NCBI GenBank assembly: GCA_029262755.1
Contig: JAJCYU010000306.1
Location: 1 to 35,922 of the forward strand
DNA: 35,922 nucleotides
Reading direction: 5' to 3'
From: Anaerolineae bacterium
GTDB taxonomy: Bacteria; Chloroflexota; Anaerolineae; Epilineales; Epilineaceae
A program made the position numbers and the translations under genes. Below, piece after piece: positions 1-35,922 of this stretch. Under the pieces are notes generated by a model. It had not been told where the DNA came from. It did no database searches and saw nothing but the letters and a program-made list of their open reading frames with translations. Every line of letters begins with the position of its first letter. Positions within the stretch are counted from its first letter, which is position 1.

Positions 1-952
1 TGGACGCATCGTCCAGGTCCGCGTGCGGGCCGGCGCTCCAACGCGCGTCGAGCGCGACGCGGCCTTGGATTGCGGCCCACGTCGAGGTGGCCACCACGGC
101 CATGCCGCTGGACACCGGCCGCACGTCGATGACGCCGGGCACGGCGCGGGCCGCCGTCTCGTCGTAGTCCTCCAGCCGCGCGTCGAAGGCGGGCGGGCGC
201 GCCACAACCGCAAAGCGCATGCCGGGCAGGCGCACGTCCATGCCGAAGGTCGCGCTGCCGCGCACCACATCGGGGTTGTCGACGCGCGCCTTAGACTGCC
301 CGATGATGGTCCATTCCGAGCGCGGTTTGAGGCGGATGGACGAGGTTGCCGGAATCGGCAGCTGAGACGCCTCCTCGGCCAACGCGCCGTAGCCGAGCGA
401 GCGCCCGCTGGCCGCGTGGCGCACAACGCCGAGTGCGGCAGTGCATGCGCCGGCGTCCACGCCCCAGCGCGCGGCCGCCGCGGCGACGAGCATCGTACGC
501 GCCGTCGCGCCCGCGGTGCGCAGCGGCTCCCACGTCTGGCGCACGCTGCCGCTGCCCGAGGACGTCTGGCCACCATATTGATCGCCCGCCGGCGCCTGCT
601 CGACGCGCACGTCTTCCCAGTCGACCTCGAGCTCCTCCGCCACAAGCATGGCAAGCGAAGTGCGCACGCCCTGCCCGATCTCCGGCTTGGGCACGATGAC
701 CGTGCACACGCCCGCCGGATCCACGCGCACGAAGGTACCGAGCGCGTCGCCCGCCTGCTGGAGCGCGGACTCGGTGGCCGCGACGGCTCCGTCGCCCGGA
801 CGCCCGATGCGCCACGTTGCGGGCTCGAGACGCGAAAGCAGGACGCCGACTTGCAGCCCCGCGGCGCCGGCGAGGAAGCGCCGGCGCGTGAGGGGGCGCG
901 GCTCGATCGGGTGCGTCGCCGACGTGTGTTGCTGGTTCGGATCCATAGACAT
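1..952 (-). CDS. Xanthine dehydrogenase-family molybdopterin-binding subunit (IorB / isoquinoline 1-oxidoreductase beta-like), Tat-exported; 3' end lies beyond the window start
   Basis: Not in the ORF track because it is open at the edge. My minus-strand translation from ATG 952 (RBS GGGAGG) gives MSMDPNQ...LTRRRFLAGAAG (twin-arginine signal), FVRVDPAGVCTVIVPKPEIGQGVRTSLAMLVAEELEVDW, GQTSSGSGSVR and GSATFGMDVRLPGM, all typical IorB-family motifs. Confidence 0.9.
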   Translation of the reverse strand, partial: MSMDPNQQHTSATHPIEPRPLTRRRFLAGAAGLQVGVLLSRLEPATWRIGRPGDGAVAATESALQQAGDALGTFVRVDPAGVCTVIVPKPEIGQGVRTSLAMLVAEELEVDWEDVRVEQAPAGDQYGGQTSSGSGSVRQTWEPLRTAGATARTMLVAAAAARWGVDAGACTAALGVVRHAASGRSLGYGALAEEASQLPIPATSSIRLKPRSEWTIIGQSKARVDNPDVVRGSATFGMDVRLPGMRFAVVARPPAFDARLEDYDETAARAVPGVIDVRPVSSGMAVVATSTWAAIQGRVALDARWSAGPHADLDDAS

Positions 953-1037
953 GGTTGGCCTCCCGCGGGCTCGCGATGCCTGTCCCATGTCGTTCGCGGG
1001 TCTTGAGGTCACGCGCGAACGCTAAGAGCCCGCGCCC

Positions 1038-3077
1038 CTACTCCCGAATCACCCGCGGCAAATGGATCGCGAAGTCATCCGTACCCGGTGGCTCGTCCGT
1101 CGGCGGCAAGTTCGTCGGTGGGGCCGGTGTGGCCGTCGGCTCGTCGGGCGCCTCCGTTGCTTCGCGCGTCGGCGTGGGATCGCCCGGATCGCCGGGCTCG
1201 CTCGGCTCCGCCACGAGCGCGCTCTCGCCGTAGGTCATCGATAGGTAGCGGTTGCGGCCGACCTGCTCAGCGTCGAAGGTCTGTTCCGTACCGTCCGGCC
1301 AGCGGACGCGCAGCGTGAAGTCGCAGCCTAGGTCGCCCAGACCGAAGTGCAGCGTGCGGGTGTCCATCGAGTTGTACATGCCGCGGCTGGACGTGACCTC
1401 GCGGGTCAGTGTTCGGTCCGTGAACTCCAGTGCGGCGCGTGCGCCGATGGCGTCGCGGTTGATGGTGTCACCGTCGCCGTGTAGGCGCAGCGCGAGCCAG
1501 TCGTTTTGGCTGCCGATCTCGTTTTGGAAGAGGAAGTTGGGACGGCCGGTCTTGCCGCCCGTGCGCCCGCCGACCAGCAGGTCGACGTCGCCGTCGTGAT
1601 CGACGTCGGACCACACGTGGTTCTGGGCGGCCTTCATGCGGTTGAGCTCGGGCGGATCGTTGGTCTGGTCGTTGATGCCGCTGACGAGGCCGACGCTCTC
1701 GAAGGTGCCGTCTGGTTGTTGGTGCATCAGACCGAACCAGGACTTCTGCTGCGGATCCGTGTAGTTCGGCTCGTACTTCCTGTCGCGCGACATGGAGAGG
1801 TCCACGTAGCCGTCGTTGTCGAAGTCGACCGCGCCGCCGTCGACATCGCCCTCGTTGAAGGGCAGGCCGGCGTCCAGCCAGACGTTCTCCAGCGGCGGCG
1901 ATGCGTCCGCGCCGCGGTTGAGCAGGAGCACGGAGGGGTCGGACCACTTGCGGTTGTAGTCGGTGTCCACCGGGTGCGAGATGTTGGTCTGGTAGATGTC
2001 CATCCGGCCGTCGTTGTTGATGTCTGTACACACGTGACCAAAACCGTTGCCCGCCACCTGATCTGCCGGCGACACGCCTTCCGGGTTGCGGCCGAAGCCG
2101 GTCGTGGAGAGGAAGTAGTTGCCCGTCGCCAGGCTCTCCCAGCCCCAAGCGCGCGCCGTGTTTTCGAAATTGCCGGCGCCGTCGTTCTCCCAGAGCACGT
2201 TGTGGCCGTGCTCGACGCTCACGCCGTATACGCTGACCACGATGTCCGTGTCGCCATCGCCGTCGATATCGCAGGTTGTGGAGCCGTTCGAAGCGCGCTG
2301 GGGGCCGTTGGGGAGCCGTTCCTGGGCCGCGACGAAGGTGCCGTCGCCGCCGCCCATGAAGAGCTGGTCGGGCAGCCCGGCGATCGTGTGTCCGTTGCCC
2401 AGGAATAAGTCCAGGTTGGCGTCGCCGTCCACGTCGAGGAAGACCGCGTTGCCCGTGGCGTGAATGATGTTGCCGTTTTGATCGCGGAAGGGGATGTTCA
2501 CGCCCGCGTTGGGCAGCTCGGTGAAGTGCCCCTCGCCGTCATTGAGCAGGATGCGATGGCGGTTCGTCGCCTGCGGGATCGGGTAGTCGAGGCCGGCGAA
2601 TACGTCCTGGTCGCCGTCGTTGTCGATGTCGCCGAAGAGGAAGAAGCCGGCCTGGACGTCGCGCAGACCGCTGGATTCGGCCACGTCTTCGTACGTGCCG
2701 TCCCCTTTGTTGCGCAGGACAACGTGGGTGTAGGGCAACCCGGCATTGGGGTTCGGATAGAGATCGTGCGCCACGATGTCGTCCCAGCCGTCCCCGTCCA
2801 GGTCCGCGAAGGCCAGCCGGCTGTGGTCGTTGATTACGATGTTGGCCGGCGGCTCGGGCGCGAAGTTGCCGGCGCGGATGCCGCTCGCGTCGGACACGTC
2901 CGTGAAGAAGCCCTCGCCCAGCGGCGTGATCACGCGGCGGGGGCACTCGGCCGGCTGCGCGACGGCCAGTGGCGGCGCCGGCTCATGGACGATGGCCGCG
3001 GATGCGCCGATCGACACGAACGCCAACGCGACCAGAACGCGCGTCGCACGCGGGTGCCATCGATGGGGCGAGGTCAT
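1038..3077 (-). CDS. Secreted CRTAC1-family protein (FG-GAP/VCBS repeats + ASPIC/UnbV domain) with Pro/Thr linker and C-terminal AIHLP tail
   Basis: Start re-called at ATG 3077 (AAGGAGG RBS), followed by a signal peptide. Repeated D-x-D-G/N-D-G-x-x-D motifs; ASPIC/UnbV motif NRDAIGAR...LHFGLG...VRWPDG; ends EPTATPAPPT...FAIHLPRVIRE. Confidence 0.88.
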   Translation of the reverse strand: MTSPHRWHPRATRVLVALAFVSIGASAAIVHEPAPPLAVAQPAECPRRVITPLGEGFFTDVSDASGIRAGNFAPEPPANIVINDHSRLAFADLDGDGWDDIVAHDLYPNPNAGLPYTHVVLRNKGDGTYEDVAESSGLRDVQAGFFLFGDIDNDGDQDVFAGLDYPIPQATNRHRILLNDGEGHFTELPNAGVNIPFRDQNGNIIHATGNAVFLDVDGDANLDLFLGNGHTIAGLPDQLFMGGGDGTFVAAQERLPNGPQRASNGSTTCDIDGDGDTDIVVSVYGVSVEHGHNVLWENDGAGNFENTARAWGWESLATGNYFLSTTGFGRNPEGVSPADQVAGNGFGHVCTDINNDGRMDIYQTNISHPVDTDYNRKWSDPSVLLLNRGADASPPLENVWLDAGLPFNEGDVDGGAVDFDNDGYVDLSMSRDRKYEPNYTDPQQKSWFGLMHQQPDGTFESVGLVSGINDQTNDPPELNRMKAAQNHVWSDVDHDGDVDLLVGGRTGGKTGRPNFLFQNEIGSQNDWLALRLHGDGDTINRDAIGARAALEFTDRTLTREVTSSRGMYNSMDTRTLHFGLGDLGCDFTLRVRWPDGTEQTFDAEQVGRNRYLSMTYGESALVAEPSEPGDPGDPTPTREATEAPDEPTATPAPPTNLPPTDEPPGTDDFAIHLPRVIRE

Positions 3078-3291
3078 GGGGCCATCCTCCTTGGGGACCG
3101 GAGTGGGGAGTTGCAATCGGCGCCGTCCGGACTCGGCGCTCGGGACTATGGAACGCACGGCGACGCGGCGCAAGGTCGGCGGGGCAACAGGGTGACTGCG
3201 GCAACAGGGTGGCTGCGCAAAGCTCGCTGGAACAGGAACGGTCGCTCCCCCTACTCGTAGCCGTCCACTTCGACATTCGCACCCGCCGTGC

Positions 3292-5130
3292 CTACGGCCA
3301 ACCGCGGCTCCAGTCGTGCCGCCCGGTCGGGCACGGCACGATCGTGGCGATCCGCTGGTAGATCGCCGCCAGGTCTTCGGCACGCGGCGCACCGAAGTAG
3401 CGGGCGACGCCGCCGGCCACGCGGCGGAGCAAGGCGGGGTCCACGTCCTCGCCGAGACCGACGGCGAAGACCGTGACGCCCGCGTCTCGCGCGCGCTCGC
3501 CCTCGCGCGTCACGTCGGACGCGAGGCCGCGGGTGGGGCGGCCGTCGGTCAGCACGATCAGGCTCGCCGTGTTGTCCGTGCGGCGTCGCGTGCTACGCAG
3601 CTCCGCGAGGCCCACGCGCAGGCCGGCCGCGATGTCCGTGCCCTCCCCGTGCGGCAACGCGTCGACGACGCGGCGCGCGTCTTCGCGGTCCTCGCCGAGC
3701 GGGCGCAACAGCCGCGCATCGGCGTCGAAGACGACGATGGCCACCTGGTCGCGCCTGCCGCCTGCCACATCGAGGAAGGCGCGCGCCGCCATCCGCGCGG
3801 CGCGATGCTTCGTCATGCCGCCGGGTCGCGTCGGGACGTCCATGCTGCTGGATATGTCGAGCACGAGCACCACGTCGGCGGAACGGCGCGTGGGATCGCA
3901 GTGTTCGCGCAACAGCACCGGGAGGTAGATGGCGCCGGGCGTCGGCGTCGGGCTTGGGACCGCCGTCGCGGTCGGGGTCGCGGTTGGAGTGGCCGTGGGC
4001 GGGACGTCGGGCGTCGGTGTGGCGGTGGCGATCTCGCGCGGCGCGAGCACGAGCACGCGCGGCACCGGAAAGAGCGCGGCGCCGATGCGCTCCGCGTCAT
4101 CGCGATACGTGGCCTCCGCCTCGACGTTCGTCGGCCACAGCCCGACATCCTGCGGCGCGACGCGGTACGTGAGGGTCACACCCACTGTCGGAATGGCGTC
4201 CGCGTCCCACTCCCAGCGCAGCACCCGCAACGCACCGGTATCGTCGATCTCGTCGGGCGGTGGGTCGGCGGAGCCTGCAACGTAGGTCATGTTCGCAGGC
4301 AGCGTGTCGTCGATGCGCAGGGCGACCAGCTCCACCGCGAGGAGCTGGTCGGCGATCTCTTGAAACGTTGCGGTGAGCCGTCCCGCGTTGCGGACATTGA
4401 AGTAGTACTGACGCTCGCTGGCCAGGGAACGCATCAGGGCAGGGTCGCAGTCGGTGCCCACGCAGATCGTGAAGACGTGGACGCCCTGGCTCTTGAGCTG
4501 GTTGGCCTCGGACCGCCCGTGTCGATCGCGCGGGAAGGGCTTGCCGTCCGAGAGCAGGATCACGACCTCGACGGGTGTCGGCTCGCCCGCGGCAGGCGGG
4601 TGGGCGCGGCGTTCCTTTTGGAGCAGCCGCAGGGATTCGGCCAACCCGCCCTCGATGTCCGTGCCGAACACGAAGCCGAGGTCGTTGATGGCGCCGATGA
4701 CGCGCGCCCGATTGTCCGTGATCTCGTGCATGACGTAGCCACGATCCGAGAACGCGACCACGCCGACCTTGCTGTACGAGAAGTCGATGCGCTGAACGAA
4801 GTCGCGTGCGGCCGTTTGGGCATCGCGCAGCTTGTTGTTGTTGCGCATCGAGTTCGAGGAGTCCAGAGCCAGCACGATGCGCAGCGGCACCCGCGCTTCA
4901 GGACACTCCGTCGTGGTCGTGAGGGTCACCGTGACCTGCTCCCCGAGCAGGATCACGCCCGGCGCGGCCCACTTGTTGGGCACCAGCTCGCACGGCGTCC
5001 GCTCGGGCTCGTCCTGGGCGCGCGAGGTGTCGGGACGCGCGGCGAAGATCGTCACGGTCACGACTGCGAGAAGTAGGAGCCAGGGCGGAAAGGCCGGGCG
5101 GATGTTCGGTGCTTCGCGTGCAAGGGCCAT
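3292..5130 (-). CDS. Secreted double-VWA-domain protein with DUF11/Ig-like segment
   Basis: Start ATG 5130 (GGAG RBS), signal peptide. Two intact MIDAS sets (DSSNS...T...LSDG; DISSS...T...LTDG), an IDDTLPANMTYV segment, a PT linker and internal GAIYLPVLLRE. Confidence 0.9.
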   Translation of the reverse strand: MALAREAPNIRPAFPPWLLLLAVVTVTIFAARPDTSRAQDEPERTPCELVPNKWAAPGVILLGEQVTVTLTTTTECPEARVPLRIVLALDSSNSMRNNNKLRDAQTAARDFVQRIDFSYSKVGVVAFSDRGYVMHEITDNRARVIGAINDLGFVFGTDIEGGLAESLRLLQKERRAHPPAAGEPTPVEVVILLSDGKPFPRDRHGRSEANQLKSQGVHVFTICVGTDCDPALMRSLASERQYYFNVRNAGRLTATFQEIADQLLAVELVALRIDDTLPANMTYVAGSADPPPDEIDDTGALRVLRWEWDADAIPTVGVTLTYRVAPQDVGLWPTNVEAEATYRDDAERIGAALFPVPRVLVLAPREIATATPTPDVPPTATPTATPTATAVPSPTPTPGAIYLPVLLREHCDPTRRSADVVLVLDISSSMDVPTRPGGMTKHRAARMAARAFLDVAGGRRDQVAIVVFDADARLLRPLGEDREDARRVVDALPHGEGTDIAAGLRVGLAELRSTRRRTDNTASLIVLTDGRPTRGLASDVTREGERARDAGVTVFAVGLGEDVDPALLRRVAGGVARYFGAPRAEDLAAIYQRIATIVPCPTGRHDWSRGWP

Positions 5131-5423
5131 GGGGGACTCCGTCTCATGAACACGTCGAATCGAGCCCGGCCAGCGTATCCCACTCCCTACGTTGCCGCGA
5201 GTGCAGGATGCGCTCGCGTGAAGTAGAGGCCCCTGCGAACGCCGGAACCCCGGGCGGAGGCGTCGAGTAGGCGCGAGTACACGTGTTACCCTTGGTGGGT
5301 GGGCACGCCATCGCGGCGGAGATCGGCACGTCGCCAAGCATCGCCGCCAAAACACCGCCGCGCGAAGCGCCAAGGACCCGCGGCCACGCGACGTGGCGCC
5401 ATCCCCATCACGAGGTCTCCCCC

Positions 5424-8400
5424 ATGCGCCGTCTTCCCGCCCAGATTCGATGCGCGATCATCGTGTCCGCCCTGCTCGCGATTGCCCGCGCACCGGCCGC
5501 CCGTGCCGACCGCGTGCTCGAGCAAGGCGCGGCGCTGCCCTCCGCGCAGCCGGCCCTCGCGATCACGGTCGTGGGCGACCTCGCGTACATCCCAGCCCAC
5601 GCGCGCGGTGTCCACATCGTCGACATCGGCGACACCGCGGCGCCGCGCCTACTTTCCACCACCCCGACGCTTGGTGCGGCCTATGACGTCGCCGTTTCGG
5701 ACGATGGGCTGCTCTACGTGGCCGCATGGTCGGCCGGACTCGAGATATTCGACGTCCGCGACCCAGCGAAGCCCGTACGACTCGGCGGCGCACCGACCCG
5801 CGCCAACGCGCACGCGGTCGCGTTGCTCGCCGACAGGGACGATGGGCCCTACGTGGTCACGGGCGACTGGGCCGCCGCGGTCTTCGACGCGGGCGATCCC
5901 GAGCACGGGCTGCTCGTGTTCGACGCCTCCGACCCTGTCTCTCCGGTCCAGGTTGGCCGGCTGGACACGCCGGGCTGGGCGGGAGAAATCGCGGTGCGCG
6001 GCAACCGGCTCTACGTGGCGGATGCAACGGGCGGCGTGCGCATCGTTGACGCGAGCGATCCGCGCGCCCTGCGCGAGATCGGGTCGGCGCCCACGGACGT
6101 GCGCGCCTACGGCATCGATCTCGACGGCGAGCACCAGCGCGCGTTGGTGGCCGACAACGAGGGCGGGCTGATCGTCCTCGACATCGCGGACCCATCCAAC
6201 ATCCGCCGGCTCGGGGCGATGACGACGGGTCAGGCCGTGTACGGCGTCGCGTGGGACGCGGGACTCCATGCCGCGTGGCTTGCGACGGCGGCCGGCGGCG
6301 GCCCCGCCGACCCTGGCAGCGTCGTGCTCGCCGCGCTCGATGACTCGGGCGTCCCGAGCGAGCAGGCGCGGCTTCCGACGGCCCAACGCGCCTGGGGTAT
6401 CGCGGCGGATGGCGCGGGCGGCGCATGGGTCGCGGCCACCGGGCTCGGCCTGCTCGGCGTACGTGCGAGGGCGGACGGAACCGGCGAGCCCACGGCGACT
6501 GGGGTCGCGACGGGGCAAGCGACGGGGATGGCGACATCGCCGTCGACAGCGACAGCGACGCCTACGTCGACGCCCACGACCGGCGGCTCGACCGCCACGC
6601 CCTCTTCCACGCCCACGATTCGGCCCTCCGCCTCGCCGCCCGCCACGCCAATTCCTGGACCCGAACCCCTGCCCGTGCCGATCCATCTGCCGCTGGCGAT
6701 GCGCGGCGAGCGACCGCTCGCGCATCCGCGTCCCGCCCCAACGCGGGACGCAACCCGCCCAGACCCGACGCCGCGAATCGCCACAGCCACCGTCACGTTG
6801 GCGGCGACGCCCGTGGTGGAGGAGAGCGACGCTCTCTTCGCGCGCGACGCTCTGCGTGACGTGCGCATCACGTTGCCGGCCGATGACTGGGAGCGGCTGC
6901 GCCACGAGACGCGCACCATGCGCGACATCTTCGGCGCGGAAGAATGTGCGACCGCACCGGTAGAGCACCCCTACACCTGGTACACGGCGACGGTCTCGGT
7001 GGACGGGCTTCGCCTTTCGAACGTCGCGGTGCGCAAGAAGGGCTTCCTCGGCTCCGTGGTTGCCGACAAACCGTCGCTCAAGATCAAGTTCGACCGGGAC
7101 CTGCCGGCGCAGCGCATGTTCGGCATGCGGCGCATGACGCTCAACAACGCCAACGTGGACCCGGGCCTCGTGCGTCAATGCCTCGTCTACGATCTCTTTC
7201 GGGCGGCAGGCGTCGTCGCGCCGCGCTGCAACTTTGCTTCCGTGCGGGTCAACGGCAGGTCCTACGGCGTGTACGTCCATCTGGAGAGCATCAAGAAGCC
7301 CTTCCTCGCCCGCCACTTCTCGGACGACGGCGGCACCCTGTACGAAGGCACGCGCGCCGACTTCCGCGCGGATTGGGCCGTCAGCTTCGAGCAGAAGACG
7401 AACGCCGAACGCGACGACCGGGCCGACATCGCCGCGCTGGTAGCCGCCCTGGACGCGCCGGACGTCGAGCTCATGGCCCGGCTTGAACCGTTGGTGGATC
7501 TCGAATCGTTCTACCGATTCTGGGCGATGGAGGCGCTGGTCGGACATTGGGACGCCTACGCCAACAACCGCAACAACTATTACGTCTACCAGGACCCGGA
7601 AAGCGAGCGCTTCCACTTCATCCCGTGGGGCGTCGACGGCAGCCTGCGCCGGCATGAGATCAGCGGGCAGGGCAGCCCTGCGTCGGTCAGCGCGCGGGCT
7701 CATCTGGCGCGGCGCCTGTACCTTCATCCCCAAGGGCGGGCACGCTATGTGGCAACCATGGAGTTGCTGCTGGCGGAAGTGTGGGACGAGGACGCTTTGA
7801 TCGCGTCGATCAACCGGATGGCGGCGCTCGTGCAATCCGGCGTGCCGGCCGGGCAGCGGGAGGCGCATTCGACGGACCTGGTCGTGCTGCGCACGTTCGT
7901 CCGCGCACGGCGCGCGCGCATCGTACGTGAACTGCGCCGCGGCGGGGCCGACTGGGACGATCCGCCTTCGATCGCGCCCTGTCGTTGGTCGATCGGCACC
8001 TTGCAGGCGACGTTCGCGGCTGTGTACGGCGGCGCTTCGGGGCGCAATATCAGCCTCACCTTCACCGACCTGGACGGCGTGGAAACCCCGCTCGAAGACG
8101 TGGGAATCGCCGCGACGGACGGAGCGTTTCGCACGTGGCCGCGCTACCCAACGTTGGTGATCAACGGGGCATTCAGCCGCGACACGGAGTTTTTCGCGCG
8201 CGGCCGGCGTATGCAACTCTTTGTCTTTGTGGCGCGTGAGCGCTTCGGTCCCGGTTCGGTGGCGCTCGACGGGGACACCGCGTTCGGCTGGGCATACCGC
8301 CAACCATCGGATCCGCGCTGGATCTTTCCCGCGTTGCTGTGGGATGGCGCGCTGACGCTCGACGCCGCGAGCGCGGTACCGGGCGCCCCCGTGAACGGCA

Positions 8401-8450
8401 CGTTCACCACCGACGTATGGTTGTGGCGCAAGGGGCTGGACGAGACGTAG
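5424..8450 (+). CDS. Secreted LVIVD-repeat (beta-propeller) + CotH-family kinase fusion
   Basis: Start ATG 5424 (GAGG RBS), signal peptide. LVIVD-type repeats (GLEIFDVRDPAKP, GVRIVDASDP, GLIVLDIADP), a Thr/Pro linker, then CotH motifs VRKKG, KPSLKIKFD, LNN, HWDAY..NRNNYY and IPWGVD. Confidence 0.85.
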   Translation: MRRLPAQIRCAIIVSALLAIARAPAARADRVLEQGAALPSAQPALAITVVGDLAYIPAHARGVHIVDIGDTAAPRLLSTTPTLGAAYDVAVSDDGLLYVAAWSAGLEIFDVRDPAKPVRLGGAPTRANAHAVALLADRDDGPYVVTGDWAAAVFDAGDPEHGLLVFDASDPVSPVQVGRLDTPGWAGEIAVRGNRLYVADATGGVRIVDASDPRALREIGSAPTDVRAYGIDLDGEHQRALVADNEGGLIVLDIADPSNIRRLGAMTTGQAVYGVAWDAGLHAAWLATAAGGGPADPGSVVLAALDDSGVPSEQARLPTAQRAWGIAADGAGGAWVAATGLGLLGVRARADGTGEPTATGVATGQATGMATSPSTATATPTSTPTTGGSTATPSSTPTIRPSASPPATPIPGPEPLPVPIHLPLAMRGERPLAHPRPAPTRDATRPDPTPRIATATVTLAATPVVEESDALFARDALRDVRITLPADDWERLRHETRTMRDIFGAEECATAPVEHPYTWYTATVSVDGLRLSNVAVRKKGFLGSVVADKPSLKIKFDRDLPAQRMFGMRRMTLNNANVDPGLVRQCLVYDLFRAAGVVAPRCNFASVRVNGRSYGVYVHLESIKKPFLARHFSDDGGTLYEGTRADFRADWAVSFEQKTNAERDDRADIAALVAALDAPDVELMARLEPLVDLESFYRFWAMEALVGHWDAYANNRNNYYVYQDPESERFHFIPWGVDGSLRRHEISGQGSPASVSARAHLARRLYLHPQGRARYVATMELLLAEVWDEDALIASINRMAALVQSGVPAGQREAHSTDLVVLRTFVRARRARIVRELRRGGADWDDPPSIAPCRWSIGTLQATFAAVYGGASGRNISLTFTDLDGVETPLEDVGIAATDGAFRTWPRYPTLVINGAFSRDTEFFARGRRMQLFVFVARERFGPGSVALDGDTAFGWAYRQPSDPRWIFPALLWDGALTLDAASAVPGAPVNGTFTTDVWLWRKGLDET

Positions 8451-8521
8451 CGCCCAAAGCCCCGTTCCTGTACTGCGATCATCCCCGTCCACCCATATAC
8501 CCCGCATCGAGGAGAGCGCTC

Positions 8522-9229
8522 ATGCCGTCCCATCCCGTCGTTTCTCAGGACGAGTGGCTCGCCGCCCGGCGTGCCTTTCTCGTCAAGGAGAAGGAGTTCA
8601 CCCGCAAGCGGGACGCGTTCAACGCAGAGCGGCGAGCCTTGCCATGGGTGCGTGTCGAGAAGGACTACGTGTTCGAAACCGAAGACGGCCCGCGCTCGCT
8701 CGGCGAGCTCTTCGACGGTCGCAGCCAGCTGGTGGTGTACCACTTCATGCTCGGCCCAGACGAGGAGGAGGGCTGCCCCAGCTGCTCCTTCTGGGCGGAC
8801 AACTTCGAGGGAATCGACGTGCACTTGGCCCACCGCGACATCACGCTGACGGCGATTTCACGGGCCCCGCTGGCGACGATTGCCGCCTACAAGCAGCGGA
8901 TGGGGTGGACCTTCCCGTGGGCATCCGCGTTCGAAAGCGACTTCAACGTCGACTTCGACGTCTCCTTCCCGCCGAAAGCCAAACCCGCGGCAGGCTGGTC
9001 CTACAATTTTCGGCCGGCCGAAGGTGCAAGCGGCGAGGCGCCTGGCGTAAGCGTCTTCTACCGCGACGAGGACGGTGCCATCTACCGCACGTATTCCTGC
9101 TACTCGCGCGGCTTGGACGAACTCAACGGTGCCTACCACTACATCGACCTCGCCCCAAAGGGTAGGGACGAGGAAGGACTGCCGTGGATGCAAGCGTGGG
9201 TGCGAAGGCACGACCAGTACGAAGACTGA
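8522..9229 (+). CDS. DUF899 thioredoxin-like family protein
   Basis: Start ATG 8522 after AGGAG. Motifs EWLAARR.FL.KEKE.TR, LFDGRSQLVVYHFM, GCPSCSF and DLAPKGRDE. Confidence 0.92.
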   Translation: MPSHPVVSQDEWLAARRAFLVKEKEFTRKRDAFNAERRALPWVRVEKDYVFETEDGPRSLGELFDGRSQLVVYHFMLGPDEEEGCPSCSFWADNFEGIDVHLAHRDITLTAISRAPLATIAAYKQRMGWTFPWASAFESDFNVDFDVSFPPKAKPAAGWSYNFRPAEGASGEAPGVSVFYRDEDGAIYRTYSCYSRGLDELNGAYHYIDLAPKGRDEEGLPWMQAWVRRHDQYED

Positions 9230-9311
9230 GGGCGCGTACGATCCACGAGAGCGCAAGCGCGGCGCACGGGGGGCGCACCCGGGACGCACGTTGCGCGATC
9301 GTGGAATCGAC

Positions 9312-9353
9312 AAAGAAAGGACCCGCGTCACCGAGGGGGTGGTGACGCGGGTC
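9312..9353 (-). terminator. Rho-independent terminator for the 84-aa gene (possibly bidirectional)
   Basis: Perfect 13-bp stem GACCCGCGTCACC (9320-9332) / GGTGACGCGGGTC (9341-9353). On the minus strand it is followed by CTTTCTTT. It lies between convergent genes. Confidence 0.8.
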
Positions 9354-9414
9354 TTCGTGCTCAGGGTGTTATCTGTGGCGGGCGCGCGAGGAAAAGGCTA
9401 ACGGCCTCGCACGA

Positions 9415-9669
9415 TCAACGCCACTCCTTGAGCACGTTGTCGTAGGTCTTGCCCTTGCGGCTGTTGAGGTGGAACCGGGCGGCCATGATCTCGGCCTCGT
9501 CACGGGTCTCGAAGGTCTCGTTGTGGATGTTGCCGGTTGAACCGTCCGGATATTCCTCGCGCACGCCGAAGCGCACTTTGTCGTAGCCGAAGGCGTCTTT
9601 ATGCCGCGTCTCGTAGGCCTGCCAGCGCGGATCGTCGTTGGTGCGCGTTTGGTCTTCCACAGCATACAT
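9415..9669 (-). CDS. Small hypothetical protein (84 aa)
   Basis: GAGGAG RBS, GC3-biased codons, normal globular amino-acid composition and its own terminator. No family recognised. Confidence 0.75.
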   Translation of the reverse strand: MYAVEDQTRTNDDPRWQAYETRHKDAFGYDKVRFGVREEYPDGSTGNIHNETFETRDEAEIMAARFHLNSRKGKTYDNVLKEWR

Positions 9670-9804
9670 AAAAACAAGCTCCTCAAAGGGATTGCGGGCC
9701 GCTGATGAAAGAAGGGCCCGCCGAACGAAGGGGGGTGTGGCCGGAGAGCAAGAGGAGTGCCATCAAGGGAGCGGTCGTCGTCTGTGCTGTCGTCGCCGCT
9801 GTAC

Positions 9805-9817
9805 TAGAATGGCCGGC
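9805..9817 (+). promoter_or_regulatory. Putative -10 box for a leaderless transcript
   Basis: TAGAAT (9805-9810), then 7 nt, then ATG 9818. No Shine-Dalgarno. Confidence 0.5.
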
Positions 9818-11668
9818 ATGAACACAGACCTCTACGACTACTACGTATCGCAGGACGGCGTCTTTACGATCCCGATCGAGGCGCTCACGCCGACCGGAAT
9901 GGACGCGGATCTCGCCGCTGCGCTTCAGGCGCAGGGGATCGTCGACGCAGCGTGGGTGGAGCGCTTCGATGCGGCCTTCGCGACCTATTGGGAGCGGGCG
10001 ACTGCGCTGGCGAGCGCATCGCCCCAGTACTGGTTTCCGCCACGCGTGCAGCACGTGTGCGTGGTCACGGCGCCCGATGTCATTCGGCCGTACTTCCAGC
10101 CCTTTCACCGCAACTCGTGGCTGCTCTACGCGTCGGACTTCGACCCCGAAACGTCCTCGGTTGAGCTGGGCGCGTACCACTTCCTGCACGTCGAGCGCAT
10201 GGCGCTCATGCAAGAGCTCGAACCGGTGCTCGTGACGAACTTGAGCTATTTCCTCAGCCTAGACGAAGCGGCACTGGCCGACTTTGAGGCAGGCTGCCGA
10301 CGCTGCGTTCGGCCGGATGCCCCGGCCTTTCACGCGCTGGCCGACGCCCTGCCGTGGGTACGCACGCTGCATCACGTCGAGCTTCGCCTACCGGAGGGCG
10401 AGTTGGAGCAGGCCGGTGTATTGCCCGGCACCGGCCTCATTCTCACACCGGAGGACCACGCGCCGCTCGAGGCACTCCAGGCGGTTTGGCTCGCGGCCGC
10501 ATCCGACTGCTTCGAGCGCCACCGGGCTGTGCATGGAGCTCCGGGAGCGGGAACGGATGCGGAGAGCGATGTCGGGATGGGGCCGGGAGCGGCCACCGAC
10601 TCTGGCGCGAAGTCGGACGCGCGTGCCGAAACGGGCTTGCGACCGGTTTCGCGGATCGATTCCGGCGACGCGACCGAGTTCAGCCAGACGCCGGCACCCG
10701 AGCGCTCGGCCGGATCGAGGATCGTCGCGTGGCTGGCCGAGACGCGGCCGCCGCTGCTCGTCACGGGCGAGGAGTGGTCCACGCTGTGGGATCCCGCCGC
10801 GCCGGAGGACACGCAGGCCGTGCGCGACGCGCTTGCCGGCGCAACGGCCTCCGGCGAGGACGGCATCCTGGCCGATCTCGAGGTGGTCGCCCGGTGCTCC
10901 CGCCGCTTTCTGGGCGCGCTCACGGCGCCCGATGAGCTTGTCGATCCGGCGTCGTATATCACCGAAGGCGGGCTGAGCTACATCCACAAGCAGCGCAAGC
11001 TCATCGCTTACCACATCGGGCCCGGCGAGAACGAAGGGCGGCTGTGGCAACCTTCACCGCCCTATGAGCGCTTCATGCTCGCGGCGCGCACGATTCATGA
11101 ATGGGGTCACCTGGCCGCAGAGTCGGGCTGGATTCCGGTGCCGGCCCATCGCGAAGCCGAACGCGACGCCGCGCGCGCGGACCTGGTGGCACTGCTCGAG
11201 TCGATCTACGACACCGCGCCGGAGGCCGTGCAGCGCCAGGCCGCGGACGAGGCGGCCGAGATGAAGGCCAAGCACGGCAGCTTCGGCAAGGCCTTGCTCA
11301 AACGCATGAACGTCCGCATCGAGGATTACGAGGCCAACCTGCTTGCCCGGCGCTTCCTGCACCCGCACGAGATGGACACCTACGTGCGCAACAACGTCGC
11401 CTGGCAGGCGCCCGAGCAAGGCACCGGCGCGATCTACCACCAGCTGACCCGCCATGCCTACGAGGTCCAGTACCTCGGCCTCAGCCGCATCCCCGATCCC
11501 CTCAGCTGGCTCATGAAGAGCACCTGGTTCGAGGCGCGCTTCCTGCGCACGGGTGTGGTCACGCAGGCCCTATTCGAGCGTCTCGTCGCCACCATCGGCG
11601 CGATCTGCGCCTGCTACGAGATCGACGAGACGAAGTTCGAATTCGCGGGGACCGTAGACGCCTCCTAA
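9818..11668 (+). CDS. Hypothetical protein with HExxH zinc-metallopeptidase-like motif
   Basis: Long GC3-biased ORF with TIHEWGH and a downstream IEDYEAN. Low-complexity linker in the middle. Start is ATG 9818 or 9809. Confidence 0.75.
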   Translation: MNTDLYDYYVSQDGVFTIPIEALTPTGMDADLAAALQAQGIVDAAWVERFDAAFATYWERATALASASPQYWFPPRVQHVCVVTAPDVIRPYFQPFHRNSWLLYASDFDPETSSVELGAYHFLHVERMALMQELEPVLVTNLSYFLSLDEAALADFEAGCRRCVRPDAPAFHALADALPWVRTLHHVELRLPEGELEQAGVLPGTGLILTPEDHAPLEALQAVWLAAASDCFERHRAVHGAPGAGTDAESDVGMGPGAATDSGAKSDARAETGLRPVSRIDSGDATEFSQTPAPERSAGSRIVAWLAETRPPLLVTGEEWSTLWDPAAPEDTQAVRDALAGATASGEDGILADLEVVARCSRRFLGALTAPDELVDPASYITEGGLSYIHKQRKLIAYHIGPGENEGRLWQPSPPYERFMLAARTIHEWGHLAAESGWIPVPAHREAERDAARADLVALLESIYDTAPEAVQRQAADEAAEMKAKHGSFGKALLKRMNVRIEDYEANLLARRFLHPHEMDTYVRNNVAWQAPEQGTGAIYHQLTRHAYEVQYLGLSRIPDPLSWLMKSTWFEARFLRTGVVTQALFERLVATIGAICACYEIDETKFEFAGTVDAS

Positions 11669-11719
11669 GGGATCGACCGACCTACGTTGGCGACCCAATT
11701 CTTCGCCCCGCAGTAGCGC

Positions 11720-11758
11720 CAGAGCGGCGACGGACACGCCGTCGCCGCTCTGTCTTCT
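11720..11758 (+). terminator. Rho-independent terminator
   Basis: 14-bp stem CAGAGCGGCGACGG / CCGTCGCCGCTCTG with a 5-nt loop, followed by TCTTCT, about 50 nt after the 11668 stop. Confidence 0.7.
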
Positions 11759-11801
11759 CGCGCAGGTCATGAGCGCTGTTCGAGCGCTCTTCGACCCTGC
11801 C

Positions 11802-11847
11802 CTGTGTCATCGCGACGGGACGCGCTCCCGCCCCGTCGCGAACACAG
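11802..11847 (-). terminator. Stem-loop immediately after the second VWA gene stop
   Basis: CTGTGT-CA-TCGCGACGGG ... CCCGTCGCGA-ACACAG inverted repeat adjacent to the stop at 11850. No strong U-tract. Confidence 0.45.
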
Positions 11848-11849
11848 TG

Positions 11850-13736
11850 CTAGTCCCTTGGGATCTTCGGGCACTCCACGATCTTGCCCGCGATCTGGCG
11901 GTAGATGGCTTGCAGATCCTCGCCGTCCGGCGCGAAGAAGAAGTCCGTGGACTCCGTAGCCGCGTCGGAGAGCAACGACATCAGCAGATCGTCCGGTAGA
12001 CCCAGACCGATCGTGAAGACGCGCGTGTCGGCCTCCTTGGCCGCCGTTGCGAACTTCAGCACCGTGCATTCCTGATTCGGACACTCGGGATGCGCGCTAC
12101 CATCGCCAAAGGGCACCCGGTTGGGCAAGCCGTCCGTGAGCAGGATCATCACCCCGGCGTTGTCCGCGATGCGCGGGCCGGCGTCCAGCACGGCCTGACC
12201 CTGCTGCAACGCGAGGTCCAGCCGCGTACCCTGCGCCACACCGTCCACGAGGCTCTCAAGCCCGGCGTTGGCTGCCGCGCGGTCATGGCCCATCGGGAAG
12301 GCCGTCCAGGCCGTGTCGTTGAAGCCGACGATGCCGACTTGATCGCGACCCAGATCGCCGCCCTCCAAGTCGAGCTGGTCGATGAACTGACCGGCCGCCC
12401 GAAGCGCGTCGTCGAGCTTCACACCGCTGCGCGTCTCGCGATACATGGAGGTCGACATGTCGAGCACCAGCACGACGTCGGCGTAGACTGACTCGGGCAC
12501 GCACTCTTCGTTCATGATCATCGGGATGTAGATGGGGCCCGGCGTCGGGGTCGGTGTTGGCGTCGGCGTCGATGTGTTGGTCGGCGTCGGCTCCGGCGTG
12601 TCGGTTGGGACAGGCGTTGGGGTTGCGGATGGCGGTGGCGGCGTGAAACACGGCACCGTGAGCGTGATCGTCGTGGGATCCAGCTCCGACTCTTGAACCT
12701 TGCGGCCGCTGTCGGTGACCTGCATCCCGCCCTGAATCTCGTAGACGCCCAGCGGTTCCGCGCGCACCTCGTAGGAGATCGCGACGGATTCTCCCGCCTC
12801 GATGTCTTCCCACAGCCAGCGGAGCGTCGTCGACATCCCCTCGCCGCCATCCACCTCGGAAGGCGCGGGGTCCAGGGATCCGTCGACGATCGTAAGCTCG
12901 GGCGGCAGGACTTGTGTCAGGCTCATCTCGCGCAGCCCGATGTCGTCTTGGAAGGCCTGAACCTCATAGCGCACGTAGTTGCGCATCCGGTTGTCGTGCG
13001 CTTCGGAGTAGTAGCGCCGTGGGTCGGGCATCTTCTTGGTGGCTTGGCAATAGTCGGCGTTCGTCTCCGGGCAGCCGGCGATCAGCGTAATGTCGTCGCG
13101 CGTGATCATGCGCGCCGCGCTCAACATGTTGCGCTCGTCCTCGACAAAGATGCTCTTCGTGCTGGCGAAGAAGATCACCATCTCGCAAGGCTCTTCCGCA
13201 TGCTTGCGGCGCTCCGTCTCCAGTTCCTTGAGTGCCGCGCGCGCCGCACCTTCGAAGTCACCATGCGGATCGTGGCCGAATACAGGTCGCCGCAGCGCGG
13301 ACCGCGCCGTGGACAATCGGTCCGTCATGCGGGTCTCGACCTTGACCGTGTTGCTGTCGTAGCTGATGACGGCGACGCGGACATCCATGCCCTTGATGCG
13401 CTCGATCTCCTGGAACGCGTTGACGGACTCCTGCACCATCCAATCGGCCTGGAAGGCCTTGTTGACCTGAATGAAGACGATGTTCAGCCCGCCTGGGCAG
13501 ACTGGGCATTGCGGCACGGCCTCCACCATCACGCGCTGCGCGCATGCGATCTCCGTGTCGGTTATCGCGGTGTCGGCATAGCCCTGACAGCCCGCATCGC
13601 GCGAGTTGCCCTGCGCTTCGGGTCGGGCCTCGACGGTACTGGAAGTGGGCGTTGCTATGCCCAAAACGAAGGCGACGGCGGCCAGGAACAGGCCGGCCAC
13701 CATGGCGGATAGAAAGCGACGTGTCGTACCGGTCAT
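11850..13736 (-). CDS. Secreted double-VWA protein (paralogue of 3292-5130; first VWA degenerate)
   Basis: GGAGGAG RBS and signal peptide. C-terminal VWA has DMSTS...GTRLD...LTDG; N-terminal VWA-like region lacks DxSxS. PT linker plus GPIYIPMIMNEEC. Confidence 0.88.
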   Translation of the reverse strand: MTGTTRRFLSAMVAGLFLAAVAFVLGIATPTSSTVEARPEAQGNSRDAGCQGYADTAITDTEIACAQRVMVEAVPQCPVCPGGLNIVFIQVNKAFQADWMVQESVNAFQEIERIKGMDVRVAVISYDSNTVKVETRMTDRLSTARSALRRPVFGHDPHGDFEGAARAALKELETERRKHAEEPCEMVIFFASTKSIFVEDERNMLSAARMITRDDITLIAGCPETNADYCQATKKMPDPRRYYSEAHDNRMRNYVRYEVQAFQDDIGLREMSLTQVLPPELTIVDGSLDPAPSEVDGGEGMSTTLRWLWEDIEAGESVAISYEVRAEPLGVYEIQGGMQVTDSGRKVQESELDPTTITLTVPCFTPPPPSATPTPVPTDTPEPTPTNTSTPTPTPTPTPGPIYIPMIMNEECVPESVYADVVLVLDMSTSMYRETRSGVKLDDALRAAGQFIDQLDLEGGDLGRDQVGIVGFNDTAWTAFPMGHDRAAANAGLESLVDGVAQGTRLDLALQQGQAVLDAGPRIADNAGVMILLTDGLPNRVPFGDGSAHPECPNQECTVLKFATAAKEADTRVFTIGLGLPDDLLMSLLSDAATESTDFFFAPDGEDLQAIYRQIAGKIVECPKIPRD

Positions 13737-13809
13737 ACGAGTACTCCTCCCTCGGTTTCCCGTTGCCGCGCAGGGTCTGGAGGACGCCGCACGGATGCTG
13801 TCGGCGCAG

Positions 13810-15501
13810 TTAGTCGGCGCTCAGCGCGTGATTGCGCAGGCCTAGGGGCAGGTAGATCGCTACGGGAGGATTCCCCGGAATCTCGGTAGCGATCGGCGTT
13901 TGCGGCGTCGCGGTCGGCGACGGAGTCGGCGCATTGGGGGTCGCTGTTGCCTCAACGCCCGCTGTCGGCGTCGGTGAGGGCAATGTCGCCGGAGGCAGAA
14001 GCGGGCCGAAGACGAGCTCGACGCGGCCGGCGAACTCGTCGCCGTCTGGACTGCTGGCCGCGTCCCGCGAAAGGACTACATCGTCGACGCCATCGCCGTT
14101 CATGTCGTGGACGAACCATTCGGCCTGGTCGTGCTCCAGGGGCACCTCGAACACGGCGTCGCCCAACGTCGAGCCCTTCTTGTCACCCACGGCGACCGTG
14201 TCCCCGACGATGGGGCCGCGCAGCGCCGCGTAGCGATACGGGACCTCGTCCCCCGCGCGGTGGGGCAGCTCGAAGACCAGATCGAGCGTGCCGTCCGCGT
14301 CCAGGTCTCCGGCGGCGTAGTACATCTCGTCGACGAAGCGCAGCGGGCAGGCGGCGGCGGACGCGTTTGCCGGCATCGAAAGAGCGGCGGACCAAGCGCA
14401 GTAGCCCGCGATCTGGTGGCCCACACCGTATTCGAAGACCGCTTCGAGCGCACCGTCGCCGTCGAGGTCGCGGGCGTCGACGGCGCGCACGCCGCCGCGC
14501 TCCACGTCGTGAGTGAAGCGCATATCGGCCGCGTCGGCTACGTCGGCCTTGGACGGCCAATCATCGCGGCCACGTAAGAGGGCGGCGTAGCTGCCTCCGA
14601 ATTGGGTCAGGTCGGAACCCGTCACGAGGACGTCATCGACGCCGTCACCGTCAAAGTCGCCCGCGAAGGCCTGGAAGCAGCCCATGGCTAGCCCCGCCTC
14701 CCCCGTGAGCACGACGTGCGCGGCACCGCCGCGAAGGCTGATATTTTCCGGGCCGTCCTCGGGGGACAGGTAGAGGCGCAGGGTGCCGGTTTGGCCTTCT
14801 TCGAACTCCTGCCCGCGCTCCACGTGGCACGACACGATGGCGATGTCTTGGTCGCCGTCGCCGTCGAAGTCGCCGGCAAGGACCTGCTCCGCCATCGGGT
14901 TCCGTTCGGCCAGATGCGGCTCTTGGGGAACCTGGTCCTGCGTGATCGAGAACGCGCCCCGGACACGTTTGATGTCGGGCGTCGACCAATCCGAGCCACC
15001 GAGATAGACCTTGATCTCTTCCTTGCGCACTTCCGATGCGCTTCGGGTCTGTTCGAAGGCCGCCAAGTCTTCGATCCCGTCTCCATCGGCGTCGAAGAAG
15101 GCGCGGAAGCCGTAGAACGATGCTCCGTCGCGGCTGCTCATGTCGTTGCCGATGGTCGGCAGGCCGAGCGACTCCATCCCCTCGATGTCGCCTAGACCGA
15201 CCGGCTCCGCCGGCCAATCGGCGCGCCCGAACAGGATGTCTTGCCGATCCTGCTGGACGCCGCGCAGCCGGACGGCGTAGTCGAGCAGCGCGTCGGCCGC
15301 GCCGTCAGCGTTGACGTCGGCCACCGCGCGCACGGCGAGGTAGGTATTCTCCGCGGGGCCATACAGCACGACGTCCGGCACCAGCGCGATGCCGGCCTCC
15401 GGGGCCGCGGCGAGTGGGCTCGCCGCGTGGCGGCGATCCACGGATAGCACGAACGACGCGGACAGGGCGACGAGCGCGATCACGAGGTTCGCTCGTCGCA
15501 T
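13810..15501 (-). CDS. Secreted FG-GAP / integrin-alpha-like repeat protein with PT linker and AIYLP tail
   Basis: Start re-called at ATG 15501 (MRRANLVIALVAL signal peptide). Repeats ADVNADG, GDFDGDG, GDLDADG, DMNGDG and AGRVELVFG; ends AIYLPLGLRNHALSAD. Confidence 0.82.
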   Translation of the reverse strand: MRRANLVIALVALSASFVLSVDRRHAASPLAAAPEAGIALVPDVVLYGPAENTYLAVRAVADVNADGAADALLDYAVRLRGVQQDRQDILFGRADWPAEPVGLGDIEGMESLGLPTIGNDMSSRDGASFYGFRAFFDADGDGIEDLAAFEQTRSASEVRKEEIKVYLGGSDWSTPDIKRVRGAFSITQDQVPQEPHLAERNPMAEQVLAGDFDGDGDQDIAIVSCHVERGQEFEEGQTGTLRLYLSPEDGPENISLRGGAAHVVLTGEAGLAMGCFQAFAGDFDGDGVDDVLVTGSDLTQFGGSYAALLRGRDDWPSKADVADAADMRFTHDVERGGVRAVDARDLDGDGALEAVFEYGVGHQIAGYCAWSAALSMPANASAAACPLRFVDEMYYAAGDLDADGTLDLVFELPHRAGDEVPYRYAALRGPIVGDTVAVGDKKGSTLGDAVFEVPLEHDQAEWFVHDMNGDGVDDVVLSRDAASSPDGDEFAGRVELVFGPLLPPATLPSPTPTAGVEATATPNAPTPSPTATPQTPIATEIPGNPPVAIYLPLGLRNHALSAD

Positions 15502-15798
15502 GCCCGCTTGACCGATGACGCATGGCAAGGACCACGGCCCAAACAGCGACCGCGTCATCCTCGCCCATTGAAACCGGGGCGAGAGCAAGTGGCGCATGGC
15601 AGTTCCGGCGCAATTCGGGCGACCTAGGCCTCCGCCCCACGATGGGGGGATCAGACCGCCGTTTCGGGACCCGCGCAATCCGTACAACCCGCGCACCTTA
15701 TCATTTTGGACACCCTGTCGCAACGAAATGTGCTTCGCTTCGAGCGCGCACGCCGTGTAGCCTTCCCGGGAGTCACGTCCACTCCATCTCGAGGCCGC

Positions 15799-17247
15799 AT
15801 GATCGATCCTTCGACGTCCCCGTCCGAACGAACCCCTGTCGTCGTCAACCGCGACATCCTGGCTATGGAATACGCGGTGCGCGGTGCGATACCCGCTCGC
15901 GCGGCCGCCATGGCTGCCGCGGGCCGGCACGTGATCTGGTGCAACATCGGCAACCCGCAGGCTCTGGGCCAGCGGCCGATCACGTGGTATCGCCAGGTAC
16001 TCAGCGTCGCGGAAGACCACGCGCGCCTGGCTCGCGAGCGCACGTGGGCGGCGCAGCCGTCGCCGGCTCCCGACTTCTTCGCGCTCCCGGACGACGTCCT
16101 GGACACGGCCGCGCACTTCCTGGACGCGATCGGCACGGGGATGGGCGCCTATACCGACAGCACCGGCCCCCGCTTCATTCGCGAGGCGATCGCCGCCTTC
16201 ATCGACGCCCGCGACAACGTGACGCCGGAGCACGGGCTGCCCGCCGACCCGGACCAGATCTTCCTGACCAACGGCGCAAGCGAAGGCGCCAAGTACCTCC
16301 TCGAGATGCTGATCGACGATCCGGCGGATGGCATTCTGATCCCCGTTCCGCAATACCCGCTCTACTCGGCGAGCATCCGCAAGGCGGGCGGAGCCCAGGT
16401 CGATTACGTGCTGGACGAGGAGGGCGGCTGGACCGTCAGCCGCACCTTGCTCGACAAGGCTATGGCCGACGCCGCGCGGCGCGGGGTCCGGGTCAAGGCC
16501 ATGGTGGTGATCAACCCCGGCAACCCCACGGGCGGGGTGATGGATGAAGAGACGATCGAGACGGTGATCGCCTTCGCCGCCGAGCACGAGCTCATCTTGA
16601 TCGCCGATGAGGTCTACCAAGAGAACACCTACGGCGCGCCGTTCCAGTCCTTCGCGAAGGTCCTCGGACGGCGCGCCGTGCCGCTTGCGAGCTTGCACAG
16701 CACATCGAAGGGCTTCATCGGCGAGTGCGGGCATCGGGGCGGTTATCTGGAGATGCGCAATCCACCGCTCGTCGCCGGAAGCGACACAGGCTTCTCGGAC
16801 GTGCTGCGCAAGCTCGCGTCGGTCAGCCTCTGCCCGAATACCGGCGGCCAGCTACTCACGTGGCTCATGGTGAGCCCGCCGGCAGAAGGCGCGCCTTCCC
16901 ACGCCGGCTTCGTGGCCGAGCGCACACATATCCTCGACGAGCTACACGACAAGGCGATCCGGATTCGCGACGCCCTGCACGAGATGGAGGGCGTGCGCTG
17001 CTTCGGCCGGACCGGAGCGATGTACCTCTTCCCGCGGCTCGACACGCTGCCGGAGGGCACGTCGGACTTCGACTACTGCATGCGCCTGTTGGAGGAGACC
17101 GGACTCTGCACGGTCAACGGCGCGGGCTTCGGCCAGGCTGCCGGCACCCAGCATCTGCGGATCGCATTCCTGCCGCCCAAGGAAATGCTGGACGAAGTCC
17201 TGCCGGAGTGGGTGCGCTTCCACAATGACTACGTGGGCGCACGCTAG
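15799..17247 (+). CDS. PLP-dependent class I/II aminotransferase, alanine aminotransferase (GPT/AlaAT eukaryote-like subfamily)
   Basis: Motifs MEYAVRG, CNIGNPQALGQRPITWYRQVLS, GAYTDS.G, LTNGASEG, PVPQYPLYSA, INPGNPTG, ADEVYQEN and HSTSKG(PLP Lys)..GECGHRGGY. Start ATG 15799 after GAGG. Confidence 0.9.
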   Translation: MIDPSTSPSERTPVVVNRDILAMEYAVRGAIPARAAAMAAAGRHVIWCNIGNPQALGQRPITWYRQVLSVAEDHARLARERTWAAQPSPAPDFFALPDDVLDTAAHFLDAIGTGMGAYTDSTGPRFIREAIAAFIDARDNVTPEHGLPADPDQIFLTNGASEGAKYLLEMLIDDPADGILIPVPQYPLYSASIRKAGGAQVDYVLDEEGGWTVSRTLLDKAMADAARRGVRVKAMVVINPGNPTGGVMDEETIETVIAFAAEHELILIADEVYQENTYGAPFQSFAKVLGRRAVPLASLHSTSKGFIGECGHRGGYLEMRNPPLVAGSDTGFSDVLRKLASVSLCPNTGGQLLTWLMVSPPAEGAPSHAGFVAERTHILDELHDKAIRIRDALHEMEGVRCFGRTGAMYLFPRLDTLPEGTSDFDYCMRLLEETGLCTVNGAGFGQAAGTQHLRIAFLPPKEMLDEVLPEWVRFHNDYVGAR

Positions 17248-18092
17248 CGCCCCTTCCCACCCCGCTCCCGCTCCGTGAAGCGCGACACCACCAGCCGCGC
17301 GAGCGCGTCCACGTCCGTGCGCTCCAATGGATGCGGCGTCGCGGGCAGCACCGCGAAAGCGCCCGCCGGCAGCGCCTCGAAGGCCGCCATGCACTCCTCG
17401 AAGCCGACCGTCCCATCACGGTCGCCGACGCCGATGCACACCGGCTGCGCGATCTCGGCGAAGGCCGTCGCGTCCAGCAGGGGCCGCTCGCCCAGCCCGC
17501 GCAACAGAGCCGCCGTCTCGGCGCATAGCGCGCGCCAACGCGGCTCACCGTGGCGCTGGGCAAGGCTCCCGGCAAAGCGCGGCACCTTTGCCTCGATGGC
17601 CTCGGGGTCCAAGAGCCTCGTCTCGCGCTCCGCCGTCTCCGGATCCCACGCCAGCTTGGTGCCCAGCGTGACGATCCGCCGAACCAGCTCCGGCCGCGTG
17701 CGTGCCAGGTGCAGCGCAACGTAGCCGCCCATGCTATAGCCGAAGATATCGACGCCGTGCCACGCGTCCGCATCGAGCCGCGCGGCCACCTCGCCCGCCA
17801 TCCGCTCGATGGACAGGGGCGGCGCATCGGAGGACGAGGGCGTGCGCCCGTGCCCGGCGAATTCGTGCAGCATCACCGGCGATGCCGCGGCGTCGATGCC
17901 CGCTTCGGTGCGCATCGCGACAAGCGCCGCCTGTAGCGGCGCGAGCGTCTCCGCGGCGCCGAGCGCCCCGTGGAGCAGGAGGACAGGAGGGTCGAGCACG
18001 CCGGAATGCGGCGCGGCAGCGGGTGCTTTGGGAGCTACAGAGGACGACTTGTGGGAAGCCTTGAGGGACGAACTGTGAGAGGGACTAGGCAC
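17244..18092 (-). CDS. Alpha/beta-fold hydrolase
   Basis: LLHGALG oxyanion region, GHG, nucleophile elbow GYSMGG, GDRD and TPHP. Start re-called at GTG 18092 (AAGGAG RBS; TACAAT -10-like box upstream). Confidence 0.85.
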   Translation of the reverse strand: MPSPSHSSSLKASHKSSSVAPKAPAAAPHSGVLDPPVLLLHGALGAAETLAPLQAALVAMRTEAGIDAAASPVMLHEFAGHGRTPSSSDAPPLSIERMAGEVAARLDADAWHGVDIFGYSMGGYVALHLARTRPELVRRIVTLGTKLAWDPETAERETRLLDPEAIEAKVPRFAGSLAQRHGEPRWRALCAETAALLRGLGERPLLDATAFAEIAQPVCIGVGDRDGTVGFEECMAAFEALPAGAFAVLPATPHPLERTDVDALARLVVSRFTERERGGKGR

Positions 18093-18346
18093 GGGTACTC
18101 CTTGGGGGATCGTCGCCGGCATTGTACCGGACCGCCCGGGTGCGGAGAGGCCACATGTCGCTCAAGGGGGTTGACATTCGGCCAGCATTCCGGCTCCTTG
18201 GAGGTCGCGCGCTCTACGGTCAGCACGAGCCTGAAGGAGTCTCAGGGCTGGATGTTGGACAAGATCAGCCACAAGCTCGGCGATCGGCGCGATCATTTCT
18301 CCACCGTGAGCGATGTCTGGCGGGTGGCCGCGGCCTCCCCATCTGC

Positions 18347-18820
18347 TCACGCTTCCACAATCCACGTGCTCGGATCGGCCACGTACTCCAGCTTGCGGGC
18401 GCGGTTCAGGCGCTTGAAGGCGTGCTCGGCGCGCGAGGCGCCCGCACGATCGGCGTAGGGCCAGTCCGCGACACAGGTCAGCGGTCCTCGGCCGCGTGTA
18501 TAGCGCGCCCCGCGGCCTTCGCGATGGGCGGCGATCCGCCGCGACAGGTCATTCGTGATGCCGGCGTATAGGCTACCGTCGCCACAGCGCAGGACGTAGA
18601 GGCGCCAGCCGTGGGTGGAGGCGTCCACCGTCGGAATCTCCGTTGCAGATGCGTCTGCCGCAGATGCGTCTGACGGCGATGCGTCCACCACCGTCGATAT
18701 CTCCTCCGCAGCTGCATCCACCGCTGAGGCGTTCACCTCGGAACACCGCGACCGCGCCGAGGCCGGCGACCCGGGCAGCGGCGCTTCCAGTGGCGTGGAT
18801 GTAGACGAGGACCTCGGCAT
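18347..18820 (-). CDS. GIY-YIG nuclease family protein (UPF0213/YazA-YhbQ-like) with low-complexity N-terminal extension
   Basis: LYVLRCGDGSLYAGITNDLSRR..AH..GRGARYTRGRGP...ASRAE..FKRL motif. AAGGA RBS before ATG 18820; the exact start is uncertain. Confidence 0.85.
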   Translation of the reverse strand: MPRSSSTSTPLEAPLPGSPASARSRCSEVNASAVDAAAEEISTVVDASPSDASAADASATEIPTVDASTHGWRLYVLRCGDGSLYAGITNDLSRRIAAHREGRGARYTRGRGPLTCVADWPYADRAGASRAEHAFKRLNRARKLEYVADPSTWIVEA

Positions 18821-19127
18821 GACATTCCTTCAAGGACACGATCACGGACCAGGCACGGTCTCGTCGGTCGGATGGCACGAGAGGATGCCACCCGGCGCTC
18901 AGATCGCCCCGTGCACGTGCCTCGCGACGCGACGCGGGCGATGGACCCGACGCCGCTCTGGTGCCGCCTTCGGGCCGCTGCTAGCATGGCGCGACGCCCG
19001 ATGTAGACCATGGCGCACGGCAAGCTAGCGCTTTGCCGAGCCGCCTGCCGGCCCGTCGGGACCGTCCGTCGAGACCGCGCTGCACGTTCGCTCAAGCCTA
19101 CCCGTCCCCCGCCCCAAGGCCTACTCC

Positions 19128-20393
19128 ATGGATCCCAGCCCGCGCCACGGCGCCTTCCGCCATATCCCGTTCATGGGCGTGATCTACGTCGTCGACGAGG
19201 CGCACAAGCTCGGCTTCTACAACGGCCATCCGGACTGGTGCAACCTCGGCCAGGGCCAGCCCGAGGTCGGCCCGATGGAGGGTGCGCCGCCGCGCTATGC
19301 GCGCATCGACATGCAGCCCGGCGATCACGCCTATGGCCCCGTCGGCGGTACGGACGAACTGCGCGACGTGATCGCGGCCCACTACAACCGGCTGTACCGG
19401 CAGGGCAAAGCTTCGCAGTACACGCGGGACAACGTCAGCGTGGCCTCGGGTGGACGGCTCATGCTCAAGCGCACTTTCGCGGCCCTCGGCGCGGTGAACC
19501 TCGGCTACCAGATTCCCGACTACACCGCCTATCAGGACCTGATCGATTACCACAGCCATCGCTTCACGCCCGTCTTGTTGCCGGCGCGCGAGGAGGACGG
19601 CTTCGCGATTCCCACCTCGGACTTCGAGCGTGCCGTGCGAACCTTGGGCCTCGGCGCGTTCGTGGTGAGCAACCCCTGCAACCCGACGGGCAACGTCATC
19701 CAGGGGGACGAACTCGCGACCTATATGCGCATCGGGCGCGCGCACGATTGCACGTTGATCTTCGACGAGTTCTACTCGCACTTCATCTACGATCCGGCCG
19801 GCGGCCCGGCCGCGGGCCCCGTCTCCGCGGCGGCGCTGGTGGAGGACGTCGAAACCGACCGCGTGCTGCTGATCGACGGTCTGACCAAGTGCTTCCGCTA
19901 TCCCGGCTGGCGCTTGGGCTGGGCGGTAGGTCCGACCGACATGATCCAGATGCTCGACCGCGCCGCGAGCGCCGTGGACGGCGGCCCGAGCCGGCCGGTG
20001 CAACGCGCGGCCATCGACGTGCTGGAGCCCGGCCGCGCCGATCAGGAGACCACGGCCCTACGCACTATGTTCGCCCGCAAGCGCGATCTCATGGTGGACG
20101 GCCTGTCGGCGATGGGCATCCGCTGCGCACGCGAGACCGAGAGCACCTTCTACACGTGGGCCTCGCTGGCCGAGCTACCGGAGCCGCTGCGCGACGGCCA
20201 CGCCTTCTTCCGTGCTGCGCTCCAGGAGAAGGTCATGACGGTCCCCGGCGTGTTCTTCGACGTGAACCCCGGCGGCCGGCGCACCGGCCCCTCGCCCTTC
20301 GCGCAGTGGACGCGCTTCTCCTTCGGCCCCGACTACGCGACGGTGGAGGAAGGGCTCAGTCGGCTCCGCCGGGTGATTCAAGCGGCCGGCTGA
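19128..20393 (+). CDS. PLP-dependent class I/II aminotransferase (aspartate aminotransferase-like)
   Basis: Motifs NLGQGQPE, SNPCNPTG, IFDEFY and DGLTK..RYPGWRLGW. Confidence 0.9.
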   Translation: MDPSPRHGAFRHIPFMGVIYVVDEAHKLGFYNGHPDWCNLGQGQPEVGPMEGAPPRYARIDMQPGDHAYGPVGGTDELRDVIAAHYNRLYRQGKASQYTRDNVSVASGGRLMLKRTFAALGAVNLGYQIPDYTAYQDLIDYHSHRFTPVLLPAREEDGFAIPTSDFERAVRTLGLGAFVVSNPCNPTGNVIQGDELATYMRIGRAHDCTLIFDEFYSHFIYDPAGGPAAGPVSAAALVEDVETDRVLLIDGLTKCFRYPGWRLGWAVGPTDMIQMLDRAASAVDGGPSRPVQRAAIDVLEPGRADQETTALRTMFARKRDLMVDGLSAMGIRCARETESTFYTWASLAELPEPLRDGHAFFRAALQEKVMTVPGVFFDVNPGGRRTGPSPFAQWTRFSFGPDYATVEEGLSRLRRVIQAAG

Positions 20394-21768
20394 GCGGCGC
20401 CGAGGATTGCCAGAAGGTGAGCGCCCAGACCCCGATCAGCCAGGTCAAGGCGCCGGCCATCGCGAGACCGGAGAGCACCATGAGCCACGGAAACACGTCA
20501 CCGACAAACGCGAACTTGTCGGGATTCGCCGCCCGGTAACGGATGAGGCCGCGCGTGGCACCGTGCGTGATCCAAGTCACCCAGAAGATGCCGATGGACC
20601 AATTGAGCGTCGGCACCGTCCACGCGACGCCTTGGCCGCGCACGACCGGGTGCTCGCGTCCCGCGACGGCGCGCAGCACGTAGGCCAGGCAGGCCAGCAG
20701 GATCATCGTGTCGATGCCGAGCATGCTACCCATGCTGTGCGCGACGATCACGTGCGTGCCGTGCACGAGCGCGTTGAGCGGCGGAATGGCGATGACCATG
20801 GCCAGGAAGAGCATCAAGAAGATCCACAGGGTTGTCGAGCGCGCGAAGCCGTCCGCCATCCGCAAATCCTTCTCTTCCAGGGGCTTCGCGCGCGTCAAGC
20901 CTGCGACGTCCATGCTGACCTTCGCCAGGATCGCGATCTCCAACATGCTCACGATGAACGAGATCCAGTTGATCCAAGAGCTCTGCGGCAGGTGATAGGT
21001 ATGGTGGCCGTAGTTGGTGAGGGTGTTGAGCATGCCGACGGCGAACAAGGAGAAGGCCAACCGGCAGAAGGCATAGCCGAAGTCGCGACGAATGCGACAG
21101 CCGATGTACATCAGGCAGCCATAGGCCAGCTGGTTGAAGGCACCCACCAACACTCCGTTGGAGCGCCATTGGACCTGCAGGTCCTTGATGGGCCGCATCC
21201 CGACCGCGTCGAGCATCCACAGGAAGCTCTCGCCATAGGCCAGCAGAAACAAGGGGATGGAGACCATCCACATGATCACGAAAACGGGCCGTTTGCGCGG
21301 ATCGATGCCGACGCGGCCGTAGAGATTCCAGCCGAAGAGCACCCAGCCGGCGATGATCAGCAGCGCATAGGGCCATTCGTGGGCCCCGTACTCGCGGCCG
21401 GTAAAGCGTCCCGCGAGGTTCGATACGAGGATCCCCGCACCGGCCAGCGACCACAAGACCATCTGTACTCGGAAGCGCAGCCGCTCCGCGGCACCAAAGG
21501 GCCCGTGCTCGCTGAGAAGGTAGTAGTAGACGACCGCAACACCGCCCAAGAAGATCCACGCGAACGCGAACGACTCATGGATCGGCCGAAAGTGCTGCAG
21601 CGTGAAGCCCGCTTCGCGCAGCGTGGCCTCGAAGGGCGTATAGGCGGTCGTGGCGAGGACGCCGAACGCCACCGTAATCGCGACCGAGAGCAGCGCGAGC
21701 AGGACTTGGAAGACCAAGAGGCGGCGATCTTCGCCCTCGATCGCGTAGCTCGGTTCGCGCTCGCTCAT
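20356..21768 (-). CDS. Heme-copper oxidase superfamily subunit I, cNOR NorB-like but with a divergent active site (likely auto-annotated as cbb3-type/NO reductase large subunit)
   Basis: 470-aa polytopic membrane protein whose ATG 21768 overlaps the upstream TGA. Motifs RPIH64, GREY, GH255H256, LE277 and HGT..VAH344SM346. Confidence 0.85.
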   Translation of the reverse strand: MSEREPSYAIEGEDRRLLVFQVLLALLSVAITVAFGVLATTAYTPFEATLREAGFTLQHFRPIHESFAFAWIFLGGVAVVYYYLLSEHGPFGAAERLRFRVQMVLWSLAGAGILVSNLAGRFTGREYGAHEWPYALLIIAGWVLFGWNLYGRVGIDPRKRPVFVIMWMVSIPLFLLAYGESFLWMLDAVGMRPIKDLQVQWRSNGVLVGAFNQLAYGCLMYIGCRIRRDFGYAFCRLAFSLFAVGMLNTLTNYGHHTYHLPQSSWINWISFIVSMLEIAILAKVSMDVAGLTRAKPLEEKDLRMADGFARSTTLWIFLMLFLAMVIAIPPLNALVHGTHVIVAHSMGSMLGIDTMILLACLAYVLRAVAGREHPVVRGQGVAWTVPTLNWSIGIFWVTWITHGATRGLIRYRAANPDKFAFVGDVFPWLMVLSGLAMAGALTWLIGVWALTFWQSSAPLSRPLESPGGAD

Positions 21769-22580
21769 CGTCCGTACTCCCACCAGGGTAGCCCGCTCAG
21801 CCGGAAGGGCTCGCGGTCGATGAGCTCCGCGCTGTAGGGCCGTAGCCCGTCGCGTTGTTCGCGCAGGAAGGTCAGCATCGCGGAGAGGTTTTCGACCTCG
21901 CCCTCCGACAGCTCGTAGCGCGGCATCGTCAGCGGGCCGCGCGCGACGGCCGACGCGACGGCGTCCGGCGCGAGATCGACGTCGCCCGTCAGATGATCGA
22001 CGGCGCCGCCGGTGCCCAACGCGAATGGTATGTGGCACGCGCCGCATGCGTTCGTCTCCCACACGGCCAGGCCCTCCGTCACCGCCGCGGGCACCACGGC
22101 ACCCGTGTCCACAGCCCACCGGTCGAGCAGCGTTCGGTGGAGCGTGAGCGGCGAGACCTTGGGCGTCACGGCGAGGGGCGGCAGTTGGCCCGTGCCCGTA
22201 CGGTTAACGGCACGCAGATAGGCCAGGATCGCGCTGCGCTCGTCGGCATCGAATTCGAAAGCCGGCATCGGCGCCTCGCCCACCGTCAGGATCGCCTCGA
22301 AGTCCTCGTCGTCGCGCGCCTCGGTGACCTGGTTGGTCAGGTCGGGACCGAGAAAGCCGCCGAAGCCGTAGATCTGGTGACAGGCCTGGCAGTTGTTCGA
22401 TCGCCAGAGGGCAAGGCCCTGCCGCTCTTGTGCGTTCAACGGCGGCACGTCATCCACCCGACCATGATCCGTGTACGCAATCCACGATACGCCGAAATAG
22501 ATTAGCCACAGCACCACCATCACCGGCAGGCAGAACCGGCGGGCGGGCGGGTGTTCGTGAGGGCTGGCGATCGGCGGCAT
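21765..22580 (-). CDS. Membrane-anchored diheme cytochrome c, NorC-like subunit
   Basis: N-terminal TM helix, then G..LW..NNCQACHQIYG.GG.LGPDLT...MPAF (NorC-like). A second domain carries CGACH...MPRY. Translationally coupled (ATGA) to the NorB-like gene. Confidence 0.85.
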   Translation of the reverse strand: MPPIASPHEHPPARRFCLPVMVVLWLIYFGVSWIAYTDHGRVDDVPPLNAQERQGLALWRSNNCQACHQIYGFGGFLGPDLTNQVTEARDDEDFEAILTVGEAPMPAFEFDADERSAILAYLRAVNRTGTGQLPPLAVTPKVSPLTLHRTLLDRWAVDTGAVVPAAVTEGLAVWETNACGACHIPFALGTGGAVDHLTGDVDLAPDAVASAVARGPLTMPRYELSEGEVENLSAMLTFLREQRDGLRPYSAELIDREPFRLSGLPWWEYGR

Positions 22581-22822
22581 GAGTGGGTCCGGTCCGGTGG
22601 CTTCGGAAGGCTCGCCCGGAACGCGCGTTGGCGGCCCGATCGGCGCGGCATGCTAGCCCGGAGGCTTTCCGACGGTCAAACCTTTCTTGGGTGGGGAGGG
22701 GACGCGGAGTCGATCGTATTGTCCCACAGCAGGTGATTGGCCGCTCGTCGGAAGCACGTTATGCTCGACGACCGATTCGCTGCCGCGCGTCGAGGCGAAG
22801 TCCGAGGCCGCACTGGAGGTCC

Positions 22823-23350
22823 ATGATGTCGCAACCAGCCGCCGGAAGCACCCTCCTCGCCGAGCTGCTCCGTCATCACCGCTGGGCGAACCTCGTGTTG
22901 ATCGACGCCTGCGCCGAGGTTGCGGACACCGTCATGGATCGCGATGTCGAAGCCGCGTATGGCGTGCCCCGCGCGACCCTGATGCACCTGGTATCGGCGG
23001 AGGAAGGCTACGTGCGCCTGCTCGGCCATACGAGCGCGACCGAGCCCCTCGACGAAGACGCGGGCTTCCCCGGCTACGCGGAGCTACGGGCTCGGGCCGC
23101 GGCCAGCGGCGACGCGCTTGTCGCGCTCGCGTCCGCCCTCGATCCCGAGGCAACGTGGCTTCAGCCCCGCGATGACGACGGCACGCGCTACACCGCGCAC
23201 CCGGCCGTGCCGCTGATCCAGGCGGTCAACCACGGCGCGGAGCATCGCGAGCAGATCAAGCACGCCTTGAGCGTGGCGGGCATTGCGCCGCCCCGCATCG
23301 ATGCCTGGGGCTATGCGTTCGCCGCGGACCTGATGCGCGTGGTGGACTGA
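22823..23350 (+). CDS. DinB family protein
   Basis: GGAGG RBS and ATG 22823. Motifs HHRWAN, TLMHLVSAE and QAVNHGAEHREQ (DinB His triad). Confidence 0.88.
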   Translation: MMSQPAAGSTLLAELLRHHRWANLVLIDACAEVADTVMDRDVEAAYGVPRATLMHLVSAEEGYVRLLGHTSATEPLDEDAGFPGYAELRARAAASGDALVALASALDPEATWLQPRDDDGTRYTAHPAVPLIQAVNHGAEHREQIKHALSVAGIAPPRIDAWGYAFAADLMRVVD

Positions 23351-23353
23351 GCC

Positions 23354-23890
23354 ATGGCATCCCGTTCCCACGCCTACCACTTCCTCACCCACTGGCGCGT
23401 GCGCGGCACGGTCGAAGAAGTCGCGAACGTGCTGGCCGACCCGACCGACCTGCCACGTTGGTGGCCGTCGGTCTATCTCGACGTCGAGCAACTCAGTCCG
23501 GGCGACGAAAACGGGATCGGCGGGGTGGTCGAGCTCTTCTCGAAGGGCTGGCTGCCCTACACCGTGCGCTGGCGCTTCGGCGTCACGGAGGCCGATCCCC
23601 CGCACAGTATTGCGCTGGAGGCCTCGGGCGATTTTGTGGGCGAGGGACGGTGGACCTTCATCCAGGACGGCCCTGACGTGGCCATCACCTACGACTGGCG
23701 CGTGGAGGCCCAGAAGCCGATGCTACGCCGGCTGAGCTTCCTGCTCAAGCCCATCTTCGCGGCCAACCACCACTGGGCGATGGCGCGCGGCGAAGAGAGC
23801 CTCGACCTCGAGCTACGCCGCCGCCGCGCCAAGACGGACGCGGAGCGCGACGCTCTCGGATCGCCGCCAGGACCCACGTTCCGTTGGTAG
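23354..23890 (+). CDS. SRPBCC (START/polyketide cyclase-dehydrase) family protein
   Basis: Motifs LPRWWPSV, KGWLPY, ASGDFVGEGRWT and LLKPIFAANH.WAM..GEESL. Confidence 0.85.
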   Translation: MASRSHAYHFLTHWRVRGTVEEVANVLADPTDLPRWWPSVYLDVEQLSPGDENGIGGVVELFSKGWLPYTVRWRFGVTEADPPHSIALEASGDFVGEGRWTFIQDGPDVAITYDWRVEAQKPMLRRLSFLLKPIFAANHHWAMARGEESLDLELRRRRAKTDAERDALGSPPGPTFRW

Positions 23891-23973
23891 CTGACGTACG
23901 AACGGCCTACCGCGGCATCCGCCGGTCACTCCACTCGCCCACCGCTACTACCTCGGTCCGCCGTCGCCCGCCG

Positions 23974-25425
23974 CTACGCGCGCGGCGCGCCATCGACCGG
24001 GAGTCGCAACGCGAACGTCGCCCCGCCGTGCGTCGGCTCGACGGCCGCCAACGTGCCGCCGTGCGCCCGGGCGACCGCACGCGCGACCGCTAGGCCCAGC
24101 CCCGCGCCGCCCACGTCGCGGCCGCGCGCCTCGTCGAGGCGGACGAAGCGCTCGAACACGCGCTCCCGATCGGCGGGCGCGATCCCGGGGCCGTCGTCGC
24201 TCACGAGGATGTCTACCGTGGATGGCGCGGCGGGGTCGGCGTAGGGCGATGCGCTGGATTGCACGTCCAGCCATACGCCGCGCTGCGCGTGGCGCGCCGC
24301 GTTGTCCAGCAGGTTGCGCAGCGCGCGCCGCAGCAGCGCGGGATCGACCGTGAGCGTAGGCGCATCCGCGACGTCCGCGTGCACCGGAAGGCCGTGGCCG
24401 GACTCCGTGGCGGACGCCTCTTCGCGCAGCAGGTCCGCGAGGGCGACGTCGCGCGGATGGAGGGTCAGACCGCGCTCGTCGTGCCGCGCCAGGGTCAGCA
24501 GGTCGTCCGCGAGCCGCTCCAGGCGCAGGTCTTCGCGCAGCAGGTCGCGCACAAGCTCGCCTTGCTCCACGGCCTCGGGATAGTCGCGCGCCACCTCGAG
24601 CATCGTCCGAATGGCGGCGATCGGGCTGCGCAGCTCGTGCGACGCGTCCGCGACGAAGCGGCGTCGTTGCTCGGTGGAGGCGCGGATGCGCGTGATGAGG
24701 TCGTTGAGCGTCAGCGCCAGCCGCTGCACTTCGTCGCGCGTCGCCGGCACGGGTACGCCCGTCGCGAGGTCGTCCGCGCTGATGGCCGCGGCCCGCGCCC
24801 GGATTGCCTCCACGGGACGCAGCGTACGGCCTACCAAGTGCCATACGAGCGCCGCGGTAGCGAGCAGGATCACGGGCAACGCGAGGGCCAGCAGGGGCGC
24901 GAGGACTTCTGTCGCGCGTTCGACAGGGCCGAGGCCGGCAACGACGATGACCGTGGCCGGCCCTGCGGACGTCTCGACGCCGTAGGCCGCCATCCACGCG
25001 GGCTCGAGATCGGCATCGGCGCCGGCGTCGTCCCGATCTTCGTCCTCGATCTCCGGCCACTCGATCCGCCGGCTGACGCTCGCGCCCGGCACGAGGCGGG
25101 GTCCGGCGAGCGGTGGTGCGCCGGCCAGGTCGGGGCTGGCGGCGAGCACCTGCTCGTCCGGGCCGATGACCTGGACGATGAGGGCTTCCCCGCGGCTGGG
25201 AAGGACGGCGGGCAGCGCACCGCTCTCCGCCAGCACGCCGATGTCGCGTGCGCGCGTCTCCGCGGTCGTGCGCACGGCGTCGGTGAGGGCATCGGCCGTA
25301 GCCCATAGCAGGCCGATGCCGCCCAGTGTCAGGACGACGCCGACCACGAGCACGGCCGCGAGCGTCGTGCGAGCGCGCAGGCCGGCCGCTAGATCCCGCC
25401 AACGCGACAAGCGATCAGCCCCCAT
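23974..25425 (-). CDS. HAMP-domain sensor histidine kinase
   Basis: Two TM helices and a HAMP segment (RDEVQRLA.TLN). H-box FVADASHELRSP, N-box NLLDNA, G1 DDGPG, G2 GAGLGL. Confidence 0.93.
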   Translation of the reverse strand: MGADRLSRWRDLAAGLRARTTLAAVLVVGVVLTLGGIGLLWATADALTDAVRTTAETRARDIGVLAESGALPAVLPSRGEALIVQVIGPDEQVLAASPDLAGAPPLAGPRLVPGASVSRRIEWPEIEDEDRDDAGADADLEPAWMAAYGVETSAGPATVIVVAGLGPVERATEVLAPLLALALPVILLATAALVWHLVGRTLRPVEAIRARAAAISADDLATGVPVPATRDEVQRLALTLNDLITRIRASTEQRRRFVADASHELRSPIAAIRTMLEVARDYPEAVEQGELVRDLLREDLRLERLADDLLTLARHDERGLTLHPRDVALADLLREEASATESGHGLPVHADVADAPTLTVDPALLRRALRNLLDNAARHAQRGVWLDVQSSASPYADPAAPSTVDILVSDDGPGIAPADRERVFERFVRLDEARGRDVGGAGLGLAVARAVARAHGGTLAAVEPTHGGATFALRLPVDGAPRA

Positions 25426-26092
25426 CGGCCGCCAGCAAGTAGCCCGCGCCGCGGACCGTCTTGAGCGCGCACCGCCCGAAGGGGGCGTCGATCTTGCGGC
25501 GGAGTTGGCCGACGTAGACCTCGACGATGTTCGGGCCGCCCTCGTAGCGCCAGTCCCAGACGTGCTCGATGATGCGCGTCTTGCTCAGCACGACATCCGG
25601 ATGTCGCATCAAGTACTCGAGCAAGGCGTACTCACGCGGGGTCAGCTCGATGTCGGCCTCGCAGCGGCGCACGACGCGCCGCGCGGGGTCGAGCACGAGG
25701 TCGCCCGCGGCGAGCACCGCCGGCCGCTCGTGCACCGTGCGGCGTAGCAGCGCCCGAATGCGCGCCAAGAGCACGACGAAGGAGAAGGGCTTGGTCAGGT
25801 AGTCGTCGGCGCCGGTGTCAAGGCCCTCAGCCTCGTCATGCTCGCCGTCCTTGGCCGTGAGCATGAGGATCGGCATCCAGCGCTCCGCGGCGCGCAGATC
25901 GGCGCACACGAGGTAGCCGTTGCGTTTGGGCAGCATGATGTCGAGGATCACCAAGTCGTACTCGATCTCGGTGGCCAGCCACAGACCTTGCTCACCGTCT
26001 TCGGCCAGATCCACCGCGAAGCCCTCGGCCTCCAGCCCGCGCCGCAGATAGCCACCGAGGGTGACCTCGTCCTCGACCACCAAGATGCGCAC
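25415..26092 (-). CDS. OmpR/PhoB-family response regulator
   Basis: Motifs RILVVEDE, LDIMLP, MLTA, GADDYLTKPF and winged helix LTPREY...NIVEVYV..LRRKID...TVRGAGY. Start GTG 26092 after GGAGG (alternatives 26098, 26131). Confidence 0.93.
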   Translation of the reverse strand: MRILVVEDEVTLGGYLRRGLEAEGFAVDLAEDGEQGLWLATEIEYDLVILDIMLPKRNGYLVCADLRAAERWMPILMLTAKDGEHDEAEGLDTGADDYLTKPFSFVVLLARIRALLRRTVHERPAVLAAGDLVLDPARRVVRRCEADIELTPREYALLEYLMRHPDVVLSKTRIIEHVWDWRYEGGPNIVEVYVGQLRRKIDAPFGRCALKTVRGAGYLLAADGG

Positions 26093-26255
26093 GCTCACCG
26101 ACCTCCGCTTGGACTTGAGCTTCGTTTCCATTGTGGATTCCGCACGACCGTAGGGTCATGAAACCGATGGTCGTTCAGCACTCCAACCTTCGTTCCGCCG
26201 TGGGTTGGACGGAAACCATCGTACACGGAAGAAGCCATCGTATACGGAGTCGGAG

Positions 26256-26291
26256 GACGGGGAAGCCTCTTGAATTCGAGGCTTCCCCGTC
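26256..26291. terminator. 14-bp perfect stem-loop between the PepSY and response regulator genes
   Basis: GACGGGGAAGCCTC-TTGAATTC-GAGGCTTCCCCGTC. No clear U-tract, so it may be a terminator or an mRNA-stabilising hairpin. Confidence 0.55.
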
Positions 26292-26380
26292 TCAGGATTG
26301 AACGCGGGTCCCGCGTCGCACCTATCCCGATCTGACGATCGCGCGGGCGTCGAACCAGTCCGGTCCGTTCGCGAATTCCG

Positions 26381-26884
26381 TCAGTCGTCGTCCCGCTCTA
26401 CCTCGACCACCGCGCCGGTCTCGGCATCGACCTCGACCTCGTAGCCGCTGTCGAAGCTGATTTCGTAGAGCAGCCGGCCATTCTCGCGCTCCAACTCGAC
26501 CGAGCCGGCCACGCCGTCCACCTTCGCGCTTGCGATAGCGATGGCTTCCTCGGCGCTGATGGTGGCTTCGGACGCCAGGTGCGCGCCCTCTTCCTCATCG
26601 GCGCCGTCGTCGTCGCCGTCGTTCTCGTTTTCGTGTTCCACAGCGTCGTCGTCCTGCGTGGTGATCGCGACATCGGACACGTCGCCTGGTGCGGATGAGG
26701 CCGCGTCGGCGGGTCCGGCATTCACGTTCACGTTCTCGACGGCCGCGCTGCTGGTCGTCGTGCGATCGGCCGTTGTGCTATCGGCCGAGGCCGGATCGTT
26801 GCCGAAGGTGCCGCCGACCACCATGGCGGCCGCTATGAACGCAACGACGATCGTCGTTGCGGCAAGCACAGGCTTGATGCGCAT
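26381..26884 (-). CDS. Secreted PepSY domain protein
   Basis: AGGAG RBS, signal peptide and acidic linker, then ISAEEAIAIA...SVELERENGRLLYEI...EVEVDAETGAV. Confidence 0.9.
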   Translation of the reverse strand: MRIKPVLAATTIVVAFIAAAMVVGGTFGNDPASADSTTADRTTTSSAAVENVNVNAGPADAASSAPGDVSDVAITTQDDDAVEHENENDGDDDGADEEEGAHLASEATISAEEAIAIASAKVDGVAGSVELERENGRLLYEISFDSGYEVEVDAETGAVVEVERDDD

Positions 26885-26951
26885 GCGGAGCTCCTATTGC
26901 TGGGTTCCGTAAACGGAAGGGGGGCGGACGGTGCTCAGGATGCCCGATGCC

Positions 26952-26970
26952 TGCTGAGGCGTTGCTGAAG
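26952..26970 (-). promoter_or_regulatory. Putative OmpR-family tandem binding site upstream of PepSY
   Basis: TGCTGAGG and TGCTGAAG direct repeat with 11-bp period, about 70 nt upstream of the PepSY start. Confidence 0.45.
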
Positions 26971-27062
26971 ACGGGTGCGGCCAGGATTACGTGCACAGGT
27001 CGAGCTCGCACATTGCTTCTTTCGGCGAGCGGGTGTTGTTCGATCGCGTCGACGTGCTTGGG

Positions 27063-27117
27063 TTCGGTCCAGCGGCATTTCCGACCAGCGGCGATTCCGA
27101 CCAGCGGGGTTTCCGAC
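27063..27117. repeat. 16-bp tandem repeat, about 3.5 copies
   Basis: TTCGGTCCAGCGGCAT / TTCCGACCAGCGGCGA / TTCCGACCAGCGGGGT / TTCCGAC. Confidence 0.75.
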
Positions 27118-27146
27118 ATCTAGGACGCCGTGCGGCCGCGTGACCG

Positions 27147-27162
27147 TGTTACCATGGCCGTC
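27147..27162 (+). promoter_or_regulatory. Extended -10 promoter for a leaderless ABC transporter transcript
   Basis: TG-n-TACCAT (27147-27155), then 7 nt, then ATG 27163. No Shine-Dalgarno. Confidence 0.5.
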
Positions 27163-29334
27163 ATGCACGGCGCTCGATTCCGGGCGCGGTCCGCCCCGGC
27201 CGCGCCTTCCCGCTACCGTCACGTCCTGGCAACCTACCTGCCGCCCTTGCGTGGCAGGCTGGCGTTGCTCGGGCTGTTGATGCTCGTCGACATCTCGCTC
27301 GATTTGATCGGGCCCCGCATCCAGAAGGCCTTCATCGATGGCGCGCTGGAGAGCCGGCCGATGGCCGACCTGCTGCGCCTCGCCGCCGCATACCTCGCGC
27401 TCGCCTTCGTGCTGCAAGGGCTCTTCGTCGCCTCGACGTGGGTGGCCGCCGACATCGCACAGCGGGCCACGAACCACCTGCGTGAGGATCTGCTGGCCCA
27501 CGTGCTGCGCCTCGACCTACGCTTCCACGACCGTCGTACGCCGGGCGAGCTGATCGAGCGCATCGACGGCGACGTTTCGACGCTGGCCAATTTCTTGTCG
27601 CGCTTCGTGCTCGAGCTCTTGGGCAGCGTGCTGCTGCTGGGCGGCGTGCTCGTGCTGTTGTACCGCATCGATCCGCGGGTTGGGCTGATCTTGTCGGCCT
27701 TCGCGCTCGTATCCTTCGTGGCGATGCGCCGCATGACCGCCGGCGCCGCGGCGCGTTGGGAGGCATCGCGCGAAGCCAACGCGCAGCTCTTCGGCTTCCT
27801 CGAGGAGCGCATCGCGGCCACGGAGGACATCCGTGCAAGCGGCGCGGCCGAACACACGATGCGCGGCTTGTTCACGCACGCGCGCGTAACGTGGAAGACG
27901 CGTCTGCGCGCCGCCCTCTTCGGCTCGATCACGGGCAGCACGTCCATCTTCCTGATGGCCGTCGGCTCCGCGCTGGCGCTTGCGCTCGGCATCTGGCTCT
28001 ACTTGAACGACGAGATCACCCTCGGCACCGTCTTCTTGATCTTCAGCTACGGCCAGTTGATCCGCGGCCCCATCGACGGCATCGCCCGGCAGATGGAGGA
28101 CATGCAGCGCGCGGGCGCAGGCATCACCCGCATCGGCGCGCTGCTCGCGGAACCCGCGGTCGAGGCGGTGGCGGGAGCGGAAGGCGACGGGGGCGGGGGC
28201 GGCGACGACGACGGGGGAGGCGACGGCGACGGGGGAGGCGAACGAGTCGCAGTTACGCAACATGGCCGTCGCGACCACGGCGACCGGACGTCGCGCGGGG
28301 CGGTCGCGGGGTCGGCGCCGGATCGCGCGCCGGCCGATGCGCTGCCCGAGGGGCCGCTCGCGGTGTCCCTCGTCGACGTCGGCTTCGGATATGACCCCGA
28401 GCAGCCCGTGCTCTCCAACGTGACGATCGACCTGCCCGCCGGGTCATCGCTCGGGCTGCTCGGCCGCACGGGCAGCGGCAAGTCGACCATCGCCCGACTG
28501 CTGTTGCGGCTCTACGACCCCGATGCGGGTACGATCCACGTCGGCGCTCGGAACCTGCGCGGGCTTGCGCACAGCGCCTTGCGTTCGCGCGTCGCGATGG
28601 TCACCCAAGACGTCCAGCTCTTCGAGACCAGCCTGCGCGACAACCTGACCCTGTTTAACGACCGGATCGCGGACGAGCGCCTCGCCGCCGCTCTCGACGC
28701 GCTCGGCTTGTCCGACTGGCTCGCGGGACTGCCCGCCGGCCTCGACACGCGCCTGCAATCGGACGGCGGCGGACTGTCCGCCGGCGAAGCACAGCTCGTC
28801 GCGTTGGGCCGGGTCATGCTGCGCGATCCCGGCCTCGTCTTGCTGGACGAAGCCTCGTCCCGCCTCGACCCGGTGACCGAGCGCCGCATCGAGCGCGCCC
28901 TCGCGCGCCTGACCGCCGGCCGCACGGTGATCGTGATCGCCCACCGCCTCGCCACGGTGCGCCGCGTCGACCACGTCGCCATTCTCGCGTCCGGCCGTGT
29001 CGTCGAACAGGGTGGGCGCGCGGATTTGGAAGCCGATCCAACGTCGCGCTTCGCCGCGCTGCTGGCCACGGGCCTCGAGGATGTCGAGGCCGCGGTGGAG
29101 GTTGGGCTGGATGGTGGGGTGGATGGTGGTGGGACCGACGGTGAGGGTGAGTCGCGGACGACGGGCGAAGAACGCGATTCGGACGTGGAACCGGGCTCGA
29201 GCGAGGCGGACGCGACCGGCAGGACGACGGGGTCGCGTGGGTCACGGGGGTCGCCTGGGTCGCGAGAACCGAACGCGTCCGGCGATTCGGACGAGCGTCC
29301 GAGTTCGGAACCGAACGTGGATCGCGAACGATGA
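27163..29334 (+). CDS. ABC exporter fused permease/ATPase (MsbA/HlyB-like), heterodimer half 1
   Basis: TMD (TPGELIERIDGD), Walker A GRTGSGKST, signature LSAGE, Walker B LLDE, IAHRL. Start 27163 or 27154. Confidence 0.93.
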   Translation: MHGARFRARSAPAAPSRYRHVLATYLPPLRGRLALLGLLMLVDISLDLIGPRIQKAFIDGALESRPMADLLRLAAAYLALAFVLQGLFVASTWVAADIAQRATNHLREDLLAHVLRLDLRFHDRRTPGELIERIDGDVSTLANFLSRFVLELLGSVLLLGGVLVLLYRIDPRVGLILSAFALVSFVAMRRMTAGAAARWEASREANAQLFGFLEERIAATEDIRASGAAEHTMRGLFTHARVTWKTRLRAALFGSITGSTSIFLMAVGSALALALGIWLYLNDEITLGTVFLIFSYGQLIRGPIDGIARQMEDMQRAGAGITRIGALLAEPAVEAVAGAEGDGGGGGDDDGGGDGDGGGERVAVTQHGRRDHGDRTSRGAVAGSAPDRAPADALPEGPLAVSLVDVGFGYDPEQPVLSNVTIDLPAGSSLGLLGRTGSGKSTIARLLLRLYDPDAGTIHVGARNLRGLAHSALRSRVAMVTQDVQLFETSLRDNLTLFNDRIADERLAAALDALGLSDWLAGLPAGLDTRLQSDGGGLSAGEAQLVALGRVMLRDPGLVLLDEASSRLDPVTERRIERALARLTAGRTVIVIAHRLATVRRVDHVAILASGRVVEQGGRADLEADPTSRFAALLATGLEDVEAAVEVGLDGGVDGGGTDGEGESRTTGEERDSDVEPGSSEADATGRTTGSRGSRGSPGSREPNASGDSDERPSSEPNVDRER

Positions 29335-31241
29335 GCGCGCAGAATTCTGAGCAGCCGCCGACGCCGCAGCCATCGTCACCGCCAGCGTCGCCGCAAGCGT
29401 CGCCGCCACGGTCGCCTTCCACCGCGACGGATTCGCCCACACCTCCGGCAAGTCCGCCTTCCGCGCCCACGAAGATGTGGCCGATTCTGTGGCGCCTCGC
29501 ACGCTATCGGCCCCTCCTCTATCTCACCAGCGGGATGCTGGCGAGCGTGATGTTCTACCTCTTTCCGCTGTTGCCGGGTCTGGTCGTGCGTCGGATCTTC
29601 GATGCGCTCAGCGACGGTGCGACGATGGCCGATGCGCCGTGGGCGCTTGTCGCGCTGCTGGTCGGCATCGCGGTGGCGCGGGTGAACTCGATCTTTGCGG
29701 CCACGGCGGCCGAGAGCAGCATGCAGGAGCTGATCGGCACGTTGCTGCGCGCCAACGTGCTGGAATCGATCCTTGCGCGGCCGGCCGCTCGGGCGTTGCC
29801 CGGAACCAGCGGCGAGGCCATCAGCCGGCTGCGCACGGACGTAAACGCGATTCCCGGCTTCTTGACGTGGACGCTCGACCCCGTCGGCCAGGGCGTCGCC
29901 GTGATCGCGGCGGTCGCCGTCTTGTGGCGCGTGGAGCCGGCGTACACGGCCTTCGTCGTGCTGCCGCTGGTGGCGGTCATCGTGGTCGTGAACGCGGCCG
30001 CGCAGCGCATCCGGGGCACGCGCAGGGTGGCGCGCGAGGCCGAGGGCAGCGTCACGGGCTTGATCGGCGAGGTCGTCGGCGCGGTGCTGGCCATCAAGGT
30101 GGCGGCGGCCGAGGACAGGGTGATCGCCCGCTTCCGCCGGCTGAACGCAGCACGCCGCAACGCCGTGCTGCGCGATACGTTGCTCTCGACGCTCCTACGC
30201 TCCTTCTCGTACAACGCCTCCAACATCGGCGTCGGCGCGCTGCTGCTCTTGGCCGCAGGGTCCATGCGCGACGGCGACTTCAGCGTGGGCGATTTCACCT
30301 TGTTCGTCTCCTACCTCGGTTGGCTGGCCACCGTGACGAGCATGTTCGGCAACTACCTGACGTCGTGGCGCCAGACCTCCGTCTCCGCGGAGCGCGTCGC
30401 AGGCCTCGCGCCCGACGAGCCGCCGGCGGCCATCGCGCGTCATCGTCCGGTCTACCTGTGGGGCGCGGAGGCGCCGGCGCCGGCCGCGACGGTGCGCGGA
30501 TCGGAGGATCGCCTCGAACGGCTGGAGGCAGTCGGCCTTTGCTACGCGCATCCGGACACGGGCCGCGGCATCACCGGCATCGACCTGGTCCTGGAACGGG
30601 GCAGCTTCACGGTGATCACCGGCGAGATCGGGTCGGGCAAGTCGACGCTGCTGCGCGTGCTCCTCGGCCTGTTGCCGGCCGACGCGGGCACGGTGCGCTG
30701 GAACGGCGAGTTGGTGGAGGACACGGCCACGTTCCTGGTGCCGCCACGCTGCGCGTACACCCCGCAAGCGCCGCGCCTCTTCAGCGCTTCGCTGCGCGAG
30801 AACATCCTGCTCGGCCTGCCCCTCGACGACGACGCGCTGCACCAGGCCGTCCACGACGCCGTGCTCACCGAGGACGTCGCCGCGCTCCCGGACGGCCTCG
30901 CGACGCGCGTCGGACCGCGCGGCACGCGCCTCTCCGGCGGGCAGCGACAGCGCGCGGCTGCCGCGCGCATGCTCGTGCGGCGGCCCGAGCTCCTCGTCTT
31001 CGACGACCTCTCCAGCGCGCTGGACGTCGAGACCGAGGCGCGGCTGTGGGAACGCGTCCTGGCGCGCGACGGCGCGACGATCCTCGCCGTCGCGCACCGC
31101 CGCGACGCGCTGCGGCGCGCCGACCAGGTCATCGTGCTCGCGGAAGGCCGCGTGGCCGCCGCGGGTACGCTGGACGCGCTGCTCGAGGAATCCAGCGCCA
31201 TGCGCGCGTTGTGGGACGCTCCTCAGCAAGACCTCAGTTGA
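29331..31241 (+). CDS. ABC exporter fused permease/ATPase, heterodimer half 2
   Basis: ATGA overlap with half 1. TMD, GEIGSGKST, LSGGQ, Walker B VFDD, VAHRR. Confidence 0.93.
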   Translation: MSAQNSEQPPTPQPSSPPASPQASPPRSPSTATDSPTPPASPPSAPTKMWPILWRLARYRPLLYLTSGMLASVMFYLFPLLPGLVVRRIFDALSDGATMADAPWALVALLVGIAVARVNSIFAATAAESSMQELIGTLLRANVLESILARPAARALPGTSGEAISRLRTDVNAIPGFLTWTLDPVGQGVAVIAAVAVLWRVEPAYTAFVVLPLVAVIVVVNAAAQRIRGTRRVAREAEGSVTGLIGEVVGAVLAIKVAAAEDRVIARFRRLNAARRNAVLRDTLLSTLLRSFSYNASNIGVGALLLLAAGSMRDGDFSVGDFTLFVSYLGWLATVTSMFGNYLTSWRQTSVSAERVAGLAPDEPPAAIARHRPVYLWGAEAPAPAATVRGSEDRLERLEAVGLCYAHPDTGRGITGIDLVLERGSFTVITGEIGSGKSTLLRVLLGLLPADAGTVRWNGELVEDTATFLVPPRCAYTPQAPRLFSASLRENILLGLPLDDDALHQAVHDAVLTEDVAALPDGLATRVGPRGTRLSGGQRQRAAAARMLVRRPELLVFDDLSSALDVETEARLWERVLARDGATILAVAHRRDALRRADQVIVLAEGRVAAAGTLDALLEESSAMRALWDAPQQDLS

Positions 31242-31293
31242 AGCCCCGTAGGCTGACAGGGTGTGATCCGCACACCCTGCTGAGGAGCCTGCC

Positions 31294-32874
31294 ATGTATG
31301 CCACTTTGCGCCGGACGAGAGCGTGGTTGCCTGCCGCGGCGATGACGTTGATCCTGCTGCCCGCCGCGTGCTCGGACACCGATGGGTCGCGCGAAAGTCC
31401 GAGTCCGGACGAAGCGCAGCGCGAGAACGCCGTCGTCGTCGATGGCGTGGATTCCACGGTCGGCGCGGGGGACGGCGCCGGGTCGGCCGGGACCGGCGCG
31501 CGGGACGACGCGTGGGGCGTCACCCGCTTCTACATCGAGCTCACGGAGGACGACATCGAGGTGCAGTCCTTCGTCGACGGTGCCCGGTGGCAGGGGCTGG
31601 AGATTGCGAGTCCCGCCGGCTACACGATCTACGCCACGGAAGCGGACTCGTATCTGGGCGCCCAGGGTCTGAGCGAGTTGCAGATCGACGGTTGGCCGAG
31701 CCACTTCCCCGTAGTCGGCGATCCAGCGCACCTAGAGATCGAATCGGTCGATGAATACCTTGCTCTGTTTCCGGCGGGCACCTACTACTTTCACGGCCGG
31801 CGCGTCGCGGGCGGCACGCTCTCCGGCGAGGCCCGCTTCACGCACGACCTTCCGGGCTTGCCCGAGATCCTCTCGCCGCCCGATGAGGACGAGCTCGCGG
31901 TGCTTGACCCCGAAGACGCCGTCATCCGCTGGGAGCCGGTCACCGAGACCTTTGACGGCAAGGAGCCCATCGAGATCGTCGAGTACGAGGTCATCGTCGA
32001 GCAGGTGGAGCCATTCCGGAAGCTGAGCATCCACGTACCGGGCGACCGTACGAGCCTGCGCGTGCCGCGCGCCTTCCTCGAGCAAGACGCGGTCTACGAC
32101 GTCGAGCTCGTGGCCATCGAAGCGAGCGACAACCAGACGATCGCGGCTTCCGCGTTCCGGACTTCGGCCGACGTGGAAGCGCCCGAAGAGACCGATCCGC
32201 TACCCGGCGCGCTGAAAGCCGCCGCGTTCTATGTCGAGCTCAGCGAGGACGACATCGAGATCCAGACCTTCACCGATGGCTCCCGATGGGACCTGCTCGA
32301 GATCGAAGGCCCCTCCGGCGACTTGGTCCTGCGCACGGAGGCTAGCTCCTTCATGGCGGACCAGGGTCTTAGCGAGCTGACGGTCGACGGCTGGCCTAGC
32401 CACTTCCCCATCGAGGGCGATCCCGAGCACCTCGAGATTCCCTCGATCGACACCTTTCTCTCGGCGTTCACCGAGGGCACGTATCGCTTCCGTGCCGTCA
32501 CCGTGGACGGCGAGGAGCTGACGGGCGCCGCAACGTTCACGCACGATCTGCCCGCCCTGCCGGTGATCACCGCACCCACGGTAGGCGACGAACCCGACGT
32601 GCTGGACCGGGACGATGTGACGATCACGTGGCAGCCGGTCACGCGCTCCTTCGACGGCGAAGACGCCGTCGAGATCGTCACCTACGAGGTAGTCGTCGAG
32701 CAGGTGGAGCCCTTCCGCAAGCTGAGCATCCATCTACCCGCGTCCGCCACAAGCGTCCGCGTGCCGGTAGCGTTCCTCGAGGCCGGACGCGAATACGAGG
32801 TCGAGGTCATGGCCATCGAGCGCAGCGGTAATCAGACATTTGCGGTCACGGAGTTCGCGACGGCGGAGCGGTAG
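31294..32874 (+). CDS. Acidic lipoprotein made of two ~200-aa internal repeats (each ending in an FN3-like beta-sandwich)
   Basis: GAGGAG RBS and lipobox-like LLPAAC. Repeats FY(I/V)EL(T/S)EDDIE.Q.F.DG.RW...GWPSHFP..GDP.HLEI...FTHDLP.LP...YEV.VEQVEPFRKLSIH. Confidence 0.8.
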   Translation: MYATLRRTRAWLPAAAMTLILLPAACSDTDGSRESPSPDEAQRENAVVVDGVDSTVGAGDGAGSAGTGARDDAWGVTRFYIELTEDDIEVQSFVDGARWQGLEIASPAGYTIYATEADSYLGAQGLSELQIDGWPSHFPVVGDPAHLEIESVDEYLALFPAGTYYFHGRRVAGGTLSGEARFTHDLPGLPEILSPPDEDELAVLDPEDAVIRWEPVTETFDGKEPIEIVEYEVIVEQVEPFRKLSIHVPGDRTSLRVPRAFLEQDAVYDVELVAIEASDNQTIAASAFRTSADVEAPEETDPLPGALKAAAFYVELSEDDIEIQTFTDGSRWDLLEIEGPSGDLVLRTEASSFMADQGLSELTVDGWPSHFPIEGDPEHLEIPSIDTFLSAFTEGTYRFRAVTVDGEELTGAATFTHDLPALPVITAPTVGDEPDVLDRDDVTITWQPVTRSFDGEDAVEIVTYEVVVEQVEPFRKLSIHLPASATSVRVPVAFLEAGREYEVEVMAIERSGNQTFAVTEFATAER

Positions 32875-33042
32875 ACGGGAACCAAGGGCTTCTGCGGTCG
32901 TGATCGTAATCGAACTCGCTCGCGGACGGATTCCAACTGCCGTGTAACAGGTCGCGGTGGCGACAGACCACAGCGGAGCGCCGTTGCGTCGAGTCGCGCG
33001 GTTGATACTTGCCCCGTCTCCGCACCCTGTCAGGAGCCCACC

Positions 33043-33588
33043 ATGCCCGCCCAATGTGTCGAAAGCGACGTCGAGATCGCTGCCCCACGCGAAGCCGTAT
33101 ATGCCTATCTGGCCGACTTTCCGCGCCACATGGAGTGGAACGAGCAGCCGCAGCGGATGACCCCGCTCAACGAGGGGCCTGCCCGCGTCGGCAGCCGCTA
33201 CAGCACGCTTGAGAGCATGCCGAGCAACATGCCGCTCAAGCAGCGCCTGATGTTCAAAGTGGCCATGCCGATCATGAAGATGGTGCACGGGATGTCGGAC
33301 GAGACGATCGCCGAGATCACGGAACTCGACGAGGGGAAGCGGGTCGCATGGGCCGCGCACCTGCCCAGCAAGCGCTCCGGGGACATGATGCGCATGCGCT
33401 GGGCGCTCGATCTTGAGGACGCGGGGGACGGGACCCGCGTGTGCCAGCAATGCGAGGTCGATCCGCCCGAAGGCAGCCCGTTCGCCAAGATGATCAATGA
33501 GGAGTTTGCTGCCGAGATTCGGCACGGCATCGATGGCAATCTAGCCAAGCTGAAGACGATTCTTGAGAACGCGGTGGCGTTCGCCTAG
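33043..33588 (+). CDS. SRPBCC family protein
   Basis: AGGAG RBS. Motifs VEIAAPREAVYAYLADFPRHMEWN, GPARVGSRY and C-terminal helix NLAKLKTILE. Confidence 0.88.
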   Translation: MPAQCVESDVEIAAPREAVYAYLADFPRHMEWNEQPQRMTPLNEGPARVGSRYSTLESMPSNMPLKQRLMFKVAMPIMKMVHGMSDETIAEITELDEGKRVAWAAHLPSKRSGDMMRMRWALDLEDAGDGTRVCQQCEVDPPEGSPFAKMINEEFAAEIRHGIDGNLAKLKTILENAVAFA

Positions 33589-33684
33589 CGTCCAGGAAGG
33601 CTGAGTGAATCGGGGCCGGGGTGGACTCCGCGCCCAAACGTCCTACCCTTGGGTGAGATATCCCTTCGCGAGCAGGAGCGCGCC

Positions 33685-34299
33685 ATGGTCAAATTCACAT
33701 TCGACAAGAGTTTCTTCTACGTTCTGTCCGGCCTGCTGGCCGTGCTGGTCGTGGGCGGCATCGGCTGGTTCGTCAGCCGCGGCGGCAGCCAGGTTGCGAC
33801 CTCACCCGTCGCGCCGGCCGCGCAGCCGTCCGTGCCGGACACGAACATCCCCGCACCGGTCGACGCGGGCGGCGCAACGGGTGCCGAGGCGCCCATCAAC
33901 GTCGCCCCACCGCCCGCGCCCGTCGCGGACGGTTCGCTTGACTCTATTCTGGCCGGCGGCGAGATCACGCCGGAGCAGGACGCGCTCGTCAGCCGGCTGG
34001 GTCCGGCCGATGCGCTCGAGAAGGTCCAGTCGCCGGATACGGTATGGGTTGACACCCGTACGGCGGAAGAGTTCGCCACGAGCCATATTCCGGGCGCGAT
34101 CTCGATCCCGGCCTATAGCCAGGACGCGGCGTTGGCGGAGCTGCCCAAGGATAAAGAAATCATCCTCTACTGTGCCTGACCTAACGAGCACACGAGTGCC
34201 CGTGCGGCACACATCCTGACGGCGATGGGCTTCGAGAACGTGACGACGGTATTCGGCGGTTGGGGCGCGTGGCAGTCCTACGGCTACCCCGTCGAGTAA
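33685..34299 (+). CDS. Membrane-anchored rhodanese-like protein with in-frame UGA (probable selenocysteine at 34177-34179)
   Basis: AGGAG RBS, ATG 33685 and an N-terminal TM helix. VDTR..EEF..SHIPGA..IP...LPKDKEIILYCA-TGA-PNEHTSARAAHILTAMGFENVTTVFGGWGAWQSYGYPVE-TAA; the rhodanese C-terminal half lies after the TGA. Confidence 0.85.
34196..34210 (+). promoter_or_regulatory. Candidate bacterial SECIS upper stem-loop
   Basis: GUGCC-CGUGC-GGCAC hairpin whose loop starts 22 nt after the UGA, with G at loop position 2. An alternative hairpin at 34184-34203 is also possible. Confidence 0.55.
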
Positions 34300-34316
34300 C
34301 GCAGCGAGATTCAACC

Positions 34317-34340
34317 GAGCACTTGAGTACTTGAATACTT
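34317..34340. repeat. 8-bp tandem repeat x3
   Basis: GAGCACTT-GAGTACTT-GAATACTT between the rhodanese and DinB genes. Confidence 0.6.
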
Positions 34341-34368
34341 GGGAACCAAGACCACACGCGGAACGAGC

Positions 34369-34941
34369 ATGAGTACAACGACTCGACCCGAGATGCTGGC
34401 GGACCTCGTCGCCTTCAGCGCAGGCTGGACGCGAGACGCCGTCGCCAAGATGCCCGATGCCATGCTGCGTTGGCGTCCTGACGAGCAGGCCAACGCGATC
34501 GACCTGACCGTCTGGCACATCGCGCGCATGGTGGACATCTTCGGCACACGCTTCGTCCAAGGCCGCGAGCAGGACGACGAACTGTGGTTCACCGGCGGCT
34601 GGGCCGAGCGCACCGGCTACGATCCGCGCGGCATCGGCATTCAAGGTATGGGCGGCCTCCTCGGCTACACCCAAGAGGAGGTCGCCGCCGTGCCGGTCTT
34701 CACGCGCGACGAGCTGCTCGCCTACTTCGACGCGACCCACGATGCGCTGACCGCGCATCTGCGCGCGATGGACGACGCGGCGCTCGACGAGCCACGCGCG
34801 GGCATCTCGGTCGAGCAGAGCACGTACGCCTTCGTGCGGCACCTGCTCATGGACACGACGCGCCACAGCGGCGAGATCTTCGCGATCGCCGAGATGTGGC
34901 GGCGGCGAAATCCCGGCGAGGTCGACGCCTTCATGCCGTAG
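34369..34941 (+). CDS. DinB family (DinB_2 / thiol S-transferase-like) protein
   Basis: Motifs LRWRP...ANAIDLTVWHIAR, G.GGLLGYT.EEV and HLLMDTTRHSGEI. Confidence 0.85.
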   Translation: MSTTTRPEMLADLVAFSAGWTRDAVAKMPDAMLRWRPDEQANAIDLTVWHIARMVDIFGTRFVQGREQDDELWFTGGWAERTGYDPRGIGIQGMGGLLGYTQEEVAAVPVFTRDELLAYFDATHDALTAHLRAMDDAALDEPRAGISVEQSTYAFVRHLLMDTTRHSGEIFAIAEMWRRRNPGEVDAFMP

Positions 34942-35066
34942 GCGGGTTGGTGATGGCGGTCGTCGAGAATAGCGGAAGAGGCGGTGGACTTTCGACGCCG
35001 GACGGCACGTTCGGCGCGAATCTACGCCGTAGCAATCTCCGTCATCGCTGCTGCCCGTACGCGCGC

Positions 35067-35922
35067 CTAGCCGCCCAATGCGTCGGCCAGCGCGCCTAAA
35101 CCCTCGGCGACCAACAGCCGCTGGAAGCCTGCGCGAGCGCTTTGGAACGCCAGGATCGCGCCACCGAGTTTGACGACTGCTCCGGCCCGCTCGAGCCCCT
35201 GCTTGAAGGGCTCGCCAGTGGCGCAGGCGCCGTTCAGATCGTCGAGGCCCTCCCCCCACAGGCGCATGCTCTCCAACAACGGGTCATGCACAACGTCACG
35301 TGCATTGGCCGGTGGCGTGACCGTTTCCAGGCGCGCGCGCAGATCGGCCATGAGGCGTGCATCCGCGGCCAGGTCCGGATGCGGTTGCCCGCCAAGACCG
35401 CAGAGCTTCTCCGGATCATTCTGCGCATCCTCCACCACTTGCCCATCCCGCTGCGCCGCCTCCAGCGCCTCGCGCACCCACGGCAGCACGGTCTGCGCGT
35501 AGCTCGCCATGGTACCGGCGGCGGCGGACGGCGCGGCGGCGGCCGATCCGGACGACGTGACGGGTGCGGCGGCGGCCGATCCGGGCGACGTGACGGGTGC
35601 GTCGGCCGCGGGGTCGGCGGCGGCCGTCGCGGATCCGGCGACACCGGCGGTATTTTCACTGGCGGTATCGTCGCCCTTGGCGCCGTTCGAGCCTCCGGTG
35701 GCGGCGTCCGATGACGAGGACCCCGAGGCGGCGCGGTCGGCCGCCGGGTCGACCTCGGCCGGCGCGGACGTCGGGTCCACGAGCGCGCCCACCGAGATGG
35801 CGGCGGTCGGCGCCACCATGCGCTCGTCCCTCCGGTCGGTTGTACTACGTCGGTCGCGATCACCCAGCCCACGGAGGACCACGGAGCCAGCGCAGCAGCC
35901 GAAGATCAACACGAGCGGCAAC
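35067..35922 (-). CDS. Hypothetical membrane-anchored protein, 5' end beyond the window
   Basis: Open frame with a hydrophobic segment LVLIFGCCAGSVV, an Ala/Ser/Pro linker and a helical C-terminal domain with two Cys. Confidence 0.65.
   Translation of the reverse strand, partial: LPLVLIFGCCAGSVVLRGLGDRDRRSTTDRRDERMVAPTAAISVGALVDPTSAPAEVDPAADRAASGSSSSDAATGGSNGAKGDDTASENTAGVAGSATAAADPAADAPVTSPGSAAAAPVTSSGSAAAAPSAAAGTMASYAQTVLPWVREALEAAQRDGQVVEDAQNDPEKLCGLGGQPHPDLAADARLMADLRARLETVTPPANARDVVHDPLLESMRLWGEGLDDLNGACATGEPFKQGLERAGAVVKLGGAILAFQSARAGFQRLLVAEGLGALADALGG
35533..35598. repeat. 33-bp in-frame tandem duplication (PVTS[P/S]GSAAAA x2)
   Basis: GCGGCGGCGGCCGATCCGG(A/G)CGACGTGACGGGT twice, one mismatch. 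Confidence 0.8.

What the first reader, a model, noticed from the sequence alone, without database searches (positions are those of the whole stretch)
20356..22580. cNOR-like respiratory enzyme with a rebuilt catalytic site and His/Met low-spin heme
Seen: a coupled norC-norB-like pair. Established (from memory of Pseudomonas aeruginosa NorB): heme b ligands H60/H349, heme b3 ligand H347, FeB ligands H207/E211/H258/H259, plus E215 and E280. From helix VI onward this protein lines up with a constant -3 offset. It keeps H255/H256, E277 and H344, and H64 matches H60. It shows H207->N204, E211->V208, E215->N212 and H349->M346 (motifs QWRSNGVLVGAFNQL and VAHSMG). Two of four non-heme-metal ligands are therefore lost and the electron-transfer heme would be His/Met-ligated. 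The frame is intact, and no norQ/norD, nir or ccoOQP genes are in the window. Inference: this is neither a standard NO reductase nor an O2 reductase, but a heme-copper-superfamily member with different chemistry, such as N2O reduction, NO dismutation/detoxification or another N/S substrate. I recall similar uncharacterised cNOR offshoots in phylogenomic surveys but cannot verify the match.
Basis: partly seen in the sequence, partly recalled or inferred. Interest (0 to 1): 0.88.

Follow-up and report, generated by a model that had tools for sequence, protein, structure and literature searches.

The report
cNOR-like haem reductase, 'N2Ored' family
This is an intact two-gene operon for a membrane haem enzyme related to nitric oxide reductase but with a rebuilt active site; it belongs to a family that has already been named as a possible new nitrous oxide reductase but has never been tested biochemically.

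Summary
On the minus strand, a 271-aa dihaem cytochrome c (21765-22580) overlaps by ATGA a 470-aa haem-copper-superfamily subunit I (20356-21768). The catalytic subunit keeps H64, H255/H256, E277 and H344. It has no His or Glu in helix VI and has Met346 where cNOR has its second haem-b histidine. This is not decay: M346 is in 83 of 84 homologues, and G205 (74) or D205 (10) fill that column. The family is monophyletic and sister to cNOR+qNOR. It contains MAG71575.1, a sequence that Murali et al. 2024 (PNAS) list as 'N2Ored', a putative nitrous oxide reductase family with no biochemistry. The window protein is therefore a new member of a published but untested family. In its own clade only the cytochrome c gene is a conserved neighbour. 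Most of the 50 holder genomes I checked lack nirK/nirS (44 of 50) and nosZ (36 of 50). In the Bacteroidota clade the operon sits beside an Rrf2 regulator, qNOR and an Fe-S repair (RIC) gene. The substrate (N2O, NO or another) remains open.

The parts
21765..22580 (-). Subunit II: membrane-anchored dihaem cytochrome c (271 aa), with an N-terminal TM helix, a NorC/CcoO-like first haem domain and a second c-type domain
   Evidence: Pfam Cytochrome_CBB3 9e-18 with 2 stretches. C64, C67, H68, M105, C179, C182, H183, M219, W266 and E268 are invariant in 48 homologues. AF2 model pLDDT 82.7. Weak Foldseek matches to NorC 3o0r_C (E 0.047, TMt 0.53) and to dihaem QcrC 7qhm_C (E 0.012).
22377..22391 (-). 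First haem c motif, CQACH
22032..22046 (-). Second haem c motif, CGACH
20356..21768 (-). Subunit I: 12-helix haem-copper-superfamily catalytic subunit (470 aa), N2Ored family
   Evidence: PF00115 2.1e-14. AF2 pLDDT 93.1, pTM 0.92, 12 long helices. Foldseek cbb3 3mk7_A TM 0.77/0.78 and cNOR 3o0r_B 0.77/0.81. Tree placement.
21577..21579 (-). H64, first axial ligand of the low-spin haem b (cNOR H60)
   Evidence: (84 of 84)
21133..21171 (-). Helix VI segment QWRSNGVLVGAFN: the superfamily's metal-ligand His is replaced by G205, cNOR's ligand Glu by G209 and E215 by N212. R202 is K in 69 of 84 homologues.
21001..21006 (-). H255-H256, the two retained non-haem-metal ligands (cNOR H258/H259)
   Evidence: (84 and 83 of 84)
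20938..20940 (-). E277 (cNOR E280)
   Evidence: (73 of 84)
20731..20739 (-). H344-S-M346: proximal His of the catalytic haem b3, and Met in place of the second haem-b His
   Evidence: (84 and 83 of 84)
21391..21393 (-). E126 of the GREY motif, aligned with the Glu of cNOR 'GREFLE' and cbb3 'KEY' (recalled as the Ca2+-site Glu)
   Evidence: (83 of 84)
22650..22679 (-). Promoter-like site TTGACC-18-TAGCAT, about 70 nt upstream of the cytochrome c start
   Evidence: 1 site found; 0.2 expected in shuffles; a consensus match only
21765..21780 (-). GGAG Shine-Dalgarno-like site and the ATGA stop/start overlap that couples the two genes

Best explanation
The two genes encode a functional, cytochrome-c-dependent terminal reductase of the 'N2Ored' family, the sister group of cNOR/qNOR in the haem-copper superfamily. 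Shown: family membership, an intact and conserved fold, a conserved partner gene, and a family-wide altered set of ligand residues. Inferred wiring: a periplasmic donor passes electrons to the two haems c of subunit II, then to a His64/Met346 low-spin haem b (probably of raised potential), then to a high-spin haem b3 on His344. The distal pocket is rebuilt. Only two of the usual three His remain (H255/H256). Gly205 opens the space where the helix-VI His sat, and a conserved Lys/Arg202, Asn212 and Glu277 line the pocket. Any non-haem metal would have at most a 2-His(+Glu277) site. The periplasm-side residues that cNOR uses (E126, D196) are kept, so protons probably come from the periplasm. Substrate (inference only): a small nitrogen oxide. 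I put N2O to N2, as Murali et al. proposed, at about 0.35; NO reduction or detoxification at about 0.2; something else at about 0.45. In this organism it stands alone, without nir, nar or nosZ found, so it would act on externally supplied substrate.
For: Family and conservation: 329 hits, the nearest 53% identical; 275 cluster representatives among 1.84 billion; 219 genome loci. The window protein keeps every near-invariant residue of 84 homologues. Tree: the family (57 rows) is one clade (SH-aLRT 98), sister to cNOR+qNOR (98), and both together are sister to cbb3 (99). The window sits in a 13-row subclade (99) with P0007. P0007 carries accession MAG71575.1, which is listed as N2Ored in Dataset S4. 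Dataset S6 lists N2Ored in Vicinamibacterales UBA2161, Longimicrobiales and Bacteroidota, the same taxa I found. Partner: a cytochrome c gene lies directly upstream on the same strand in 79 of 80 loci (the 80th is cut by the contig end), and 75 of 80 such ORFs have two CXXCH. Fold. Link to nitrogen oxides: in 80 metagenome loci of the Bacteroidota clade the operon lies beside an Rrf2-family regulator (50), qNOR (13) and an Fe-S repair RIC protein (13; TIGR03652 246.6 bits, cut-off 204.7). nosZ lies 3 kb downstream on the same strand in 2 of 80 loci of the window's clade. Of the 6 nirS/nirK-holding genomes among the 50, 4 lack nosZ.
Against: There is no biochemical datum for any member. In the window's clade nothing but the cytochrome c gene is a conserved neighbour (best other: a HAMP histidine kinase in 11 of 80 loci). 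Of the 50 holder genomes, 14 also have NosZ, so it is not a simple NosZ replacement. 44 lack nirS/nirK, and 27 have none of nosZ, nirK, nirS, cNOR or qNOR with my queries. The window's own genome shows no nirK, nirS or narG over cut-off, but it is only 84% complete and the nosZ probe had no positive control. The Rrf2 regulator is not specifically NsrR (33 bits, cut-off 182). I had no model coordinates, so where K/R202, E277 and N212 sit relative to haem b3 is inferred from alignment and helix periodicity only. The G205/K202/E277 versus D205/H202/A277 pattern is a single split on the tree, not repeated covariation.
Confidence: 0.6

Rival explanations
1. It is an ordinary NO reductase (a detoxifying cNOR variant). 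It couples two NO at haem b3 plus a non-haem iron held by H255, H256 and E277, despite the missing His and Glu.
For: It is the sister group of cNOR/qNOR. E277, E126 and D196 are kept. The Bacteroidota relatives lie in an NO-stress-like neighbourhood with RIC and an Rrf2 regulator. 42 of 50 holders have no cNOR/qNOR found with my query, so the role would not be redundant there.
Against: The helix-VI His and the ligand Glu that define the FeB site are absent in all 84 homologues: position 205 is G or D, and 209 is G or A. In 13 of 80 Bacteroidota loci a true qNOR lies next door, which argues for a different job. All 6 nirS/nirK holders already have another NOR candidate, either a B-type enzyme or cNOR.
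Confidence: 0.2
2. It reduces an oxygen species (a low-turnover O2 reductase or a membrane cytochrome c peroxidase) or another non-nitrogen substrate.
For: Most holders are not denitrifiers. A high-potential His/Met haem and a dihaem c entry suit a high-potential acceptor. The fold is as close to cbb3 as to cNOR.
Against: There is no active-site Tyr: the cbb3 cross-link Tyr column holds N248, and Dataset S5 marks N2Ored as lacking it. Only two of the three CuB His remain. The neighbours in the Bacteroidota clade point to NO stress rather than O2.
Confidence: 0.15
3. It is a decaying or non-catalytic relic of a NOR gene.
For: It lacks two of the six histidines that Ettwig et al. 2012 call the signature of the superfamily (PMC3413370, passages). 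Distribution among relatives is patchy, 1 of 30. The window protein has the longest end branch in its subclade, 0.64.
Against: The frame is intact, translational coupling is present and the model is confident. The 'lost' positions are themselves conserved (M346 in 83 of 84, G205 in 74 of 84, N212 in 80 of 84), and many family-specific residues are invariant across phyla. The partner gene is conserved in 79 of 80 loci.
Confidence: 0.03

Closest known systems
'N2O red / N2Ored' HCO family of Murali, Hemp, Gennis et al. 2024 (PNAS; PMC11214002)
   Same: Same family. One of the paper's tree leaves (MAG71575.1 = P0007) is 51% identical and falls in the same 13-row subclade. The taxa match. It is close to cNOR and lacks the active-site Tyr.
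   Different: The main text gives no active-site description for this family; I saw passages only, and the SI Appendix PDF could not be read. The window protein is a divergent member (at most 53% identity) from the Planctomycetota/Gemmatimonadota/Acidobacteriota clade, which has a dihaem subunit II. The Bacteroidota clade, which includes the cultured Flavobacterium and Cloacibacterium holders in Dataset S4, has a 135-aa monohaem partner.
cNOR (NorBC), e.g. P. aeruginosa 3o0r and R. denitrificans 4xyd
   Same: 12-helix fold (TM 0.77-0.81). It is the best sequence match among solved structures (4xyd_A 2.8e-28). It shares a c-type cytochrome partner with a TM anchor, and H60/H258/H259/E280/H347 equivalents, the GRE(F/Y) Glu and D196.
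   Different: No helix-VI His and no ligand Glu; Met instead of the second haem-b His; a dihaem 271-aa partner; no norQ/norD nearby; it falls outside the cNOR+qNOR clade.
cbb3 oxidase (CcoN)
   Same: Top Foldseek match (3mk7_A, E 2.6e-10). It shares the 'VQW' helix-VI motif and the 'KEY/REY' motif. The dihaem c input recalls CcoP.
   Different: G205 replaces the CuB His; N248 replaces the cross-linked Tyr; no ccoO/Q/P; ccoN HMM 20.7 bits against a cut-off of 583.
nNOR (Murali et al. 2024)
   Same: A His/Met-ligated low-spin haem, which the paper says likely raises its potential by about 150 mV.
   Different: nNOR is related to the B family, has a CuA-type subunit and keeps the full cNOR-type active site. 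The window enzyme is on the C/NOR branch with a cytochrome c subunit and a depleted site.
gNOR and NOD (putative NO dismutase)
   Same: These are the other superfamily members that replace one metal-ligand His: Asp in gNOR and Asn in NOD. The H202/D205 subclade of this family looks gNOR-like at position 205.
   Different: NOD is a qNOR derivative with a fused N-terminal domain and no electron entry. Here a separate cytochrome c partner is conserved, and the His is replaced by Gly.

Membership tests
N2Ored (Murali et al. 2024) | Groups with sequences the authors assign to the family | tested here: met
   P0007 carries accession MAG71575.1, an N2Ored leaf in Dataset S4. It is 51% identical at E 6.5e-140 and shares a subclade with support 99.
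N2Ored (Murali et al. 2024) | [quoted passage not shown] | tested here: met
   The family is sister to cNOR+qNOR (98), and both are sister to cbb3 (99). The tree has 83 rows, rooted on 2 A-family sequences. Only one cNOR reference was available.
N2Ored (Murali et al. 2024) | No active-site cross-linked Tyr | tested here: met
   N248 is in the cbb3 Tyr column. Dataset S5 marks N2Ored with '-' for that Tyr.
N2Ored (Murali et al. 2024) | N2O-reducing activity (proposed, never shown) | not testable with these tools
   The paper says only that it 'might serve' as a sulfide- and acetylene-insensitive N2O reductase.
cNOR (NorB) | FeB site of three His plus one Glu | tested here: not met
   G205 and G209 stand at the His and Glu columns. 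Only H255/H256 remain.
cNOR (NorB) | Bis-His low-spin haem b | tested here: not met
   M346 is at the H349 column, in 83 of 84 homologues.
cNOR (NorB) | Monohaem NorC partner and norQ/norD accessory genes | tested here: not met
   The partner is dihaem, 271 aa. No CbbQ/NorQ or NorD-type hit was found among the window ORFs.
cbb3 oxidase (CcoN) | CuB with three His, a cross-linked Tyr, and CcoO/CcoP subunits | tested here: not met
   G205 and N248. TIGR00780 scores 20.7 bits, cut-off 583. No FixO/CcoP genes.
nNOR | Descent from the B family with a CuA-type subunit II | tested here: not met
   The tree places the B-like sequences outside the C/NOR branch (99). Subunit II is a cytochrome c. The shared His/Met feature is met.
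NOD | qNOR-type fused N-terminal domain, His to Asn, no external electron input | tested here: not met
   The protein is 470 aa without that domain. It falls outside the qNOR clade. The cytochrome c partner is conserved in 79 of 80 loci. The features are taken from PMC3413370.

The most novel reading that the evidence does not exclude
The family is a copper-independent, NosZ-independent nitrous oxide reductase. N2O would be reduced at a haem b3 whose distal side holds a Lys/Arg, Asn and Glu pocket with at most a 2-His metal site, fed through a high-potential His/Met haem. If so, Planctomycetota, Gemmatimonadota, Vicinamibacterales and Bacteroidota that carry no nosZ (36 of the 50 holder genomes here) would be unrecognised N2O sinks, missed by all nosZ-based surveys. 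The H202/D205 subclade would then be a second solution that rebuilds a 3-His+carboxylate site in a shifted register.
Probability: 0.3. Interest if true: 0.9.

Novelty: new member of a known kind. Interest (0 to 1): 0.5.

Why it matters
NosZ is the only established biological sink for N2O. A second, unrelated N2O reductase would change greenhouse-gas budgets and gene-based surveys. The family also breaks two of the six histidines long treated as the signature of the haem-copper superfamily, so its chemistry is of mechanistic interest whatever the substrate turns out to be. This window adds a divergent member. The comparisons made for it add three further points: a clade-specific dihaem subunit, a family-wide His/Met haem, and a nitrogen-oxide-stress neighbourhood in the Bacteroidota relatives. 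That clade includes cultured holders (Flavobacterium, Cloacibacterium) in which the function could be tested. The existence of the family and the N2O idea are already published, which limits the novelty.

Tried and rejected
- Single-sequence phmmer of the subunit against PDB sequences gave no match at E<=1; the 84-sequence profile was needed.
- tblastn of the protein against 72,556 plasmids, meant to fetch annotated norB/fixN references, gave no match. References were instead taken from holder genomes and labelled by PDB similarity.
- My first ORF extraction picked spurious long frames in the high-GC loci. It was redone by the frame of the match.
- PF18764 as a nosZ probe of the window's own genome found nothing, but it rang in no control genome either, so it is uninformative.
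- Complex prediction for subunit I with subunit II was not available, so contact between the subunits rests on gene order only.
- Foldseek of the cytochrome c model gave no match at E<=0.001.
- Sequencing runs: no RNA holder was listed; one DNA holder has 0.95 of the words and is probably the source.
- Earlier findings of this scan: none near this place.
- Literature searches for other treatments of the family found only Murali et al. and papers citing its NOR families.
- Considered and rejected: nNOR membership (wrong branch), NOD (an electron-input subunit is present), and recent decay (the substitutions are conserved).
- The VWA proteins at 3292-5373 and 11850-13736 were considered as NorD-like and rejected. 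They have no NorD-type family hit, sit beside FG-GAP/ASPIC genes and have no NorQ nearby.
Full report
**What is in the window.**
On the minus strand there is a 271-aa ORF (21765-22580) followed by a 470-aa ORF (20356-21768, counting from the ATG at 21768). The stop of the first overlaps the start of the second (ATGA), and a GGAG lies 9 nt upstream. The first protein has two CXXCH motifs and two Pfam Cytochrome_CBB3 stretches. The second matches PF00115 (COX1) at 2.1e-14, and the cbb3 CcoN model at only 20.7 bits against a cut-off of 583. A promoter-like site lies about 70 nt upstream of the first gene (a consensus match only). The pair is flanked by an aminotransferase gene, convergent with its 3' end overlapping by 38 nt, and by a divergent DinB-family gene. 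None of 28 window ORFs scanned is a nir, nos, norQ/D or ccoOQP gene. The window is contig C306 of a 5.06-Mb, 428-contig, 84%-complete assembly, which has only one other PF00115 gene, an A-type oxidase.

**The residues.**
A profile of 84 homologues aligned to solved structures gives R. denitrificans NorB 2.8e-28, P. aeruginosa NorB 8.3e-21 and cbb3 CcoN about 1e-20. Against P. aeruginosa NorB the pairs are:
- H60 with H64
- H258/H259 with H255/H256
- E280 with E277
- H347 with H344
- H349 with M346

HMMER (against both NorB and CcoN) and MAFFT L-INS-i with cNOR, qNOR and cbb3 sequences put the metal-ligand His opposite G205. MAFFT also puts cNOR's ligand Glu opposite G209 and E215 opposite N212. 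Under either register, residues 200-212 (QWRSNGVLVGAFN) hold no His, Glu or Asp. The cbb3 cross-link Tyr column holds N248. The protein therefore has four of the six histidines that Ettwig et al. call the signature of the superfamily (PMC3413370, passages).

**Not decay: a conserved family.**
- The word-indexed search found 329 relatives, the nearest only 53% identical.
- The exhaustive search of 1.84 billion cluster representatives found 275 at E<=1e-3.
- A scan of 185,579 species genomes found 219 loci, mostly in MAGs of Planctomycetota, Gemmatimonadota and Acidobacteriota.
- In 84 aligned homologues H64, H255, H344, E180 and Y127 are invariant. M346 is in 83, H256 in 83, N212 in 80, Q200 in 79 and W201 in 81.
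- Position 205 is G in 74 and D in 10. Position 204 is variable (Y, N, C, L and others) and never His.
- The 10 D205 sequences have H202 (9 of 10) and A or G at 277. The G205 sequences have K/R202 and E277 (73 of 74 each). This is one split on the tree, so it is suggestive only. It hints that the D205 subclade rebuilds a His+carboxylate pair in helix VI, while the window's clade relies on E277 and a Lys/Arg.

**Fold.**
AlphaFold2 on the 84-row alignment gives pLDDT 93.1 and pTM 0.92 with 12 long helices. Foldseek's best solved matches are cbb3 CcoN (3mk7_A, TM 0.77/0.78) and cNOR NorB (4xyd_A and 3o0r_B, 0.77/0.81). I had no access to the coordinates, so distances in the active site could not be measured.

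**Phylogeny.**
Reference sequences came from genomes that also hold the family. They were labelled by similarity to solved structures or by NCBIfam:
- one cNOR (1.6e-109 to 3o0r_B)
- qNOR-type frames (one checked, 3.1e-129 to 3ayf_A)
- cbb3 CcoN (six over the TIGR00780 cut-off; one divergent)
- A-family CtaD and B-like enzymes

The tree used IQ-TREE (LG+G4, short search, SH-aLRT) on 83 rows: 57 of the 91 family sequences I held, plus 26 references. The family is one clade (98), sister to cNOR+qNOR (98), and together they are sister to cbb3 (99). B-like and A-family sequences fall outside. There are three subclades:
- the H202/D205 group (8 rows)
- a Bacteroidota group (19 rows)
- a Planctomycetota/Gemmatimonadota/Acidobacteriota group (30 rows), which holds the window protein

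The window protein has the longest end branch of its 13-row subclade, 0.64.

**Already in print.**
Murali et al. [quoted passage not shown] They cite the membrane-bound N2O reductase of Flexibacter canadensis and count 293 GTDB genomes. Dataset S4 lists MAG71575.1 (UBA2161 sp002328835) as an N2Ored leaf. That accession belongs to my P0007, which is 51% identical to the window protein and lies in its subclade. Dataset S6 lists N2Ored in Vicinamibacterales, Longimicrobiales, Chitinophagaceae and Flavobacterium, matching. The main-text passages I saw give no active-site description or His/Met remark for this family; His/Met is mentioned for nNOR. The SI Appendix could not be read. Three literature searches found no other treatment and no biochemistry.

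**The partner subunit.**
In 79 of 80 loci of the window's clade a cytochrome c gene lies directly upstream on the same strand (the 80th locus starts at the contig end). 75 of the 80 such ORFs have two CXXCH. In 48 aligned homologues both haem motifs, both Met (M105, M219), a 'GFGGFLGPDLTN' block after the first haem motif and a C-terminal 'PW(F/W)EY' are conserved. The model (pLDDT 82.7) has an N-terminal TM helix. Foldseek gives only weak matches, to NorC (3o0r_C, E 0.047, TMt 0.53) and dihaem QcrC (E 0.012).

**Context and co-occurrence, window's clade.**
Apart from the cytochrome c gene, no neighbour within 7 kb is conserved. The commonest are a HAMP histidine kinase (11 of 80 loci) and a sigma-54 activator (5 of 80). 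The larger clusters are shadow ORFs over the two genes. nosZ lies within 10 kb in 2 of 80 loci, from two closely related Phycisphaerales.

I took 50 of the 80 holder genomes. The counts among these 50:

| Gene | Genomes of 50 |
|---|---|
| nosZ | 14 (11 over the clade-II cut-off, 3 at about 490 bits) |
| nirS | 4 |
| nirK | 1 over cut-off, plus 1 at 198 bits |
| cNOR | 1 |
| qNOR-type frames | 7 |
| ccoN over cut-off | 6 |

27 of the 50 have none of nosZ, nirK, nirS, cNOR or qNOR. These are MAGs of unknown completeness, and no background frequency was measured.

Among 30 relatives of the window's genome (same family or order), 1 holds a member, so the gene is patchy in this lineage. The window's own genome shows no nirK, nirS or narG over cut-off.

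**Context in the Bacteroidota clade.**
This clade gave 1,693 hits at 1e-40. I analysed 80 metagenome loci. The operon there differs:
- a 135-aa monohaem cytochrome c upstream (73 of 80 loci)
- downstream, a QueD/PTPS-like gene (45) and an Rrf2-family regulator (50)
- divergently, a DGC-domain protein (26), an unknown 602-aa protein (26), a YhbP/PNPOx-like protein (25), qNOR (13), an Fe-S repair RIC protein over its cut-off (13) and NDH-2 (10)

Many of these loci are cut short, so the counts are minima. The Rrf2 protein cannot be assigned to NsrR. This neighbourhood is the best, though indirect, link between the family and nitrogen-oxide stress.

**How it most likely works.**
The shown and inferred steps are separated in the Best explanation section. 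In short, it is a cytochrome-c-fed reductase with this electron path: two haems c, then a His/Met haem b, then haem b3. Its distal site has lost the helix-VI His and the Glu and gained a conserved Lys/Arg, Asn and Gly pocket. A dedicated electron-input subunit argues against a dismutase. The missing Tyr and third His argue against an O2 reductase. The missing FeB ligands, together with qNOR next door in some relatives, argue against a classical NOR. N2O reduction, as already proposed in print, remains the leading but untested idea. I put it at about 0.3-0.35.

**Verdict.**
The object is a new, divergent member of a published but biochemically untested family, so novelty is moderate and interest is about 0.5. 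The interest would be high if the N2O-reductase reading proved true.

Noticed in passing
L116, L119, L121 (qNOR-type frames of holder genomes G007, G016, G037): In these three qNOR-like ORFs (about 800 aa) the second of the paired metal-ligand His is Asn ('SHNFYW' in the alignment). This is the substitution that Ettwig et al. 2012 describe for putative NO dismutases. They form their own subclade with support 100.
   Followed up: partly
G007 contig C49 (L097, L112; also L013): In one Planctomycetia MAG, nirS (31546-32706), a B-like HCO gene (35799-37109) and the N2Ored-type gene (46211-47383) lie on one contig within 16 kb. This is one of the few cases where the family sits near denitrification genes.
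   Followed up: no
Proteins P0214-P0256 (H202/D205 subclade): A subclade found in Thermoanaerobaculia and Gammaproteobacteria MAGs. It has 'QWH..D' in helix VI and Ala at the E277 column, which could be a rebuilt His+carboxylate metal site in a shifted register.
   Followed up: partly
L134-L213 (Bacteroidota-clade loci): The operon there carries a QueD/6-pyruvoyl-tetrahydropterin-synthase-like gene directly downstream of the HCO gene in 45 of 80 loci (85-86 bits, under the QueD cut-off of 89). This is an unexplained partner for a respiratory enzyme.
   Followed up: partly
window 23974-26131 (-): A two-component system lies 1.4 kb upstream of the operon. Its best families are the heavy-metal (CztS/SilS/CopS and CztR/SilR/CopR) sensors and regulators, both under their cut-offs (190 against 293 bits, and 222 against 279 bits). 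A PepSY protein follows at 26381-26884. No link to the operon was tested.
   Followed up: no
window 1038-5373 and 11850-16734 (-), and 5283-8450 (+): An FG-GAP/ASPIC-UnbV protein is paired with a C-terminal VWA protein at two places in the window, and a 1055-aa LVIVD-repeat plus CotH-kinase protein lies between them.
   Followed up: no
window 19128-20393 (+): This is a class I/II aminotransferase whose best NCBIfam match is the guanitoxin GntC cyclodehydratase model (147.5 bits, far under the cut-off of 415). Its 3' end overlaps the HCO gene's 3' end by 38 nt.
   Followed up: no
Protein P0166: This family member has a long branch (1.48) and several family-invariant residues changed (H256D, E277H, N332H, H336Q). 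It may be a degenerate copy.
   Followed up: no

Follow-up and report, generated by a model that had tools for sequence, protein, structure and literature searches.

The gene studied here lies on the forward strand at 33685..34299 of the window, by which we mean the whole stretch of 35,922 nucleotides from an Anaerolineae genome that was analysed. One frame runs from ATG 33685 to TGA 34177-34179 and goes on for 39 further sense codons to TAA 34297-34299, just as a sequence-only reading of this DNA had described it. Translated with TGA as U, it comprises 204 codons including Sec165 and then the TAA, which sequence and translation indicate as the true stop. The letters also show a Shine-Dalgarno-like AGGAG (33674..33678) 6 nt 5' of the ATG, and the starts of homologues (MVEIRVNRN, MIEFKMDRR) align with the Met of this gene in alignment A2, which leaves out L031 (cut short) and L033 (open frame over-extending upstream).

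The N-terminal part contains a hydrophobic segment (residues 9-31, 33709..33777) that we read, from its Kyte-Doolittle values, as an uncleaved signal-anchor transmembrane helix. Residues 13-31, a span of 19, have a mean value of 2.17, and an equivalent segment (2.07 or higher) is present in 19 of the 20 TGA-bearing homologues. It is followed by a low-complexity linker rich in Pro, Ala and Gly (residues 32-100, 33778..33984; 14 Ala, 12 Pro and 8 Gly among 69 residues) whose length and sequence vary among homologues, so that the transmembrane anchor and Pro/Ala linker named in the sequence-only reading are both recovered and, as features, conserved. The rhodanese domain occupies residues 108-198 (34006..34278; Pfam PF00581, 1.2e-18, 67.9 bits against a gathering score of 22.2); the match covers profile positions 3-101 of 102 and spans the TGA.

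The gene lies between one that encodes an SRPBCC protein (33043-33588) and another for a DinB_2 protein (34339-34941). Neighbouring genes in 19 homologous loci vary by clade and include PolA/ABC-2, N-glycanase/helicase, GlnA/AstE and TrpA/cytochrome c among others, and neither a conserved operon nor a functional clue emerged from the neighbours in these loci and the window. A promoter and terminator scan of 33000-35000 gave 0 and 0 matches.

The TGA codon in the active-site loop

The TGA falls inside the rhodanese active-site loop, within the motif IILYCAU, as had been claimed. In the best solved relative, 6mxv_A, the stretch C-GGGFR-S aligns gaplessly with U165-PNEHT-S171, giving a six-residue active-site loop, and in both 6mxv domains (CGGGFRS and CGSGFRS) the column of Sec165 falls on the Cys without a gap. 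The UGA at 34177..34179 would thus be read as Sec165 at the position of the catalytic cysteine. Two residues before it, Cys163 (TGT, 34171..34173), the C of the CxU motif, is invariant in 19 of 19 aligned sequences, and the acidic Glu168 (34186..34188) within the loop is an invariant column of A2 that is also found in CxC relatives of other phyla (C-P-N-E). The 6mxv protein, deposited as a 'Rhodanese-like family protein', is the closest solved structure by sequence and ungapped over the loop in both domains, but it is a soluble tandem-domain protein with neither a CxC/CxU pair nor the Glu in its loop C-G-G-G-F-R-S. Among 45 solved chains (E <= 1e-6), the CxC/CxU loop was absent from the five that were aligned at residue level, the other 40 being seen as table rows.

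The TGA is found at the identical aligned position in all 20 loci that were read (the window's own and 19 relatives; L089, from an unpublished genome, is left out), in several families of an order as well as across the phylum. Related genomes carry it in 27 of 41 cases, and 31 of the 33 best matches have exactly one in-frame TGA. A phylum-wide sample of 301 genomes yielded a close match in 12, all with the TGA (12/12; G266 and G184 among them are unpublished genomes). Downstream, 38 codons are stop-free in 20/20 loci with identities of 0.69/0.686/0.502 by codon position, compared with 0.588/0.673/0.488 for the 38 codons upstream, and five residues after the TGA are invariant in A2 (G182, G191, G192, W196 and P202). 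By these sequence comparisons, the codons downstream of the TGA evolve as coding sequence.

Where the TGA is replaced, cysteine takes its place in nearly all cases. The codon is TGC or TGT in 18 genes, namely 17 lipoprotein paralogues and one tandem paralogue (that of L024, which the tree leaves out), and the orthologue in G004 has Cys in a YCEC motif. In 31 loci of other phyla Cys is found as well (YC[AT]C); as the search pattern was back-translated with Cys and returned only CxC forms, these loci serve as Cys controls and are silent on the distribution of Sec forms. A single distant class-level relative has Ser at this site. The motif Y-C-x-[U/C]-P-x-E thus held, with TGA or Cys rather than Trp, Arg or Gly as the sequence-only reading had anticipated. 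A regular expression also matched CCCRUPSP in L024, but on the opposite strand, and this match was set aside as fortuitous.

The hairpin and the selenocysteine machinery

The hairpin GUGCC-CGUGC-GGCAC that had been proposed as a bacterial SECIS element occupies 34196..34210, or positions +17 to +31 counted from the A of the UGA. Its five-base-pair stem (34196-34200/34206-34210) carries the loop CGUGC (34201-34205), which starts 21 nt after the UGA, and the local fold has an energy of -7.9 kcal/mol; the element is contained in the codons of S-A-R-A-A-(H). It satisfies the bacterial SECIS constraints given in the Fig. 2 legend of PMC13188914 (a loop of 3-9 nt with G[G|U] at its start, a stem of 4-16 bp, a spacing of 16-37 nt and an MFE <= -7.5), with its energy only just under the threshold. 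Across the 20 loci the energies range from -7.8 to -10.9 kcal/mol. At the hairpin register 100 of 100 cells are paired, compared with 21-59% of cells when the register is slid, and two of the five pairs show compensatory changes (GC/CG/GU and CG/UA/UG). For covariation the score was 0.391, whereas the shuffles gave 0.165 +/- 0.036 and 0 of 500 reached the observed value, a comparison that related sequences without any structure may still pass. RNAalifold independently predicted the same helix. The remaining three pairs never vary and lie in codons for conserved residues, so that selection on the protein may account for some of the pairing. In the 18 Cys versions the same register pairs just 0-3 of 5 positions, and the tandem Cys paralogue keeps the S-A-R-A-A residues, yet only three of the five pairs, with a loop CGCGC. 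The SECIS assignment of the sequence-only reading therefore agrees with the published model and is joined by covariation.

Folding of single sequences was less telling. For the window sequence the MFE fold computed over 54-71 nt downstream of the UGA does not contain the hairpin, while it belongs to that fold in 14 of the 20 loci; the fold of 34170-34240 alone has z = -1.08, with 30 of 200 shuffles equally good and the hairpin not in the MFE structure. The single-sequence thermodynamic fold is thus uninformative for this SECIS and the comparative analysis is informative. An Rfam scan of 33600-34400 (E <= 1) gave 0 matches.

All four genes predicted to reside elsewhere in the genome, selA, selB, selC and selD, score above their curated cut-offs and lie on contigs of the assembly (84% complete, 428 contigs) other than this one. 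The tRNA-Sec scores 70.3 bits and has the anticodon tca according to ARAGORN, and selA, selB and selD reach 507.7, 344.5 and 368.1 bits, selD having an in-frame TGA of its own. A formate-dehydrogenase-like gene of the same genome is also TGA-bearing. Among the 41 relatives, selA is above cut-off in 38, including G004 with its Cys orthologue; this co-occurrence is consistent with the Sec reading and does not discriminate.

Three other explanations of the TGA have to be weighed against these data. A genuine stop would leave a truncated rhodanese of 164 residues and a decaying remnant of 39 codons. This is how the 13 closest database homologues are called, and TGA is an ordinary stop in 7 of the 18 other window genes, from which it also follows that TGA is not reassigned genome-wide. 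A protein ending there would however lack its catalytic residue as well as the C-terminal portion of its fold, and the persistence of the TGA across the families of an order and the phylum, the stop-free downstream codons with their third-position-biased divergence and the five invariant residues behind it make a genuine stop extremely improbable. Read-through might also use an ordinary tRNA charged with Trp, Cys, Arg or Gly in place of Sec-tRNA(Sec), the inserted residue not being identifiable by computation and the SECIS being minimal with its energy threshold barely passed. We consider it very improbable in view of the complete Sec machinery in the genome, the wide presence of selA in the relatives, and a hairpin that has the G-U loop signature, covaries and is disrupted in the Cys versions; in addition, a Cys/UGA pair at the catalytic cysteine is the classical Sec signature, as used in the Cys/Sec-pair strategy.

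In a fragmented low-depth metagenome assembly, with a word depth of 6.65 in a possible source run, one could suspect that the TGA is a Cys or Trp codon altered by faulty sequencing or assembly, but this is effectively refuted: the same TGA occurs in 19 other genomes, and a contig from a different study that covers 33844-34258 keeps it. For this contig one difference is listed (T>G at 33939) and the piece table counts two other letters, with none listed at 34177-34179, so that the error for which the sequence-only reading had allowed is not borne out by the independent assembly. With TGA conservation, Cys/Sec pairs, SECIS and machinery in agreement, the hidden selenoprotein proposed from the letters is strongly supported, and we conclude that the gene at 33685-34299 very probably encodes a real Sec-decoded, membrane-anchored rhodanese.

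Membrane topology and relation to known rhodaneses

Judging from the protein sequences, the rhodanese domain probably faces outward from the cytoplasmic membrane, with the N-terminus inside. In the Sec relatives at order level the N-terminus is very basic, with 8-13 Lys/Arg ahead of the helix and a net charge of +6 to +13, and only 0-1 Lys/Arg follow the helix. The sister Cys clade is made up of lipoproteins whose Ala/Pro linkers are similar, and a lipobox-like signal is found in one Sec relative, L092. The window protein itself has a neutral charge bias, with +1 before and +1 after the helix. Thus the extracytoplasmic Sec enzyme of the sequence-only reading is plausible from the charge bias of relatives and from the lipoprotein paralogues, while the protein's own flanking charges do not speak for it. 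A true selenoprotein with the opposite orientation (N-out, C-in), tethered at the inner face like the CxC relatives of other phyla, would fit these near-balanced charges, which same-family relatives share (+1 and 0 to +1). In acidobacterial CxC relatives RRIKQRR comes after an N-terminal helix, DedA-fused forms have a Lys/Arg-rich stretch directly before the domain, and the Na+/H+-exchanger fusions may be cytoplasmic too. We nevertheless regard a cytoplasmic domain as unlikely, given the basic N-termini of the order-level relatives with hardly any Lys/Arg after the helix, and a long Pro/Ala linker that resembles that of the lipoprotein Cys paralogues and is missing from the putatively cytoplasmic forms. 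An extracytoplasmic single-domain rhodanese is also known from E. coli, where PspE is periplasmic.

Proteins with the motif Y-C-x-[U/C]-P-x-E seem to be attached to the membrane by a signal-anchor helix (the gene at 33685-34299), by a lipoprotein anchor (the Cys paralogues of the phylum), by fusion to a DedA/VTT membrane protein (Pseudomonadota, Acidobacteriota and Nitrospirota) and by fusion to a Na+/H+ exchanger (other Chloroflexota, with Sec).

The best NCBIfam match is the equivalog NF041203 (rhodanese_LYCAU), with which the protein shares the single rhodanese domain and the motif L-Y-C-A-U (residues 161-165 here) with Sec two residues after Cys. The score is 89.5 bits with C for U and 85.5 bits in the six-frame search and stays below the cut-off of 115, which is reached in 0 of the 41 relatives and in 0 of the 301 phylum genomes. 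Only positions 21-124 of the 126 in this model match, corresponding to residues 103-204, and the anchor and linker (the first 102 residues) lie outside of it. A CxU rhodanese-like protein ("form 3") is listed as a predicted selenoprotein in tables of PMC13188914 and PMC9312934, which together with the curated model bears out that rhodanese-related selenoproteins are an established class. CxU rhodanese selenoproteins have already been listed as predictions for years and no new category is opened here; the novelty is lower because a curated model for the LYCAU motif and the review listings exist. A literature search on 'LYCAU' returned unrelated words only (EarlyCause, Polycauliona).

Other known systems are more distant. 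GlpE and PspE from E. coli share the rhodanese fold of about 100 residues and a catalytic residue that starts a six-residue loop (1gmx, 2jtq), but they are soluble, use Cys and lack a Cys at position -2, whereas the window protein has Sec and Cys163 and is predicted to be membrane-anchored; their loops are neutral or basic, in contrast to the invariant Glu found here. Against the corresponding NCBIfam equivalogs the window protein reaches 37.7 and 32.6 bits, with cut-offs of 102. TsoB (NF045694), which resembles a rhodanese/DsbD fusion, is likewise a membrane-associated rhodanese selenoprotein according to a review table, but it has two Sec in a UxxxxU motif and a DsbD-like membrane domain within 572 model positions. 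The window gene has no DsbD-like domain and reaches 32.5 bits, the cut-off being 805, and TsoB was not found in the genome. The rhodanese selenoprotein forms 1, 2 and 4, including the rhodanese-related sulfurtransferase from the Sargasso Sea, also have Sec in the rhodanese domain and were predicted from Cys/Sec pairs and bacterial SECIS elements, but their motifs are UxxS and UxxG and lack a Cys at -2.

Proposed chemistry and meaning for the phylum

In the model that we propose, SelB and Sec-tRNA(Sec) would be recruited by the minimal SECIS hairpin, whose loop begins 21 nt past the UGA and whose sequence also encodes the conserved S-A-R-A-A motif. In the product a short N-terminus would lead into one signal-anchor helix, and a flexible Pro/Ala linker, about 70 residues long, would connect this helix to the single rhodanese domain, with the catalytic Cys replaced by Sec (U165, UGA 34177-34179) and accompanied by Cys163 in Y-C-A-U-P-N-E. 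The selenolate of U165 may attack a sulfur or selenium donor or an oxidised substrate, and Cys163 may resolve the adduct via a Cys163-Sec165 selenylsulfide; this chemistry is a tentative proposal, more doubtful than likely. The enzyme might then act as a sulfur/selenium-transfer or thiol-selenol redox catalyst at the membrane surface and not as a classical thiosulfate:cyanide sulfurtransferase; thiosulfate, being anionic, would be disfavoured by Glu168, which is invariant in the loop.

It is quite possible, if short of probable, that the Y-C-x-[U/C]-P-x-E rhodaneses form a distinct class, a redox or chalcogen-transfer module of the membrane surface with a vicinal Cys-x-Sec or Cys-x-Cys pair and an acidic loop, seemingly always attached to the membrane and in at least four ways, with the Sec branch of the Chloroflexota as a widespread exofacial selenoenzyme. 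If so, its SECIS would have arisen within the codons for the conserved S-A-R-A-A residues, and annotation pipelines would miss the branch because it scores below the threshold of the only curated model. The 13 closest database homologues (152-174 aa, 80% query coverage, one of them named rhodanese-like domain-containing protein) all end at the TGA, and in the databases searched the Chloroflexota branch is recorded only as this shortened protein. With the cut-off of NF041203 also unreached, the catalytic residue is therefore missing from the records of the whole branch in this phylum, and a lower cut-off or a sister model would correct many genomes together. The very compact SECIS, which overlaps a protein motif and covaries at synonymous sites, may therefore offer a clean case for how Sec sites arise from Cys sites, and the phylum, in which the selenoproteome is little studied, would gain a Sec enzyme that is tethered to the membrane and probably exofacial.

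Read-through of the in-frame TGA

The gene starts at ATG 33685 with an AGGAG upstream at 33674–33678, and its frame (MVKFTF...IILYCA) runs into the TGA at 34177–34179, here Sec165, and on through 39 further sense codons (PNEHTSARAA...GGWGAWQSYGYPVE) to the TAA at 34297–34299. The Pfam Rhodanese model matches residues 108–198 with 67.9 bits (gathering score 22.2) and thus runs across the TGA. Using the read-through protein as query against 41 related genomes, the window's own counted in, we obtained 33 best matches scoring at least 79 bits, of which 31 contain exactly one in-frame TGA and two contain none; by row count, TGA-bearing matches are present in 27 of the 41 genomes. In all 20 loci that were fetched the TGA lies within the common motif Y-C-[A/T]-U-x-x-E-x-x-S-A-[R/G]-[A/E]-A and is followed by a stop-free stretch of 38 codons. 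Identity by codon position in these loci is 0.69/0.686/0.502 over the 38 codons past the TGA and 0.588/0.673/0.488 over the 38 codons ahead of it, a third-position-relaxed pattern that is alike on both sides, and the family alignment shows five invariant residues C-terminal to the TGA (G182, G191, G192, W196 and P202).

TGA is the stop codon of 7 of the 18 other window genes, so it is not reassigned genome-wide. A true stop with a truncated protein, pseudogene decay and a sequencing error are all excluded for practical purposes: truncation by the conserved TGA, the stop-free coding sequence downstream and the invariant residues, decay by downstream codons that are conserved as coding and free of stops in every locus, and an error by a contig from a different study, which spans 33844–34258 and retains the TGA, the sole difference listed being T>G at 33939. 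The possible source sequencing run shows no differences. The sequence-only reading, which had proposed a hidden selenoprotein, was right in both observation and interpretation, and its coordinates for frame, TGA and hairpin (34196–34210, +17 to +31 from the UGA) are all correct.

Homologous sites aligned to the TGA hold TGA or Cys, with Ser in one distant class-level relative as the single exception. Seventeen same-order paralogues have TGC or TGT at precisely this position, giving Y-C-A-C; Cys is likewise present in a paralogue standing in tandem with the Sec gene in the relative G008 (YCACSAEQSSARAA), and 31 loci in Pseudomonadota, Acidobacteriota and Nitrospirota show YC[A/T]C ahead of P-N-E or a similar sequence. 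Ungapped alignment to both domains of 6mxv, the closest solved rhodanese, matches the TGA with the catalytic Cys of C-G-G-G-F-R-S, from the single sequence as well as from the family profile, and Sec165 thus stands in for the catalytic cysteine; Cys163, at position −2, is a further invariant residue.

The full Sec machinery that such a protein implies is encoded in the window's own genome. A tRNA-Sec scores 70.3 bits, above the gathering score of 47, and ARAGORN assigns it the anticodon tca; selA (507.7 bits), selB (344.5 bits) and selD (368.1 bits) are present as well. The selD gene (G000:C109:4931-5866, locus L017) has an in-frame TGA within its N-terminal ...SSCAGUASKMGP (C-A-G-U-A-S-K), which by comparison with E. 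coli Cys17/Lys20 we take to be the usual Sec/Cys position three residues ahead of Lys, so that SelD is itself a selenoprotein. As selA scores above cut-off in 38 of the 41 relatives, Sec use is general in the group. A formate-dehydrogenase-alpha-like fragment of the same genome (G000:C332:1345-2097) with one in-frame TGA is probably a classical FdhA selenoprotein, its 160 bits to TIGR01591 positions 2–239 lying below cut-off. The same-family genome G004 has a Cys orthologue (YCEC; L038, G004:C43:491-934) that shares the anchor and linker, even though that genome possesses selA; the orthologue sits within the Sec group of the tree, on a long unresolved branch, and may be a Sec-to-Cys replacement.

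The SECIS hairpin

When the 60 nt surrounding the TGA are aligned across the 20 loci, the 5-bp helix has standard pairs in 100 of 100 cells, registers shifted by 1–3 columns are paired in just 21–59% of cells, and RNAalifold without any hint returned exactly the same helix. The outer pairs vary on both sides (GC 12, CG 4, GU 4; the other pair CG 11, UA 8, UG 1). The covariation score of 0.391 compares with 0.165 ± 0.036 in shuffles, none of 500 being as high, for a short helix in which three pairs are invariant throughout and among kin sequences, which can outscore shuffles without any structure. One covarying pair joins the third bases of the Ser and the second Ala codon, and in the other, codon position 2 of Ser pairs with position 1 of the next codon, so part of the signal is synonymous. 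Hairpin energies range from −7.8 to −10.9 kcal/mol over the 20 loci, and the helix is longer by two pairs in those with a G-U outer pair.

The bacterial consensus, as given in the Fig. 2 legend of a review (PMC13188914), comprises a loop of 3–9 nt, a stem of 4–16 bp, a UGA–loop spacing of 16–37 nt, an MFE of −7.5 or lower and a G at loop position 1 or 2, as a rule with G or U after it. The hairpin picked out by the sequence-only reading, whose 5-bp stem and CGUGC loop (spacing 21 nt) have an energy of −7.9 kcal/mol, agrees with all of these constraints; in the window's own sequence it lies outside the MFE fold of a longer stretch. As a control, 18 Cys genes were placed in the same register and paired merely 0–3 of 5. 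In G008 the Sec gene and its 224-aa Cys paralogue lie in tandem on one strand (L024, G008:C1:543978-545395), and the Cys copy still encodes S-A-R-A-A and keeps 3 of 5 pairs, two stem pairs being lost along with the loop G-U (loop CGCGC). Six more Sec genes from the phylum-wide sample keep the register, with 5 of 5 pairs in five and 4 of 5 in one.

Membrane anchor, orientation and relatives

Residues 13–31 are strongly hydrophobic (mean Kyte-Doolittle 2.17), an equivalent segment is found in 19 of 20 Sec homologues and in the G004 Cys orthologue, and a variable Pro/Ala/Ser/Gln-rich linker follows C-terminal to the helix. The charges flanking the helix are balanced (+1 before, 0 to +1 after) in the window protein and in relatives of its own family, so orientation is not readable from this protein alone. 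Order-level relatives carry 8–13 Lys/Arg N-terminal to the helix and 0–1 C-terminal; by the positive-inside rule, which places the Lys/Arg-rich flank in the cytoplasm, their N-terminus would be cytoplasmic and the domain outside. Lipoprotein-type signals (…LAACGG, …IGCSSG) ahead of comparable Ala/Pro linkers in sister-clade Cys paralogues and a lipobox-like signal in one Sec relative agree with this placement, and from these sequence features the rhodanese domain is quite likely exofacial.

A tree of 75 domain sequences, built on few columns and with some long branches, groups 23 Sec forms with the G004 Cys form (support 90/82); their sister group consists of the 17 Cys-type lipoproteins (100/100), and the joint support is 96/81. 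The CxC relatives from Pseudomonadota, Acidobacteriota and Nitrospirota (L058–L084, public genome records) are DedA/VTT (PF09335)–rhodanese fusions in 8 of 8 tested, with a Lys/Arg-rich stretch directly before the domain, and acidobacterial 153-aa forms have an extreme N-terminal helix followed by RRIKQRR; these relatives look cytoplasmic. Two same-phylum genomes encode Na+/H+ exchangers (PF00999), 534 and 579 aa long (L091:1483-3084, minus strand; L093:148-1884, plus strand), that have a C-terminal rhodanese domain with Y-C-T-U and keep the SECIS register with all 5 of 5 pairs. TGA-bearing matches within long open frames (592–650 aa) in G026, G024, G031 and G033 may represent such fusions too. 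The table passages of the two reviews (PMC13188914, PMC9312934) list no exchanger–rhodanese selenoprotein. The lipoprotein, single-helix, exchanger and DedA/VTT forms suggest that the Y-C-x-[C/U]-P-x-E rhodanese is a generally membrane-associated module.

Proposed chemistry and place in the family

Classical rhodanese loops are neutral or basic, and the family alignment shows an invariant Glu in the active-site loop alongside Sec165 and Cys163, a combination that does not resemble a thiosulfate-binding rhodanese loop. The selenolate of Sec165 would be the attacking nucleophile and Cys163 would resolve the intermediate via a selenylsulfide, which could amount to a thiol/selenol redox or a sulfur/selenium-transfer activity at the membrane surface. 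No CxC or CxU loop occurs in the five solved rhodaneses that were compared residue by residue. The loop of Alr3790 (PDB 3hix/3k9r), a solved Cys-less rhodanese, is Y-G-A-G-D-E-Q-T-S, nearer to Y-C-A-U-P-N-E-H/Q-T/E-S than the loops of active rhodaneses are, and Alr3790 could act as structural template for the acidic loop.

Gene neighbours differ between clades, so the neighbourhood speaks neither for nor against this chemistry. The window contains two DinB-family and SRPBCC (Polyketide_cyc2) gene pairs, one adjacent (DinB 22583–23350, SRPBCC 23354–23890) and one on either side of the rhodanese gene (SRPBCC 33043–33588, DinB_2 34339–34941). Between the rhodanese stop and DinB_2, three head-to-tail 8-nt copies at 34321–34342 (ACTTGAGT, ACTTGAAT, ACTTGG..) may represent an operator or may have arisen by chance. 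Also present are a two-component system (23974–26131) and an ABC exporter pair (27130–31241) upstream of the gene for a 526-aa protein (31294–32874) whose N-terminus resembles that of a lipoprotein (…LLPAACSD) and which contains two long repeats, both with an fn3-like domain at the end.

The best NCBIfam match is NF041203, 'rhodanese_LYCAU, rhodanese-related (seleno)protein', whose LYCAU is literally residues 161–165 here. This kind of selenoprotein is already known: both reviews (PMC13188914, PMC9312934) list a CxU rhodanese-like selenoprotein, catalogued as form 3. Rhodanese-related selenoproteins had been counted with the Sargasso Sea families as early as 2005. The catalogued ones are all predictions, and the literature searched contained no functional study of them. 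Formally the protein falls outside NF041203: it scores 89.5 bits, and the cut-off of 115 is reached by no relative (best of the 41 genomes 100.8 bits) and in none of 301 genomes sampled evenly across the phylum. Twelve of these 301 have a match at E ≤ 1e-22, with TGA in 12 of 12; two of them are the unpublished genomes G266 and G184, whose sequences were left out of the analysis. In the databases, the nearest 13 proteins all end at the TGA (152–174 aa, 80% coverage), the sole indication of their phylum being one record name, 'rhodanese-like domain-containing protein [Chloroflexi bacterium CFX6]'.

The gene is a real, unannotated member of a catalogued, experimentally uncharacterised selenoprotein class. 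New are a whole Chloroflexota branch that scores below the cut-off of the curated model and that the searched databases record in truncated form, a minimal SECIS hairpin set within the S-A-R-A-A codons with clean covariation, and Y-C-x-[U/C] rhodaneses that are apparently membrane-associated by at least four different means.
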